The notes under the pieces: generated by a model
Told to the model about the DNA's origin: nothing
Databases searched by the model: none
Seen by the model: only the letters and a program-made list of their open reading frames with translations
Made by a program: the position numbers and the translations under genes
Shown here: in pieces, positions 1 through 64,000 of the stretch
How the letters are laid out: each line of letters starts with the position of its first letter
Position numbering within the stretch: the stretch's first letter is position 1
NCBI GenBank assembly: GCA_017858325.1
Contig: JAFMBT010000002.1
Location: 30,800 to 94,799, forward strand
DNA: 64,000 nt
Direction: 5' to 3'
Source of the DNA: Candidatus Planktophila sp.
GTDB lineage: Bacteria > Actinomycetota > Actinomycetes > Nanopelagicales > Nanopelagicaceae

Positions 1-1
1 T

Positions 2-1276
2 CAGGCAATTGCAAGTACGGCAAATACTCTCTTTAAGATCGACTCTTTCTGGAGAAGTTGGTTGGTAGATCTCGCGGTGGATCAGAAGCGATATGGGGCG
101 GTAGGCGCTGTTGTCCCAGATATATTATCGAAGCAACCTACAACGCAAGAAGGTGCTTGGATTATTACTGATCGAGCTGGATGGGCTGATGCTGCAACTA
201 TTGTTCCGATGGCTGCCTATGAATCATTTGGAAGCTTGGCAACGTTAAGGCAGCAAGTCGAATCAATTCGCATCTATATTCGGGGATTATCTGAACGGCG
301 TAAAGGCGAGAAGTTTCTACCCGAAGAGTTCCAATTTGGTGATTGGTGTGATCCTGATGCGCCGATAGAGAAGCCCTGGGCATCTAAAGTCAAGGCGCAA
401 TTTGTAGCCAATGCTTTTTTTGCGCATTCAGCACAGCTTGCCGCAGATATTGAAGCACTTGTCGGCGATTCGGCACACCAGAAGGAGTACACCCAACTTG
501 CTGCAACCTTGCGCGAAGATATCTGGCAACATTTTGGAGAAGAGGCGAAAGAGTCAACAGCTGGTTGCTCAATCGCACTTGAATTTAAGATAGTTCCTGA
601 AGCCCAGAGAGCCACAGTCGCCAAGATATTGAGCGATAAAGTCATTGCAGATCAAGGGAAAATCACAACTGGCTTCCTTGGAACGCCATTAATTCTTCAT
701 GCGTTATCGAAAAACGGTCACTTTACTGCTGCGTACACAATGTTGATGCGTCGCAAGGTGCGTTCGTGGCTCTATCAAGTTGATCAGAGTGCCACAACAA
801 TTTGGGAACGCTGGGATGCGATTTATGAAGATGGTTCAATTCATAAAGGCCAGATTGAAACTGAGCACGAGCAACAAGAAGGCACATCAATGATCTCTTT
901 CAACCACTACGCCTATGGCGCGGTAATTGATTGGGTCTATCGTAATGTTGCAGGTATTGCTCCGACGGTGGCGAGCCCTGGCTATCGCCACATTACTTTT
1001 GCGCCACGACCAGGTGAGGGTTTTTCTTTCGCCTCGGCGAAGATAGATACCCCTTTAGGAATTGCATCAATTAAGTGGGAGATTATCGATGGCGCAAACT
1101 TTGCTGCAAAAATTGTCATTCCATTCGGAGCCAGGGGAGTTTTGGATCTTCCAGTGACGGCAACTTCACTTTTGCGAGTCAATGGTGTGCGAGTTGAAAA
1201 CAAAATTGAGCTGGGATTTGGAAGCTACGAGATACTTCTCTCTGATCCTGATGTAATAAAGTTTAACGTTCTCTGA
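2..1276 (+). CDS. alpha-L-rhamnosidase (GH78-like), C-terminal part; the 5' end lies outside the window
   Basis: The frame is open from nt 2, with no stop before the listed ORF at 62. Segments ATTIWERWD and SFNHYAYGAVIDWVYRNVAGI resemble bacterial GH78 catalytic/C-terminal regions. The gene is adjacent to a rhamnose catabolic operon. Confidence 0.6.
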   Translation, partial: QAIASTANTLFKIDSFWRSWLVDLAVDQKRYGAVGAVVPDILSKQPTTQEGAWIITDRAGWADAATIVPMAAYESFGSLATLRQQVESIRIYIRGLSERRKGEKFLPEEFQFGDWCDPDAPIEKPWASKVKAQFVANAFFAHSAQLAADIEALVGDSAHQKEYTQLAATLREDIWQHFGEEAKESTAGCSIALEFKIVPEAQRATVAKILSDKVIADQGKITTGFLGTPLILHALSKNGHFTAAYTMLMRRKVRSWLYQVDQSATTIWERWDAIYEDGSIHKGQIETEHEQQEGTSMISFNHYAYGAVIDWVYRNVAGIAPTVASPGYRHITFAPRPGEGFSFASAKIDTPLGIASIKWEIIDGANFAAKIVIPFGARGVLDLPVTATSLLRVNGVRVENKIELGFGSYEILLSDPDVIKFNVL

Positions 1277-1299
1277 TTCACGGTAGACAAAAACTGAGA

Positions 1300-2703
1300 T
1301 TACTTAATTGGGAGAAACGTTTTCTGCTCAAATGATTGAGAGATAGCTTTACGGAGTTCGGGTATCCCTGAAATTTCTCCGGCAGAGATAGCTTGGATCC
1401 CGATATTTCCGAGAAGTGTTGCCTCGACCGGTCCGGCTATGACAGTTTTTCCTGTCACATTTGCAATTAATTGATTGAGGAAGTGATTTGCGCTGCCACC
1501 GCCAACGATGAAGATACTGTCAAAGACTTGATTTTCAACTCTTTCAAATTCAAGAATAACCTCATGATATGCGTGGGCAAGGCTATCGAAAATGCAGCGG
1601 GCGAACTCACCTGGAGTTTTTGGTACTGCAACACCATTGAGTTCGCAGAAATCTCGAATGCGTCCGACCATATCTCCAGGATGCAGAAAACTATTGTCAG
1701 TTGGGTTTATGAGAAAGGAGTTAGCTGGGATCTTCTGCGCATCTGCGATCAATTCATCAATGGTCTTTGGCATCCCAGCGCTTGCCCAGTCTCTCTGACA
1801 TTCAGAGATCAACCACATGCCGATGACATTACGAAGCAGACGAACAGTTCCTTCTACTCCAAGTTCATTGGTGAGATTAATCTGCAGGGCTTCATTCGAC
1901 AAGTTTGGAACGCTTTTCTCGTAGCCTACGAGTGACCAGGTCCCACTTGAAATGTAGATTGATTTTTCAGGAATAGACATAGGCACAGCAGCGACAGCAG
2001 ATGCGGTGTCATGTGAGCCTACTGCAACAACTTCGATACCATCAAGCTTGCCGTGGCCAGAAATTTTACCCAGGCTGGCACCTGCTTCATGTAGAGCTGG
2101 AAAAATTTCGGAGGGTAGTTTTAAATCTCTAATCAGATTCCAATCCCATTCACGCAGAGTGGGATTGAGCAATTGAGTCGTTGATGCATTTGTAACTTCT
2201 TGGGTACTACTCCCACAGAGAAAGTAATTCAGCGCATCAGGAAGCAGAAGAAATTTCTCTACATCGATAAATTCACCAACAGATGTTCCTGCAATCAGTT
2301 GATAAATGGTATTAAAGGGAAGAAATTGAATCCCTGTTGCGTTGTAGATTTTTTCCTTGCCATGGAGAGCAATCGTCCTCTCCATGACATTATCTAGCCG
2401 ATGGTTTCGATAACTAAATACTCGCGGATTGAGATTTCCACCTTTTTCAATCAGCTGATAATCAATAGCCCAGGTATCAACTCCAACGGAGGTGAGATCG
2501 TATTTCTCTTGCGCCTTTGCCAGGCCTATCAGTACTTCATTTTGAAGCTCTCTCCAATTCCATAACAAGCCCTGCTCATCATCCATGATCGGTTCATTTA
2601 GAAAACGATGAACTACTTCAAAGGTAACTCTTCCACCAACAATCGAGCCAACAGCAACTCGACCACTGGTGGCACCTAAATCAATTGCTGCATAGGCTGA
2701 CAT
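1300..2703 (-). CDS. rhaB: rhamnulokinase (FGGY carbohydrate kinase family)
   Basis: It has the N-terminal AIDLGATSGRV phosphate-1 motif and the C-terminal VGGGSANHFLNQ motif, at 467 aa. It is tightly packed with the rhaEW, rhaI and rhaM homologs on the same strand. Confidence 0.8.
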   Translation of the reverse strand: MSAYAAIDLGATSGRVAVGSIVGGRVTFEVVHRFLNEPIMDDEQGLLWNWRELQNEVLIGLAKAQEKYDLTSVGVDTWAIDYQLIEKGGNLNPRVFSYRNHRLDNVMERTIALHGKEKIYNATGIQFLPFNTIYQLIAGTSVGEFIDVEKFLLLPDALNYFLCGSSTQEVTNASTTQLLNPTLREWDWNLIRDLKLPSEIFPALHEAGASLGKISGHGKLDGIEVVAVGSHDTASAVAAVPMSIPEKSIYISSGTWSLVGYEKSVPNLSNEALQINLTNELGVEGTVRLLRNVIGMWLISECQRDWASAGMPKTIDELIADAQKIPANSFLINPTDNSFLHPGDMVGRIRDFCELNGVAVPKTPGEFARCIFDSLAHAYHEVILEFERVENQVFDSIFIVGGGSANHFLNQLIANVTGKTVIAGPVEATLLGNIGIQAISAGEISGIPELRKAISQSFEQKTFLPIK

Positions 2704-2705
2704 GG

Positions 2706-4769
2706 TTAACGAAGGAAGGCACTCGCGACGCCGCTATCTACAGGGATATGTAATCCAGTAGTTAATGGCAGATCTCCGGCAACAAATGCAAAAGCTGCAG
2801 CTGCGATGTGAGAAGGGAGAACTTCTTTCTTCAGAATACTTCGCTGCGCGTAGAAAGCTCCTAGCTTCTCTTCTTCAACGCCGTAGACAGCGGCGCGATT
2901 GGCGCCCCAACCACTGGCAAAAATTCCAGAACCTTGCACAACGCCATCGGGGTTAATTCCATTTACGCGTATTCCATATTCTCCGAGCTCTGCCGCTAGG
3001 AGTCGCACTTGGTGGGCTTGATCAGCCTTTGTTGCACCGTAGGCAACGTTATTTGGCCCGGCAAAAACAGAGTTCTTTGAGGCAATATAGAGAATATTGC
3101 CATCCATTTTCTGCACGATCATAATCTTGGCTACTTCTCGAGAGAATAAGAAAGATCCACGAGCCATAACGTTATGCTGAAGATCCCAATCTTTAACGGT
3201 GGTCTCAACTAGTGATTTTGAAAGTGACAACCCGGCGTTATTCACCAAAATATCTAGCCCACCAAAGGCGAGACAGGTTGCATCTACAGCAATCGTAACT
3301 TGATCTTCGTCGGTGACATCAACTGCTACAGCGAGCAATCGTTCAGAGCCACCTAATTCAGAAATTAACTTTTGTGCACCTTCAAGGTCGCGGTCGGCGA
3401 TAGCAACGCAGGCACCTTCATCGAAGAATCTCTGAACAATCGCGCGTCCGATACCTGATGCGCCACCGGTAACTAGCGCGACATGTCCCTGAAGAGCCTT
3501 CGGTTTAGGCATACGCCGTAGCTTTGCTTCTTCTAGCTCCCAATACTCGATTCGGAATTTCTCGTATTCAGAAATTGGTGCGTAGGTCGATAGCGCTTCA
3601 GCGCCGCGCATCACGTTGATGGCGTTGGTGTAAAACTCGCCCGCCACCCGTGCGGTCTGCTTATCTTTGCCGTAAGAGAACATGCCGATTCCTGGTACCA
3701 AGATAATCAGCGGATCTGCTCCACGAACTGCAGGAGATTCAGGTGTGGCATAACGATTGTAATAAGCTAAATATTTATCCCTATATTCTTTATGTAGCGC
3801 ATCAACACGAGCGATGATTTCTTCTAGTTCAGCATCTGGTGCAGTATCTAAAACTAATGGTGAAATCTTCGTTCTTAAGAAGTGATCAGGACACGATGTT
3901 CCTAAGGCGGCAAGTTTTTCTAGCGACTGCCTCTGCATGAAATCCAGAACCACATCAGAATCGGTAAAGTGCCCAACCATGCGTGAATCAGTTGATGCGA
4001 CTCCACGGAGCAATGGAGCGAGCTTGGATGCACGTGCGCGTCGCTCGGCTAGCGGCAACGCTTTAAATTTTGCGACAACTGCTCCAAATGGATCAGATTT
4101 GCCTTGAGCCTTGATGAACTCTTCTGCCTTCTTAATTGCAGCGAGAGATCGTTTTTCGCATTCATCGGATGTATCTGCCCAGGTAGTCAGCCCGTGACCT
4201 CCGAGAATGCAACCCTGTGACTTCGGATTTTCTGAAGCGATGCGAGAAATCTCAAGACCAAGTTCAAAACCTGGCCGGCGCCAATCGACCCAGAGAATTT
4301 CATCGCCAAAGCAGGCCTTTGTTAAAGCCGGACCATCTGCAGAGGTGGCAAATGCAATGATTGAATCAGGATGCAAATGATCAACATGTAGCTTGTCGAC
4401 TAGCCCATGCATCGCAGTATCGATGCTCGGTGCTGCTCCACCTTTACCGAATAAGCAATAGTCAAATAAAGCGACCATCTCATCTTCACGGTCTTGGCCC
4501 ACATACACATTCTTTAAATCATTGAGCTTATCTACATAGAGTGCGGCTAGCCCCTGCTCGGTGAGAGTGCCTAAATCGCCACCAGAACCTTTCACAAATA
4601 AAAGTGTCGTCTCTTTACCTGTGATTGGATCAGTAATGCTCCCCTTGGCAGAAGTGTTACCCCCTGCGTAATTTGTGACCTTAGGATCTGCACCCAATCG
4701 GTGAGATCTAGCAATCAGTTGCTCAACTACAGGAGTTAACTCAGATATCTTTTTAATTATGCACCCCAC
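2706..4769 (-). CDS. rhaEW: bifunctional rhamnulose-1-phosphate aldolase / short-chain dehydrogenase (YuxG/RhaEW type)
   Basis: It is 687 aa. The N-terminal class II aldolase/adducin-like part carries NYAGGNTSAKG. The C-terminal SDR carries TGGASGIG and a YGATK (YxxxK) motif. It overlaps the rhaI stop by 13 nt. Confidence 0.8.
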   Translation of the reverse strand: MGCIIKKISELTPVVEQLIARSHRLGADPKVTNYAGGNTSAKGSITDPITGKETTLLFVKGSGGDLGTLTEQGLAALYVDKLNDLKNVYVGQDREDEMVALFDYCLFGKGGAAPSIDTAMHGLVDKLHVDHLHPDSIIAFATSADGPALTKACFGDEILWVDWRRPGFELGLEISRIASENPKSQGCILGGHGLTTWADTSDECEKRSLAAIKKAEEFIKAQGKSDPFGAVVAKFKALPLAERRARASKLAPLLRGVASTDSRMVGHFTDSDVVLDFMQRQSLEKLAALGTSCPDHFLRTKISPLVLDTAPDAELEEIIARVDALHKEYRDKYLAYYNRYATPESPAVRGADPLIILVPGIGMFSYGKDKQTARVAGEFYTNAINVMRGAEALSTYAPISEYEKFRIEYWELEEAKLRRMPKPKALQGHVALVTGGASGIGRAIVQRFFDEGACVAIADRDLEGAQKLISELGGSERLLAVAVDVTDEDQVTIAVDATCLAFGGLDILVNNAGLSLSKSLVETTVKDWDLQHNVMARGSFLFSREVAKIMIVQKMDGNILYIASKNSVFAGPNNVAYGATKADQAHQVRLLAAELGEYGIRVNGINPDGVVQGSGIFASGWGANRAAVYGVEEEKLGAFYAQRSILKKEVLPSHIAAAAFAFVAGDLPLTTGLHIPVDSGVASAFLR

Positions 4770-5923
4770 CCAGCTTGATTTCCGCCAACTCGTGTATCAG
4801 CAATCTTCTTGAGATAACCAGATGCCTTAAAGGCCTTCATTGGATTTGGATCAATACCTTTATCTGCGCGCCACTCTTCAAGTAATGGGCGTACATCGGT
4901 GTTATACGCATCCATCAAAACTGAATTAGCTTCAAGAACGTCACCTTCTTTTTGAGCGGCCTTAAGAGCGACTTGATCAACAAGAAGAGCCTTTGCAGTC
5001 GCCTCTTGTACATTCAAAATTGAGCGAATCTGGCCAGGGATTTTTGCTTCGATGTTATGGCACTGATCGAGCACAAATGACACTGGAGTTCCAACATCGA
5101 ATCCACCGTTGATATTTACCTCGTGGAGAATACGAAAGAGTTGGAATGGATCTGCCGCGCCAACAATTAAGTCATCATCGGCGTAGAAACGTGAGTTAAA
5201 GTCAAAAGCTCCAAGCCTCTTGGCACGTAGTAGCACGGCAACAATAAATTCGATATTTGTTCCTGGTGCATGGTGGCCAGTATCTACACAGACCATCGCT
5301 TTTTCACCAAGTTGGAGGCAATGTGCGTAAGAAGTACCCCAATCAGGGATATCTGTTGTGTAGAAGGAAGGCTCAAAGAATTTGTATTCGATCAGCATTC
5401 GCTGGTTGTCGCTCAAGCGCTTATATGTCTGCTGTAGGGCATCAGATAAGCGATCTTGACGCTCACTTATATTGTCTTGACCTGGATAATTTGTTCCATC
5501 GGCGAACCACAATTTTAGATCTTGTGATCCAGTGATATCCATGATGTTGATGCATTCAATAAGGTGAGCGATAGCTTTATCACGAACCTTCTTATCAGGG
5601 TGGCAGACAGAACCTAATTTGTAATCATCATCTTGGAAGGTATTTGAGTTAATCGTTCCAAGAACCACGCCGAGATCTTTAGCGTGCTTGGCAAAGGCGG
5701 CGTAATCTTCAACTTTATCCCAGGGAATATGAAGTGCGACGCTATGCGCAGCACCGGTGTACTTATGGACCTGTGCAGCATCTTCAACTTTTTCAAAGGG
5801 ATCGCGTGGTACTCCCGGCTGACCAAAAACTTTGAAGCGCGTACCAGAGTTGCCGTATGCCCATGAGGGAGTCTCTATTTGAAGTCGGTCAAGAACCTTC
5901 TTCGCCTCTGCCTTTGTTGCCAT
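4757..5923 (-). CDS. rhaI: L-rhamnose isomerase (xylose-isomerase-like TIM barrel, actinobacterial/Pseudomonas stutzeri type)
   Basis: The 388-aa protein has a sugar-isomerase TIM barrel look (WFADGTNYPGQ, VDTGHH). It sits between the rhaM and rhaEW homologs. Confidence 0.7.
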   Translation of the reverse strand: MATKAEAKKVLDRLQIETPSWAYGNSGTRFKVFGQPGVPRDPFEKVEDAAQVHKYTGAAHSVALHIPWDKVEDYAAFAKHAKDLGVVLGTINSNTFQDDDYKLGSVCHPDKKVRDKAIAHLIECINIMDITGSQDLKLWFADGTNYPGQDNISERQDRLSDALQQTYKRLSDNQRMLIEYKFFEPSFYTTDIPDWGTSYAHCLQLGEKAMVCVDTGHHAPGTNIEFIVAVLLRAKRLGAFDFNSRFYADDDLIVGAADPFQLFRILHEVNINGGFDVGTPVSFVLDQCHNIEAKIPGQIRSILNVQEATAKALLVDQVALKAAQKEGDVLEANSVLMDAYNTDVRPLLEEWRADKGIDPNPMKAFKASGYLKKIADTRVGGNQAGWGA

Positions 5924-5945
5924 TTCGATCTCCTCTAATTATTTG

Positions 5946-6269
5946 TTACTGAAGGAAGAAGACTTGTTCAAGGTTTGTCGAAGCGCGATCTGCATGGGCT
6001 CCATCAAGGTCTACAAAGAATGGCGCCATATCTTCTTGCCACTTTGCATTAATTGCCATTTTTGACATACCGTCACGAGATGCTTGCACGTCTTCGGTCT
6101 CGAAGTATCCAAAGAGAGTGCCATCGTTGCGATCCAGAAAGATTGAGTAATTCTTCCATCCGGTCGAGCTCAACGCTTCAAGCATTTCAGGCCAGACGTC
6201 AGCATGTCGAGCGACATACTCATCCATTTTTTCGAGGCGAACTTTAAGCCTAAATCCAACTCTTTCCAT
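5946..6269 (-). CDS. rhaM: L-rhamnose mutarotase
   Basis: The 107-aa protein starts with RVGFRLKV...Y...H..VWPE, typical of RhaM/YiiL. It is the first gene of the rhamnose operon. Confidence 0.8.
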   Translation of the reverse strand: MERVGFRLKVRLEKMDEYVARHADVWPEMLEALSSTGWKNYSIFLDRNDGTLFGYFETEDVQASRDGMSKMAINAKWQEDMAPFFVDLDGAHADRASTNLEQVFFLQ

Positions 6270-6344
6270 GATTGCTCCTCAAATTGATGTGGCTAAGAAT
6301 CTCAGAGCTGAGTTTATAAGTAGTTGGAAAGTCAGTCAATGCGC

Positions 6345-7244
6345 CTAAGCAATCAAATCAAATGCGATCATTGCACAACCAATTACTCCTGCATTTGATC
6401 CATGCTTTGCAATCTCAAGGCGAGGTTTTTGTTGAAAGGTAAGTGAAGAATCTAAGTCGTTACGAATTGGCCTCAAAAGCATCTCGCCGGCATTAGATAA
6501 ACCACCTCCAAAAATTATTACCTCAGGAGCGAGCACTGTGATTAATACTTCACAGGCGCGAGACATTGCAACTGTTGCAGATTTCCATACTTGTGTTGCA
6601 AGTGGATCACCTGAAGTTACTAGCCCGTAGATTTTCTCAGTGCTAGTGCTTACTGCGCTACCTAGTTCAGCGTATGCACTACTAATTGCTAGCGCAGATG
6701 AGACAGCTTCTAGGCAGCCCACCTTTCCGCAGACACAGAGTCGTTTACCATCGACATTAAGATGACCAATTTCTCCAGCATTTCCTTGCGCAGATTGTAT
6801 TTCGCCGTTAATGATCAGCGCCGCTGCGATTCCAGTTCCGATCGGAATGAAGATTGCATCCTTTATTCCTTGCGCGGCACCGCTGCGTAACTCGGCGAGT
6901 GCTGCGGTGCGAACATCGTGGCCAAATGCAACAGGAATATCAATAGCATCTTGTAAAAGATCTCGAATAGGTAAGTTCTCCCACTGAAGATTTCCAGCCC
7001 AACGCGCTATACCTGCTGCTTCATCAAGTGTCCCTGGAACAATTAAACCAACGGCTTCAATAGGTTGGGCTGTTGAGAGTTTTTTAACTTGCGTAGCGAT
7101 GATGCGGATTGTTTCGGCTGCCGTTCTATCTGCCTTCGGAGTGGGAGTAGAAGTTTGCGAATAAATGTTGAAATGAGAATCAACGACCGCAATTTTTATT
7201 TCGGTCCCGCCCACATCGACTGCAACTACATATCTAGAGGACAC
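6345..7244 (-). CDS. ROK-family sugar kinase
   Basis: It has the N-terminal VAVDVGGTEIK ATPase motif and the ROK zinc motif CVCGKVGCLE. Confidence 0.75.
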   Translation of the reverse strand: MSSRYVVAVDVGGTEIKIAVVDSHFNIYSQTSTPTPKADRTAAETIRIIATQVKKLSTAQPIEAVGLIVPGTLDEAAGIARWAGNLQWENLPIRDLLQDAIDIPVAFGHDVRTAALAELRSGAAQGIKDAIFIPIGTGIAAALIINGEIQSAQGNAGEIGHLNVDGKRLCVCGKVGCLEAVSSALAISSAYAELGSAVSTSTEKIYGLVTSGDPLATQVWKSATVAMSRACEVLITVLAPEVIIFGGGLSNAGEMLLRPIRNDLDSSLTFQQKPRLEIAKHGSNAGVIGCAMIAFDLIA

Positions 7245-7252
7245 GAAGCCAA

Positions 7253-8134
7253 TTATTTATCGAGGATGATAGATCGAGCAAGCCCACGAGGATTATCTGC
7301 ATCAACACCGCGCTTTTGCGCGATCGCGATTGCTACACGTTGGGCGCGAATGAGGTGTGCCATAGGATCTAAGGCGCTCGATTCAAAAAGTGCTCCCGTT
7401 GATTTGATGTCGCGAATCAAGTCAGCAGGGATCTCACCAAAGGCCCAGACTGCTCGACCTGGTTGTGAGATAGAGAGCGGTCCGTGACGGTAATCAAGTG
7501 CTGGATATGCCTCGGCCCAAAACTGTGATGATTCACGAGTTTTAAGCGCTGCTTCATGGGCTAATCCGATTGTCCATCCCCGTCCCAAGAAGCTAATTTG
7601 CTCCACGTTGACCAGCTCAGAGATATCACTAGCAAGTGCTTCTTCAGCATCTTTAATAATTGATGTCAGGTCAAATCCAAGGTGGGCGCGCAGTAGACCA
7701 AGCGCGGCAGTTGCCCAGCGACTTTGCACGACAGATTGTTCGTCGGCAAAATCCATAATAATTGTATCTGTCGCGTGAGCTTCAACGGGAGAATCATGAA
7801 TAGCGGTAAGCACTACAGAGGGCGTCTTAATCTTTGCGAGCAGTTCAACAATTTCAGTGGTGGTACCCGAGCGTGAAATCGAAACCACACGGTCGTATCT
7901 GCGGTTGTAATTAAATTCTGAGCCGGCATAGGCATCGGTCTCACCGTGACCGGCAGCTTCTCGCAGCTGGGCATATGCCATCGACATAAACCATGAGCTG
8001 CCACAACCGACTACAGCTACGCGCTCGCCTTTTTTCGGGAGTTTGTGAAAAACGCTTGGGGCAAATTCGGCTGTCTGACGCCAAATCTGGGGTTGAGATG
8101 CAATCTCTCTCTCAGCGTGAATCGCTCTGACCAT
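7253..8134 (-). CDS. SIS-domain sugar-phosphate isomerase/deaminase (AgaS / GlmS C-terminal-like)
   Basis: It has two SIS-like halves, VAVVGCGSSW and ISRSGTTTE. It lies next to a DeoR regulator and a class II aldolase. Confidence 0.65.
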   Translation of the reverse strand: MVRAIHAEREIASQPQIWRQTAEFAPSVFHKLPKKGERVAVVGCGSSWFMSMAYAQLREAAGHGETDAYAGSEFNYNRRYDRVVSISRSGTTTEIVELLAKIKTPSVVLTAIHDSPVEAHATDTIIMDFADEQSVVQSRWATAALGLLRAHLGFDLTSIIKDAEEALASDISELVNVEQISFLGRGWTIGLAHEAALKTRESSQFWAEAYPALDYRHGPLSISQPGRAVWAFGEIPADLIRDIKSTGALFESSALDPMAHLIRAQRVAIAIAQKRGVDADNPRGLARSIILDK

Positions 8135-8278
8135 GGCGTAAAGGTAGGGGTGGAGAGCAGGGAAGTCAAGAAATTCTGCAGAATAATGGCGTAGATCATC
8201 CGAGATTAAACAAAATCAGACAAAAGATTGATTTAATTGCAGGAAAATGATCAACTTGCCGGATGAAAGCGCAGCTAC

Positions 8279-9073
8279 GTGAGTAGGCAAGAACGCCTCT
8301 CGAGGATTCTTGAGATTGTTGTCGAGAAGGGCGCTGTCGATGTCGATTATGTCGCCGATACCTTGGATGTCTCTACCGCAACCATCCGCAGAGATTTTGA
8401 TTCGCTAGCTAAAAGGCAACTCCTGTCTCGCACACATGGCGGTGCAGTTGCCACAGGTGGCTCGCTCGGGCTGCCACTTACTTTTAAAGTGGCAAAAGAG
8501 GACGAGGTGAAAGAGCGAATTGCTGCAGCAGCAGCACAGATGGTTTCACGCCATGATGTCATCGGATTTAATGGAGGAACCACGACAGCAGCAGTGGCTC
8601 GTGCAATCGTTGCCAATCCTGTCTTTGCTCCGGGAGATCCCTCTGAACTTCAACCCGCGCTCACAGTTGTGACTAATGCCCTCAATATCGCCACTGAACT
8701 TACTGTGCGCTTTCAAATAAAAATTGTAGTTACAGGCGGAGTAGCTCGCCAGCAGTCATTTGAATTAACAGGACCTTTTGCAGAAGAGGTATTAAAAGAA
8801 GTTAATATTGATATTGCATTTATTGGCGTTGACGCAATTGACACATTTATAGGTGCCGCGGCTGTCCATGAAGATGAGGCTCGTATCAACCGCCAAATAG
8901 TTGCGCGTGCCCAGAAAGTTGTAGTTGTTACAGATAGTTCGAAGTTTAGTAAAAGAGCCTTTGCCTCAATCTGTCCTTTGAGTGAAATTGATGTGTTGAT
9001 TACAGATAAAGGAGTTGATCCCAAAACAGCGGATGAAATTCGCGCCGCGGGCGTTGAGATAGTTCTTGTATAA
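8279..9073 (+). CDS. DeoR/GlpR-family transcriptional repressor (GTG start)
   Basis: It has the N-terminal HTH segment VSTATIRRDFDSL and a C-terminal DeoR sugar-binding domain, at 264 aa. It is divergent from the SIS/ROK genes. Confidence 0.8.
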   Translation: MSRQERLSRILEIVVEKGAVDVDYVADTLDVSTATIRRDFDSLAKRQLLSRTHGGAVATGGSLGLPLTFKVAKEDEVKERIAAAAAQMVSRHDVIGFNGGTTTAAVARAIVANPVFAPGDPSELQPALTVVTNALNIATELTVRFQIKIVVTGGVARQQSFELTGPFAEEVLKEVNIDIAFIGVDAIDTFIGAAAVHEDEARINRQIVARAQKVVVVTDSSKFSKRAFASICPLSEIDVLITDKGVDPKTADEIRAAGVEIVLV

Positions 9074-9081
9074 GGAGAAAT

Positions 9082-9921
9082 ATGTCACGTACACATGCAA
9101 ATAAATTAGTATTAGTAGCAAAGAATTCAAAGACTGCGATTGGTGCATTTAATGTCATTCTACTTGAACACGCTGAAGCACTTATTTCTGGTGCAGAGAA
9201 AGCAAACCTTCCAGTAATCCTACAAATTAGCGAAAATTGTGTGACTTATCATCAAAGCCTCAAACCGATCGCACTTGCAACGATCGCACTTGCCGAGACT
9301 TCATTAGTTCCTGTTTCAGTCCACCTAGACCATGCCGAGAGCGAAGAACTGATTAAAGAAGCGCTAGACCTGGGGTTTGATTCGATTATGTTCGATGGAT
9401 CAAAACTTCCATTTGCCGAAAACGTTGCAACAAGTGCGCGAATCTCTGATCTCTGTAAAAGTTATGGAGCTACACTTGAAGTAGAAATCGGTGAAGTAGG
9501 TGGTAAGGACGGTGTTCACGCGCCTGGGATTCGTACAAAACCGTTAGAGGCAAAATCATTTGCTGAGGCGACGGGGGCCGATTTACTGGCAGTTGCTGTC
9601 GGATCCTCACATGCAATGACAACCCGTGATGCGACTCTTGATTTTCAATTGATTGCCGAGATTGCAGAATCAGTTTCGGTCCCTCTAGTGCTTCATGGAT
9701 CTTCAGGGGTCAATGATCGTGACCTTCAGAGGGCAGTAAGAGCGGGAATGAGTAAGATAAATATTGCGACGCATCTCAACCATGTTTTTACAGATGAAAT
9801 TCGAAAGTCTCTGCAAGCCAATCCCGAACTAGTGGATCCCCGAAAGTACATCTCTTTGGGGCGTGCAGCTGTGAGTGTAGAAACTGCACGCCTTCTGCGA
9901 ATCCTCAACTTAAGCGAGTAG
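9082..9921 (+). CDS. class II ketose-bisphosphate aldolase (tagatose/fructose-1,6-bisphosphate aldolase family)
   Basis: It has the HLDH metal motif, GSSH and LVLHGSSG, at 279 aa like KbaY/GatY. Confidence 0.75.
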   Translation: MSRTHANKLVLVAKNSKTAIGAFNVILLEHAEALISGAEKANLPVILQISENCVTYHQSLKPIALATIALAETSLVPVSVHLDHAESEELIKEALDLGFDSIMFDGSKLPFAENVATSARISDLCKSYGATLEVEIGEVGGKDGVHAPGIRTKPLEAKSFAEATGADLLAVAVGSSHAMTTRDATLDFQLIAEIAESVSVPLVLHGSSGVNDRDLQRAVRAGMSKINIATHLNHVFTDEIRKSLQANPELVDPRKYISLGRAAVSVETARLLRILNLSE

Positions 9922-11188
9922 ATCCCTGACTATATTTTCTCTCACTTATCACATTGGTGAAGAAGATTAATGAAATCAGCATTAGCCCTGGGATAAGTAT
10001 CCCCAAGGTCAGACCTCCAACTTGAGTAACCCACGATATAAATAACCTAACAACGGAGACCATGGCAATGTTGAGAAGCCCCAGTTGGCCGATAACGGCG
10101 GCGAAGCTCTCCTTCGAACGCGCTTGAGCGATATTGAGAAAGAGGGGAGCCATAAAGGAGGTACCCAATCCGCCGAATGCTAGAGCGAGTAAGAAAGACC
10201 AGTACGCCAATGGATTGCTATTACTAATCAAGTGACTCAGAAGAACGCCAGCGCAGTACCCCCCACCCCCAATGAGAGCACCAAAGTCAAAGAGCTCTTT
10301 CGCAGTAAAACGATCAAATACTCGGTGAACGTTTAACCGACCAATAATCATAAAACCTAGGAAGACAAGATAAGGAAGTGCTGCAAATTTCGGACTGCTT
10401 TGCAGATTTTCCTGCGCATAAATGGTTGCCCAATCAGTCATAGAATATTCCATTTGAATTGCCATCAACATCGCAATATAGAAAGGCCAATCGACTTTAA
10501 ACTTACGCACAGTAAAGAGTGAATAGCTAAAGGATGCACTCGCCGAACCTGGCTCTATAAAATATGGTGCGATTTTAAATAATTGTGTACCGATACCCAC
10601 TAAACAGAAAACTTGAACTACCCCGATATGTAGGCCCAGACTTACGCGGTCAACAATCAGAGAGCTCAATAGAATTGCCGTTAACGCTCCAGAGCTCCAT
10701 GCTCCTGCAGTCTTTGGCAGAAAGAGTTTCTTTATTCGCTCTTGGATTGAAAGTGCCTGAGAGTTAATCGCGATATTGAAAGTCGCAATAAGCCAACCGA
10801 GAGTTATATTACATACAATAAATAGAACTTCCTCACGGATAGATACGGTAATAAAAATCATGAGGCAAAAACCTAGGGCACTCATCGGCAGAAAGACTTT
10901 TACTCCGAAATGATTTATTAGATTTCCAACAGTTGCTAAGGCAAGAATCGCACCAATTCCACCCACACTCAGGAGAATGCCAAAGTAACCATAATTTACA
11001 TCTAGGTTTGCTTTTACCTCAGGAAATCGTGGAACCCATGACATTCCACTGAGGCCGAAGAGGAAGAAGATAATGAGAAGGGGGCGCTGAGTCTCTTCAA
11101 CACTCTGCAAGCCACGCGGCCATCTCATCATCGGAAGGATCCTAAGGTATTGAACGTTCATTTTTGGATAAAAAAGTAGGTTTTCCAA
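9905..11188 (-). CDS. MFS transporter (start codon uncertain; an internal Met near nt 11131 is possible)
   Basis: It has roughly 12 hydrophobic segments. Its first 20-30 residues are not membrane-like. Its 3' end converges on and overlaps the aldolase gene by 17 nt. Confidence 0.65.
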   Translation of the reverse strand: MENLLFYPKMNVQYLRILPMMRWPRGLQSVEETQRPLLIIFFLFGLSGMSWVPRFPEVKANLDVNYGYFGILLSVGGIGAILALATVGNLINHFGVKVFLPMSALGFCLMIFITVSIREEVLFIVCNITLGWLIATFNIAINSQALSIQERIKKLFLPKTAGAWSSGALTAILLSSLIVDRVSLGLHIGVVQVFCLVGIGTQLFKIAPYFIEPGSASASFSYSLFTVRKFKVDWPFYIAMLMAIQMEYSMTDWATIYAQENLQSSPKFAALPYLVFLGFMIIGRLNVHRVFDRFTAKELFDFGALIGGGGYCAGVLLSHLISNSNPLAYWSFLLALAFGGLGTSFMAPLFLNIAQARSKESFAAVIGQLGLLNIAMVSVVRLFISWVTQVGGLTLGILIPGLMLISLIFFTNVISERKYSQGSTRLS

Positions 11189-11230
11189 AAAGCTCTTTAC
11201 AGCGTCGTAGATGTTTCCTAGAGTAATTCT

Positions 11231-12448
11231 ATGAGCAATATTGTAACAATTCGCGATGTCAAAGTAATCCTTACAGCTCCTGAAGGAATCAATCTGGTTG
11301 TAGTAAAAATTGAGACCTCAGAGCCGGGTCTCTACGGCTTGGGTTGTGCCACCTTTACCCAACGCTATTTACTGGTAAAGACAGCGATCGAAGATTACTT
11401 ACGTGATTTTCTGATTGGCAAAGATGTTGCCAATATTGAAGATATCTGGCAGACCTCAATGGTTAATTCATATTGGAGAAATGGCCCAGCCCTTAATAAT
11501 GCGCTCTCTGGCGTTGATATGGCTCTCTGGGATATTGCGGGCAAGCGAGCAGGTATGCCGGTCTATGACTTATTGGGCGGAAAGACCCGAGAAGCTGCTG
11601 CCATTTACCGTCACGCAGATGGAAAATCAGTGGGCGAAGTCGAAGAGAATGTTCGTAAGTTTATGGATCAAGGCCTTCTCTATATCCGGTGCCAGATGGG
11701 CGGTTATGGCGGTCGCATTCATGAGATCAGAAAGCCAGAGGGTGCACCTCCTGGTGCATACTTTGATCCCATTGCCTATTCAAGAGATACCGTCAGGCTA
11801 TTTGAACATATGCGATCAGCTGTGGGCGATGAGATTGAATTGCTCCACGATGTTCATGAGCGCCTTACACCAATTGATGCGGTTAGACTTTCTAAAAACC
11901 TAGAACCATACCGACTCTTCTTCTTGGAAGATGCGTTAGCGCCAGAATCAGTTGATTGGTTCCGCATGATGCGCGCACAATCTGCCACGCCAATTGCGAT
12001 GGGCGAGCTATTCACTCATCCGCAAGAATGGCTACCTTTGATTTCAGAACGCCTCATTGATTTTATTCGCTGCCACATCAGCACCATTGGTGGAATCACA
12101 CCTGCGAAAAAACTGGCACACTTGTGTGAGGCATTCGGCGTCAGAACTGCCTGGCACGGCCCGGGCGATGTCTCACCAATAGGCCATGCCGCCAATCTTC
12201 ATCTAGACTTAAGTTCTGCAAACTTTGGGGTGCAGGAATGGTGGGGACCAACTGAGATCATCTATGAGATGTTCCCTGGCACCCCTGAAGTGCGTAAAGG
12301 ATATGTCTATCCCAACGATCGACCTGGGCTCGGAATCGATATCGACGAGGCGATGGCTGCCAAGTACCCATGCGATAACACCCAGTCAGTTCGTCCGCCA
12401 TCTTGGACAACTGCCCGGACCCCAGACGGGGGGTCTTGGCGTCCATAG
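11231..12448 (+). CDS. manD: enolase-superfamily D-mannonate dehydratase (ManD subgroup)
   Basis: The N-terminus (I..V.V.LTAPEGINLVVVKIETSEPGLYGLGCATFTQR) and the 405-aa length are typical of the ManD/RspA subgroup. Confidence 0.75.
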   Translation: MSNIVTIRDVKVILTAPEGINLVVVKIETSEPGLYGLGCATFTQRYLLVKTAIEDYLRDFLIGKDVANIEDIWQTSMVNSYWRNGPALNNALSGVDMALWDIAGKRAGMPVYDLLGGKTREAAAIYRHADGKSVGEVEENVRKFMDQGLLYIRCQMGGYGGRIHEIRKPEGAPPGAYFDPIAYSRDTVRLFEHMRSAVGDEIELLHDVHERLTPIDAVRLSKNLEPYRLFFLEDALAPESVDWFRMMRAQSATPIAMGELFTHPQEWLPLISERLIDFIRCHISTIGGITPAKKLAHLCEAFGVRTAWHGPGDVSPIGHAANLHLDLSSANFGVQEWWGPTEIIYEMFPGTPEVRKGYVYPNDRPGLGIDIDEAMAAKYPCDNTQSVRPPSWTTARTPDGGSWRP

Positions 12449-12492
12449 TTTTACACTCCCTCGTTATCAATTAGTTACTCAAAATGCTTGTG

Positions 12493-12506
12493 CTTGAACG
12501 TTCAAG
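12493..12506. promoter_or_regulatory. perfect 14-bp palindrome CTTGAACGTTCAAG, a candidate LacI-family operator
   Basis: This is a perfect inverted repeat with a central CG, read directly from the sequence. It lies 57 nt upstream of the ABC binding-protein gene, and a LacI-family regulator is encoded in the same locus. Confidence 0.45.
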
Positions 12507-12562
12507 ATGGCAGTTTATGTTTGGAAATGAACACCTCGTGAACATCAACGAAAGGTTAGGTT

Positions 12563-13909
12563 ATGAATAGAAAGCTATCCTCGATTCTTGCAGTGGTTTT
12601 AACTGCTGGCTTACTAACAGTGCCTGCGGCAAGTGCTAATGCAACTCGAGCAGAACGTGTGGCGCTTAAAAAAGAAGCCGCGCAGATTAATAAAGATGGT
12701 AAGAAGTTTACATATTGGATCGGATTAATTTTCTCTGATGAAGCCAATAGATTAGCGGTTGAACAGATAAATGACTGGGCCGCACTGCGTGGCATCCAAG
12801 CAAATCCAATTCTGGTAAATCAAAATAACTTAAATGCACAGGTGACTGCTGCAATTACTGCTGGAACTATGCCTGATGCATTCGATGCAAGTAATGGCTT
12901 AGTGCTACAGCTCGGTGCAAAGAACCTTCTCAATGTGCAATCTGTCATCGATGGTTTAATCCGGAAAAATGGAAAGTTAAATCCAGCTGCAGAATTCTAT
13001 AATTCATCAGGCTTCGCCGCTAAAGGTTTAGGTGTGCCATATGGAATTAATGGAAACCTCATTAATCGCCGCCTTGATCTTGTTAAAACCAAGAAGGCTC
13101 CAGCGACGTGGGAGGAACTTGCTGCACAAGCCAAAGCAGCAATGCCTTCAGGTGGCGGTATGGGCTTTAATACTGGTAACACAGGCGATGCTGAGGAAGT
13201 ATTCTCTGCCATGTTCCACAGTTATGGCGGTCGCTTTGCTGATGATGCCGGCAAGGTATGTACCATCGATGCCAAGGGCACCCGCGACTTCTTGACCGCC
13301 GTTAAGAAGTTTTACGACATGGGCGTCTATGCAACCGATTCAACAAATTCAGATGGCGCTTGGGATAACAACAAATACTTAGGTGGAAAGACCGCATTTA
13401 TTGCCAACCCAGGATCTGTCTACACAACTCTCATTGGTGGCTCTGCAACATGGGATCCAAATCCAACGCTAGCTAGGAACACAGGCTTCTCAGCGCTACC
13501 AGGTGGACCAGTCACTCGTGTTGCACCAACTGGTGCATGGCTAAGAGTTGCCTCAAGTACTACTAAGTATCCATTGCTGGCTAAGGATCTCATCAATTAT
13601 TTGATGCAGAAGAAGCAGATGCGGGCTTACTACGAATCAGCCATTTATGGTCCAAGCTTCAGTGGATTCAACTCCTTCACCTTCTGGCGCAAGAGCGTTG
13701 ATCCAGCACGTTCGGGTCTCTTCGAAATGGCAAAGTTTGGAGTAACCGGTCGGTTCCCAGATGTTAATAACGCTGCAATTGCAGAATTCAATTCTGGCTT
13801 CGGTATATCAAAGATGGTGCAGCGATTCCTCTTTGACAAAGTCAGTATGAATAAGGCAATTGACGAAGCACAGGCAAGCTGTGCTGCTATCTACAAAAAG
13901 TACGAATAG
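12563..13909 (+). CDS. ABC transporter extracellular sugar-binding protein (family 1)
   Basis: It has an N-terminal signal-like segment (LSSILAVVLTAGLLTVPAASA) at 448 aa. Two binding-protein-dependent permease genes follow it. Confidence 0.8.
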   Translation: MNRKLSSILAVVLTAGLLTVPAASANATRAERVALKKEAAQINKDGKKFTYWIGLIFSDEANRLAVEQINDWAALRGIQANPILVNQNNLNAQVTAAITAGTMPDAFDASNGLVLQLGAKNLLNVQSVIDGLIRKNGKLNPAAEFYNSSGFAAKGLGVPYGINGNLINRRLDLVKTKKAPATWEELAAQAKAAMPSGGGMGFNTGNTGDAEEVFSAMFHSYGGRFADDAGKVCTIDAKGTRDFLTAVKKFYDMGVYATDSTNSDGAWDNNKYLGGKTAFIANPGSVYTTLIGGSATWDPNPTLARNTGFSALPGGPVTRVAPTGAWLRVASSTTKYPLLAKDLINYLMQKKQMRAYYESAIYGPSFSGFNSFTFWRKSVDPARSGLFEMAKFGVTGRFPDVNNAAIAEFNSGFGISKMVQRFLFDKVSMNKAIDEAQASCAAIYKKYE

Positions 13910-13930
13910 TTTCACGATCGAGGGTATAGC

Positions 13931-13963
13931 AGGTAGGCACCACGAAGTTTGTGGTGCCTACCT
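13931..13963 (+). terminator. 13-bp perfect stem hairpin between the binding-protein and permease genes (attenuating or stabilising hairpin)
   Basis: AGGTAGGCACCAC-GAAGTTT-GTGGTGCCTACCT was read directly from the sequence. It is followed by TCTCTC rather than a clean T-run. Confidence 0.5.
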
Positions 13964-14031
13964 TCTCTCGGGTATTCACGTACATATTCGATCAATACTT
14001 CAGATAAACACTTCGGAGTGAGGGAGAGCTC

Positions 14032-14922
14032 ATGGCTAAGGGATTAAAAGCTCGTAGTAGATCCAGAATTCAAGACTCACTCCTTGGCTACGCAACGATT
14101 CTGCCGGCGATGCTGGTTCTTATCGGCTTCTTTGGCTATCCGCTCTTTTATGAAGTCTATGCAAGCTTTACCAATATAACCGTTGGTCAATCTGGTGAGT
14201 GGGTTGGGTTAGCAAATTACCGCTACCTCGTTAGTGATTCAGCCTTCACCGCCGCGGCCCTTAATACAGTTGTTTATGTCACCGCTGCGCAAACTGGGAA
14301 ATTCGCTTTAGGTCTGGCAGTAGCGTTATTGCTCCAACAGAAAATGATAGGTCGCAATCTCTGGCGATCTGTCGTCCTACTCCCATATGCGCTGCCAGGT
14401 TTTGTTGCCTTTATGGTCTGGCGCTTGATTTACAATCCCGATGTAGGTTCTCTCAATATCTTTTTAGATCAAGTAGGAATCACTGATCAACCAATCGCAT
14501 TTTTGAGTAACTCGTCTTGGGCTATGTCAGGCGTTGTTCTTGCCACAATTTGGAAAGGCTTTCCATTTTGGACGATTATGTTCTTGGCTGCCTTACAGGC
14601 TATTCCCAAAGAACTCTACGAGGCAGCTGCAACTGATGGCTGTAACGCATATCAGAAATTTAAAAATGTCTCCTTCCCGGGTATTCGCCCCGTGATTTTA
14701 ATTGTCTTCATGCTCTCAACAATTGGAACAATAAATTCCTTTGAGGCGGTATGGCTTACAACTGGAGGTGGACCAGGAAATAGCACGATTATTGTGCCGA
14801 TTTATGCTTACAAGAGTCTGGTCGCCTTTCAAATTGGCCAGGCAGCGGCAGCGGCTCTACTTCTAATGCCAGTGGTTCTCTTATTTGTTCTCTTTATCCT
14901 GCGTAGATTGAAGAAGGTTTAG
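14032..14922 (+). CDS. ABC sugar transporter permease (MalF/UgpA-like)
   Basis: It has six hydrophobic segments and an EAA-type loop (ELYEAAATDGCNAYQKF). Confidence 0.85.
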   Translation: MAKGLKARSRSRIQDSLLGYATILPAMLVLIGFFGYPLFYEVYASFTNITVGQSGEWVGLANYRYLVSDSAFTAAALNTVVYVTAAQTGKFALGLAVALLLQQKMIGRNLWRSVVLLPYALPGFVAFMVWRLIYNPDVGSLNIFLDQVGITDQPIAFLSNSSWAMSGVVLATIWKGFPFWTIMFLAALQAIPKELYEAAATDGCNAYQKFKNVSFPGIRPVILIVFMLSTIGTINSFEAVWLTTGGGPGNSTIIVPIYAYKSLVAFQIGQAAAAALLLMPVVLLFVLFILRRLKKV

Positions 14923-14924
14923 TT

Positions 14925-15755
14925 ATGGTGAAACAAAAATTTCTCTCGCGCCTCGGTATCTACTCGTCATTGATCGTACTTCTTGTATTTGTTATTTTCC
15001 CGATCTACTACATGCTCACTGTTTCATTCCGATCACAGAATTCGATGTTCACAAACCCTAGTTGGTTTCCGGTTGATCTGGAATTAAAAAATTACCGTGT
15101 CGCCTTCACGAGTCGAGAATTTCTCACCGCAATGCGTAACAGCCTTGTTATCGGAATTGTGACCACATCTGTGGGGTTAGTTTTCAGTGTACTTGCTGCC
15201 TACTCGCTGACGATTCTTCGCTATCGGGGACGGGATACATTTGGACGAATCATTATTGTTGCGTTCTTAACACCTGGTGCTCTCCTTTTTATACCTTTAG
15301 CGGTGATTGCAGCACGGCTAAATATCTCAAATACGCTTCATGGATTAATGATTATTTACTTAAGTTTCATTGTTCCACTAGGTACATATCTGCTTTTGGG
15401 ATTTTTCCGCAACTTGGTCGGTGAATTAGAGGAGGCGGCTCGTATAGATGGGGCCTCAAGGTTGCAAGCACTTTGGTTTATCCTTCTGCCGTTGATTGCT
15501 CCGGGTATTGCTGCTGTAGGAATTCTGACATTTACCGCATGCTGGAATGAGTACTTAGTCGCCTTGGTGCTAAATCCAAACCCAGAATTTCGCACCCTTC
15601 CGGTGGCGGTCACATTCTTACAAGTAGCCGATGAATCACCTATCGGATTGATTATGGCCTATTCGTCTATCGGTGCGATCCCAATTCTCATTCTCTTCTT
15701 TATTGGCCAGAGATTTATCGTAGAAGGTCTGCAAACAGGAGCTGTAAAAGGTTAA
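14925..15755 (+). CDS. ABC sugar transporter permease (MalG/UgpE-like)
   Basis: It has an EAA loop (ELEEAARIDGASRLQALWFILLP) and starts 3 nt after the previous permease gene. Confidence 0.85.
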   Translation: MVKQKFLSRLGIYSSLIVLLVFVIFPIYYMLTVSFRSQNSMFTNPSWFPVDLELKNYRVAFTSREFLTAMRNSLVIGIVTTSVGLVFSVLAAYSLTILRYRGRDTFGRIIIVAFLTPGALLFIPLAVIAARLNISNTLHGLMIIYLSFIVPLGTYLLLGFFRNLVGELEEAARIDGASRLQALWFILLPLIAPGIAAVGILTFTACWNEYLVALVLNPNPEFRTLPVAVTFLQVADESPIGLIMAYSSIGAIPILILFFIGQRFIVEGLQTGAVKG

Positions 15756-15779
15756 CAACTAAAAGAATGGGGAGAGAAC

Positions 15780-16736
15780 ATGCGTCCAGGATTCGGCCAG
15801 TTTCAAGTTGCGTCTGAGGAGTACCTTCTTTTCGCGCAGCAGTTCGGCGCGACAGATATTCTCTTCAATACACCTCTTATCCCTGGCGATGGTGGAAAGT
15901 GGCAATTACATGATTTAGTAAAACTTCGTCTCAGGGTAGAACAATTTGGGCTGAAATTAAGTGCGTTAGAGAATGTTCCGACTAATTTCTATGACCACAT
16001 CATGCTCAATGGTCCACGACGCGATGAGCAGATTGAAAATATGATTTTTACTGTACGTAATATGGCACGCGCTGGAATTCCAATCTTTGGATACAACTGG
16101 ATGCCATCACATGTTTGGCGCACACCTCCAAAGCAGATTCGTGGTGGTGCGCTAGCGACTGCTTATGATCACGCGCTGGGATCAAAATATCCACTTACTC
16201 ATGGTCGCGAATATAGCGAAGAAGAGATGTGGGAGAACCTCGAATACTGGATCAAGATCATCACACCGGTAGCAGAGGAAGAAGGAATTCGCCTCGGTAT
16301 TCATCCATGTGATCCACCGGTTGATAAGTTGGGTGGAATTCCACAGTTACTCCGAAGCTTTGAATCTTATAAGCGCCTCATCGAGATCTATCCAAGTGAT
16401 TCAAATGCAATTGAATTCTGTCAAGGCACGTTCTCAGAGATGAAGGACGATATCTACGAGATGATCGACTACTTTGTTTCACGCAAGAAGATTCTCTACG
16501 TTCACTTCCGTAACGTCTCTGGCGAGGTACCTAACTTCTACGAAGAATTTGTGAATACCGGATATGTCGATATGTATAAGGCGATGAAGATTTACCATAA
16601 GCACAATTTTGATGGATTCTTTATCGATGATCACGTCCCACATACACACGGAGATACACCGTGGGGACACCGTGGCCGTGCCTTTGCTAATGGTTATATC
16701 CAGGCGATGATTGAAGCGGTTCAGAAACAAGGTTAA
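15780..16736 (+). CDS. uxuA: mannonate dehydratase, UxuA family (short form), copy 1
   Basis: It has a xylose-isomerase-like TIM barrel with IPIFGYNWMP, GIRLGIHPCDPP and DDHVPHTHGD. A GGGGAG Shine-Dalgarno sequence lies upstream. Confidence 0.8.
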   Translation: MRPGFGQFQVASEEYLLFAQQFGATDILFNTPLIPGDGGKWQLHDLVKLRLRVEQFGLKLSALENVPTNFYDHIMLNGPRRDEQIENMIFTVRNMARAGIPIFGYNWMPSHVWRTPPKQIRGGALATAYDHALGSKYPLTHGREYSEEEMWENLEYWIKIITPVAEEEGIRLGIHPCDPPVDKLGGIPQLLRSFESYKRLIEIYPSDSNAIEFCQGTFSEMKDDIYEMIDYFVSRKKILYVHFRNVSGEVPNFYEEFVNTGYVDMYKAMKIYHKHNFDGFFIDDHVPHTHGDTPWGHRGRAFANGYIQAMIEAVQKQG

Positions 16737-16768
16737 TTAATTTCATAAACCGAAAGGCTGTGGTGAAG

Positions 16769-17740
16769 ATGCGTTCTGGACAAGGAATTTGGATCAACAC
16801 CGGCTTCAGCCACGGTGACAAGCTGCAATTTTCTCAACAATTTGGAATCACCGATGTGGCAATTCAGTCTTATGACACATCGGGGATTCCGAGTAGTGGA
16901 GGGAAATTTGAGTTACATGATTTAGTCAAATTGCGTTTGCAGATTGAAAACTTTGGTATGAAATTAACGGCGCTAGAGAATGTTCCATCAAGTTTCTACG
17001 ACCACATTATGCTCAACGGCCCACGCCGCGATGAGCAGATAGAGAATATGATTTATACGATTCGCAATATAGCTAGAGCTGGTATTCCAATCTTTGGATA
17101 CAACTGGGAGCCTTCTCTTGTTTGGCGTACGAAACCAGAGTTAATTCGTGGCGGAGCTATTGCTACAGCATTTGACGAAAATATTGCCAAGGAGTACCCA
17201 CTTTCACATGATCGTGAATATAGCGAAGAAGAGATGTGGGAAAATCTTGAGTACTGGATCAAAATAATTACTCCGATTGCTGAAGAAGAGGGAATTAGAT
17301 TAGGAATACATCCAAGTGATCCACCAGTTCCAAAGTTAGGTGGTATCCCAAGGCTATTTCGCTCCTTTGCTGCTTATAAGCGGTTAATAGAGATTTATCC
17401 AAGTGATAGCAACGCAATTGAATTTTGCCAAGGAAGTTTTTCAGAGATGAAGGACGACATTTATGAGATGATCGATTACTTTGCTTCACGGAGAAAGATT
17501 CTTTACGTGCACTTTCGAAATGTTTCTGGTCCAGTTCCAGTTTTTAAAGAGGAGTTCATAAATACTGGGCATGTAGATATGTATAGGGCGATGACAATTT
17601 ATCACAAGCACAATTTTGATGGTTTTTTTATGGATGACCATGTTCCACATACTCATGGGGATACCGAATGGGGTCACCGTGGTCGTGCCTTTGCAAATGG
17701 GTATATCCAAGCCATGATTGAAGCGGTTCAGAAGGGCTAA
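16769..17740 (+). CDS. uxuA: mannonate dehydratase, UxuA family (short form), copy 2 (tandem paralog)
   Basis: It aligns with copy 1 over nearly the full length. The ATG at 16769 matches the copy 1 start (MRSG vs MRPG). The listed GTG at 16760 is a possible alternative start. Confidence 0.8.
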   Translation: MRSGQGIWINTGFSHGDKLQFSQQFGITDVAIQSYDTSGIPSSGGKFELHDLVKLRLQIENFGMKLTALENVPSSFYDHIMLNGPRRDEQIENMIYTIRNIARAGIPIFGYNWEPSLVWRTKPELIRGGAIATAFDENIAKEYPLSHDREYSEEEMWENLEYWIKIITPIAEEEGIRLGIHPSDPPVPKLGGIPRLFRSFAAYKRLIEIYPSDSNAIEFCQGSFSEMKDDIYEMIDYFASRRKILYVHFRNVSGPVPVFKEEFINTGHVDMYRAMTIYHKHNFDGFFMDDHVPHTHGDTEWGHRGRAFANGYIQAMIEAVQKG

Positions 17741-17795
17741 TGAGGTCAATGGCTGAGGAGATACAAGTGACTCTTGAAGTTTGTGGGAATTTATA

Positions 17796-18839
17796 ATGCC
17801 TATTAATGAATCAAATAATCAGGTATTGCCGATCAGCCTAAGGATGATTGCCCGTCGAGCTGGCGTCTCCCTTGGTACCGTCTCGAATGTACTTAATCAT
17901 CCTGAGCTTGTCTCTCCTGCAAAGCGGGAAGTGGTGCTGAAGGTATTAAAAGAGGCCAATATTGCAGAAGCTTCAATAAAGGCAACTAGGCCAAAAACAA
18001 CTCCTAAGTCGTTAGGGATAATGATTCCCACCTTAAGTAATCCATTCTATGTTGATCTATCAAATGGATTTCAAGAGGCTGCTTCTCTTGCAGGTTACGG
18101 CGCGGTCATCTGTAGTATGGATGAGAATCGTGAGATGCAGGGATTTTATGCTTCCCTTTTACTTGAGCAGAAGATTGAGGGCGTATTGGTTTCACCGATT
18201 GAGCAGTGGGATAAGTACTTATATAAGTTTGCCGCACGTGGGATTCCAGTTGTTCTACATGGACCAAAACAGAGTAATTTAGATATGTGTTCAATCTCTG
18301 GAAACCATTTCCACGGTGGTGAACTTGGCGTTCAACATCTCTACGACCTCGGCCATCGTAGTATCGTTTGGGTTACCTTAGAAGATAGGTTTCCCCAGAT
18401 AATTGAGCGTGAGGCCGGAGTAGTTGCGGCAGCTGAGAGGTTAGGAATTACGCTAAGAATGATCTGTGTCTCGAAAATTAACGCTGCACAAGGCGAAGCA
18501 ACGGTAGAGCGAATTCTCAAATTAGATAGTGAACCGACTGCGATCTTCTGTGCCAATGATTACACAGCAGTTGGGGTTATTTGTGGGCTGAGCGCTCGCG
18601 GGATTAAAACCCCAGAAGAGATGTCAGTTCTTGGATACGACGGTATTTCTTCGCTCTCAAATGCAATTTTACCGCTATCAACAATTTCGCAGCCGGTAGA
18701 ACAGCTAGGCCGTGATTTTGCGAAAATTCTTCTTGAAGAAATCGAGTCCTCTGCGACACATGAACATAAGAATTTGCTCTTCGAGCCAGAGCTAATTGCG
18801 CGAGCCACAACGTCACACCCACGATTGTATGCCGTATGA
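17796..18839 (+). CDS. LacI-family transcriptional regulator
   Basis: It has the HTH segment MIARRAGVSLGTVSNVLN and a periplasmic-binding-protein-like core. The ATG at 17796 is preferred over the listed TTG at 17781. Confidence 0.85.
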   Translation: MPINESNNQVLPISLRMIARRAGVSLGTVSNVLNHPELVSPAKREVVLKVLKEANIAEASIKATRPKTTPKSLGIMIPTLSNPFYVDLSNGFQEAASLAGYGAVICSMDENREMQGFYASLLLEQKIEGVLVSPIEQWDKYLYKFAARGIPVVLHGPKQSNLDMCSISGNHFHGGELGVQHLYDLGHRSIVWVTLEDRFPQIIEREAGVVAAAERLGITLRMICVSKINAAQGEATVERILKLDSEPTAIFCANDYTAVGVICGLSARGIKTPEEMSVLGYDGISSLSNAILPLSTISQPVEQLGRDFAKILLEEIESSATHEHKNLLFEPELIARATTSHPRLYAV

Positions 18840-19486
18840 GTACTGATACACGGTCACCAATCACCTCCATCAACCAAATCGCACCACTTCGAATAATTCC
18901 AGTTTTGACAATTACTGATATTAAGCATGTGGATGCAATAGCGAATGCAGTTCTAGAGTGCGGAATTCAAAATGTTGAAGTCACACTTCGTACCGATGTA
19001 AGCCTTGCCGCTATCGAGGCATTTGCTAAACATCCAAATCTGGTTGTCGGCGTTGGTTCTGTTAAGAATAGTAGTGACTTATCAAGGGCGGTTGATGCCG
19101 GGGCAACCTTTGCAGTCTCACCCGGGTATTTGAAGGAAATTGGCGAGGTGGCGAAGAAGTTAAATGTCTTCTACTTGCCAGGAGTTGCCACCTCAACCGA
19201 GATTATGAGAGCGCTATCAGATGGGTTTAATCTATTGAAATTTTTTCCAGCCGAGCAATTAGGTGGCGTCCAGATGCTCAAGGCGATCGCTCCAGTCTTT
19301 CCTGCTGTTCAGTTTATTCCGACAGGTGGCATGAATAGCGAAAACATCGATACATACCTTGCTCACCCATCGGTAGTTGCTGTCGGCGGTAGCTGGATGC
19401 TCGGTAAAACTATTGACCTTAACGATAAGGTGGCAGTCAGTCTTGCAGTATCGACAGCGCTAAAGAAGATTTCTTCACCCAAATAA
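18836..19486 (+). CDS. eda: 2-keto-3-deoxy-6-phosphogluconate (KDPG) aldolase
   Basis: It is 216 aa with IIPVLTI...VEVTLRT...FKFFPAE typical of Eda. Its ATG overlaps the lacI-family stop (ATGA). Confidence 0.8.
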   Translation: MSTDTRSPITSINQIAPLRIIPVLTITDIKHVDAIANAVLECGIQNVEVTLRTDVSLAAIEAFAKHPNLVVGVGSVKNSSDLSRAVDAGATFAVSPGYLKEIGEVAKKLNVFYLPGVATSTEIMRALSDGFNLLKFFPAEQLGGVQMLKAIAPVFPAVQFIPTGGMNSENIDTYLAHPSVVAVGGSWMLGKTIDLNDKVAVSLAVSTALKKISSPK

Positions 19487-19501
19487 GAGATTGGATTTTT
19501 C

Positions 19502-20596
19502 ATGAAAATTAAGCCTAAAAGTGATGCGTTATTTGATGAGCTCTCTTTGGGTGAGGTCATGCTGCGATTAGATCCGGGTGACCTCAGGATTCGCACAGCT
19601 CGAAATTTTTCCGTGTGGGAGGGTGGGGGCGAGTACAACGTTGCTCGGGGCTTATCCAAGTGTTTTGGATTGAAAACATCAGTCATCACCGCACTAGCCG
19701 ATAATCAAGTGGGTCACTTAATCAACGATTTAATCTTGATGGGCGGAGTTGATACTTCAAATATTCACTGGGCCAAGGGCGACAGTATTGGTAGATCAGT
19801 TCGTAACGGTCTGAATTTTACAGAGCGCGGATTCGGAGTACGTGGAGCAGTAGGAGTCTCTGATCGTGGGAACACTGCGGCATCGCAGATGGCGAGTTCA
19901 CATTTTGATTGGGAAGAAATTTTTGGTAAGCAAGGCACCAGGTGGTTGCATACAGGCGGAATTTTTGCCGGTTTGTCATCTACAACTCCAGAACTCATGG
20001 AATCTGCCATGTCAGCGGCTCGAAAGCACGGCACGATTATTTCCTATGACCTTAATTTTCGACCAAGTTTATGGGATGGACTGGGTGGGCGAGCCACTGC
20101 ACAAAAGGTTAACAAAAAATTAGCATCGCTAGTCGATGTGATGATTGGAAACGAAGAGGATTTCACTGAATCCTTGGGATTTGAAGTAAAGGGCTTAGAT
20201 GAAAATTACTCGAACTTATCGACAGGTCCTTTCAAGGAGATGGTTGAGAAGGTAGCTGCCGAGTATCCAAATCTACAAATCATTGCGACAACTCTTCGAA
20301 AAGTGCATTCAGCCTCCGATAATGATTGGGGCGCAATTGCCTGGTCTCGCACCGATGGATTTTTTGAAGTTCCACCACTTCCGAACTTGGAAATTTTTGA
20401 TCGCGTTGGTGGTGGCGACAGCTTTGCCTCTGGCTTAATCTTTGGATTACTTGAAGGCCGTAGCCTTCTCGATAGTTTAAAGCTGGGACAGGCACACGGC
20501 GCAATCGCAATGACTACGCCAGGGGATACGTCAATGGCCACTAAGAGCGAGGTAGAAAAACTTGCTTCAGGTGGCTCGGCTCGCGTAATCCGCTAG
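19502..20596 (+). CDS. kdgK: 2-dehydro-3-deoxygluconokinase (PfkB family)
   Basis: It has the PfkB signature DRVGGGDSFASG and lies next to eda. Confidence 0.75.
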   Translation: MKIKPKSDALFDELSLGEVMLRLDPGDLRIRTARNFSVWEGGGEYNVARGLSKCFGLKTSVITALADNQVGHLINDLILMGGVDTSNIHWAKGDSIGRSVRNGLNFTERGFGVRGAVGVSDRGNTAASQMASSHFDWEEIFGKQGTRWLHTGGIFAGLSSTTPELMESAMSAARKHGTIISYDLNFRPSLWDGLGGRATAQKVNKKLASLVDVMIGNEEDFTESLGFEVKGLDENYSNLSTGPFKEMVEKVAAEYPNLQIIATTLRKVHSASDNDWGAIAWSRTDGFFEVPPLPNLEIFDRVGGGDSFASGLIFGLLEGRSLLDSLKLGQAHGAIAMTTPGDTSMATKSEVEKLASGGSARVIR

Positions 20597-20611
20597 CAGA
20601 TACACTGCACC

Positions 20612-21838
20612 ATGGTAATTAAGTCAAAGAGGAACTTTCCTAACCTTCCATACTTTTACTCGCTCATAGATTGGAAGTTGCCAACGCTTAGTCGCAGAAA
20701 GAGTGCGACCCTGAAGGCTCAAACAATTGATGACCTTGCTCGCGCGGCAAAGAAACGTGTACCTAAGGTAGTTTTTGATTACGTTGAAGGTTCAGCGCTC
20801 GATGAAATTGGATACTCGCGCTCTCAGCGTGCTATTCGATCTGTTCAGTTCAACACCAGAATTTTGCGGGATGTTTCATATGTAGATCCATCTGAGATCA
20901 TCTTTGGTAAGAAAGTTGATCTACCAATAGTTTTTGGACCAACTGGCTATACCCGTCTCATGCATCATGTTGGAGAACCAGCAGTTGCATCTGCTGCCTC
21001 TCACAATAATCTTATTTATTCGCTCTCAACGATGGGAACAGTTTCACCGCTAGAACTAGCCGAAGCGGTGCCAGATTGCCGTCGCTGGTTTCAGTTATAT
21101 GTGATGAAAAATCGTGAAGATAGTGCTGCGATCATTAAACAAGCTCGCGACTCTGGCTTTGAAGCCCTTATTCTGACGGTCGATACTCCAGTAGGAGGAA
21201 TACGACTTCGTGATCTTCGCAATGGATTGACAGTCCCACCTCGTATTCGTATTTCAACCGTCTTTGCAATCGCTCGTAAACCAATCTGGTGGCTCAATCT
21301 CTTCACAACAAAGAAGTTAGAGTTTGCTGCTTTTCGCGGTTGGACCAAATCTCTCCTTGAGTTGGCAGGAACGATTTACTCTCCTGCAATCTCTTTCGAC
21401 GATATCAATTGGCTGCAGAGCGCTTGGGACGGCCCAATAATTGTCAAAGGGGTCCAAAGCGTTGCAGATGCAAAGATGCTCGCCGATATGGGAGTGCAAG
21501 GGATTGTTCTTTCAAGCCATGGCAGTCGACAATTAGATCGTGGCGTCCCACCGATTGAAATACTTCAAGATGTGGTTAAAGCGGTAGGTCAGAAGATGGA
21601 TGTGTTTATTGATGGTTCGTTTATGTCGGGTCAAGATGTGTACGCTGCAATCGCACTCGGTGCTAAGGCTGTCTTCATCGGTCGGGCCTATCTCTACGGT
21701 GTTATGGCAGATGGCGAACGTGGCGTTGAGAAGGTGATTGAACTGATGCGCAGAGATTTCATCAACACTATGGCTCTGACTGGTAATCGAAATCTTGCTG
21801 AAGTTCGTCAAACTGGTGCAATCTTAGGGACCAAATAA
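20612..21838 (+). CDS. FMN-dependent alpha-hydroxy-acid dehydrogenase (L-lactate dehydrogenase/glycolate oxidase family)
   Basis: It has VFDYVEGSA near the N-terminus and the active-site region LSSHGSRQLD. Confidence 0.75.
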   Translation: MVIKSKRNFPNLPYFYSLIDWKLPTLSRRKSATLKAQTIDDLARAAKKRVPKVVFDYVEGSALDEIGYSRSQRAIRSVQFNTRILRDVSYVDPSEIIFGKKVDLPIVFGPTGYTRLMHHVGEPAVASAASHNNLIYSLSTMGTVSPLELAEAVPDCRRWFQLYVMKNREDSAAIIKQARDSGFEALILTVDTPVGGIRLRDLRNGLTVPPRIRISTVFAIARKPIWWLNLFTTKKLEFAAFRGWTKSLLELAGTIYSPAISFDDINWLQSAWDGPIIVKGVQSVADAKMLADMGVQGIVLSSHGSRQLDRGVPPIEILQDVVKAVGQKMDVFIDGSFMSGQDVYAAIALGAKAVFIGRAYLYGVMADGERGVEKVIELMRRDFINTMALTGNRNLAEVRQTGAILGTK

Positions 21839-21847
21839 AAAGGAGTC

Positions 21848-22705
21848 ATGATGAGTACTACACCTGATTTATTCCTCAAAGGCGAAGCGATGGTTGGCGA
21901 AGGCCCAATCGTTGATGGCGATTCTTTATTGTGGATTGATATCCCGGCTGGCCAAGTCAATAAGACTAACCTCACGAGCAGAAAAACAGAGAGCGAGCTG
22001 TTGGGTACAGTTGTAGGAGCGATCGCGCCACTTGAATCTTCAAACGGTTACGCAGTTGCTTGTAAGACTGGTTTTGCAACTTGGGAAGATGGAGCACTTC
22101 ATCAACATAACGCATTTCTGTCAGATCCTGATTTTAGAATGAATGATGCAAAGTGTGACTCACGTGGAAGATTTTGGGGCGGTAGTTGTCAATCTAGCTT
22201 CGTTCCAGGTCAAGGAAAGCTGCATCGCTGGGACGGCGGAAGTACAAATAAAGTGATGGTCGAAAATCTGACTCTTCCTAATGGATTGGGTTGGAATACG
22301 GAAAATACTCTGATGTATTTAGCCGATAGTATGTTGAAGAAGGTATTTGTCAGCGATTTTGATTTATCTGATGATTTTGTCCCGAAATTCCGTGAACTCA
22401 TCTCTATCGATGTCGGCGTACCCGATGGGTTGGCAGTTGATGAAGAGGGATGCATCTGGCTAGCGGTATGGGGTGGAAATAAGGTAATCCGAATCTCTCC
22501 GCAGGGAACAATTATTTCTGAGTATCTCTTTCCGGTATCTCAACCATCAAGCTGTGCCTTTGGTTCAGATGGCTCTCTCTATATAACTAGCGCACGGGCT
22601 GGGATATCAGAATCTGATTTATTAGATCAACCGTTAGCAGGCTCGATTTTTCGATTGTCGACCAGTACCTTAGGGGTACCAGTATCAAAGTTTAGGCGGG
22701 GATAA
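21848..22705 (+). CDS. SMP-30/gluconolactonase/LRE-family lactonase
   Basis: It is 285 aa with EGPIVD...LLWIDI, NDAKCDSRGRFW, PNGLGW and PDGLAVDEEG beta-propeller repeat motifs. Confidence 0.7.
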   Translation: MMSTTPDLFLKGEAMVGEGPIVDGDSLLWIDIPAGQVNKTNLTSRKTESELLGTVVGAIAPLESSNGYAVACKTGFATWEDGALHQHNAFLSDPDFRMNDAKCDSRGRFWGGSCQSSFVPGQGKLHRWDGGSTNKVMVENLTLPNGLGWNTENTLMYLADSMLKKVFVSDFDLSDDFVPKFRELISIDVGVPDGLAVDEEGCIWLAVWGGNKVIRISPQGTIISEYLFPVSQPSSCAFGSDGSLYITSARAGISESDLLDQPLAGSIFRLSTSTLGVPVSKFRRG

Positions 22706-23649
22706 TGAAATACGTAACACTGAAGAGTTCTGATCTTGAATTAGTTCTTGACCCGCATCATGGAGCAGATATTCTCTCGATCAAAACGATACCGACCGGC
22801 GAAGAAGTTCTCTATACAACGCCATGGTCAGATCGTGCAGAGGCAGTGCTCGCCAATGAACAAACAACACTTTCATATGAACCTGTTGCTCACTGGATGG
22901 AGCGTTATCGCGGCGGATGGCAGACACTTGTTCCGAATGCAGGACCGGCACGAGATGTGCATGGCGCCCCGCTAGGTTTTCACGGAGAAGCATCAATCTC
23001 ATCGTGGAAAGTCCTCAAGAGTGAGGCAAGCAGCATCCAGATTCAGTTAGATCTCTTCTCAGTTCCTGTGCGCATTGAAAGAGTGATTTCGCTCAAGGGA
23101 AATGAAATCTTTCTCACAGATGTTGTTACTAATACTAGCCCGCTCAATATTGAGGTTGATTACTCAAGCCATCCAGCATTTGGTGGAGCACTTCTCGAAG
23201 GTGAAGTGCACTTAGAGACCAGTGCACGGGAATTCCACTTGGATGAAGAGCGAGATAGTCCTCACGGTCCCGTCGCCAGCACACACCAGTGGCCCCTTAT
23301 CAAGGGTGACAATGGAAGTGTTTTAGATTTAAGTAAGTTGCCAGCCCCCGATAAGAAACTCGGCGTCTTTGGCTGGATTTCAGCCTTCGATGGAGCCAAG
23401 TGGTATCGCGTTAAGAATAAAGAGAAGAAGATAACCTTTGAATTACAGTGGGAATCAGAGTATTTAAATTTTGCCTGGTTCTGGCTAGAGTTCAATAATT
23501 CGGAGGGTTTTCCGTGGTTTGGAAAAGTTCGGACATTTGCAATTGAACCATCTAGCACCAAAACAAGTGGTAAAACGCGGAGAAGCCTTCTCCAGATGAA
23601 GCCACATCAATCGGTAGAGATCAAGCAGACAGTAATTATCACATTCTAA
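22705..23649 (+). CDS. aldose-1-epimerase-like (galactose mutarotase fold) protein, function unknown
   Basis: There is weak motif-level resemblance (LDPHHGADILSI, SSHPAFGG). Its start overlaps the lactonase stop. Confidence 0.4.
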   Translation: MKYVTLKSSDLELVLDPHHGADILSIKTIPTGEEVLYTTPWSDRAEAVLANEQTTLSYEPVAHWMERYRGGWQTLVPNAGPARDVHGAPLGFHGEASISSWKVLKSEASSIQIQLDLFSVPVRIERVISLKGNEIFLTDVVTNTSPLNIEVDYSSHPAFGGALLEGEVHLETSAREFHLDEERDSPHGPVASTHQWPLIKGDNGSVLDLSKLPAPDKKLGVFGWISAFDGAKWYRVKNKEKKITFELQWESEYLNFAWFWLEFNNSEGFPWFGKVRTFAIEPSSTKTSGKTRRSLLQMKPHQSVEIKQTVIITF

Positions 23650-23677
23650 TCAATGAGCTTTAAAGGGAGATAGGCAG

Positions 23678-24529
23678 ATGAAAGTACTACTTACAGGCGC
23701 AGCAGGCCTTATCGGTAAAGAAATCCTGAAGACTCTTGTCGCTGAAGGTCACGAAGTGGTTGCTACCGACCGCGTTCAGTTCAGTGCTCCTGCATCTGTG
23801 AAATCTAGTGTGGGTGATTTAATGTCGATTGAATTCGCAGAATCATTAGATTTTGATTGTGATGCCGTAGTCCATCTCGGATCAGTGCCTAGCCCGCTCG
23901 GTGGTTCTGATGAAATGGTTTTCCATAACAACGTTATGGGTACCTATCATTTATTTGCTGCCGCAGTTGAAAAGAAAGTACCTGTCGTCATCTATGCCTC
24001 AAGTCTTTCAATTTACGGAACAGCATGGTCAGGACCATGGACATCTCCAGAATATGTTCCATTTGATGAGAACCTCCCGCTCAACCATTATGAAAGTTAT
24101 GCTCTCTCAAAGGAAGTAAATGAGCGATCTGCAGATATGTGGGCAAATCGCGGGGAGACTGCATTCGTTGGTTTGCGTTTTCCATATTGCAACTCTGAAG
24201 CTGCTATCAATGACTTTGCAGAGAAAATGAAGCAAGGCGATAAAGAAACCGTACTTACTGGAGCCAAAATTCTTTGGTGTTATTTGGATCTACGCGATGC
24301 GGCGCAAGGCGTATTGACCATCTTAAAAAAGGGAGCCAAAGGCTCTGCCACCTATAACTTCTTAGCACCTGATACAAATGCGCCGAAGCCAACGATGGAG
24401 ATGTTGGCTGAATTTCATCCGACCACAAAGGTAAATACACCTCTTCCGGGCTATGCAACGATTGTTGATTGCTCAGCATGGGAAAAGGTTTATGGATATA
24501 AGCCGAAGCATTTGTTCAAGCGCGGTTAA
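23678..24529 (+). CDS. NAD-dependent epimerase/dehydratase family oxidoreductase
   Basis: It has the Rossmann motif LLTGAAGLIG and a YALSK (YxxxK) motif. Confidence 0.7.
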   Translation: MKVLLTGAAGLIGKEILKTLVAEGHEVVATDRVQFSAPASVKSSVGDLMSIEFAESLDFDCDAVVHLGSVPSPLGGSDEMVFHNNVMGTYHLFAAAVEKKVPVVIYASSLSIYGTAWSGPWTSPEYVPFDENLPLNHYESYALSKEVNERSADMWANRGETAFVGLRFPYCNSEAAINDFAEKMKQGDKETVLTGAKILWCYLDLRDAAQGVLTILKKGAKGSATYNFLAPDTNAPKPTMEMLAEFHPTTKVNTPLPGYATIVDCSAWEKVYGYKPKHLFKRG

Positions 24530-24560
24530 GCCGCCATTGCACGTGCAATAGACTCAGCCA

Positions 24561-25835
24561 ATGGCTAGGTACACGGTCGCAATAGTTGGCGCTGGGCCAG
24601 CAGGATATTTCGCCGCGCAGGCGTTGCAGAATATGCAGAGCGATGAGCTGACATTTTCAATCGACATCTTTGAACGCCTGCCAACCCCATGGGGTTTAGT
24701 TCGAAGTGGCGTTGCCCCCGATCATCCAAAGATTAAGACCGTCTCAAAGGTCTTTGAAAAGGTCGCAACCGCTGGAAATGTCCGCCTCTTTGCAAATGTA
24801 GAGCTCGGTAGCGATATCTCCCTGCAGGATCTCAAAGTCGCATATGACGCTGTTGTTATTGCAACCGGCTCATCCATTGGAAAGAAGTTAGGAATACCTG
24901 GTGAAGATTTACCAGGATCGATCTCTGCAGCGACTTTTGTTCCTTGGTACAACGCACACCCAGATTTTAAAGACGAGAGCGTTGATCTCTCGACCTCTAC
25001 TGCAATTGTTATCGGTGCTGGAAATGTGGCGATGGATGTAGCTCGAATGTTGGCACTTGAGCCTACCGAACTCGATCCCACTGATACTGCCGATCACGCA
25101 ATCGATGTATTTAAGGAAAGTGCGGTACGAACGGTGATCATTAGCGCTCGTCGTGGAGCAGAGCATGCCGCCTTCACATCACCTGAATTGCGCGAGCTTC
25201 CGAAACTTGAGCACACCAATGTAATTATTGAAAAAAGCGATATTGCCGCCGCCCTTATTCGTGCTGGTGAAAATATCGAAAAAGATGTAAAGAGCAACCT
25301 TGAGGCGATGGCGCTTATTGCTGATCAAGTCCCCGCTGGCCACGAGCGCACTATGAAGTTTCAATTCCTTGCCACCCCAAAAGAGATTCGCGGCAGAGAT
25401 AAAGTTGAAGAAGTTATTTTTACTAAGACTGGTACAGATGAAGAGTTTTCAATTAAGTGCGGCTTAGTGATCACAGCTATTGGATATGAGGCTACTCTGC
25501 TCGAGGGGGTCGATTTTGAGCAAGGGAAAGTAAAAAATACCGATGGCCGCGTAGGAGAAAACCTCTACGTTGTTGGTTGGGCAAAACGTGGTCCATCCGG
25601 TGTGATTGGAACCAACAAATCAGATTCTTCTGACGTCATGAAATTACTTGTAGAAGATTTAAATAATCCTAAACCTCATAGTGATATTGCCGATCGGCTC
25701 AATAGTGCACTGGTTATTACTCAAAGTCAGTGGGAAACCATCAATGCAGCAGAGGTCGCTGCGGGTGAGTCAAAGGGTAAACCTCGTCATAAGGCCGTGG
25801 CCTGGGACGATTTATTACATTTGGGAGGGCTCTAG
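24561..25835 (+). CDS. fprA: ferredoxin-NADP+ reductase, adrenodoxin-reductase type (FprA-like)
   Basis: It has VAIVGAGPAGYFAAQAL, a second nucleotide motif IGAGNVAMDVARML, and GWAKRGPSGVIGTNK. Confidence 0.75.
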   Translation: MARYTVAIVGAGPAGYFAAQALQNMQSDELTFSIDIFERLPTPWGLVRSGVAPDHPKIKTVSKVFEKVATAGNVRLFANVELGSDISLQDLKVAYDAVVIATGSSIGKKLGIPGEDLPGSISAATFVPWYNAHPDFKDESVDLSTSTAIVIGAGNVAMDVARMLALEPTELDPTDTADHAIDVFKESAVRTVIISARRGAEHAAFTSPELRELPKLEHTNVIIEKSDIAAALIRAGENIEKDVKSNLEAMALIADQVPAGHERTMKFQFLATPKEIRGRDKVEEVIFTKTGTDEEFSIKCGLVITAIGYEATLLEGVDFEQGKVKNTDGRVGENLYVVGWAKRGPSGVIGTNKSDSSDVMKLLVEDLNNPKPHSDIADRLNSALVITQSQWETINAAEVAAGESKGKPRHKAVAWDDLLHLGGL

Positions 25836-25858
25836 TTTCCCTGTAGTATGTGGAATAG

Positions 25859-25931
25859 GCGTGCGTAGCTCAACGGATAGAGCATCTGACTACGGATCAG
25901 AAGGTTAGGGGTTCGAATCCCTTCGCGCGCA
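25859..25931 (+). tRNA. tRNA-Arg (anticodon ACG)
   Basis: A 73-nt cloverleaf was folded by hand. The acceptor is GCGTGCG/CGCGCGC, the anticodon stem TCTGA/TCAGA, the loop CTACGGA and the T arm AGGGG-TTCGAAT-CCCTT. No CCA is encoded, as the gene is followed by CAA. Confidence 0.9.
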
Positions 25932-25976
25932 CAAGAATCTCCATTAAATAACGCGGCTATGCCGTATCGAGACGCA

Positions 25977-25999
25977 TCTCAATTATTGTTGAATTGAGA
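25977..25999. terminator. weak AT-rich hairpin between tRNA-Arg and the 3' end of mscS
   Basis: TCTCAATT-ATTGTTG-AATTGAGA was read directly from the sequence. It has an 8-bp stem and no strong T-run. Confidence 0.3.
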
Positions 26000-26004
26000 G
26001 CCCG

Positions 26005-26841
26005 TTACTGCCAGATTTTTACCTGCGGAAATGGGATTTCGATATTTGTCGCATCGAATTTCTCTTTGATTGCCGCTCTAAGGATTCTTGCTATCTGCCA
26101 ATGTTCCCCAGGAAGGACCTTTATGGCGATACGTATCACTACCGAGCTCTCCCCAAGATCTTGAATACCCCAAATTTCTGGTGCTTCTAAGAACTTTGTG
26201 CCGACTCCATCCGTGACGGCTAAAGCATCAAGGACTTCTTGGATTCTTGCTTGCACAAAGGTTATCTCGCTTGCGTACGCCACACCAATGTCAAGAATCA
26301 CTCGCGACCAACCCTGAGTCTTATTTGCAACTCTTGCTATCTCCCCGTTGGGGAGGTGCCACAATGTCCCATCCAATGAGCGCACACGTGTGCTCTTGAG
26401 AGTCATTGATTCAACAGTCCCACTCCCCTCACCAAAATCGATGACATCTCCTACGCCGTATTGATCCTCTGCTAAAACTGAGATGCCAACCAAGAGGTCT
26501 TTGACAAAGGCTTGAGCACCAAAACCAATCGCAATGCCTGCAACCCCAGCACCTGCCAACAATGGAGCCAGATTTATACCAAGTCGATCAAGAATCAGGA
26601 GTAACACGATTCCTAGGACTACAACGCTCGTGATTGAGTGGGCAAGTTGAATTAAAGTATCTGCTCTCAATGAACGACGCGGTGATTCCTCTACACCATT
26701 TCCATCTGTGCGGAGTGCAACAACCCGTTTGATGAATAATCGAAGTGATCGATTAACTCCGAATCTAATCATTAATCCGAGAACTGAAATCAATAGAATC
26801 TGAAGCCCAATGAGAGCAGGTGTTGGAATGTCGATTCCCAT
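26005..26841 (-). CDS. mscS: small-conductance mechanosensitive channel (MscS family)
   Basis: It has three N-terminal TM segments, then a beta-domain with GDVIDFGEGSGTVESMTLKSTRVRSLDGTLWHLPNGEI. The start is placed at the Met of MGIDIPT, because the listed upstream extension runs into the tRNA-derived repeat. Confidence 0.75.
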   Translation of the reverse strand: MGIDIPTPALIGLQILLISVLGLMIRFGVNRSLRLFIKRVVALRTDGNGVEESPRRSLRADTLIQLAHSITSVVVLGIVLLLILDRLGINLAPLLAGAGVAGIAIGFGAQAFVKDLLVGISVLAEDQYGVGDVIDFGEGSGTVESMTLKSTRVRSLDGTLWHLPNGEIARVANKTQGWSRVILDIGVAYASEITFVQARIQEVLDALAVTDGVGTKFLEAPEIWGIQDLGESSVVIRIAIKVLPGEHWQIARILRAAIKEKFDATNIEIPFPQVKIWQ

Positions 26842-26892
26842 ATTTACCTCCATAGAAATAAGCACCACCTTACAGGCCCTAGAACAAGACAA

Positions 26893-26938
26893 ACTACCCA
26901 TCAGCAGGTTAGGGGTTCGAATCCCTTCGCGCGCACCA
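26893..26938 (+). repeat. direct repeat of the 3' part of tRNA-Arg (anticodon loop to 3' end), including an encoded CCA
   Basis: Nt 26893-26936 match tRNA nt 25889-25932 at 41 of 44 positions, at a constant offset of 1004 nt. The copy continues as ACCA, whereas the intact gene continues as ACAA. Confidence 0.85.
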
Positions 26939-27034
26939 TATCGTGCGTGAATTGCCTATCGTTTTGGATTTAGCTTTAAACCATAATTCTTCATTTTGCT
27001 TGCCGATCCTAGTCTCGGCACTTAAAATCCATAA

Positions 27035-28534
27035 ATGAAAAGAATTCTGATCGCCGAATGCGCCCAAGAAATCGCCTCTTTTAATCCAGTTCTAAGTCAG
27101 TTGGAAAGCTTTCGCTTGGCCACTCCAGCTGAATTGTTTTCCGAACATCGCCCACATCGCACCGAGATCGCGGGAGCGCTACATCACTTTGATTCGCGCG
27201 ACGATATTGAATTAGTAGCTGGATTTGGTGCGCGCATGATTACCTCCGGTGGTCCTACATCGGCCTCAGCGTGGAAATTTATTTCAGAGAGTTTTCTAGA
27301 TTCGATTCGAGCCGCTCAAAAGGTTTCTAAATTAGATGGGCTCTACTTTTGCTTGCACGGTGCAATGGGTGCCGAGAATCAATTAGATCCTGAAGGTTAT
27401 TTACTTGAAGAAACTCGTAAAATCGTCGGCGAGCAAGTTCCAATTATTGCCTCATTTGATCTACATGGAGTTATTACCGATTTAGTATTAAAAAATTGTG
27501 ATTTAATTACTCTTTACCATACTTACCCACATACTGATCTCTACGAGACGGGTGAACGCTCTGCCAAACTTTTGTTAAAGATTATGGATGGAGAAGCCAA
27601 GCCAGTCACAGTGCGCGCTCGTATACCAGCATTGGTGCGGGGTGATGAGCTGAAAACTAAAACTGGAATTTTTGGGCAGCGAGTTGCCGAAGCGGTAGCC
27701 CTCGAGAACTCCGCCGAGGGCTTATCCTGTGGAATCTTTATCGGGAACCCATTTACTGATCTTCCAGAACTTTCCTCTAATGTAATTATCTCTACCAATG
27801 ATGATGAGAAATTGGCAGTAGAAACGGCGACAAAAATAGCCAGTGAATTTTGGCGCGATCGTGCAAAATTACAAGCATTTCTCACCTCCGTTCCTGATGC
27901 AGTAGCTCAAGCTATTGCTGCAAAAAATGGAACTACGATTTTGGTTGACGCCGCTGATGCCACAAGCTCTGGTGCTTGCGGAGATAGCAATGTCGTGCTT
28001 GCGGAATTGATTAAACAAGGTTATTCCGGAACCGTTCTTGTACCACTCACTGATCCTGCAGCGGTTGCCGCCGCCTTTAAAGTCGGAGTTGGGAACACCG
28101 TTACTACACATGTGGGTGGTGCACTAGATCCGCGGTACACCCCCATTGAAGTGACTGGAAAAGTCCAAATGTTGAGTGATGGTGAATTTAATAATGAAGT
28201 TGAGGGGGAACCTTGGCGGGCAGGTAATTGCGCTGTGCTAAAAGTAAAGAATATAACTTTAGTCTTGATGAGCAAGCCAGTTAATTTGCACAATCGTTCG
28301 CTCTTTTTCGCACATGGCTTATTCCCAGAAAAATTCGACTTAGTAATTGTTAAATCTCCGCATTGCCAAGATCATATGTACAAGAGTTGGGCAACGACTT
28401 ATATCAATGTCGATGCTCCTGGAAGTACTAGTGCAAACCTACCAACATTAGGTCATACTATTTGTCGTCGGCCAATATTCCCACTGGATCTAGATATGGA
28501 ATATGTACCAGAGATTACTGTTTATCGACGTTAA
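27035..28534 (+). CDS. M81-family (MlrC-like) metallopeptidase homolog
   Basis: The 499-aa protein starts MKRILIAECAQEIASFNP, like the MlrC/DUF1485 N-terminus, and has a C-terminal MlrC-type domain. This family assignment is from memory. Confidence 0.6.
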   Translation: MKRILIAECAQEIASFNPVLSQLESFRLATPAELFSEHRPHRTEIAGALHHFDSRDDIELVAGFGARMITSGGPTSASAWKFISESFLDSIRAAQKVSKLDGLYFCLHGAMGAENQLDPEGYLLEETRKIVGEQVPIIASFDLHGVITDLVLKNCDLITLYHTYPHTDLYETGERSAKLLLKIMDGEAKPVTVRARIPALVRGDELKTKTGIFGQRVAEAVALENSAEGLSCGIFIGNPFTDLPELSSNVIISTNDDEKLAVETATKIASEFWRDRAKLQAFLTSVPDAVAQAIAAKNGTTILVDAADATSSGACGDSNVVLAELIKQGYSGTVLVPLTDPAAVAAAFKVGVGNTVTTHVGGALDPRYTPIEVTGKVQMLSDGEFNNEVEGEPWRAGNCAVLKVKNITLVLMSKPVNLHNRSLFFAHGLFPEKFDLVIVKSPHCQDHMYKSWATTYINVDAPGSTSANLPTLGHTICRRPIFPLDLDMEYVPEITVYRR

Positions 28535-28560
28535 TTTAAAAGTTTAGAAAGGTGAGAATT

Positions 28561-29457
28561 ATGGAGCGCGGCGTATATTCCGTAATTCAAACCCCACTAG
28601 ATGAATACGACAATATTGATCATGTTGTTTTGGAACGAGAGATCAACTGGGTCATTCAATGTGGTGTTAAAGGTTTAGTTCTAGCCATGGTTTCCGAGGT
28701 AATGAGATTTAGCGCAGAGGAACGTCGTATTCAATGGCAATCAGTTCTGAAGATAATTGATAAACGTCTGCCGCTGATTGTGAGCGTTGGCGGCGAGAGT
28801 ACTGCGATAGCGGTAGGGCTAGCGAAATTAGCCGAGGCAGATGGAGCCACAGCTTTAATGGCTACTCCACCATCTAACTTCCCTGCAACTTCAGAGGAAA
28901 TCTTTAAGTATTACTCTTCTATATTAGCCGCAACAAAAATACCTCTGATTGTTCAAGATGCTAGTAACTATATGGGGCAACCGCTTGACCTTGAATTATA
29001 TGGAAGATTGATAGATCAATATGGAACAGATCGAGTTCAATTCAAACCAGAGGCAAAACCGATAAAGGATAGAGCGATTGCGCTTCAGAAAATTGCAGGG
29101 GGCCGAGCAAAGATTTACGAAGGACAGAGCGGTCTAGAATTAATGGAGACGTACCCCGTCGGCTTGGCTGGCACTATGCCAGGAGGTGAGATTCCTTGGG
29201 CTCTAGTAAAACTCTGGGATTCACTTGAGGCAAATGATCTAGAAAAAGCTAGAAAAATTCATAGCGTAATTGCGGAATTGGTTGGGTATCAAAAAACTAT
29301 AGATGGATATGTGGCTGTTGAAAAGTACTTACTTGTGAAACAGGGGATATTTACCTCTACTCGCCAGCGCGGTCCTGTAAATACAATCTTGAGTGATGAG
29401 GTAAAGAAAGAGATTGATAAAGTCTTTGCGGATTTGCAGGAAGTTACTCGGGACTGA
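28561..29457 (+). CDS. DapA/N-acetylneuraminate-lyase family class I aldolase (candidate 2-keto-3-deoxy-sugar-acid aldolase)
   Basis: It has TIM-barrel DHDPS-family features (GVKGLVLAMVSEV, ATALMATPP, IPLIVQD). The ATG at 28561 is preferred over the listed GTG at 28552. Confidence 0.65.
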   Translation: MERGVYSVIQTPLDEYDNIDHVVLEREINWVIQCGVKGLVLAMVSEVMRFSAEERRIQWQSVLKIIDKRLPLIVSVGGESTAIAVGLAKLAEADGATALMATPPSNFPATSEEIFKYYSSILAATKIPLIVQDASNYMGQPLDLELYGRLIDQYGTDRVQFKPEAKPIKDRAIALQKIAGGRAKIYEGQSGLELMETYPVGLAGTMPGGEIPWALVKLWDSLEANDLEKARKIHSVIAELVGYQKTIDGYVAVEKYLLVKQGIFTSTRQRGPVNTILSDEVKKEIDKVFADLQEVTRD

Positions 29458-29458
29458 T

Positions 29459-30433
29459 TTAGTGAAGATTGATTGGCGCAATAAGGCCAGCGCTTTCCAT
29501 TTCGCTCCAGAGATTTGCGGGGAGCTCGGCATTAAAGGATGCAATATTGGCCTTGAGTTCAGTGAGGGAAGCGGCGCCAGTAAGTACTGATGCCACCGCT
29601 GGATGACGTAACGGAAATTGCATCGCTGCATCAGTAAGTGAAGTTCCAAAATCTTGTAGAAACCTATCTATTGCACGTGCTCGTTCCAAAATCTCTGGTG
29701 ATGCGGGTTCATAGTCATAGTGTGCGCCGGCAACTGGGTTAGCTAAGACGCCTGAGTTAAAGACACCAGCGGCAATAATTGAAATGTGCTTCTTGAGGGC
29801 TAGCGGATAGAGCACATCCTGTGCGCTCTGATCGAGCAGAGTAAAACGTCCAGCAATGAGGGCGATATTGAGATCGGTATCTTGCATAATTGAAATCGCA
29901 GGGGGGCACCAATTCATACCGATGCCGATAGCTTTAAGGAGCCCTTCTTCGCGCATCTTATCTAGTTCGGGATAGACAACATTGATGGCCTGCGAAACCC
30001 ACTCGTCTGCATCATGGATGTAGACAATTTCAATTGAGTCTCGCCCTAATCTACGCAGGCTCTCTTCCAGAGATTTTCTGATTCCCTTTGCAGAGTTATC
30101 AATATAAATTTCAATGGTGGGATCAGAGTCGGGGTATTTATCCTGCTCTTGATTCATACCAGGTCGAAATAAGCGTCCTACCTTTGTCGATAACGTTGGT
30201 TGCCGGAGATGCCCTTTGATGCCACGTCCAACGCGTACTTCACCCACACCGTATCCGTAAAGGGGAGCGGTATCGATGTAGTTAATTCCAGCCTGAAGAG
30301 CGTGGTGAATTACGGCATCACTTTCACTCTCAGCTACCTTCTTGAATAGTCCTCCAAGGGGTGCGGTACCTAAACTTAAGCGCGAGACCTGTACATCGGT
30401 GCCATGGATTGAAACTAATTCTGAGTGGCTCAT
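29459..30433 (-). CDS. aldo/keto reductase (candidate L-fucose / D-threo-aldose 1-dehydrogenase)
   Basis: It has AKR hallmarks (LGTAPLGG, INYIDTAPLYG, YIHD) at 324 aa. The substrate is inferred only from neighbours. Confidence 0.75.
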   Translation of the reverse strand: MSHSELVSIHGTDVQVSRLSLGTAPLGGLFKKVAESESDAVIHHALQAGINYIDTAPLYGYGVGEVRVGRGIKGHLRQPTLSTKVGRLFRPGMNQEQDKYPDSDPTIEIYIDNSAKGIRKSLEESLRRLGRDSIEIVYIHDADEWVSQAINVVYPELDKMREEGLLKAIGIGMNWCPPAISIMQDTDLNIALIAGRFTLLDQSAQDVLYPLALKKHISIIAAGVFNSGVLANPVAGAHYDYEPASPEILERARAIDRFLQDFGTSLTDAAMQFPLRHPAVASVLTGAASLTELKANIASFNAELPANLWSEMESAGLIAPINLH

Positions 30434-30445
30434 CGTGGAGATAAC

Positions 30446-31639
30446 CTAGTGGGCGTTGATAAATCGTTCGGTGGTCTCAACTGTGGTCTTATACATGCGA
30501 GAGAGTGAGAACTCGTGGTGTCCACCAAGCTCAGCTTTAGTCTCTTGCCCATTAGCGACAGCGAGAATTTCATTAAATATGCGATCACCAACTTGCGCCA
30601 GAGTTTCAATACCATCTGCGATAGTGCCGGCATCTAGATCGATTAAATCTGGAATTGCTTCATACATCGGAGTATTTGTCGAAACCTTAATGGTCGGCAT
30701 AATCGCTGATCCCGTTGGCGTTCCTCGCCCTGATGTGAAGACAACGATATTGATATGACCTGCGCCAAAACCTGCTAACTGTTCGATGTCATGGCCAGGA
30801 GTATCCATAAAGTAAAGTCCAGACGTTTTTGGTCGCTCCCCAAATTCCAAGACGCCTGTTAAAGGCGCATTACCCGCTTTTTTAGCTGCACCAAGTGACT
30901 TCTCTTCTAGCGTTGAGAGCCCACCTTCAATATTTCCGCGCGATGGTTGAGCACCGCGAATATCAATACCTTCATAATTAATCGAAGCCTCATAGCGCGA
31001 AACCATTGCCACAATTCGTTTACCAACCTCAGGATCAATTGCACGTGCCGCTAGTAGATGTTCTGCACCTAAAATTTCAGTTGTCTCGCCAAGTACTGAC
31101 GTTGCTCCCAATTCAACTAAGCGATCACTGGCTACACCGAGTGCGGGATTGGCGGTGATTCCAGAGAGCGCATCTGAACCGCCGCACTCTAGACCTAGAA
31201 CGAGAGCGCTCCAAGGAGCAGGAACTCGCTTCTCTTGAGCGGCATCGGCGCAATACTGATTGGCGATTTCAATCGCCTTTACGCGCAGCCCTTCCATCGA
31301 GCCGATCTCTGGAAGTGCGACATTGGTGAAGCGCTTTAGCCCAAGCGCCTGCGCGCTAGCGATAATTTCACTTTCATTATCTGAACCAACAGTAAGAAAG
31401 ACGACTGCAAAATTATTAGGATTAGCGGCATAACCACTGAAGGTAAAGATGATACGCGGTAGATCGTTATCAATTTCACCCGACCAGTCGTGGCTAATCG
31501 CAACTGCGCCATGAGAACCATCGGCGATCGCACGAGCAGTTGCTGAAAGGGCTGAATGAAGAGGCAAGATCAAGACGTGGTTACGAAGACCCCACTGTCC
31601 GTTATCGCGCTTAAATGCCCTTAGCTCACTACTCATCAA
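30446..31639 (-). CDS. UxaA/GarD-family sugar-acid dehydratase, large subunit
   Basis: It has GLRNHVLILP near the N-terminus and the GLECGGSDALSGITANPALG motif of the altronate/galactarate dehydratase C-terminal domain. Confidence 0.75.
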   Translation of the reverse strand: MMSSELRAFKRDNGQWGLRNHVLILPLHSALSATARAIADGSHGAVAISHDWSGEIDNDLPRIIFTFSGYAANPNNFAVVFLTVGSDNESEIIASAQALGLKRFTNVALPEIGSMEGLRVKAIEIANQYCADAAQEKRVPAPWSALVLGLECGGSDALSGITANPALGVASDRLVELGATSVLGETTEILGAEHLLAARAIDPEVGKRIVAMVSRYEASINYEGIDIRGAQPSRGNIEGGLSTLEEKSLGAAKKAGNAPLTGVLEFGERPKTSGLYFMDTPGHDIEQLAGFGAGHINIVVFTSGRGTPTGSAIMPTIKVSTNTPMYEAIPDLIDLDAGTIADGIETLAQVGDRIFNEILAVANGQETKAELGGHHEFSLSRMYKTTVETTERFINAH

Positions 31640-32454
31640 ACGCTCCTGACAACTCGTGGTGCGCGAATCTCACCACTTTTGTTTCGCTCGGCGACAGTCT
31701 GGCTACCAGCTGCCACTTGTGCAATCAAGGGAAGAATCTCGGCAATCAGGTTACTTTCTTGAATATCGAAATCGCCTGTGATCGCTTGGTGTAAAAATCC
31801 GCTGCTGGCCACGTTAATTACAGGTATCAATGGAAATCCAGATGCGGGCTGTGAATCATCCGGAAAGCTCACAATGATATGAGCCTTCTCTTGCGCCAGA
31901 CGAGTGAAACTTTCTGCAGAGCTAAATTCTGACTGTGATGTAATGACCTCATAACCGGCATCGTGCAATAACTTTTCAAGAGCAACTAACTCTTTCACCG
32001 GACGAGCTAGATCAATCCCAACACGCAGATGTTGAATTTCGGTAGAGGTTGCCGGATAAGCGTCGTTAAGTTCACCCGCTGCCTTCACTCCGGCAGCGAC
32101 AGTACCCTCCACTCCACCACTCTCTTGAATAATGCGATACTGCGTTGATTCATTGCTCTGAAGTAATTTAGCGGCTAACTCTTGCCCCTGAATAGTCTCG
32201 CAGCCAAGCGCGATAACAAGAACCGAATTCACATTTGGGTGATCTGCTAGTTGAATAAAGAAGTTATCAATTCCAGCGACATCTTCTCCGATGATGCCGC
32301 AACCGTGCTGGTGTGCGAAGGTAACTCCCTTAACTGCTTCAGCAATACGACGCGCAACATGAGTTGAGCAGACTACCGACGGAAGAATGAGTTGATGGTT
32401 ACGAATACCGACGCCGCGGTTACCGTGGCTAAATCCGGTTGTTACAGGACTCAT
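31636..32454 (-). CDS. UxaA-family 'second-domain' paralog (extra subunit)
   Basis: GIRNHQLILP, HQHGCG and ALGCETIQG align with the N-terminal half of the adjacent large subunit. It overlaps both neighbours by 4 nt. Confidence 0.6.
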   Translation of the reverse strand: MSPVTTGFSHGNRGVGIRNHQLILPSVVCSTHVARRIAEAVKGVTFAHQHGCGIIGEDVAGIDNFFIQLADHPNVNSVLVIALGCETIQGQELAAKLLQSNESTQYRIIQESGGVEGTVAAGVKAAGELNDAYPATSTEIQHLRVGIDLARPVKELVALEKLLHDAGYEVITSQSEFSSAESFTRLAQEKAHIIVSFPDDSQPASGFPLIPVINVASSGFLHQAITGDFDIQESNLIAEILPLIAQVAAGSQTVAERNKSGEIRAPRVVRSV

Positions 32455-32729
32455 GGCTTCTCCGTTGATAGTCGATCACCAAGAATATTGTGCACATGTA
32501 CATGCTCACCCACTGCAATAGGAGCTACCGCATGGCCCATACGTTCGCCATATTTGATGATGCCTTCTCCTTTAGCAATTTCCTTAGAGGCAATTTTATG
32601 ACCACGCGCTATACGGTTGATGACTTTAATTTTGATATTGTCTTGCTCGATAAGATCTCCAGCTTCTAGATCAACTAAGCAGACTGCCACATTGTCGCGA
32701 GCATCTAGAATCAAAAGCTTTCTCATCAC
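32451..32729 (-). CDS. UxaA-family small subunit (SAF domain)
   Basis: It is 92 aa, with DNVAV....L..GD and IARGHKIA typical of SAF/altronate dehydratase N-terminal domains. Confidence 0.7.
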   Translation of the reverse strand: MMRKLLILDARDNVAVCLVDLEAGDLIEQDNIKIKVINRIARGHKIASKEIAKGEGIIKYGERMGHAVAPIAVGEHVHVHNILGDRLSTEKP

Positions 32730-32779
32730 GGCTAAACCCTATCGAATTCTGCTGTTATCACAAGATTCTTCTTATCTGG

Positions 32780-34099
32780 CTAATTAAAGGCAACAACAGT
32801 TGGCCCTTCGACCCTAGGGGTAGCAACTGTCATTGAAATCTTGGAGCCGTTGCGTGTGACTGCAATTGCTTCACCACCAAGGACTGTTGCACTCTTGATA
32901 TCGATCGCGCTCTCTGGAGCATCAAATTGAACTGAACCTATGGCATCAATTATTGCGTAGCGCTTCTTACCGTGAGCAGTCCAGCGAATCCAAGGAGAAT
33001 CAGATGGCTTAACATCTGCAGCAACACGAGAAGCGTAAATCGCCTCCTTATTTATTGCCAACCATGCTCCAATACCTTCCAACACTTTCTTTTGGAATGC
33101 AGGAATCTCTCCATCACTTGTTGGGCCAATATTAAGTAGGAGGTTTCCTCCGCGAGAGACAATATCGATAAGGTGATGCTGTGCAGCATTGACACTCATG
33201 TAATGTTTTTCATCTTCAATATGGTTATACCCAAATGAAAGTCCGATACCACGACAGTTTTCCCAAGCAGCACTCGCTTCGTTAGCAAGTGAACTTTGAT
33301 ACTCACTTGTCTTGAAATCAGAGTGAGATACTCCCCAGCGATCGTTGATTACGCCATGTGGGACAGTCTTATAAAAATGATCAAAGATTGCGGCGAGTGA
33401 GTAAGCTCCCTCACGCTTTGCAAAATCTGGATATTCGATATCTCCCCAGAGGAGATCTGGTTTATAGCGATTAATTAGATCTGTAATGTGTTGATAGCAG
33501 TACATGGCATATGCAGCATCACGTGGTCGCAATACTCGAACGTCTTCAAGAGTTCTTATTGGAGGGAGGTTATCAATGCTCCAATCCAAGCCACCTGAGT
33601 AGTAGACCCCAAATCTGATTCCGACCTTGCGAACAGCATCGCTAATTGCGGCAACAAGGTCGCGCTTTGGGCCACGAGCGACCGTATTACGTGTTCCGGT
33701 ACCGGGTGCATCCCATAATGCAATTCCGTCATGGTGCTTAGTGGTTGGAATTACATACTGCGCGCCAGCTTTTGCAAAAAGTGCCGCCCAATCGTCTGGA
33801 TTAAACTTGCTCGCCTTCCATTGATCTAAGAAATCGTCATATGGTGCACCACCATAAACTTCTTCTTGGTGTCTCTGCGCGGGAGAACCTTCAATTCGAA
33901 TCGTGTTGTAATACCACTCTGAATATGGATTATGTGCCATCCATACATTGCCATCTACTGTTCCTAGCTCACCCGTTGGCTCTGCCCATGCAGGTACAGA
34001 GTAAGCACCCCAGTGAATGAATACTCCAAATTTCGCATCAGTAAACCAGCTAGGAACAGGACGTTCAAAACGTTTGAATACTTCTAAAGCTTCAGTCAT
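32780..34099 (-). CDS. alpha-L-fucosidase (GH29)
   Basis: It has WFTDAKFGVFIHWGAYSVPAW and TKHHDGIALWD, which are GH29 signatures. Confidence 0.85.
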   Translation of the reverse strand: MTEALEVFKRFERPVPSWFTDAKFGVFIHWGAYSVPAWAEPTGELGTVDGNVWMAHNPYSEWYYNTIRIEGSPAQRHQEEVYGGAPYDDFLDQWKASKFNPDDWAALFAKAGAQYVIPTTKHHDGIALWDAPGTGTRNTVARGPKRDLVAAISDAVRKVGIRFGVYYSGGLDWSIDNLPPIRTLEDVRVLRPRDAAYAMYCYQHITDLINRYKPDLLWGDIEYPDFAKREGAYSLAAIFDHFYKTVPHGVINDRWGVSHSDFKTSEYQSSLANEASAAWENCRGIGLSFGYNHIEDEKHYMSVNAAQHHLIDIVSRGGNLLLNIGPTSDGEIPAFQKKVLEGIGAWLAINKEAIYASRVAADVKPSDSPWIRWTAHGKKRYAIIDAIGSVQFDAPESAIDIKSATVLGGEAIAVTRNGSKISMTVATPRVEGPTVVAFN

Positions 34100-34208
34100 G
34101 CCTATAGGTTAGAGGAGATAGTCTCACTATGCACTTAGTTGCTTGATTTATATTATTTTTTGTAACTTAATAAATAATATGTGGTGCTTAATTCGGTAAT
34201 ATACGGAC

Positions 34209-35324
34209 ATGGCAAAGAAGTTAATCGTTCACGCTGGTTTTCATAAGACTGGAACCACAGCTCTGCAATCTACCTTTTTTGCAAACATAAATGCGTTAAT
34301 TAAATTTGGTATCTACTACCCACAAGTTGGTGGAAAAGCTCATCATAAAGCCATCTATTCCTTAATGGGAAAAACTTGGGGATGGGAAGACCGAGGAGGA
34401 GTAACAGCTACTGACAAAAAATGGAAAAACCTTGTAAGGCAGGTAGGTAAGATAAAGAAGACTGCCTTGATTAGCTCAGAATTCCTTTGTGAGTTAAATG
34501 AAGAACAAATCACTAAGTTTAGGAAAGAACTCAATGTAGCTGATACTCATATCTACTTCACGATAAGACCACTACTAAAAATTATCCCATCTGCATACCA
34601 GCAACATTTAAAGATTGGCATTAAGAGCGATTACGAAAAATGGCTACATTCAATTCTTGATGAACCTGGCGTATCGACAATTACTCCTTCCTTTTGGGTC
34701 AGACACACCCACGCCAAAGTAATTAGCAAATGGATTGCTGAATTCGGAGCTGATCGGGTCACACTTATTGTGGTCGATGAAGCTCAACCTGATATCTTGT
34801 ATGACACCTTTAGTGAACTGCTTGGATTACCAAGTAAATTCTTGAAGAAGCAAGAGAATCAAGATAGTAATCGTTCGCTATCGCTTAATGAGATCACTAT
34901 GCTAAATCGAATAAATCGACAGTTTCCAAAGCGTCGCAGTTGGCATGATTACGAAACTTTTATCCGCAACGGTGCAATTAAGTATTTAACAAACAAAGTT
35001 GAACCAGCTCAAGATGATTTACGTTTGCTAACTCCGCAATGGGCAGTAGATAAAGCAAAAGAGATCTCTGCTAATAGTGTCGCAGATATAAGGAAATTGG
35101 GTATTAACATTATTGGCGACCTAGATAGTTTTGAAGATGCTAAGGTGCTAATTGGAGATAATCCAGCAATCAAGATGATTCCAGTAGACCTAGCGGCGCA
35201 GGCGCTAATAGCCCTAGATCTACGCGTCGTCGAGACATTTCCAAAAAAATGGATACTGCAAAAATTGTGGAAAATGACGAAGCGAGATACCAAGAAATGG
35301 TTAAAGCAGGTGGTTAAGAAATAA
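34209..35324 (+). CDS. sulfotransferase-like protein, paralog 1 (uncharacterised family)
   Basis: It has a 5'-PSB-like loop (HKTGTTAL, residues 12-19) and a 3'-PB-like R-x7-S-x-Y motif (RPLLKIIPSAY, residues 120-130). It has a Lys-rich C-terminal tail. It is adjacent to a dedicated PAPS-synthesis operon. Confidence 0.55.
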   Translation: MAKKLIVHAGFHKTGTTALQSTFFANINALIKFGIYYPQVGGKAHHKAIYSLMGKTWGWEDRGGVTATDKKWKNLVRQVGKIKKTALISSEFLCELNEEQITKFRKELNVADTHIYFTIRPLLKIIPSAYQQHLKIGIKSDYEKWLHSILDEPGVSTITPSFWVRHTHAKVISKWIAEFGADRVTLIVVDEAQPDILYDTFSELLGLPSKFLKKQENQDSNRSLSLNEITMLNRINRQFPKRRSWHDYETFIRNGAIKYLTNKVEPAQDDLRLLTPQWAVDKAKEISANSVADIRKLGINIIGDLDSFEDAKVLIGDNPAIKMIPVDLAAQALIALDLRVVETFPKKWILQKLWKMTKRDTKKWLKQVVKK

Positions 35325-35370
35325 CTTAGCGAACCCATCTTGGGTGCGCACATAATTAATCAGATCAGTA

Positions 35371-35515
35371 CGGGGTGGCGGGCAATCGGAGTGCCTGGCT
35401 GCCAACGAGGTAGGGTTTCATCACCTTCGGGGGTTCAAATCGACGCGATTCTGCGCCCCTTCACCCTAACGTAGAACTTATGACAACTCTTCGGCCTTAA
35501 TTGGCTCGGATTTTT
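35371..35515 (+). promoter_or_regulatory. GC-rich candidate structured leader plus terminator-like hairpin upstream of cysD (class unknown)
   Basis: Nt 35371-35460 are about 63% G+C by hand count, within an AT-rich intergenic region. G-runs could pair with the CCCC at 35457-35460. A hairpin at 35492-35509 (CGGCC-TTAATT-GGC(T)CG) is followed by TTTTT at 35511-35515. Confidence 0.3.
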
Positions 35516-35570
35516 CAATTATACTACTGTTTCACAAAGTTTTATTAGGTTACACGCCTATAATTCACCA

Positions 35571-36476
35571 ATGAAAAGTTCCTCGGAGATTCTCAAAGCT
35601 CTAGAGAATGAATCTATAGAAATTCTGAGAGAGACCGCCGCTGCCTTTAGAAAGCCGGTCCTCCTTTATTCGATCGGTAAAGATTCTGCCGTTCTCCTAC
35701 ACCTTGCGATGAAAGCCTTTCACCCCGCCCAAATTCCATTTCCAGTTTTGCATATTGATACCACTTGGAAATTTAAAGAGATGATCTCTTTTAGAAGTGA
35801 AATGGCCGCCAGATACAATTTAAATTTGCTGGTGCATACCAATAAAGATGGTGTTTCCCAAGGAGTCACTCCCTTCAATACGGGTATATCGGAGTACACC
35901 AGAATTATGAAGACTGTTGCACTTAGGCAAGCTCTTGATGCAAACACCTTTGATGCAGCAATTGGTGGTTCTCGTAGAGATGAAGAGCGTAGCCGCGCCA
36001 AGGAGCGAATCTTTAGTGTCCGCGAATCAGGTCACAGGTGGGATCCGCGAAATCAACGCCCTGAACTCTGGCGAACATATAACCCAAAGATTACAAATGA
36101 ACAGAGTATGCGAGTTTTTCCTCTATCAGATTGGACTGAGCTAGATATTTGGAGTTATATACTTGAAAACGATGTGCCAGTTAACCCGCTCTATTTCGCA
36201 AAAGAACGCCCAGTAGTTTTTAGGGGCGAACAAATGATTATGATTGACGATGATCGATTCCCACTAATCAACGGTGAAAAGCCAGTTATGAAGCAAATTA
36301 GATTTAGAACCCTTGGCTGCTATCCATTGACAGCGGCCGTTGAGTCATCTGCATCAAACGTAGTTGAAATTGTTGAAGAAGTTATGAATGTAAAACTAAG
36401 CGAGCGAGCAACACGTTTAATTGATGGTGAAAAAGAAGATTCAATGGAGAAGAAAAAGACTGAAGGCTACTTCTGA
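35571..36476 (+). CDS. cysD: sulfate adenylyltransferase subunit 2
   Basis: It has the PP-loop [12 protein letters not shown], and its length and C-terminus (KKKTEGYF) are typical of CysD/NodP. Confidence 0.9.
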
Positions 36477-38299
36477 TGCTGCAGCCAATTATTAGATTAG
36501 TTACTTGTGGAAGTGTAGATGATGGAAAAAGTACGCTTATCGGCAGGCTATTGGTCGAAACAGATAGCGTCCCTCACGACACCGTCGCAGCGGCTCGCAA
36601 TATTCGGCGAACCGGATCAACTGTAATTGCAGGTGAAGTTGACTTTAGTTTATTAACCGATGGATTAGAAGCAGAACGCGAGCAGGGTATTACGATCGAT
36701 GTTGCGTATCGATCAATGACACTATTAAATGGAAGACGCCTAATAATTGCTGATGCTCCAGGCCATGAGCAATACACCAGAAATATGGCAGTTGCTGCCT
36801 CTAGGGCAGATGTTGCTTTAGTTTTAGTGGATGCTTCACGTGGAATTCGTACTCAAACTTTACGGCATTTAACTATTTGCTCTCTTATGGGCGTAAGCAG
36901 AGTTGCTGTTGTTGTAAATAAGTTAGATGCGGCAGGTTACTCCCAGAGTATATATGAAGAAATAGTTTCCGAGTTACTTGTTGCTGCAAATCGATTAGGT
37001 ATTAAAGATTATCAGGCTATCCCAGTCAGCGCTTTAGCTGGAGATAACGTGGTTGTGCGCAGTACAAATATGCCTTGGTATACAGGTCCAACTTTACTCG
37101 ATTATATTCAAAGTTGGAGTAAGCCCGAAGAGTTACTCACGAAACCTCATATGGGAGTACAACTAATTGCTCGTGCTGAGAATTTTAGAGGTATCTCCGG
37201 AACAATTCTTAATGGAACGTTTATTTTGGGCGATGAAGTTGTTATTCTACCAAGTCGACGCAAGGCAGTGATCTCAGAAATTCTAACTTACGATGGGAAA
37301 CTTGAACGCGCTGGCGACTCAGAGGCGATAACGCTGGTACTCGAACCGGAGGTTGATGCAACTCGTGGGGATTCAATTGAACTTGCAAGTAATTTTACTC
37401 CACCTGCCGATCGATTCAATGCGAATATTGTTTGGCTAGGTGAGACTCAACTAGTTCATAGCCGCTCATATTTATTGATATCCGGTTCTACCCAAGTCCC
37501 TGCAATAGTTTCTAAAATCAGGCATAAAGTCGAAATTGCTACAGGAGACCACGAAGCTGCTGACGAACTCTCAATGAATGAAATTGGCGTTATCGAAATC
37601 GCGACAGATGCTCCAATTGCACTGACTCCATATGTAGAGCAGCGCAACACCGGCTGTTTTATTCTTGTTGATCGAAGCACACTAAATACTGTTGCCGCTG
37701 GAATGGTTAATCATGTATTACGTAGGTCTGAAAATGTCACAGAACACAAGTATGAAATTAATGCCCTAGCTCGAGCATCTCAGAAAAATCAACGCGCAAA
37801 AGTAATTTGGCTTACTGGATTATCGGGTTCCGGCAAGTCGACTATCGCCAACGAACTCGAAAAGACCTTGTTTACGTCAGGAATGCATTGTTATGTCCTT
37901 GACGGGGATAACCTGCGCATGGGAATTAACAAAGATCTCGGTTTTACCCGCGCAGACCGTGCAGAAAATGTCAGGAGGGTTGCTGAAATTGCGCACCTAA
38001 TGTCTGATGCGGGGCTGATTGTGATCGTTGCTTTAGTGAGTCCATTTGCGAGTGATCGTGATAGTGCGCGCGAGATTTTTGAGCAAGGAAGATTTGCTGA
38101 AGTTTGGGTAAAAACTCCACTTGAGATATGTACCGAACGAGACCCTAAAGGTCTCTATAAAAAAGCGGCAGACGGGACATTGCCTAACTTGAGTGGAGTT
38201 GGCCAGGAGTATGAACCGCCGACTAGCCCTGAGTTAGTTCTAGACGGGACTGAATTGGTATCTGAAAATGTGAGAAAAATAATCAAGGAACTGCTTTGA
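36476..38299 (+). CDS. cysNC: bifunctional sulfate adenylyltransferase subunit 1 (GTPase) / adenylylsulfate (APS) kinase
   Basis: Its GTPase motifs are GSVDDGKST, DAPGH and NKLD. The C-terminal APS-kinase domain has the P-loop GLSGSGKSTIA. Its ATG overlaps the cysD stop. Confidence 0.9.
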   Translation: MLQPIIRLVTCGSVDDGKSTLIGRLLVETDSVPHDTVAAARNIRRTGSTVIAGEVDFSLLTDGLEAEREQGITIDVAYRSMTLLNGRRLIIADAPGHEQYTRNMAVAASRADVALVLVDASRGIRTQTLRHLTICSLMGVSRVAVVVNKLDAAGYSQSIYEEIVSELLVAANRLGIKDYQAIPVSALAGDNVVVRSTNMPWYTGPTLLDYIQSWSKPEELLTKPHMGVQLIARAENFRGISGTILNGTFILGDEVVILPSRRKAVISEILTYDGKLERAGDSEAITLVLEPEVDATRGDSIELASNFTPPADRFNANIVWLGETQLVHSRSYLLISGSTQVPAIVSKIRHKVEIATGDHEAADELSMNEIGVIEIATDAPIALTPYVEQRNTGCFILVDRSTLNTVAAGMVNHVLRRSENVTEHKYEINALARASQKNQRAKVIWLTGLSGSGKSTIANELEKTLFTSGMHCYVLDGDNLRMGINKDLGFTRADRAENVRRVAEIAHLMSDAGLIVIVALVSPFASDRDSAREIFEQGRFAEVWVKTPLEICTERDPKGLYKKAADGTLPNLSGVGQEYEPPTSPELVLDGTELVSENVRKIIKELL

Positions 38300-39051
38300 A
38301 CTGGATGTTATTTGCCCTCGCCGGCTCGATAGCCCAATTGATTGATGGTTCGCTCGGAATGGGTTTTGGATTAACTAGTTCAACCCTACTATTGACCTTA
38401 GGGGCATCTGCAGCAGTTGCATCCGCTGCGGTACACGCAGCCGAGATTGGAACAACTCTGGCATCAGGTGCATCTCATTGGCATAGAGATAATATTGATC
38501 GCACAATTTTAAAACAATTAGCAATTCCAGGTGGGATTGGAGCGCTCTTAGGAGCCACATTCCTCTCCAATATTGATTTATCAGGTGGAAAAATCTTCAT
38601 TTCAACAATTTTATTGCTACTAGGATTTCTACTTCTCTATCGAAATCTCTTTGTTACTCAATCACAAGTGAGCATCGCTGATGTATCCAATCCTCGCTAC
38701 CTAACATTTTTAGGGTTTTCAGGAGGTTTTGTCGATGCATCGGGTGGTGGCGGATGGGGACCTGTAGTTACTCCAACACTCCTGGCAACAACGAAGACTG
38801 AACCCCGCAAAGTAATTGGGACTGTATCGGCAGCCGAGTTTATTGTCGCCGTCTGCGCAAGCGTAGGCTTTCTATTCAATATAAATAAGCTCGATATAGA
38901 TTGGGCAGTAGTAGGCGGTCTTGCATTAGGTGGGATATTGATGGCTCCAATCGCAGCAAGATTTGTGAGTTGGGTTCCACGTAAACAACTGGGAATTATT
39001 GTCGCTATTGCAATTATTTTAATTAATGCGTTTCGTTTGTTGGGTGTGTAA
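38296..39051 (+). CDS. TauE/SafE-family anion permease (TTG start at 38296 or ATG at 38305)
   Basis: It is 251 aa with about 7-8 TM segments and a Gly-rich internal repeat typical of the TauE/4-toluene-sulfonate-uptake family. It overlaps the cysNC stop and the start of the following gene. Confidence 0.65.
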   Translation: MNWMLFALAGSIAQLIDGSLGMGFGLTSSTLLLTLGASAAVASAAVHAAEIGTTLASGASHWHRDNIDRTILKQLAIPGGIGALLGATFLSNIDLSGGKIFISTILLLLGFLLLYRNLFVTQSQVSIADVSNPRYLTFLGFSGGFVDASGGGGWGPVVTPTLLATTKTEPRKVIGTVSAAEFIVAVCASVGFLFNINKLDIDWAVVGGLALGGILMAPIAARFVSWVPRKQLGIIVAIAIILINAFRLLGV

Positions 39052-40163
39052 TGAGTAAACATCTAGTAGCACACGTAGGATTTCACAAGACTGGAACCAC
39101 GGCTTTACAAGAGAGTTTTGCCGCTAATCGCAAATCTCTCAAGGCGCAAGGCGTTGTTTACCCTAACTTTGGACAACGAGCGCATCACCGGGCGACGTGG
39201 GCGCTAATTGGACGTACCTGGGGTTGGAAGAATAGAGGGGGAAGGGCTTACGCGATAAAGGAGTGGAAGCGTTTGGTCCGCGCGATAAATAAGAGCCGAA
39301 AGACCGCTCTCATCAGTAGTGAGTTTTTCTGTGAGTTATCCACAGAGCAAATCCAAAAATTTAAGGCGGATATTAAATCTGATCAATTCACTATTGTTTT
39401 TACAATCAGGCCCTTGGTGAAACTCCTATCTTCTTCATACCAGCAGTATCTAAAATACGGGTTAACTCCTAATTATGAAGAGTGGCTCCACTCAGTTCTC
39501 GACAAACCTGGAGAATCTAAGTTAACTCCAACTTTTTGGAAACGGCATAACCACGCTGGCGTGATTACAAAGTGGGTAGAAGTTTTTGGAGCTAATAACA
39601 TAGTAGTAGTGGTTGCTGATGAAAAGGTGCCCACTGCTATTTTTGATGCCTTCAACTCAATTCTAAATCTTTCAAAAGATACCTTGACTCAGCCGGAAGG
39701 TTTATCAAGTAATCGTTCGTTAACATACGAAGAGATATCACTGTTGCTAGAAATTAATCGAAATTTTCCGGAAGAACGAGATTGGTCTGATTACGCGATT
39801 TATATTCGCGATGGGGCAATTAGGCATCTGACGGATACCGTAAAACCAGCAAATAATTCCTTGAAACTTCAAACCCCAGAATGGGCTGAGAAGATCGCCA
39901 GAGAAATCAGCGCCTTATCTGTCTCAAAAATTAAAGCCTCTGGGGTTCGTATTATCGGCAATTTAGATGACTTTGATACCGCTGAAATACTCATCGGAGA
40001 AAATTCAGTGGTCAGCACAATTTCAGTTGAGACGGCAGCCCAAGCTATTGTTGCTATAGGTCAGAATTCATTGAAACGACAGAGCACTAAAGTTATCTTT
40101 AAAGAGGCTAAAAGACGTCTTAAGAAGAGATTGCGTTTAGGAAAGAAACGTTCTAAACGTTAG
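39051..40163 (+). CDS. sulfotransferase-like protein, paralog 2
   Basis: It is collinear with paralog 1 (HKTGTTALQ; RPLVKLLSSSY) and ends in a very basic tail, KEAKRRLKKRLRLGKKRSKR. Its ATG shares one nt with the permease stop. Confidence 0.55.
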   Translation: MSKHLVAHVGFHKTGTTALQESFAANRKSLKAQGVVYPNFGQRAHHRATWALIGRTWGWKNRGGRAYAIKEWKRLVRAINKSRKTALISSEFFCELSTEQIQKFKADIKSDQFTIVFTIRPLVKLLSSSYQQYLKYGLTPNYEEWLHSVLDKPGESKLTPTFWKRHNHAGVITKWVEVFGANNIVVVVADEKVPTAIFDAFNSILNLSKDTLTQPEGLSSNRSLTYEEISLLLEINRNFPEERDWSDYAIYIRDGAIRHLTDTVKPANNSLKLQTPEWAEKIAREISALSVSKIKASGVRIIGNLDDFDTAEILIGENSVVSTISVETAAQAIVAIGQNSLKRQSTKVIFKEAKRRLKKRLRLGKKRSKR

Positions 40164-40172
40164 AGATAGGTT

Positions 40173-40868
40173 TTAATCTAGTAACTTATTAGCACGATCT
40201 AGATCAGCCTGAAAATCTACTTCGATTGCGAATAGGTCTGAGATATCTACCGGTTCTATTTGAATGCCACTTTTTTCAATTGCAAGTTCTAATCCACGCT
40301 CAAAGTAATCTTGATCCTCACAAGCTCTTAATTGGGTAATGACATCTTCTTTATGGCTCGCGGAGATGAAGTTGATTCCGACTGCTTCACCTAGCGCACC
40401 TTGGACTTTCTTCGAAAGTTCTTTGATAAAACCTTTCTCATCAATTGTGTACTTAACTTCTTCTTCGGCGGTAGCTGAAGTATTTACACAGACAAAGGAT
40501 TTTTCAGATTCAACACGAGATAGAACTCTCTCTAAAACTTTTACATCAAAAACTACATCTCCATTTAGCCAAAGTACGCCTGAATCTTGGCTTGCGACTA
40601 AAGCTTTCAAGAGGCTTTTTGAGGTATTTGTCTGATCGTAAACTTCGTTATAAACAAAAGATACAGCTGGGTGGGCTTCGATAATCATCTCCAACTTAAA
40701 ACCGACTACAACTGTGATCCGCGCCTTGTCACCAAAGGCTTGCACGATATTATCCATTTGCTGCTGCATTATTGAACGCCCGTCAGATAAGACTGTAAGT
40801 GGTTTCGGCCAAGGCTTTGCTAATCTTGTCCCCATACCCGCTGCCAAAATTACAACCTGAATAGCCAT
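40173..40868 (-). CDS. LicC/IPCT-like nucleotidyltransferase (phospho-alcohol cytidylyltransferase family)
   Basis: It has ILAAGMGTRL...KPL and YNEVYDQTNTSKSL, which parallel LicC-type small-molecule cytidylyltransferases, at 231 aa. Confidence 0.65.
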   Translation of the reverse strand: MAIQVVILAAGMGTRLAKPWPKPLTVLSDGRSIMQQQMDNIVQAFGDKARITVVVGFKLEMIIEAHPAVSFVYNEVYDQTNTSKSLLKALVASQDSGVLWLNGDVVFDVKVLERVLSRVESEKSFVCVNTSATAEEEVKYTIDEKGFIKELSKKVQGALGEAVGINFISASHKEDVITQLRACEDQDYFERGLELAIEKSGIQIEPVDISDLFAIEVDFQADLDRANKLLD

Positions 40869-41007
40869 TTATCCCTCTAGACCTAACAATGTCGAAAATA
40901 TCGCTTAGGCAGGATAGATTACCGCTTATGGTAGGAATTCTTTGTATCTCTGGTACGTATCTCCAAAATAGGATCACTTCTCAGATGCAAAACCAAGGTG
41001 CAGTGCG

Positions 41008-41781
41008 ATGACCGACAGACCGCCGCGCCCAACAATTGCGCAAATTCGCGAAATTTCACAACCAATCTCAGTAACCGGTCGACCTACATCAGAACACTGG
41101 ATTGCAGATCTTTACTTACGACGACTCTCACCATACTTAACACGGATTTTTCTACGCACCCCAATTTCAGCAAATGGCGTAACTTGGCTAATGATATTTA
41201 CAGGAGCTTCAATTGGACCCGCTCTACTTATTCAAGGATGGGTAGGGATAGCACTTGCTCTCTTCCTAAGCCAACTACAAATGCTAATTGACTGCTGTGA
41301 TGGTGAAGTAGCACGATGGAGAAATACAAAGTCTCCAATGGGAATTTTCTTAGATAAGTTAGGTCATTACTTTGCAGAGTGCTTAATACCGCTCTGCCTA
41401 GGGCTACGACTCGCTGGTTGGCCAAGTGAATCAGTAACCACTTCGATTTACCCCTATTTTGGAGCACTGCTTGCGATACTCGTACTGATTAATAAGGGTT
41501 TAAATGACGCAGTACATGTAGCAAGGGCCTTTTCAGGGTTAGAGAAAATTCAAGATACAAAGGGAGTAAATCTCCCAGTTAAAGGGCTATTACGTCAGTT
41601 GCGCAAAGTATTTAACTACCTTCCTGCGCATAGGATATTCCATTCAGTTGAGTTCACTATTCTTATCGCAATTTTTGGAAGCTATGGTCAAGCACTGACA
41701 ATTGCACTCGGTATTGCTTTCTTTGTTACGTTAGGACATATTACTGCAATTGTAACTTCTTCTAAATTGAAGAATATATAA
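41008..41781 (+). CDS. CDP-alcohol phosphotransferase family membrane protein with a variant motif (last Asp replaced by His)
   Basis: The motif DCCDGEVAR-x8-G-IFL-D-KLG-H was read from nt 41290-41370. The protein is a multi-TM protein of 257 aa. Confidence 0.75.
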   Translation: MTDRPPRPTIAQIREISQPISVTGRPTSEHWIADLYLRRLSPYLTRIFLRTPISANGVTWLMIFTGASIGPALLIQGWVGIALALFLSQLQMLIDCCDGEVARWRNTKSPMGIFLDKLGHYFAECLIPLCLGLRLAGWPSESVTTSIYPYFGALLAILVLINKGLNDAVHVARAFSGLEKIQDTKGVNLPVKGLLRQLRKVFNYLPAHRIFHSVEFTILIAIFGSYGQALTIALGIAFFVTLGHITAIVTSSKLKNI

Positions 41782-41782
41782 A

Positions 41783-42553
41783 ATGAAACTTGTTGCAACA
41801 GAGATGTATTACGCACTCACCGAACTATTCACAACCAACAAATATAGATTGGTCTTATTAGGATTAGCGCTAATTGCAGCGATGATTTCAGTATCCGAAT
41901 TAGCTGTTGCAAAACTATTTACTAAGATAATTCTGGATGAAGGAACAATTAGTGAGACAATGTTTGCAGTTCTTGTGGCATTTTTCTTCTTATTCTTTGG
42001 AGTTACTAGAGGTGGACACTTTCTTCAACGCATCTATCGAGTTAGATTTATTGATAAAGCATTTCAGGTTTCTAGGCGTAAAAAAAGTGTTGTGAAAGAG
42101 AATTGGCATTGGTCTCTAGCATTTGAGTTAACAAATTTACTTAGTACATTTACACAACTTGCCGTAGTAATTTCAATTTTTACCTATATTAATTGGCAAT
42201 TTGGAGTCATTAATCTCTTGATTATTATGGCGGTTTTTCAATTCTATGGCAAACTCTTTCGTCAACAGATCCAAGCTCAACGTGGGTTTGTTGTAGCAAA
42301 GAAGAATAAGAGTCATGTTCCAAGTGTTGTGCGGATTGGGACTCGCATCAAGTCCGGAGAAACTGGAATTCTTGTATCCAGTATTGCGATGTTAATTCTC
42401 TTAGCGCTGCTCATTTACCTCAGTCATATAGGTGATGTAAGTAAAGCAAATACAATTGTCCTATTCTTTGGCTTAAGAATACAAAACTCCAATTTCGCCC
42501 ATATTTCAACGTCTTTGATGAGATTCGCAAGAGCGCGAACCCATAGCGAGTAA
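41783..42553 (+). CDS. polytopic membrane protein resembling the N-terminal part of an ABC-exporter transmembrane domain; no ATPase domain
   Basis: It has about 5 hydrophobic segments. The beginning (YRLVLLGLALIAAMISVSELAVAKLFTKII) resembles type I ABC exporter TM1. It starts 1 nt after the previous stop. Confidence 0.4.
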   Translation: MKLVATEMYYALTELFTTNKYRLVLLGLALIAAMISVSELAVAKLFTKIILDEGTISETMFAVLVAFFFLFFGVTRGGHFLQRIYRVRFIDKAFQVSRRKKSVVKENWHWSLAFELTNLLSTFTQLAVVISIFTYINWQFGVINLLIIMAVFQFYGKLFRQQIQAQRGFVVAKKNKSHVPSVVRIGTRIKSGETGILVSSIAMLILLALLIYLSHIGDVSKANTIVLFFGLRIQNSNFAHISTSLMRFARARTHSE

Positions 42554-42575
42554 GAATCGCGATATATTAGGGGCT

Positions 42576-44201
42576 ATGAAAAACACTTTTCAAACAATTA
42601 GCGTCAGTGAAGATACGAAAATTTATGAAATAATTTCCGCTTATGTCGAAAGTGATTCTGATTTAATCTTGATTGATGAGACATCTGTGTTTAGCCAGCC
42701 ACATTTGGAACTTCTTACTGACTATCCACGATCTACCACAACAGCGCTCATAGCTCCGCTTTACGAAGGAGAAACAAGAGCAACGGGCGGAAGAGTCCTA
42801 GGAGCATCTTCCTCGTTTCACATTGCAGGTGGAGGTAATAGTACTTTTGTTGGCGTCTTGCGACTTTCCCAAAACCAGCGAGAAGAGGTAATTGAGACTC
42901 TCACTGCGGCAAGCAAATCCGATATTAAAGGTAATGCACTCGACTTAGTACTGGTCGCATTAGTTAGGGCTGGGGTATTTGTTGGTACCGCTGAAGTCTC
43001 CTTTGCCCCGTATATCCGTAGTAAAGATGCGCGAATGAGAGAGAAAATTAGGGTAGAGATTGAGTCACTAAATGAAGCCAGACTACGCTTAAAAATGGCG
43101 AACCGCGCTAATGATGGCTTCTTCTCAGTCTTTGTGCTTCGTAAATTCTCCAAGTTATTTACTTGGGCGGCTGTGCGTTTACGAGTTACTCCAAATCAAA
43201 TAACACTTATCTCTTTCGGTATTGGCCTACTTTCAGCTTACGCATTTAGTCGCGGAAACTTTTGGTCTATTTTTACTGGAGCCCTTTTGCTGCAGTTGAG
43301 CATAATTGTCGATTGTGTCGATGGTGAGCTGGCTCGATACACACGAAAGTTCTCACAACTTGGCGCTTGGCTGGATGCCATCACTGATCGCATAAAAGAG
43401 TACTTAGTCTTCTTTGGCCTGGCCTACGGTGCAGCAAGAGATGGCCGAGATCTTTGGATTCCTGCAATGGCTATGATGCTTTTTCAGGCAGTTAGACACC
43501 TTTCAGATTACAACTTTGCACGTATGAGTAAGTTGAGAAGAACCAAATTACCAATAATTGACTTTAAACTTGCAAGCGATGGCTTTATTCCCTTGAAGAA
43601 GGCGAAAAAATCGCGTGTGCAATACTGGGCCAAGAAAGCGATTCAGTTTCCTATCGGTGAACGTTGGTTAGTCATCAGCGCGTCATCTGTAATTGGTGGA
43701 GCAGCCTTTACCTTCACAATAATGCCAATTTTAGCGGTGATATCCATTGTTCTGGTTTTTAGAGGTCGCATACGTGCAACAAGGCGTTGGGCGAAGGAGC
43801 GAATTAATAAAGAACTAATTGATAATCAATTAGATTTTTTTAAAAGCACTAAATCAAATAATAGATTTGATTGGCTCACCCCCTCTATTCTACGTGCCTT
43901 TGAAGGAGTGGTGATTATTGGGCTGACAGTAATCGCGGATTTAAATCGCCCAATCGCATTCTTATTACTCTTTGCAATTATCTATGGGCACTATGACAAT
44001 CTTTATCGAGCACTACAGGGTGAACATAAACCAAGGTGGCTTTCATTAGCTGGTGTTTTCATCCTAGGTCGGCTAGCAATACTTGTAATCTTTATAGCCC
44101 TTTCGTGGTCCATATCTTCACTAGCTTGGTATTTTGGCACCCTATTCCTGGTGGTGTCATCTATCCAGTGGGTAACTAGTCAAAAATTAAGAGTTATCTA
44201 G
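42576..44201 (+). CDS. large CDP-alcohol phosphotransferase: N-terminal soluble domain, canonical CDP-OH-P transferase core and extra C-terminal TM region
   Basis: It has the complete motif DCVDGELAR-x8-G-AWL-D-AIT-D. An N-terminal segment of about 180 aa is non-membrane and lacks a GxGTR motif. The C-terminal 150 aa or so are hydrophobic. Confidence 0.75.
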   Translation: MKNTFQTISVSEDTKIYEIISAYVESDSDLILIDETSVFSQPHLELLTDYPRSTTTALIAPLYEGETRATGGRVLGASSSFHIAGGGNSTFVGVLRLSQNQREEVIETLTAASKSDIKGNALDLVLVALVRAGVFVGTAEVSFAPYIRSKDARMREKIRVEIESLNEARLRLKMANRANDGFFSVFVLRKFSKLFTWAAVRLRVTPNQITLISFGIGLLSAYAFSRGNFWSIFTGALLLQLSIIVDCVDGELARYTRKFSQLGAWLDAITDRIKEYLVFFGLAYGAARDGRDLWIPAMAMMLFQAVRHLSDYNFARMSKLRRTKLPIIDFKLASDGFIPLKKAKKSRVQYWAKKAIQFPIGERWLVISASSVIGGAAFTFTIMPILAVISIVLVFRGRIRATRRWAKERINKELIDNQLDFFKSTKSNNRFDWLTPSILRAFEGVVIIGLTVIADLNRPIAFLLLFAIIYGHYDNLYRALQGEHKPRWLSLAGVFILGRLAILVIFIALSWSISSLAWYFGTLFLVVSSIQWVTSQKLRVI

Positions 44202-44966
44202 ATGAGCGAGAAGATTTTAACGATCGGCTATTCCACACTTGCCCATCGTGTCAAAAATATCTCACCACCCGAGGTAAACCTGGAATATGAAGTATTGATA
44301 TCGATACAAAATCCTGAAAATCTTGATTTTACTCTTCCAAGTAACTTTGAGTTCAAATCTATAAAATCTAACGATAAGGGCGTTGCTAAGAGCCGAAATG
44401 TAGTTTTGAAGAACACGACAACTAAGTATTTACTATTTGCCGATGATGAGATCGTGTTCTTAAGCGATGGGATTAAATCCACAATTTCTTACTTAGAAAA
44501 TAATCCAGATTGTGATTTAGTTTTGACTAGAGCTATAGATAAAAATGGCGTACTGCGTAAGGATTATTCATCCAAGGAAGAGAATTTAACTAAGTTCAAT
44601 TCTGCAAAAGTGGCAACCTACGAAATGATTGTCAGGGTTAATAGCGCTAGGAGTATGGGCGTAGTGTTCGATGAGAAATTTGGTGCTGGCGTCGAAAATT
44701 ATTTAGGTGATGAGTACATATTCATTACCGACTTATTAAAAAAGGGTGGCAAGGCAGTTTTCTTGCCTGTAACCATTGCCATCCACCCTGAAGAAAGCTC
44801 TGGAAGTCGCTGGGGAACTGAGTCAGATTTGCGAGCACGAGCTCAGGTTTTTCAAAGAGTTTTTGGCCGCTACGCCCCGTTTGTCAGAATAGCTTTCTAT
44901 CTTAAAAATTTCCGTAAGTTTGGCGGGCTTAGGAACTTAGCCAAGTTCAGTATTGGAAAGGTTTAA
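44202..44966 (+). CDS. family 2 glycosyltransferase
   Basis: It is 254 aa with a GT-A-like N-terminus, the acidic motif LFADDEIVF, and a start codon abutting the previous stop. Confidence 0.6.
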   Translation: MSEKILTIGYSTLAHRVKNISPPEVNLEYEVLISIQNPENLDFTLPSNFEFKSIKSNDKGVAKSRNVVLKNTTTKYLLFADDEIVFLSDGIKSTISYLENNPDCDLVLTRAIDKNGVLRKDYSSKEENLTKFNSAKVATYEMIVRVNSARSMGVVFDEKFGAGVENYLGDEYIFITDLLKKGGKAVFLPVTIAIHPEESSGSRWGTESDLRARAQVFQRVFGRYAPFVRIAFYLKNFRKFGGLRNLAKFSIGKV

Positions 44967-45159
44967 TTTGCTCCGGCCGGCGAATAGACTTAAGTATGAC
45001 GACATGTAAGGTAGTGATTGTTGGCTTCACCGAGTTCTTGCGCGTCCACGTCAAGGGAAATCAATATTGTGAACAAACCATCACTGATGCTTCACCCACA
45101 TATCGTGAGCGATACTACGAATTATGCATGCGGCTTATGACAAGTAAGGTGTTTAGCTC

Positions 45160-45786
45160 GTGCCTAAAGAGATAAGCAAAGAAGAGGCAAAAGAGATTGT
45201 TACAACTCTTGCAGCAGGTTCTGTTCGAACAATTGTTGGCATAATAGGAAAGCCTGGTGGAGGAAAATCTACACTTTCAAAGTTCTTGCTGAAAGGCTCA
45301 GATCCCTTGCTCGTCTCAGTATTACCTATGGATGGATTTCATCTGAGTAATAAAGTGTTGAAATCGTTAGGTCGTTCCCAAAGAAAGGGCGCTCCTGATA
45401 CCTTCGACGTAAAAGGTTTTACGCGCGTAATTGAGAGAGTTGCACACGAGCACAATGATTCGATCTACTACCCAATCTTTGATCGCTCTATCGAAGAGTC
45501 AATAGCGGCTCAAGGTGTAGTTTTGCCAAGCACCCGTGTGGTTATCGTTGAAGGTAATTACCTAATGCACGATCGTGATGGTTGGCAGGATGTCTCACCC
45601 TTACTCAATCAGAGCTGGTATGCCTATCTGGATGAGGAGGTGAGGATTTCCCGACTAATCTCTCGCCATATCGCTTTTGGCAAAGACCCAGAGAGCGCCA
45701 AAGCGTGGGCAAAGGGGACCGATCAACGCAATGCAGACCTTATTGAGGCAGGTGTTGCACGTTGTGATTTTCTCGTTCGCATGTGA
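45160..45786 (+). CDS. P-loop nucleoside/nucleotide kinase family protein (Udk/PRK-like), GTG start
   Basis: It has the Walker A motif GKPGGGKSTL and LPMDGFH, at 208 aa. Confidence 0.55.
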   Translation: MPKEISKEEAKEIVTTLAAGSVRTIVGIIGKPGGGKSTLSKFLLKGSDPLLVSVLPMDGFHLSNKVLKSLGRSQRKGAPDTFDVKGFTRVIERVAHEHNDSIYYPIFDRSIEESIAAQGVVLPSTRVVIVEGNYLMHDRDGWQDVSPLLNQSWYAYLDEEVRISRLISRHIAFGKDPESAKAWAKGTDQRNADLIEAGVARCDFLVRM

Positions 45787-45798
45787 ATACCCGTATAG

Positions 45799-47270
<1,472 letters not shown>

Positions 47271-47276
<6 letters not shown>

Positions 47277-48671
47277 GCGAAGTGCTATCGCAAATTCACG
47301 GAAATCTTCAACGAGTAGATCGATCTCGGCCTGGCCATGTGCAAGGCTAATTAACCACTGCTCATCAAGTCCTGGCGGAGTGATAATTCCGCGATTAAGC
47401 GAGAAGAGCCAATGTGCTTCTGCAATACCAAAATCTGTCGCCTTGTAATCTCGGTAGTTGCGTACAGCAGTCGTTGACCACGTTACGCAGCCCTTTACGC
47501 CAAATCCAACTGTGTGAGCAGGAAGCTCAAACTCATCGATAATTGCACTAATTCTATCGAGCGCCTGCATATTGAACGCTTCAGCCTTTGCCATCGTTTC
47601 ATCTGTGCAGATGCGATCGATAGCGCGAATACCGGCCATCGCGAGTGGATTTCCGTTAAAGGTTCCAAAGTGAGCCATCTTGCCGTTAGTTACATAATCC
47701 ATGTATTTCTTCTTTCCACCGAATGCTGCAAGTGGAAGTCCTCCGCCGATAGATTTTGCAAGAGTGATTAAGTCTGGCTTAACACCAAGGCGAGCAGCTG
47801 CTCCCTTAGGTCCGGCTGTAAGACCGGTTTTCACTTCGTCAAAGATGAGAACCACGTCGTACTTATCGCAGAGAGCTCGAACACCTTCAAGATATCCAAC
47901 ATCTGGCAAGACGATCGCTAGATTTTCCAATACTGGTTCAACGATAAAGCAGGCGATCTTCTTTGAATTCTTCTTAAACATCTTCTCGAGAGCTTCGAGG
48001 TTATTGAAAGGGACTACGTAGATGTCTCCTGGAACGAGGTTGGAGTCGATATGGGCCTTTGGCTTATCTGGATTGCCAATTTTAGCCAGTGGTGGTTTTG
48101 ATGAAACAACAAATGGGTCATAGCTTCCGTGATAGCCACCCTCAACTTTGAGGATTCCCATCTTCTCTGTTGCAGATCGAGCCACTCGAACCGCATACAT
48201 TGTTGACTCAGTTCCTGAGTTGGTGAAGCGAACCTGGTCGATACCAAAGCGCTTACAGATTCTTTCAGCAGCATCGGTAGATGTTGGCGAAGGAGTAACA
48301 AAGAGCATTCCCTGGCGAAGAGCGGTTTGAATCTCTTCCACAACAATTGGATTGAGGTGGCCAGCAAGCATTGCACCGAAGCCCATGGAGAGATCAAGCA
48401 GTTTGCGACCGTCGATATCGGTCATCCAGGCACCCTCTGCTGATGCGATAGAGATTGGATAAGGATCCCAATGCTGAAAGCTTGAAGTTACCCCGAGTGG
48501 AAGCGATGTGAAAGCACGCTTACTCTCAACTGCAGAGCCTGCAGTATGTTTGGTGAAAAGTTTCCATTCATCTGCTAAAACTTGAGCAACACGCTCTGGT
48601 GAGACTGGCTTTGATGAGGCAGGAATATGTCTGAAGGTGTTTGCGTGATGCGACTGCACCGAGGAGTACAT
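47271..48671 (-). CDS. class III (omega) aminotransferase, glutamate-1-semialdehyde aminomutase-like
   Basis: It has a PLP-lysine region (DLITLAKSIGGGLP), FTNSGTEST and FDEVKTG. Confidence 0.75.
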
Positions 48672-48757
48672 TTATTAAAGTCCAATTCGTTAGGGATTTA
48701 GTATCTCCGATACTTAAATAAGTTGCAAGTTATGCAGAAGTTACGCGTGTTTTAACT

Positions 48758-49849
48758 TTAAAAAGTAAGTAAATTAATCTTTTTTCCATCAAAATGCAGA
48801 ATATTTGCCTTATTTCCAACAGAAATAGATCCTATTTTCTCAAGTCTCAAAAGTTTTGCAGGAAGAGTTGAAGATGCATGAACTGCATCAATTAATGAAA
48901 CCCCATCTTTTGTTATAAAGTTTAGGAATGCTTTTTCCATAGTCAAAGTACTACCTGCCAGTGAGTTATTTCTTGTAAGTCGCGCAATAGAATTTTTGAC
49001 CTCAACATCAAGTCCGCCAATTGAATACATGCCATCAGAGGAGCCAGCAGCAGACATTGCATCGGTAATTAAGATTGTGCGTTTCAAAGCCTTCGCAACG
49101 ACAGTTGCAATTACTTCGTTCGGAACATGGATCCCGTCATTGATGAGTTCTAATGCAATCGTAGAATCATTGAGCACATGTGTCGCCATTGATTCGTCAG
49201 TGAGATTCTTCGACATGGCATTACTAAAGTGTGTAACGACCTGCGCACCGGCCGTGATTGCTCTTTTGGTAGTCGCGGCATCAGCGTCAGAATGGCCAAT
49301 TGCGGCAACAATTCCTTGAGATGAGAGCCATCCGATTGCTTCAATGGCGCCATCGAGCTCTGGTGCGATGGTGACCATCCGGATAGAGCCTTGTCCTGTC
49401 TCGATCAGAGATTTCACTTCATCGAGGGCGGGGTGTCGAAGTAGATCTGGATTATGTGCCCCGCACTTTGCCGACGAAAGATATGGACCTTCAAGGTGAA
49501 TTCCCGCTAAAGCACCAGAATCTACAAATGGAATGAGCGAAGCAATTTGCTTCTTTAAAGTAGATATATCTGCTGTGACAAGACTTGCAACCTGCGAGGT
49601 TGTTCCGGCATTTCGGTGAGTATCTATGGCTTGTTTCACATGTGATGGATTGGAATCACTGAAGTAAAATCCACCACCACCGTGAGAATGGATATCTACA
49701 AAGCCTGGGATGAGTGTCCCAGGATATTTACTTTCAGAATTTAACTTATCCCCGTAATTAATGGCAGTGATGATTCCCTGATCAACCGTAATTTCTACTC
49801 TTTCGCGAATCTGCCCAGCAATAACAGCGCTCTGTGCTGAAATAATCAT
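48758..49849 (-). CDS. nagA: N-acetylglucosamine-6-phosphate deacetylase
   Basis: It is an amidohydrolase with GFVDIHSHGGGG, HLEGPY, AIGHSDA and THFSNAM. Confidence 0.8.
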   Translation of the reverse strand: MIISAQSAVIAGQIRERVEITVDQGIITAINYGDKLNSESKYPGTLIPGFVDIHSHGGGGFYFSDSNPSHVKQAIDTHRNAGTTSQVASLVTADISTLKKQIASLIPFVDSGALAGIHLEGPYLSSAKCGAHNPDLLRHPALDEVKSLIETGQGSIRMVTIAPELDGAIEAIGWLSSQGIVAAIGHSDADAATTKRAITAGAQVVTHFSNAMSKNLTDESMATHVLNDSTIALELINDGIHVPNEVIATVVAKALKRTILITDAMSAAGSSDGMYSIGGLDVEVKNSIARLTRNNSLAGSTLTMEKAFLNFITKDGVSLIDAVHASSTLPAKLLRLEKIGSISVGNKANILHFDGKKINLLTF

Positions 49850-49965
49850 ATGAGAAAGACTCGATCAAAGGCTAAAAATTGTGACTTTGTGGGGTGAATT
49901 CGAGATGACATACCCTTATTAAACTCTATGAATCTAGGGCGGGAAAGCGCTCAAGATTAGAGTCT

Positions 49966-51240
49966 TTAAGTAACCCTAGAATCTGGCTTGGCTACCTTCT
50001 CATATTGGCGGCTAGCGACCAGATCACGCATACGTTGAAACCCATCCCACACTTCAACATAAGAAGTTGGAAGTGGTGCAATAGCCAGCCGAATAGAGCT
50101 TGGAGTGCGGTAATCAGGAATGACGCGAGCGAATTGACGAAGTGCTACACAAATACGAGCCGCATCAGGATGTCCAAGTGAAATGTGCCCACCGCGCTCC
50201 TGTGCATTTCTTGATGTAAGTAGCGTGAAGCCAAGATCTACCAACCAAGCATCGTAGAGGTCGATCATCATCTGCGTTCCTGCTGAAGCTTTATTTGCGA
50301 TTGCTGAAATTGTCGCCTCTTCAATCATTGAAAATGCTGACTTGACGCATCGGAGTCCGATAATTGACGGGCTTGCAATCTGAAAACCACGGATACCTTG
50401 TGCGCGCTCAAATACAGGACCCATTCCAAATTGATCACCTTGCGAAAACCAACCTTGAATTGGAACCTGGAGTTCTGCCTGCACTCGCTTATTTACATAT
50501 AACCAAGCTGGAGAACCAGGACCTGAGTTCCCATATTTATATGTACAGCCCACTGCGATATCGACTCCATTTGCATCAAAGTTCATCTCAATTGCGCCAA
50601 CGGCGTGACTCGCATCCCATAACAAAAAGGCTCCATGGTTGCGCACTAAATCAGTTAATGACTTTATATCATTACGCGCACCGGATCGATACTGAATCAC
50701 TTCAAGAGTGACAAGCGCGACATCAGAGTTTAAATACTTCTCTAGAATTTCAGGTGTTATTCGTTCATTCTCGGCGCTTCCTGGTGATTCATTATCAATA
50801 ATGACCAGGTTAAGTCCAAGCTGCTTTGCAATTCCATCAAGAATATAACGATCTGTAGGAAAATTAGCGGCATCAGTAATAATGGTTTTGCGACCAGGGC
50901 GAGCATTAATTGCAGCTAAGGCCAACTGATAGAAATTTACCGACGTTGTATCGCAGACCAATACTTGACCAGGTGCTGCCCCAAGTGTTGCCCGCCCAAG
51001 GAGGTCTCCCGTTGGTTGGGCCTCATCAACCCAATGGCTCCAACCAGTAACCACTTCGGCTGCCCATTCACCGGTCATGAATTCATTGACAGCCGAAACG
51101 GTTGCAAGCGGTAATCGACCCAAAGAGTTGCCATCGAGATAACACATTTCCGGGTCTGTGATCATAAAGAGAGATTTAAAGCCCCTCAGCGGATCGTTCT
51201 CATCAAGTGAGAGTGCATATTCGCGGTCAGTAACCATCAT
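49966..51240 (-). CDS. kynU: kynureninase
   Basis: It has a PLP-lysine region (GCTYKYGNSGPG) and the N-terminal LDENDPLRGFKSLF, at 424 aa. Confidence 0.7.
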   Translation of the reverse strand: MMVTDREYALSLDENDPLRGFKSLFMITDPEMCYLDGNSLGRLPLATVSAVNEFMTGEWAAEVVTGWSHWVDEAQPTGDLLGRATLGAAPGQVLVCDTTSVNFYQLALAAINARPGRKTIITDAANFPTDRYILDGIAKQLGLNLVIIDNESPGSAENERITPEILEKYLNSDVALVTLEVIQYRSGARNDIKSLTDLVRNHGAFLLWDASHAVGAIEMNFDANGVDIAVGCTYKYGNSGPGSPAWLYVNKRVQAELQVPIQGWFSQGDQFGMGPVFERAQGIRGFQIASPSIIGLRCVKSAFSMIEEATISAIANKASAGTQMMIDLYDAWLVDLGFTLLTSRNAQERGGHISLGHPDAARICVALRQFARVIPDYRTPSSIRLAIAPLPTSYVEVWDGFQRMRDLVASRQYEKVAKPDSRVT

Positions 51241-51264
51241 GGCTCAAAGGTACGCTTCTCCACT

Positions 51265-53031
51265 ATGGCGCGCAATCTTGTTAATCTCGAAGGAGTAAGT
51301 AAGGCCTTTGATATTCGCGCATTACTGGTGAAAGTCTCAATCGGGGTTTCAGAGGGCGATCGAATTGGAATTGTTGGCCGAAATGGCGCCGGCAAAAGTA
51401 CTTTAATGAAAATAATTGCAGGGATAGAAAGTCCTGATGAGGGTCGCGTTACTCAGGGAAATTCTGTGCGCGTAGGAATGCTTTCGCAGGTAGATGTTGC
51501 GGATAAAAATGCAACAGTAGGCGATATCGTAATTGGCAATCGAGCTAAACATGAGTGGGCAAGTGATCCCAAGATTCGTGAAGTCTTTACCGGACTCTTT
51601 GGCGGCTTTGATGATCATCTCTTTGAGAGGGTATTTATCACACTCTCTGGAGGTGAGAAGCGGAGAGTGGGGCTAGCAAAACTTCTCATCGATGAACTTG
51701 ATCTTATTATGCTCGATGAACCAACGAATCATCTCGATGTTGAAGGCGTGGATTGGCTTGCGCGACACTTAAACGTGAGAAAAGATTTAGCAGTCCTAGT
51801 TGTCACTCACGATCGCTGGTTCTTAGATGCAGTTACTGATCGCACCTGGGAAGTTGTCTCTGGCGCTCTCGAAGAATATGACGGCGGCTACTCAGCCTAT
51901 GTTTTGGCAAAGGCAGAGCGTGCTCGCCAGGCAAGTGCGATGGATGCGCGGCGAAATAGTCTCATAAGAAAAGAACTTGCCTGGCTTCGTCGTGGTGCGC
52001 CAGCACAAACTGTGAAACCAAAATTCCGTGTTGATGCGGCAAATGAACTGATTAGCAGCGAACCTGCACCACGAGATAAATCAGAGCTACTTAAATTTGC
52101 ACTGAATCGCCTTGGTCGAACGGTCCTTGAATATCAACATGCAAAGATTTCAGCAGGTGATAAAGAGTTAATTAGTGAATTGACGTGGAATATCGGCCCC
52201 GGTGATCGCTTCGGAATAGTGGGAGTAAATGGTGCTGGCAAAACAACGCTCATGCGCACTATGGCTTCAGAAATTGATGTAGCAGCAGGAAAACTTGTCA
52301 CCGGTATTACTGTGAAGATTGCATTTCTTACCCAGCATTTAGATGAGCTAGATCCAACATGGCGAGTACTTGAAGCAGTTGAGAATGTGGCTAATCATAT
52401 TGAGATAGGTAAAGGACGCACGCTTTCAGCCTCTCAACTCTGTGAGCGACTTGGCTTTGACCGCGATGGGCAATGGACCCCTGTTGGGGATCTTTCAGGT
52501 GGCGAGAAGAGACGTCTGCAATTAACTCGGTTGTTAATGGATTCTCCGAATGTGCTCTTACTTGATGAGCCAACAAATGATTTTGATATCGAAACCTTGA
52601 CTGAGCTCGAGGATCTATTAGATAGCTATGGGGGGACACTCATTGTGATCTCCCATGATCGGTATTTCCTAGAACGCGTCTGTGATCGCTTTGTTGGCCT
52701 TATGGGTGACCAAGAGCTTCGCGATCTACCTCGGGGCGTTGATCAATATCTAGAACACCGCGCACAGTCATCATCACATACTTCACAGGGCAATTCAGGG
52801 AAAGTATCGAGCGCCGCGCAAGAACGAGCGCTGAAAAAGGATCTCACCAGAGTTGAAAGACAGATACAGAAAGCGAAAGAGAAGGTTGCAAAGCTGGCTC
52901 TTGAACAAGAAAGTGCATCCTTTGATGCAACCAGATTAAGTGAAATTTCAATAGAACTTGGTCAACTAGAGAAGGAATTAGTAGCACGAGAAGAAGAGTG
53001 GCTTGAAATTACTCTTAAATTAGAAAATTAG
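51265..53031 (+). CDS. ABC-F family ATPase (translation-factor type, no TM domain)
   Basis: It has two Walker A motifs (GRNGAGKST, GVNGAGKTT), two LSGGEKRR signatures and a C-terminal coiled-coil-like tail. Confidence 0.85.
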   Translation: MARNLVNLEGVSKAFDIRALLVKVSIGVSEGDRIGIVGRNGAGKSTLMKIIAGIESPDEGRVTQGNSVRVGMLSQVDVADKNATVGDIVIGNRAKHEWASDPKIREVFTGLFGGFDDHLFERVFITLSGGEKRRVGLAKLLIDELDLIMLDEPTNHLDVEGVDWLARHLNVRKDLAVLVVTHDRWFLDAVTDRTWEVVSGALEEYDGGYSAYVLAKAERARQASAMDARRNSLIRKELAWLRRGAPAQTVKPKFRVDAANELISSEPAPRDKSELLKFALNRLGRTVLEYQHAKISAGDKELISELTWNIGPGDRFGIVGVNGAGKTTLMRTMASEIDVAAGKLVTGITVKIAFLTQHLDELDPTWRVLEAVENVANHIEIGKGRTLSASQLCERLGFDRDGQWTPVGDLSGGEKRRLQLTRLLMDSPNVLLLDEPTNDFDIETLTELEDLLDSYGGTLIVISHDRYFLERVCDRFVGLMGDQELRDLPRGVDQYLEHRAQSSSHTSQGNSGKVSSAAQERALKKDLTRVERQIQKAKEKVAKLALEQESASFDATRLSEISIELGQLEKELVAREEEWLEITLKLEN

Positions 53032-53045
53032 AATAAAGTCAGAAC

Positions 53046-53996
53046 ATGAAGCAAAAGCGCCTAGATTTTTTGGCAGCAATCTCAGGCGTACTGATCGCTC
53101 TCCAAGCTCGGGCAAATGGTGAACTTTCACAGCGACTTGATAATGGACTCCAGGCAGCGCTTATTTCATTTGCTTCGGGGTTAATCATCATCGCAACTAT
53201 TGCATTGTTTAATCCTGCAATTAAACAAGGTGTACGCACACTGAGCCGCGCAGTCAAGGCGAGAGATTTGCCAGCATGGACACTCTTTGCTGGCATGCTG
53301 GGTGGAGCTTTTATTGCAGTACAAACTCAGATTGTTCCATTACTTGGTGTTGCGGTTTATTCAGTCGCCTCGATTGCGGGCCAAAGTGCCGTCTCATTAC
53401 TTGTTGATCGTATTGGCCTCACTGGAGGCGGAAAGAAGCAGATCACACCTCGTCGCGTAATGGCAGCACTTGTTACTGTCTTTGCAGTTTTTATCTCAGT
53501 AGCCGACCGTCTCGACGGAAAATCACTCTCTATTCTTGCGGTAACTCTCGGTGTGGCTTCTGGTGGGATTGTGGGATTGCAACGAGCCCTTAATGGCCAG
53601 ATCAATGAGCATTCGCATCAGAGTTTTACAACATCCTTATTAAATTTTGCGATGGGGTTAACGTTTCTTACTATCTTGCTCTTGATCTCCTACATCATCG
53701 GAGATGTTGATTTCTCACCGCTTCCATCGGGACCATGGTGGATCTACACCGGTGGAGTACTAGGCGTTGTTTACGTTGCATTTACCTCAACAATTGTGCA
53801 ACACCTTGGTGTCTTAACGTTCACACTGATAAGCGTTGGCGGGCAACTCGTCGGCTCTCTTCTGATCGATCTCTTTTCACCGACGCCCGGCGTCCAGATA
53901 AGCATCTATCTAGTTACAGGAATTATTCTTACATACCTCGGAGTGCTCGTCGGTGGCGTGAATAATCAACGAGGGCGGAAACGATTGAACCGGTAA
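53046..53996 (+). CDS. DMT-superfamily membrane protein (duplicated YdcZ/DUF606-like)
   Basis: It has about ten hydrophobic segments in two similar halves. The family call is from memory. Confidence 0.5.
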   Translation: MKQKRLDFLAAISGVLIALQARANGELSQRLDNGLQAALISFASGLIIIATIALFNPAIKQGVRTLSRAVKARDLPAWTLFAGMLGGAFIAVQTQIVPLLGVAVYSVASIAGQSAVSLLVDRIGLTGGGKKQITPRRVMAALVTVFAVFISVADRLDGKSLSILAVTLGVASGGIVGLQRALNGQINEHSHQSFTTSLLNFAMGLTFLTILLLISYIIGDVDFSPLPSGPWWIYTGGVLGVVYVAFTSTIVQHLGVLTFTLISVGGQLVGSLLIDLFSPTPGVQISIYLVTGIILTYLGVLVGGVNNQRGRKRLNR

Positions 53997-54549
53997 TAAA
54001 GAAGCCAGCAATAAGATAAGTAAAGGTCTTAACTCCTGGAATAGACGCTGTGTAGTAACCCGCCAAAGTGATTCCTACCCCCCAAGCGATGGCCCCAAGA
54101 ATATTGGCGGAGAGAAACTTGTAATAAGGCATTTTGGATGCGCCGGCAATGAGTGGAAGAAAAGTTCTCACCCATGGAATGAAGCGAGCTGCAACAACAG
54201 ACCACCAACCAGACTTCGCATAGAAACTTTCACATTTACGGATTACTTTCTGCAAACTTGGTGATTTTTTCTTACTTAGGTAAGAGCGGCCGATTAGCCG
54301 ACCAATGACAAAGCCCACTTGATTGCCGACAAAGGCAGTCATAAAAATTACAGTAAGTAGAGTTGTGATACTGACATTTTCTTCCGTAGCTGCAACTAAA
54401 CCTGCACTGAAGAGGATTGAGCTTCCGGGTAGAACGAAGCCAAAGACGAGTGCAGATTGAACAAAGACGTTTGTGCCAACAATGAAGTAGAGAAGTAGTG
54501 GCCCAAACTCTGCAAATTGCGATTCAATTGAGGTGAAGAGCTCCATCAC
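53929..54549 (-). CDS. DedA-family membrane protein
   Basis: It is 206 aa and has the DedA core (FVLPGSSILFSAG, FIPWVRTFLPLIAG). Confidence 0.75.
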   Translation of the reverse strand: MMELFTSIESQFAEFGPLLLYFIVGTNVFVQSALVFGFVLPGSSILFSAGLVAATEENVSITTLLTVIFMTAFVGNQVGFVIGRLIGRSYLSKKKSPSLQKVIRKCESFYAKSGWWSVVAARFIPWVRTFLPLIAGASKMPYYKFLSANILGAIAWGVGITLAGYYTASIPGVKTFTYLIAGFFITGSIVSALVDYSRHRRALRGM

Positions 54550-55922
54550 ACCGACTTCTTAACTGCTGCTGCCACCTTGCTAACAACTTGAGGATCAAAG
54601 ACGCTGGGAATGATGAATGAGGCGTTGAGCTGTGATGGAGTGACGCACTCGGCAATGGCAAGAGCAGCGGCTATTAAAAGATCATCTGTAATTTTATGTG
54701 CTTGAGCATCGAGTAGACCGCGGAAGATTCCTGGAAACGCTAGGACATTGTTGATTTGATTAGGCTGATCACTACGACCCGTAGCGACAACGGCGGCGTA
54801 CTTACGTGCAATAACTGGATCGATCTCAGGGTCTGGGTTTGCAAGTGCGAAAACTATTGATTTATCGGCCATTGCCGCGATATCAGCCTCGACTAAGACA
54901 TTAGGAGCGCTAACACCAATAAAGACATCAGCGCCACTCATTACCTGATGAAGATCGCCAGCAAAGTTTTCAGAATTTGAATTATCAATAAACCACGCAC
55001 GCATCTCATCATTGCGATCACAAGTACTATTGATTACACCATCTTTATCGAAGGCGATAATATTTTCAGCACCACTTTTTACCAACAGGCGAGCTACGGC
55101 GGTACCGGCAGCGCCAGCTCCGCTCATGACGATTTTTACTGTCGAGATATCTTTCTTGACCAACTTAAGTGAGTTCTTAAGGGCTGCCAAGACAACAATG
55201 GCAGTGCCATGCTGATCATCGTGGAAGACTGGAATATCTAAGAGCTGACGTAAACGGGCCTCGATCTCAAAGCAACGTGGTGCCGAAATATCCTCGAGGT
55301 TGATTCCCCCGTAGACCGGTGCAATCAATTGCACGGTGTGGACAATTTCATCGACATCTTGCGTGTCAAGACATACAGGCCAAGCATCAACATCTGCAAA
55401 GCGCTTAAAGAGTGCGGCTTTACCCTCCATGACTGGCAGCGCAGCGGCAGGTCCGATATTTCCAAGGCCCAATACGGCAGAGCCATCTGTTACAACTGCG
55501 ACTGTGTTGCGCTTCATTGTGAGCCTGCGAACGTTACTTGGATCATCAACAATTGCTTGGCTAATGCGTGCAACGCCAGGTGTGTATGCACGAGACAGGT
55601 CATCACGAGTTTTGAGAGGCACCTTGGACGCAATCTCAATCTTCCCACCAAGGTGAAGTAAAAATGTGCGATCAGAGACCTTGCGAACAATAAGACCATT
55701 AATAACATTGAGTGCTGCTGTAATCTCATCCGCATGATCGGCATTGATCGTGTCACACGTAACATCTATTACCACTTTATCGAGCATTGATTCAACGACA
55801 TCGAGTGCAGTAATCGTCGCACCTGCGCTAGAGAGCGCTGAAGTAATTAGCGCAATCGGTTGAAGATTAGGAGAACCTTCTACGCGAATTGTGATTCCGT
55901 AACCAGGGGAAGTCGATACCAT
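54546..55922 (-). CDS. NAD(P)-dependent malic enzyme with an N-terminal ACT-like domain
   Basis: It has YTPGVA, GLGNIGP, the Rossmann motif SGAGAAG and ALANPDPEI. Confidence 0.8.
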   Translation of the reverse strand: MVSTSPGYGITIRVEGSPNLQPIALITSALSSAGATITALDVVESMLDKVVIDVTCDTINADHADEITAALNVINGLIVRKVSDRTFLLHLGGKIEIASKVPLKTRDDLSRAYTPGVARISQAIVDDPSNVRRLTMKRNTVAVVTDGSAVLGLGNIGPAAALPVMEGKAALFKRFADVDAWPVCLDTQDVDEIVHTVQLIAPVYGGINLEDISAPRCFEIEARLRQLLDIPVFHDDQHGTAIVVLAALKNSLKLVKKDISTVKIVMSGAGAAGTAVARLLVKSGAENIIAFDKDGVINSTCDRNDEMRAWFIDNSNSENFAGDLHQVMSGADVFIGVSAPNVLVEADIAAMADKSIVFALANPDPEIDPVIARKYAAVVATGRSDQPNQINNVLAFPGIFRGLLDAQAHKITDDLLIAAALAIAECVTPSQLNASFIIPSVFDPQVVSKVAAAVKKSV

Positions 55923-56561
55923 TTATACAACTCCATAAAGTCGATCGCCCGCATCGCCCAGTCCTGGAACGATGTACCCGTGTTCATTTAAGCGCTCATC
56001 TAGCGCACCCGTTACTAAATTAATTGGAACCCCTGAACTTTTAAATGCTTCTTCGAGGGCTGCAATTCCCTCGGGAGCCGACAAGATACAGATCGCAGTA
56101 ATTTCAGTCGCACCACGTTCAATGAGAAAGTTGATTGCTGCTACTAAGGTTCCGCCAGTTGCAAGCATTGGGTCTAAGACAAAACATTGACGACCCGCGA
56201 GATCTTCTGGAAGGCGATTGGCATATGTGCTGGCTTGGAGAGTTTTCTCATCGCGCACCATTCCAAGGAATCCAATTTCGGCGGTTGGAATCAAGCGACT
56301 CATTCCTTCAAGCATTCCTAATCCAGCGCGAAGAATAGGTACAACAACAGGTCGAGGGTGGGCAAGCTTTACACCAGTAGTTGGTTGAACAGGGGTGACA
56401 ATCTCAACCTTTTCAACACGGACCTCGCGCGTTGCCTCGTACGCCAATAAAGTCACGAGCTCTTCAACGAGGTGGCGAAATGTTGGTGAGTCGGTCTTCT
56501 CGTCGCGCAGAACCGTCAACTTGTGGGAAATCAGGGGATGGTTGGCGACGTGGACTTTCAT
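55923..56561 (-). CDS. upp: uracil phosphoribosyltransferase
   Basis: It has the PRPP motif [11 protein letters not shown] and the C-terminal [15 protein letters not shown]. The start is placed at MKVHV (nt 56561), with a GGTAAGG Shine-Dalgarno-like sequence upstream. Confidence 0.85.
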
Positions 56562-56595
56562 AACCCGTACCTTACCGCCCTTTCTTTCCTCACCA

Positions 56596-57105
56596 ATGAG
56601 TGGGAATATGGGCAACGTGAGTCAGAACCAGGATAGCCAACCATTGATCAATGACGTGGATATCGCAGTAGCTGCCTGGCACGAAGATGGACGCTGGTCT
56701 TTAGCCCTTCTTCCCGATGCGCAGGATCTCCCACAGATAATTGAGCGACTTAAGTCACAACAGACAAATGGTGGCGCGCTCGCACTTTTAGCAATTGATG
56801 AAGAATTTTTTATGATCATTCGAGTTCTGGGAGCGCATATTAAATTATTTTTAAGCGATATCTCTTACGCTATTGATTACGACATTGCGGCAGAGTTCAT
56901 TGAAATTTGTGATTTAAATATGCCCGAAGAAGATGATGAACCATTTCCTGCTGGTGATTTAGATATTATCTCCGACTTAGGTGTACATCGAATGGAGCTA
57001 TTAACTCTTTGTGATGATCCTGATCTCTTTCCTGATGAGCAACTCGAAGCTATCGCTAGTCGCTTAGGTTTCGGCGAGGAATTCGCACAATTATTGGAGT
57101 TGTAA
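56596..57105 (+). CDS. tRNA adenosine deaminase-associated protein (actinobacterial, acidic)
   Basis: It has the conserved start region [12 protein letters not shown] and sits immediately upstream of tadA. The start is uncertain (ATG at 56596 or 56608). The longer listed ORF overlaps upp on the other strand. Confidence 0.55.
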
Positions 57106-57127
57106 AATTCTAGATTACGAAAATTTC

Positions 57128-57556
57128 ATGAGAGATGCACTTGTCATTGCGCGTCAAGCACTTGCAACAGGTGATGTTCCTGTTGGCGCAATAATTGTCA
57201 ACGCGGATGGCGTAGTTGTTGGTACAGGATCTAATGAGCGTAAAGCAAATAATGATCCAACTGCACATGCTGAGATAGTTGCGATTAGAAATGCATCCAC
57301 ACGATTGCAAAAATCACGACTCGATGGATGTACCTTGATTGTCACTTTGGAACCGTGTGCAATGTGTGCCGGCGCTATTGCACAATCTCGCATCTCTCAC
57401 CTGGTTTATGGCGCATGGGATGAAAAAGCTGGAGCAGTGGGCTCTGTCTGGGATGTACTGCGAGATCCACGCTCAATCTTCAAAGTTGAGGTCACATCTG
57501 GTCTGCTTGAAACCGAATGCGTGGGGTTATTAAAAGAGTTTTTCTCAGACAAGTAA
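57128..57556 (+). CDS. tadA: tRNA-specific adenosine deaminase
   Basis: It has the zinc motifs HAE and PCAMCAGA, at 142 aa. Its expected substrate, tRNA-Arg(ACG), is encoded at 25859. Confidence 0.9.
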   Translation: MRDALVIARQALATGDVPVGAIIVNADGVVVGTGSNERKANNDPTAHAEIVAIRNASTRLQKSRLDGCTLIVTLEPCAMCAGAIAQSRISHLVYGAWDEKAGAVGSVWDVLRDPRSIFKVEVTSGLLETECVGLLKEFFSDK

Positions 57557-59872
57557 CTCATACGATGGATTTAAGATCGTGAGAGAACCTTCTTCTTCTC
57601 CGACCATTCCTTCCGCGCGAATTTCAGATCCCACATCAAGGCCAGCTATCTCACGGCGACCCAAAAATTGCAGGGTCACTCCTCCTGATTGATCCCAGAC
57701 TTCAACCTGCAAATAAGGGGCAGAGTCACGCGGTGCGCTCTTGATTGAGGTTACCTTGCCTTGCACGTGTGCACGCTTGCGCCACTGAATCTGACCAATC
57801 GGCGTCATTTTCTCTGCGTAATGACTTGTTGGTTCAACCTCTTTAATTACTTCAGCTACAGGCTTAAAGGCGACCGGCTTACTTGCGGTCTGTTCTTTCA
57901 CCACTCCATTGTCTGCACTGTGGGTGCTAGAGAGAATTCGACTCACATCGAAAGGAACGATTGTCGCTACCACACGCTGCAGATGAGAAATTGGAGCAGC
58001 AATTTTCTCTGCAGTTTGATCATGAAGTAGTCGGCCCAAGAAGCCAGAGTATGCACGTCGTGGAAGCAAAAGTGTTAACTCGATATCTGGCTTTAAAGTC
58101 ATTCGAAGAGCGTATTCAAGGGCAGCATTTGGAAGTCTGCGATCTGCGCAATCAACTAGTTCAAGAGGGACGTCATCAAAGGCAGGATTTTTTTGCCACA
58201 AAGCTGAAATCTCGTCTGCCTTTCTATCATCTAAAACAAAGTGCACCGCTTGCAGAGTGTGCGGCTTGAGCGATCTGGCATATCTCACTGCTGTTATTGT
58301 TGCGATATCAACGGTATCAACCAAGACCGTCACATTATGTCTTGAGATAGTTGTTGCACGAGCATCGTTCGAGCGAAAGAGGAGTGCTTGCTTCTCTTTT
58401 TGGTACTGCTTGTTAAAGTTTCTCATCGCCATAAGAGCAATAGGTGTTCCAATAACCACTAACCATGTGCCCTCTGAAAACTTAGTGATAGCTAAAATTG
58501 CAACGGTAATTACAGAGACAGAGCCAGCAAGGATGTGAACAATCGATCTCATCCTAGCCTTATCTTTAAGAGTCTTCTTCGCCATTCCAAAACCAGTCAA
58601 AGTAAATCCAATAAATACGGCTATCGCATAGATAGCGGCAAGTACGGTGATACTCGCTCCTGAGACAATAACTAGGACTGAAGCGGCGATGGCTATAAAG
58701 AGAATGCCACTGGAGAAGACCAACTTATGACCACGTGCGGTAAGGCGCTTAGGAAGGAAACCATCATTTGCGATCACGTTCACCATATTTGGGAATGCGT
58801 TATAGCAAGTATTTGCACCAGCAAAGAGAATAAGCATGGTGCCGGCCTGAACTACATAGTAAAAGATTTCACCAGCAAGGCTGGCACCTAGCGCTGCTTT
58901 AGAAACTAGCGAGATAACAGTAGGAGTTCCAGATTGATAAGGAACAGCAAGGGTTTGGTATGCCAGCCAACCTATTCCAATAATGAGAGATGCCAAAGTA
59001 ATCGCCATTAATGTAAATGTACGACGTGCATTGACGTGCTCTGGTGTGCGAAAAAGTGAAACGCTATCTGATACAGCCTCTAATCCGGTGAGAGAAGCAC
59101 TTCCATTGGCAAACGCTTTCAGGATCATCAGAATTGCTGCAAATGTAATGAGTCCCTGCTCTTCACCAAGCGGAAGTAGGCCCGGTGTATCTGTGGCATA
59201 TTCAGTGAGCGAACCATTCACTTTTCGGTAGATACCCATAATAAATACGACAGTCATGGATGCAATAAATATGTATGAGGGAAGTACGAAGATAACTCCC
59301 GCATCCTTTACCCCACGTAAATTAACGAAAGTTAAGAGCGCAATAATAAGTAAGGTCAGAGGCACCTTGTATTCAGTAAGAGCAGGGAATGCAGATATAA
59401 CGGCGGCAACTCCAGCTGCAGATTGAATAGCAACTGTAATGATGTAACCAAACATCAACTCAATCGCTGCAACCAATGAGACATTCATGCCAAAGTTCTC
59501 GCGGGCGACAACATATGCTCCACCAGAGCGCGTATATGTGTTTATTACATCGCGATATGAGAATGCAACGATTACGAGCATCATGAGCAAAATACTGATT
59601 AAAGGAGTAAATATCGCAAATGCGGCTAAACCAAAGGCAGGAACAAGTGCGACAAGAATCTGTTCGCCACCATATGCTGATGAGGACATACAGTTAGAAC
59701 CAAGAATTCCGAAAGAGTTTTTATTTGATAAACGTTGATCACCGAGAGAGTGGCGATTGAGCGGGGTACCTAGAATAAACTTTTTAATACGGTAACTGAT
59801 GGGATCGCGCACCGGGATCTGTTCCCGCAAAATCTGGGGCTCTGGCGCTCCATCGGTCCAGGACTTCGGCAC
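57545..59872 (-). CDS. APC-superfamily permease with a long cytoplasmic C-terminal extension ending in an OB-fold-like module
   Basis: It has about 12 TM segments in residues 70-490, then a soluble region. The last 90 aa or so (VQGKVTSIKSAP...LQVEVWDQSGGVTLQFLGRREIAGL..G..I.AEGMVGE.EGSL.ILNPSYELL) resemble stand-alone actinobacterial OB-fold proteins. Confidence 0.65.
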   Translation of the reverse strand: MPKSWTDGAPEPQILREQIPVRDPISYRIKKFILGTPLNRHSLGDQRLSNKNSFGILGSNCMSSSAYGGEQILVALVPAFGLAAFAIFTPLISILLMMLVIVAFSYRDVINTYTRSGGAYVVARENFGMNVSLVAAIELMFGYIITVAIQSAAGVAAVISAFPALTEYKVPLTLLIIALLTFVNLRGVKDAGVIFVLPSYIFIASMTVVFIMGIYRKVNGSLTEYATDTPGLLPLGEEQGLITFAAILMILKAFANGSASLTGLEAVSDSVSLFRTPEHVNARRTFTLMAITLASLIIGIGWLAYQTLAVPYQSGTPTVISLVSKAALGASLAGEIFYYVVQAGTMLILFAGANTCYNAFPNMVNVIANDGFLPKRLTARGHKLVFSSGILFIAIAASVLVIVSGASITVLAAIYAIAVFIGFTLTGFGMAKKTLKDKARMRSIVHILAGSVSVITVAILAITKFSEGTWLVVIGTPIALMAMRNFNKQYQKEKQALLFRSNDARATTISRHNVTVLVDTVDIATITAVRYARSLKPHTLQAVHFVLDDRKADEISALWQKNPAFDDVPLELVDCADRRLPNAALEYALRMTLKPDIELTLLLPRRAYSGFLGRLLHDQTAEKIAAPISHLQRVVATIVPFDVSRILSSTHSADNGVVKEQTASKPVAFKPVAEVIKEVEPTSHYAEKMTPIGQIQWRKRAHVQGKVTSIKSAPRDSAPYLQVEVWDQSGGVTLQFLGRREIAGLDVGSEIRAEGMVGEEEGSLTILNPSYELLV

Positions 59873-60007
59873 TTCGACTCCCTTTAGCTTTGGGTCATAG
59901 TCGCCGATAGCGACTCAACTGCATTCCGAGTGATCTCATCTTATGCGCTTACAGTTCTTTATCAACGGAGCAAAAATGAGTGAATGAGCTGAAACGATTA
60001 AAACGAG

Positions 60008-60092
60008 CGGAGGATGAGGGATTTGAACCCTCGAAAGGTTGCCCTTTACACGCTTTCCAAGCGTGCGCACTCGGCCGCTATGCGAATCCTCC
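60008..60092 (-). tRNA. tRNA-Ser (anticodon GGA)
   Basis: An 85-nt class II cloverleaf was folded by hand. The acceptor is GGAGGAT/ATCCTCC, the anticodon stem CACGC/GCGTG, the loop TTGGAAA, the long variable arm AAAGG-GCAA-CCTTT and the T arm GAGGG-TTCAAAT-CCCTC. Confidence 0.9.
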
Positions 60093-60134
60093 AAATGAGC
60101 GTGCTAAGGGTATCGCCGCACTCAGTATGATTTC

Positions 60135-60232
60135 ACCAGATCCTCCGCGCGGCATTACCGCGCTGAACTCCCCCAGGGTAGGAATACAGCAAGGGTAGGC
60201 GTGCTCTGATGGGTGCGCGGAGGGTCCCTTTA
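60135..60232 (+). ncRNA. ffs: signal recognition particle RNA (small bacterial 4.5S type); ends approximate
   Basis: Domain IV is CCAGG-GUA-GGAA-UAC-AGCAAGG, with the GNRA loop at 60181-60184. A 9-bp closing helix pairs CCTCCGCGC (60142-60150) with GCGCGGAGG (60215-60223). A TATGAT -10-like box lies at 60126-60131. The position upstream of dnaX is the conserved one. Confidence 0.7.
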
Positions 60233-60272
60233 AACTTTAGAATCAACCACGCGGACACGACGAGTAGGGGAG

Positions 60273-61979
60273 ATGATGTCACTAGCGCTCTATCGCAAGT
60301 ATCGCCCTTCAGTTTTTGCAGATGTCATCGGACAAGAACACGTCACCGTTCCTTTATCGAATGCACTTGAATCTGGTCGCACACACCACGCATATCTATT
60401 TAGCGGACCACGCGGTTGCGGAAAGACATCCAGCGCTCGCATTATGGCGCGCTCACTTAACTGCGAAAAAGGCCCAACACCGAATCCTTGTGGTGAGTGT
60501 CAATCATGTAAAGATCTCGTTGCAAATGGACCTGGATCACTTGATGTTATAGAACTTGATGCGGCAACCCATGGCCTAGTCGATGATGCCCGAGATCTTC
60601 GCGATAAAGCATTCTTCGCGCCAGTTCAAGGCAAGTACAAGATTTATATTATTGACGAGGCTCATCAACTTGGACCCGGAGCAGCTAATGCACTGCTCAA
60701 AGTTGTGGAAGAGCCACCCCCACATGTCATCTTTATCTTTGCAACAACAGAGCCAGAGAAGTTGATTTCAACAATTCGCTCACGTACTCATCACTATCCG
60801 TTTCGCTTAGTGCCACCTGGAATCTTGGGTGAGCATCTCGAAAAGATCTGCGCAGAAGAAGGTGTCAAAGTCGCAAAGGGTGTAATCCCACTTGTTGTCC
60901 GGGCCAGTGGCGGATCAGTGCGCGATGCACTCAGTGTCTTGGGCCAACTGCTGGCAGGTGCCGGCCCTGATGGGGTCAGCTATGAGATTGCGATTCAGCT
61001 TCTTGGTTTCACCGATGGTGCGCTATTAGATGACGCGGTAGATGCACTCGCCGCCCGCGATGGTGCAACGTTATTTAAGACTGTTGATCGCGTCATCGAA
61101 TCAGGACATGATCCGCGCCGCTTTACCAGCGATCTACTTGAGCGCCTGCGCGATCTGATGATTGTTGATGCTCTTGCTGCAACGCAGGCCAATTCAATTC
61201 TCCGCGAAATTCCGGAAGACCAACTTGAGCAAATGGTGACGCAAGCAAAAAACCTTGGCGCCGCAACGCTGTCGCGTGCAGCAGATATCGCAGCGGAAGG
61301 TCTGACACAGATGCGCGGTGCCACTGCGCCGCGATTAATTCTGGAACTTATCTGTGGCCGAATCTTGTTGCCGATGGGTGATTCCAGTGACTCTGGGCTA
61401 CTTGCTCGCCTGGAACGGTTAGAGCGCGTACAAGGAATGGCGACAACGTCAGCACCTGTGGCCGCACCCGTGGCTGAGAAAGTTGCCGCACCGTCAATCG
61501 TTGAAAAGAAAGTCGAAGCAACTGTAGAAGTAAAAGAGGTAGTGCAGGAGATTAAGAAGCCGGCAGCAGCTCCTGTTGATTCACTTGATATCAGCGCACT
61601 TCGCCGCTTGTGGCCAGAAGTAATTGAAAATGTGAAGAAGCGCCGTCGTCTGACGTGGTCACTCTTGAGTGCAAGCGCACAAGTGTTAGCGCTGGATGAA
61701 AAAATTATTACCATTGCGATTGCAAACCCCGGGGCTCGTGATTCATTTATTCGCTCTGAATCAGATGAAATTCTTCGTCAGGCATTTATCGATGTGACCG
61801 GCCTTGATCGTAAAATTGAGGCAGTGGTTGATCCATCAATTGACGTCAACAATAATCCTATGGCTCGCGCAGTGCGCACTGATGAAGAACCTACCGATAA
61901 GACTTTGCTTAGTGGGGCAGCGCTCTTAGCCGCCGAACTTGGTGCGACAGTTATCACAGATAAGAAATCAAATAAATGA
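60273..61979 (+). CDS. dnaX: DNA polymerase III subunit gamma/tau
   Basis: It has the Walker A motif GPRGCGKTS, a zinc module ([16 protein letters not shown]), IIDEAHQL and the sensor SRT. Confidence 0.9.
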
Positions 61980-62587
61980 CATCTGGAATGTATGAAGGCG
62001 CGATTCAAGATCTCATTGACGCCCTTGGTCGCCTTCCTGGTATTGGTCCAAAGTCAGCTCAACGCATTGCCTTCCACATTCTGCAGAGCGAGAGTGAAGC
62101 AGCGCACGCACTTGTTGATGCGATCCGCACCGTAAAAGAACGCGTAAAGTTCTGCGTGCAATGCGGCAATGTTTCTGAAGAAGATGAATGTCGAATCTGT
62201 CGCGATCCACGTCGTGACCCATCACAGATCTGTGTTGTCGAAGAGAGCAAAGATGTCATTGCAATCGAGCGCACCCGCGAATTTCGCGGCAAGTATCACG
62301 TGCTCGGTGGCGCAATTAGCCCGATCGATGGCATCGGCCCAGAACAGCTACGTATCCGTGAGTTAATGACGCGTCTTGCCGATTCAAAGATCACCGAAGT
62401 TATCTTGGCAACTGATCCAAATCTTGAAGGCGAAGCGACTGCGACATATCTGGCTCGTTTGATTAAGCCGATGGGCCTGAACGTCTCGCGCTTGGCCAGT
62501 GGGCTGCCGGTCGGTGGAGATTTGGAATATGCAGATGAGGTAACGCTCGGCCGCGCCTTTGAGGGGCGTCGTAACGTCGAAGGCTAG
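61976..62587 (+). CDS. recR: recombination protein RecR
   Basis: It has the HhH segment [11 protein letters not shown], the zinc finger [16 protein letters not shown] and a Toprim domain. Its ATG overlaps the dnaX stop. Confidence 0.9.
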
Positions 62588-62681
62588 CTTTCTCAACCTA
62601 TGAGATGCTAAATGTCTCATTATATGGAATTTCCGTAATTTAGGTAGCCCGCCTCGATGGCTATAGTTCACACTTACCTAC

Positions 62682-63971
62682 ATGGGGCTCATCGTTCAGA
62701 AATATGGCGGATCCTCGGTTGCAGATGCCGAGGGGATGAAGCGTGTTGCCGCCCGCATCGTCGCCTCCAAGAAGGCGGGCAACCAGGTCGTCGTTGTTGT
62801 CAGCGCAATGGGCGATACCACTGATGAATTGATTGAACTAGCGAACGCGGTCACCCCGATTCCGCAAGGGCGCGAATTAGATATGTTGCTTACCGCCGGT
62901 GAGCGAATTTCGATGGCTCTGCTTGCAATGGCGATTAACAATCTTGGATTTGAAGCGCGATCATTTACCGGAAGCCAAGCAGGGGTCATCACAAACTCTG
63001 TTCACGGCAAGGCTCGCATCATTGATGTGACCCCAGGGCGTATTCAAGAAGCAATTGATGAAGGCGCCATTGCAATCGTTGCAGGATTTCAAGGAATTTC
63101 TCAAGATACAAAAGACATTACAACGCTCGGACGCGGCGGTTCAGATACAACTGCAGTCGCGCTCGCCGCAGCCCTAGAAGCAGATGTCTGTGAGATTTAT
63201 ACAGATGTCGACGGCGTCTTTAGCGCCGACCCGCGCGTTGTTCCAGCAGCTCGCAAATTAAAGACTGTCACATATGAAGAGATGCTCGAACTTGCAGCAG
63301 CAGGTGCGAAAGTTCTTCACCTGCGATGTGTTGAATACGCACGCCGTTATGACTTACCGATTCACGTACGGTCATCATTTTCACCTAACGAAGGAACCTG
63401 GGTGGTTGCAAATCATCCTGAAGGCTACTCCCTTGGAAAGGGGACAAATATGGAACAAGCAATCATCTCAGGCGTGGCACACGACAAGTCTGAAGCGAAG
63501 ATCACCATCGTGGGCGTTCCTGACCGCACCGGTGTTGCGGCGCGAATTTTCCAAGCGATTGCAGATGCTGATATCAACATCGACATGATCGTGCAGAACG
63601 TCTCTGCCGCAACTACAGGCCTGACAGATATTTCATTTACCCTGCCAAAATCAGAGGGATCTGATGGCACCGCTGTCTTGCAACGCATTCAAGGTGAAGT
63701 TGGCTTCGCATCGATTCTCTACGATGACACCATCGGAAAACTCTCACTTGTCGGCGCAGGAATGCGTTCAAATCCAGGTGTTACAGCGACATTCTTTGCA
63801 GCGATGTCTGAAGCGGGCGTCAATATCGAAATGATTTCTACCTCAGAAATCCGCATCTCAATTATTGTTCGTGAGGCAGATCTAGATCGTGCAACAAAGG
63901 CTGCCCATACTGCTTTCCAGCTCGATGCAGATCAAGTTGAAGCGGTCGTCTATGGAGGAACAGGTCGATGA
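62682..63971 (+). CDS. ask: aspartate kinase (alpha subunit reading frame)
   Basis: It has [10 protein letters not shown], a kinase core and two C-terminal ACT domains, at 429 aa. Confidence 0.9.
63450..63971 (+). CDS. ask: aspartate kinase beta (regulatory) subunit from an in-frame internal start
   Basis: The internal ATG is preceded by GGAAAGGGGA 5 nt upstream. The product would start [25 protein letters not shown], the position where corynebacterial and mycobacterial lysC-beta starts. Confidence 0.55.
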
Positions 63972-64000
63972 AACGCAAACCATCACTTGCTGTAGTCGGT
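63968..64000 (+). CDS. asd: aspartate-semialdehyde dehydrogenase, first 11 codons only (continues beyond the window)
   Basis: Its ATG overlaps the ask stop (ATGA). The product begins [11 protein letters not shown], leading into the expected Rossmann motif. The ask-asd order is conserved in Actinobacteria. Confidence 0.6.

Follow-up and report, generated by a model that had tools for sequence, protein, structure and literature searches.

Modules for PAPS synthesis, sulfate transfer and CDP-alcohol phosphotransfer meet in a variable, tRNA-associated region of Candidatus Planktophila that may build a sulfated envelope glycoconjugate

Actinobacteria make sulfated glycolipids, for example the sulfolipid-1 of M. 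tuberculosis, which is made via Stf0 and CysDNC. Among CDP-alcohol phosphotransferases, the sequence relatives that will concern us most (AF2299, DIPPS and the PIP synthases) have soluble or lipid products rather than glycan decorations, and no glycan-decorating enzyme of this class is known to us that has the classical motif. Planktophila is among the most abundant freshwater bacteria. Complete assimilatory sulfate reduction is absent from all published Nanopelagicales isolates (PMC12817590), and in C. glutamicum the DUF81 protein CysZ is a high-affinity sulfate transporter adjoining cysDN (PMC1266029).

The stretch of DNA analysed here (64,000 nucleotides, hereafter the window) belongs to a Candidatus Planktophila genome (acI/Nanopelagicales). 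Between 34209 and 44966 it carries the open reading frames listed in Table 1, from ST1 to the GT2-like gene. Overlaps of 1-4 nt occur at cysD/cysNC, cysNC/TauE and TauE/ST2. The nucleotidyltransferase gene converges on ST2 across a gap of 9 nt and diverges from the downstream operon across a spacer of 139 nt. An earlier, sequence-only reading had described this order, the tight coupling, the overlaps and the convergent gene, and all are recovered in the coordinates. Another gene caller placed the TauE start at ATG 38305, a possible alternative.

Table 1. Features of the locus and its surroundings (positions in the window)
Feature	Position	Strand	Evidence or remark
tRNA-Arg(ACG)	25859..25932	+	ARAGORN and Rfam; recurrent landmark that probably bounds the variable region on the left
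ST1, soluble sulfotransferase-family paralog, 371 aa	34209..35324	+	51% identity to ST2; HKTGTT and RPL..S motifs
Decayed 3' half of tRNA-Ser(GCU), att-like scar	35393..35457	+	Local alignment to the intact tRNA-Ser(GCU) of locus L004
cysD, sulfate adenylyltransferase small subunit	35571..36476	+	TIGR02039, 469 bits (cutoff 397)
cysN-cysC fusion, sulfate adenylyltransferase GTPase subunit and APS kinase	36476..38299	+	NF004035, 751 bits (cutoff 715)
TauE/SafE (DUF81) permease	38296..39051	+	PF01925, 132 bits; probable sulfate importer
ST2, soluble sulfotransferase, 370 aa, strongly basic C-terminal tail	39051..40163	+	AlphaFold2 model, Foldseek, motifs
NTP_transf_3 nucleotidyltransferase	40173..40868	-	PF12804, 59 bits; LAAGMGTRL signature
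Small CDP-alcohol phosphotransferase variant (CDPs)	41008..41781	+	PF01066, 36 bits (cutoff 22); membrane protein
256-aa membrane protein, type-IV ABC exporter TMD fold, without ATPase domain	41783..42553	+	AlphaFold2 and Foldseek
Large CDP-alcohol phosphotransferase (CDPL)	42576..44201	+	PF01066, 45 bits (cutoff 22), and PF19365 (DUF5941)
Small soluble GT-A (GT2-like) glycosyltransferase	44202..44966	+	PF00535, 23.9 bits (cutoff 23.3), marginal
P-loop protein (208 aa) and guaB (IMPDH)	45160..47244	+	Conserved right flank

The CysN-CysC protein has an APS_kinase domain at residues 441-590, and its family membership predicts that the fusion makes PAPS. None of cysH, sir and cysIJ lies within the window. 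As the isolates lack full assimilatory reduction, PAPS would not be reduced further in this organism and would serve as sulfuryl donor. These observations, together with scores above the curated cutoffs for CysD and CysN-CysC, support the view, already taken in the sequence-only reading, that the two genes are a dedicated PAPS source. The TauE gene stands directly 3' of cysNC in almost all related loci that bear the cassette; by analogy with CysZ, import of sulfate is a likelier role for its product than export of sulfite.

The two sulfotransferase-like proteins are paralogs (E 3e-134), and orthologs of ST1 (64-91% identity), itself devoid of transmembrane segments, adjoin the CDP module or guaB in other genomes. 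Neither protein has a Pfam or NCBIfam match above threshold, so that the sulfotransferase call depended on a structure model. With the AlphaFold2 model of ST2 (pLDDT 87.5) as query, the top 16 Foldseek matches in the PDB are all PAPS sulfotransferases, at moderate TM-scores (0.52-0.59 on the target). The list is led by 3rnl, NDST1 and the heparan 3-O-sulfotransferases, and the model lies closest to carbohydrate sulfotransferases. The ST2 motifs align with the 5'-PSB loop of NDST1 and the 3'-PB motif of 3rnl; K13, R120 and S128 are invariant throughout the family alignment, and 7 of 46 distant members match Sulfotransfer_4. Model and motifs support a PAPS-sulfotransferase fold with PAPS-binding motifs in both proteins, in agreement with their first description as sulfotransferase-like paralogs. 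They belong to a large, undescribed sulfotransferase family that no Pfam model captures.

Downstream, the nucleotidyltransferase has the phosphonate cytidylyltransferase PntC as its best solved relative (6pd1, 1e-6), matches the IPCT half of NF041135 (5e-7) and is always paired with CDPL in Nanopelagicaceae loci; judging from these relatives, it is probably a CTP:phospho-alcohol cytidylyltransferase. CDPL comprises a cytosolic N-domain, a catalytic membrane domain with the full DxxDGxxAR...GxxxDxxxD motif intact, and a C-terminal DUF5941 membrane domain. Its best solved relatives are AF2299 (3e-15) and IPCT/DIPPS (2e-14); its best curated match is IPCT/DIPPS NF041135 (1.5e-21), but with 77 bits against a cutoff of 580. 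In CDPs the motif reads DCCDGEVAR...G...D...H, where the fourth Asp is replaced by a His (H120) that is invariant in 17 orthologs. The 256-aa protein, also a membrane protein like CDPs and CDPL, has no Pfam or PDB sequence match. Its AlphaFold2 model (pLDDT 80) shows six long helices and an elbow helix, and its top 50 Foldseek matches are all ABC exporters (MsbA, TM 0.65-0.69; PglK). Its family has just 449 members, and every one of them comes from the same habitat. The nucleotidyltransferase and the GT2-like protein are soluble; the latter has a FADDE (DXD-type) motif and TarS as best PDB match (5tze, E 0.001), and its gene is kept at the module end in 22 loci. The domain calls made at first sight thus stand for CysD, CysN-CysC, TauE, both CDP-OH_P_transf proteins and NTP_transf_3. 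The GT2 call passes its cutoff by a small margin, the likeness of the nucleotidyltransferase to LicC comes down to a weak match, and the ABC-TMD call agrees with the predicted fold, not with any sequence match.

Is the juxtaposition of these modules accidental? We compared about 80 related loci, with counts limited to sulfotransferase (ST) genes whose flanks could be read. An ST gene directly follows the PAPS cassette, directly precedes the NTP/CDP module, or does both, in 46 of the 58 cases with both flanks readable: 19 have only the cassette upstream, 25 only the CDP module downstream, and 2 have both. NTP/CDPL follows the ST gene in 30 of 68 cases with a readable downstream flank, and the order cysD-cysNC-TauE-ST is kept in about 25 loci, a second genus included (L046, L051). 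The link between sulfotransferase and cytidylyltransferase-phosphotransferase, recurring in dozens of genomes, argues against accident, and in genome CANNIM..., where the two modules lie on separate contigs (L019 and L057), each has its own ST gene. However, the cassette and the CDP module occur apart in more loci than they share, and one shared product is therefore not proven. Gene order is shuffled among genomes, both within and between modules. The 11-kb island proposed earlier is not a one-off: modules that are widely distributed come together here in one particular arrangement, within a variable region associated with tRNA genes.

The 246 nt upstream of cysD were first taken for a leader. 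A search of this segment against Rfam gave no family match. It holds a stretch that aligns with positions 29-91 of the tRNA-Ser(GCU) of L004, scoring 28 where the highest of 500 shuffles reached 13, while ARAGORN and Rfam do not call it as a tRNA. In L004, L002, L006, L157 and L003 tRNA-Ser(GCU) is present upstream of cysD, either whole or as a repeat of its 3' half, 46 to about 850 nt away. From these alignments we recast the "leader" as the holder of a tRNA remnant that reads as an integration scar. In L129, L135 and L138, guaB lies directly 3' of tRNA-Ser, without a cassette. L082-L085, the closest relatives, match the window at 80-84% identity in the 208-aa protein and at 90-94% in guaB, and the content to the left is different: the same slot holds TauE-cysNC-cysD of only 63-76% identity, a canonical sulfotransferase (Sulfotransfer_1/3) and three glycosyltransferases. 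In L082, L083 and L085 the tRNA-Arg(ACG) likewise stands left of this alternative cassette, and many genomes have it close to the locus; on the left, the variable region probably reaches to about 25.9 kb. We read the locus as one version of a cell-surface region of Planktophila that is variable and associated with tRNA genes. Base composition gives a weak signal of foreign origin: mean G+C is 41.8% in the island against 46.4% in the rest of the window (37-44% against 43-49% per gene), and third-position G+C is not clearly distinct. The sharper contrast first reported (17-38% in ST1 and at 41.0-45.0 kb, 50-62% in flanking housekeeping genes) came from extreme single 60-nt lines, and the lines of the flanks span 20% to 65%.

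What might such a region build? In the Microbacteriaceae, where ST and CDPL form a conserved pair, both close a rhamnan-type wall-polysaccharide cluster in one locus (L054: RgpF, GT4, an epimerase, GT2, an ABC-2 permease, an ABC ATPase, RmlCDAB, an unannotated ORF, ST and CDPL). ST domains are fused to GT2 with a TarS linker in one protein (P0283) and to GT4 in another (P0349), and L012-type loci insert a PS_pyruv_trans protein (polysaccharide pyruvyl transferase) between ST1 and NTP. These contexts, with the glycosyltransferase-rich replacement cassette, support a glycoconjugate theme, and the likeness of the GT2-like protein to TarS fits a glycan or envelope target. The reading that we favour, with confidence a little above even, is that the locus assembles, on the inner side of the membrane, an envelope glycoconjugate that is sulfated and bears a phosphodiester. 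The DUF81/TauE permease would import sulfate, and CysD and CysN-CysC, by family membership, would convert it to PAPS, from which soluble ST1 and ST2 may sulfate hydroxyl or amino groups of a sugar. The NTP_transf_3 enzyme would make a CDP-alcohol, probably CDP-glycerol or CDP-inositol, whose phospho-alcohol the AF2299/DIPPS-like CDPL, and possibly also the His-variant CDPs, would transfer to a membrane-bound acceptor. The small GT-A enzyme would add a sugar, and the ATPase-less ABC-type protein could serve the lipid-linked product as a flippase, a channel or a scaffold. This retains the sulfation logic and surface-glycan theme of the sequence-only reading; that one molecule carries both sulfate and phosphodiester is an inference, as are the product, the activated alcohol and the acceptor. 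As had been noted, Wzx/Wzy, a backbone polymerase and a complete ABC exporter are missing from the window; a priming glycosyltransferase (TagO/WecA type) and an LCP ligase are missing too, so a wall polymer would need genes elsewhere. The soluble or lipid products made by the best sequence relatives of CDPL also count against this reading.

A sulfated phospholipid or phosphoglycolipid is a possible, if doubtful, alternative. A CDP-alcohol such as CDP-inositol would react in Kennedy fashion with diacylglycerol or another lipid, and the head group would then receive a sugar from the GT-A enzyme and sulfate from ST1/ST2, and be flipped by the MsbA-like protein, to give a membrane lipid and no polymer decoration. 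Besides DIPPS, both CDPL and CDPs match archaetidylinositol-phosphate and PIP synthases, the best fold matches of the 256-aa protein are the lipid flippases MsbA and PglK, the basic tail of ST2 suits membrane association, and both the missing polymerase and exporter and the actinobacterial sulfolipids count on the same side. However, the rhamnan context, the TarS-type fusion, the pyruvyl transferase and the three-glycosyltransferase replacement all speak for glycans of more than head-group size, and a replacement island would be unusual for core membrane lipids. The likeness of CDPL to AF2299 and IPCT/DIPPS, and of the nucleotidyltransferase to the IPCT half, would also suit a split IPCT/DIPPS-like pair making a soluble polyol phosphodiester (di-inositol-phosphate-like or a glycerophospho-polyol), later glycosylated or sulfated, and cytoplasmic or excreted. 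We find this very improbable: the NF041135 score falls far below its cutoff, the module adds a DUF5941 membrane domain, a second membrane phosphotransferase and an ABC-type membrane protein but has no inositol-phosphate synthase or phosphatase, osmolytes are not expected in dilute fresh water, and the glycan contexts of relatives speak against it.

Two further explanations separate the halves of the locus. Island accretion would have PAPS and ST2 serve one target, leave the CDP conjugate unsulfated and make adjacency incidental; the rarity of loci with both modules, the shuffled gene order and the tRNA scar between ST1 and cysD all fit. It nonetheless seems unlikely to us, because the CDP module has its own ST gene directly upstream in about 25-30 loci, Microbacteriaceae included, and this ST needs PAPS, which makes the modules interdependent even when apart, as in the genome with L019 and L057. 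Ordinary sulfur assimilation, which would have cysD, cysN-cysC and the permease supply the synthesis of cysteine amid unrelated housekeeping genes, is scarcely credible. The CysD/CysN family calls would be the same, and C. glutamicum does have both cysDN and a DUF81 permease in an assimilatory operon; but the Nanopelagicales isolates lack the complete pathway, the window holds no reductive genes, the CysC fusion would yield PAPS, about 25 loci show translational coupling of a sulfotransferase to the cassette, and the divergent cassette copy of near relatives again comes with one.

If the product is, as we favour, a sulfated envelope glycoconjugate, it would be exposed at the cell surface and would face diversifying selection, probably from phages and grazers. 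Such selection would explain why near relatives carry a different sulfation and glycosyltransferase cassette in the same slot.

The two sulfotransferase-like paralogs of the locus, ST1 and ST2, share 51% identity and are both predicted to be soluble. The closest database relative of ST2 is a 99% identical protein, also from a Candidatus Planktophila sp. Sequence searches with both proteins against Pfam, NCBIfam and the PDB gave no significant match: ST1 matched none of Sulfotransfer_1, Sulfotransfer_3 and Sulfotransfer_4, and ST2 reached 16.3 bits against Sulfotransfer_1, for a cutoff of 22. These searches being fruitless, a structure model was needed. The AlphaFold2 model covers ST2 and was derived from 35 homologs (pLDDT 87.5, pTM 0.83); ST1 is tied to it by its identity with ST2. 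When the model was compared with the PDB using Foldseek, the best 16 matches were all PAPS sulfotransferases, with probabilities of 0.92-1.00 (1.00 for the top 13) and target TM-scores of 0.38-0.59, led by 3rnl, the sulfotransferase domain of NDST1 and heparan 3-O-sulfotransferases.

The 5'-phosphosulfate-binding loop is present as GFHKTGTTALQ, with K13, G15 and T16 invariant or nearly invariant, and K13 (GFHKTGTT), R120 and S128 (RPL...S) are invariant across 46 distant family members. The family profile aligns with the 5'-phosphosulfate loop of NDST1 (IGPQKTGTTAL) and with the 3'-phosphate motif of 3rnl (LRNPVDRAFS), at E-values that are insignificant on their own. ST2, and with it ST1, is thus predicted to combine the PAPS-sulfotransferase fold with both the 5' and the 3' binding motifs. 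This supports the sequence-only reading, which took the two 370-aa proteins for sulfotransferases; we looked in the ST2 model for a confident non-sulfotransferase fold and found none, given the fold itself, the motif residues and the Sulfotransfer_4 matches within the family (only 7 of the 46 distant members). Sulfotransferases use a His as catalytic base in the cytosolic enzymes and a Glu in the heparan sulfotransferases. A candidate for this role is E91, which follows strand 85-89 in an SSE motif and is invariant in the family.

The family extends to 16,478 representative clusters at E<=1e-3. In P0283 (981 aa) the sulfotransferase (ST) domain is fused to a GT2 domain and a TarS linker, and in P0349 to a GT4 domain. 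Two other proteins, P0241 and P0246, of about 800 aa each, contain two ST-family stretches. ST1 and ST2 are members of an undescribed sulfotransferase family, outside the Pfam and NCBIfam models.

The PAPS cassette adjoining these genes is well defined. CysD (TIGR02039, 469 bits for a cutoff of 397) and the CysN-CysC fusion (NF004035, 751 bits for 715, with a full-length APS_kinase domain) score above the curated NCBIfam cutoffs, as expected from the initial calls, and a curated profile likewise confirms the TauE/SafE permease. CysN-CysC fusions are general in Actinobacteria. The ORFs lie exactly where they had been placed, cysD, cysNC, TauE and ST2 are indeed coupled by short overlaps, and an identical 81-kb metagenome contig has the same gene order as the window. 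Dedicated PAPS supply for a sulfated glycoconjugate, either secreted or in the envelope, is known from NodP/NodQ with NodH in Sinorhizobium and from CysDNC with Stf0 in M. tuberculosis. The window resembles both in coupling a cysD plus cysN(-cysC) copy to a sulfotransferase, with PAPS as the sulfuryl donor. It differs from them in that its sulfotransferases lie outside Pfam and NCBIfam, its host lacks sulfate assimilation, a DUF81 permease belongs to the cassette, and the partner is a CDP-alcohol phosphotransfer module instead of a Nod-factor or trehalose-lipid pathway.

Positions of the features discussed, in the window and in related loci of other genomes (L handles)
Feature	Sequence	Position	Strand	Remarks
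Sugar-acid utilisation cluster	window	12563-21838		
FprA-like FAD oxidoreductase	window	24561-25835		
tRNA-Arg(ACG)	window	through 25932		follows the FprA-like gene
Altronate/galactarate dehydratase-like ORFs	window	30446-32729	-	
ST1	window	34209-35324	+	371 aa
tRNA-Ser(GCU) remnant	window	35393-35457		
cysD	window	35571-36476	+	
cysN-cysC	window	36476-38299	+	
TauE	window	38296-39051	+	
ST2	window	39051-40163	+	370 aa
NTP (NTP_transf_3)	window	40173-40868	-	
CDPs	window	41008-41781	+	small CDP-alcohol phosphotransferase
256-aa protein	window	41783-42553	+	
CDPL	window	42576-44201	+	large CDP-alcohol phosphotransferase
GT2-like	window	44202-44966	+	
208-aa P-loop protein and guaB	window	45160-47244	+	right flank
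ABC-F type ATPase	window	51265-53031		
tRNA-Ser(GGA) and small SRP RNA	window	60007-60232	- and +	
Alternative cassette	L082 (also L083-L085)	913-9360		YCII, TauE-cysNC-cysD, 300-aa protein, two GT2, GT28-like; tRNA-Arg(ACG) to the left
613-aa protein	L012	11197-13038		
Rhamnan-type cluster with ST and CDPL	L054	82-12865		

Curated profiles also bear out the nucleotidyltransferase and the two CDP-alcohol phosphotransferases that had been claimed for the second module. The nucleotidyltransferase (NTP) has the LAAGxGTRL signature, and among solved structures it comes closest to the phosphonate cytidylyltransferase PntC; its gene is convergent, as described before, and the divergent spacer measures 139 nt. 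CDPL carries the full motif DCVDGELAR...GAWLDAITD (DxxDGxxAR...GxxxDxxxD), scores 44.7 bits against Pfam PF01066 (cutoff 22) and has a C-terminal DUF5941; among solved structures AF2299 and IPCT/DIPPS come closest to it. A domain search with its N-terminal 175 residues gave nothing at E<=5, and we found no mention of DUF5941 in the literature searched. The matches listed in a homolog search with CDPL all have at least 68% identity and carry no information on distant contexts. In CDPs the motif reads DCCDGEVAR...GIFLDKLGH, with His120 in place of the fourth Asp (D4) and invariant in 17 of 17 orthologs, and the score is still above the PF01066 cutoff (36.3 for 22). By profile CDPs is a family member, with a variant motif that makes its activity uncertain; its role may be that of a catalytic variant or of a partner without catalysis.

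The 256-aa protein encoded between CDPs and CDPL had been called 'ABC-TMD-like'. It finds no match in sequence and profile searches of Pfam and the PDB, so the label does not hold for sequence; it is right at the level of fold, because the best 50 Foldseek matches of its model in the PDB are all type-IV ABC exporters, with a query TM-score of up to 0.69. Only the fold search was informative. The family comprises 449 proteins, all from the same habitat, with no sequence relatives beyond. The fold matches include MsbA and PglK, which flip lipid A or lipid-linked oligosaccharides. The model (pLDDT 80) resembles them in its predicted domain of six long helices with an N-terminal elbow helix (query TM-score 0.65-0.69). 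Unlike them, the protein ends after the sixth helix without a nucleotide-binding domain, has no detectable sequence similarity to them and is about 50 residues shorter than the usual membrane domain. No transporter-type ABC_tran gene was found in the module or its flanks, where the only nearby ABC ATPase is of the ABC-F type. The last protein of the module is a putative GT2 enzyme, as proposed; it exceeds the PF00535 cutoff only marginally (23.9 bits for 23.3), has a DXD-type motif, FADDE, and its best PDB match is TarS (E 0.001). NTP and the GT2-like protein are predicted to be soluble, and CDPs, the 256-aa protein and CDPL to be membrane proteins.

Are the two modules functionally related, and does the first serve sulfation at all? 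We scanned one genome per species, which gave 80 loci, and mapped all window proteins onto them. The downstream flank is readable for 68 ST genes, and in 30 of these cases NTP or CDPL follows within 2.5 kb; where both flanks are readable, 46 of 58 ST genes adjoin at least one of the two, PAPS cassette or CDP module. The five-gene module (NTP, CDPL, CDPs, 256-aa protein, GT2-like) is kept down to 36-60% identity, with a varying internal order. In one genome the PAPS cassette and the CDP module lie on different contigs (L019, L057), and each has an ST gene of its own. Two independent modules would be consistent with the finding that the PAPS cassette and the CDP module are apart more often than together across loci. 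The recurrent linkage to ST genes argues, however, that the window shows functionally related parts in one of their arrangements, and no product of chance, and we consider independence improbable. Plain sulfur assimilation could invoke the C. glutamicum operon cysIXHDNYZ, which is assimilatory and in which a DUF81 protein, CysZ (Cg3112), directly follows cysDN and is a high-affinity sulfate transporter by genetics (PMC1266029). The window shares the family and the position of this gene, and its TauE/DUF81 protein is, by this analogy, best read as a sulfate importer; its cassette, in contrast, ends in a sulfotransferase. About 25 loci keep the order cysD-cysNC-TauE-ST, among them those of isolates from a second genus (L046, L051). 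Neither cysH nor sulfite reductase was found within the 64-kb window, and none of 72 new Nanopelagicales isolates and earlier ones has a complete assimilatory sulfate reduction gene set (PMC12817590, 2025). PAPS here serves sulfation rather than assimilation, and we give the assimilatory explanation hardly any credence.

The nature of the product is best approached from other genomes. In the closed Microbacteriaceae genome MiE-23b (L054), an ST gene and CDPL stand at the end of a complete rhamnan-type wall-polysaccharide cluster, in the order RgpF, GT4, epimerase, GT2, ABC-2 permease, ABC ATPase, RmlC, RmlD, RmlA, RmlB, unannotated 285-aa ORF, ST, CDPL. In another locus, L012, a 613-aa protein is encoded between the ST1-type gene and NTP; it contains a polysaccharide pyruvyl transferase domain, and its N-terminal half has no assignment. 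A gap of about 1.9 kb occurs at this place in L013, L015, L017, L019, L021, L022 and L032 as well, the domain having been read in L012 alone. Together with the glycosyltransferase fusions, the TarS relative and the carbohydrate-sulfotransferase fold neighbours, these contexts suggest by analogy that an envelope glycan is the most likely target. A sulfated phospho(glyco)lipid would agree with the window, where we found no backbone polymerase, priming enzyme or complete exporter (the sequence-only reading had seen no polymerase or complete exporter either), and less well with the rhamnan cluster; it deserves consideration but is rather unlikely. A soluble DIP-like solute is suggested by IPCT/DIPPS and AF2299 of Archaeoglobus, which use soluble CDP-alcohols: there too an NTP_transf_3-type cytidylyltransferase is paired with a full-motif CDP-alcohol phosphotransferase, and CDPL shares a cytosolic N-terminal domain of about 160 residues. 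Unlike in IPCT/DIPPS, the window genes are split and divergently transcribed, CDPL has gained the DUF5941 membrane domain, the second phosphotransferase has a His for the fourth Asp, and there are links to a GT-A enzyme, an ABC-type protein and sulfotransferases. CDPL (76.9 bits) and NTP (29 bits) stay far below the cutoff of 580 for the IPCT/DIPPS equivalog NF041135, and no inositol-phosphate synthase was found within the window; such a solute seems very unlikely to us. On balance we lean towards a sulfated, phosphodiester-bearing envelope glycoconjugate.

To make this glycoconjugate, the DUF81 permease would import sulfate, transport being presumably inward, and the sulfate would be converted to PAPS, which ST1 and ST2 would use on sugar residues, the presumed acceptors, of a membrane-bound intermediate. 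In parallel a presumptive CDP-alcohol would be made, and CDPL, perhaps with CDPs, would transfer the phospho-alcohol. The GT-A enzyme would add a sugar, and the ATPase-less ABC-type protein would help translocate or organise the lipid-linked product. A single molecule would then carry both the sulfate and the phosphodiester. We also considered C. difficile FtaD as a model for an enzyme that transfers a phospho-alcohol to a glycan; it is TagF-like and lacks the classical motif, and is therefore only a loose analogy.

Sulfated capsule clusters of the marine bacteria Vibrio and Cobetia are Gram-negative clusters with capsule export machinery. The polysaccharide clusters of Vibrio sp. KMM 8419 (PMC11641403) and Cobetia marina KMM 1449 (PMC11766843) appear to involve sulfotransferases with cysN-type sulfate-activation genes, as in the window, which in contrast has no polymerase or complete exporter and does have a CDP-alcohol phosphotransferase module. 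PAPS supply beside a sulfotransferase was known already, as were variable surface-glycan islands in Planktophila. New is the combination of PAPS and sulfotransferase genes with a classical-motif CDP-alcohol phosphotransfer module, and a literature search found no paper joining CDP-alcohol phosphatidyltransferase, sulfotransferase and cysN. Also new are the undescribed sulfotransferase family, the His-variant phosphotransferase, the ATPase-less ABC-type protein and the setting in streamlined sulfur auxotrophs.

The spacer between ST1 and cysD, regarded in the sequence-only reading as a 246-nt leader, holds instead a decayed copy of the 3' 63 nt of tRNA-Ser(GCU) (alignment score 28, for a shuffle maximum of 13). 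ARAGORN and Rfam call no tRNA at this place, and the window contains no functional tRNA-Ser(GCU). A riboswitch or leader RNA 5' of cysD was considered and dropped (only chance matches in Rfam at E<=10, fold z-score -1.5), so that we prefer the tRNA remnant. Upstream of cysD, relatives have an intact tRNA-Ser(GCU) or a repeat of its 3' half, 46 nt off in L004 and L002 and about 850 nt in L006, L157 and L003; L002 and L131 have the intact tRNA together with a 3'-half direct repeat. In L129, L135 and L138 guaB directly follows the tRNA and the cassette is absent, the slot being empty. No second tRNA repeat was found in the window, and no integrase gene was found. At the other end of the window, a tRNA-Ser(GGA) gene and a small SRP RNA gene lie back to back just upstream of dnaX.

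We compared this region in relatives through a metagenome scan anchored on guaB. The closest ones, L082-L085, have a guaB 90-94% identical and the same downstream genes, with a different cassette upstream of the 208-aa protein and guaB. Its TauE-cysNC-cysD genes are on the opposite strand and only 63-76% identical to those of the window, and its 300-aa protein matches Sulfotransfer_1 and Sulfotransfer_3. The slot of these relatives has the same sulfation theme with different genes, which is the pattern of the replacement surface-glycan islands of Planktophila. Among these islands, GI1 is a replacement island for cell-surface structures and GI2-GI4 are additive and tRNA-flanked (PMC12817590). 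Like them, the region varies between close relatives, contains glycosyltransferases and surface-modification genes and is flanked by tRNAs; its landmarks are tRNA-Arg(ACG), the tRNA-Ser(GCU) scar and alternative cassettes in one slot. This paper mentions no sulfotransferases, PAPS genes or CDP-alcohol phosphotransferases, and in it 'sulfotransferase', 'PAPS' and 'cysN' have 0 occurrences each.

How far does the variable region extend? The FprA-like oxidoreductase directly adjoins guaB in many relatives, so about 20 kb (25.9-45.2 kb) are inserted or rearranged here. The island of about 11 kb proposed from sequence appears to belong to a variable, tRNA-associated region, which probably reaches further left. 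Composition is of little help: the strong G+C contrast claimed earlier amounts to a mean of 41.8% in the island against 46.4% in the rest of the window, a deviation of only 4.6 points, without a clear difference at third positions, and single 60-nt lines of the housekeeping flanks span 20% to 65%. We dropped composition as a sign of foreign origin, the signal being too weak. Scans for promoters and terminators at 33.9-45.9 kb gave counts at or below shuffle expectation. AT skew has outliers at 10001-11000 (+0.22) and 14001-16000 (about -0.15), for values near 0 elsewhere in the window. Left of ST1, three ORFs in a row (92-aa SAF domain; 272-aa GD_AH_second; 397-aa GD_AH_second plus GD_AH_C) make up an altronate/galactarate dehydratase-like enzyme, beside an alpha-L-fucosidase and an aldo-keto reductase. 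Further left, a sugar-acid utilisation cluster comprises a solute-binding protein, two ABC permeases, two tandem UxuA (mannonate dehydratase) paralogs, a LacI regulator, a PfkB kinase and an FMN-dependent dehydrogenase.

Nanopelagicales are dominant lake bacterioplankton with tiny genomes. That streamlined non-assimilators keep an importer, a PAPS pathway consuming GTP and ATP and one or two sulfotransferases argues for strong selection for a sulfated surface structure. A bolder proposal, possible though somewhat doubtful, is an unrecognised pathway of the most abundant freshwater bacteria in which the large ST family of carbohydrate type, the DUF5941 CDPL with its His-variant partner and the ATPase-less ABC-type protein would make a sulfated, polyol-phosphate (teichoic-acid-like) envelope glycopolymer or lipoglycan. 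The classical-motif CDP-alcohol phosphotransferases would here decorate or build a glycan and not a phospholipid, streamlined sulfur auxotrophs would take up and activate sulfate for no other purpose than surface sulfation, and phages and grazers would favour the replacement of islands and so diversify the surface. If there is indeed selection for a sulfated surface, this would explain the 'orphan' cysDNC genes of sulfur-auxotrophic Nanopelagicales and suggest that sulfated organic matter in fresh water has a biological source overlooked until now. It would also put chemistry behind the variable surfaces that are thought to help cells evade phages and grazers. In the genetically tractable relative Rhodoluna, for which genome editing is available (PMC11577799), one can test the three uncharacterised families that the locus defines, namely the sulfotransferases, the DUF5941 phosphotransferases with their His-variant partner and the ATPase-less ABC-type protein.
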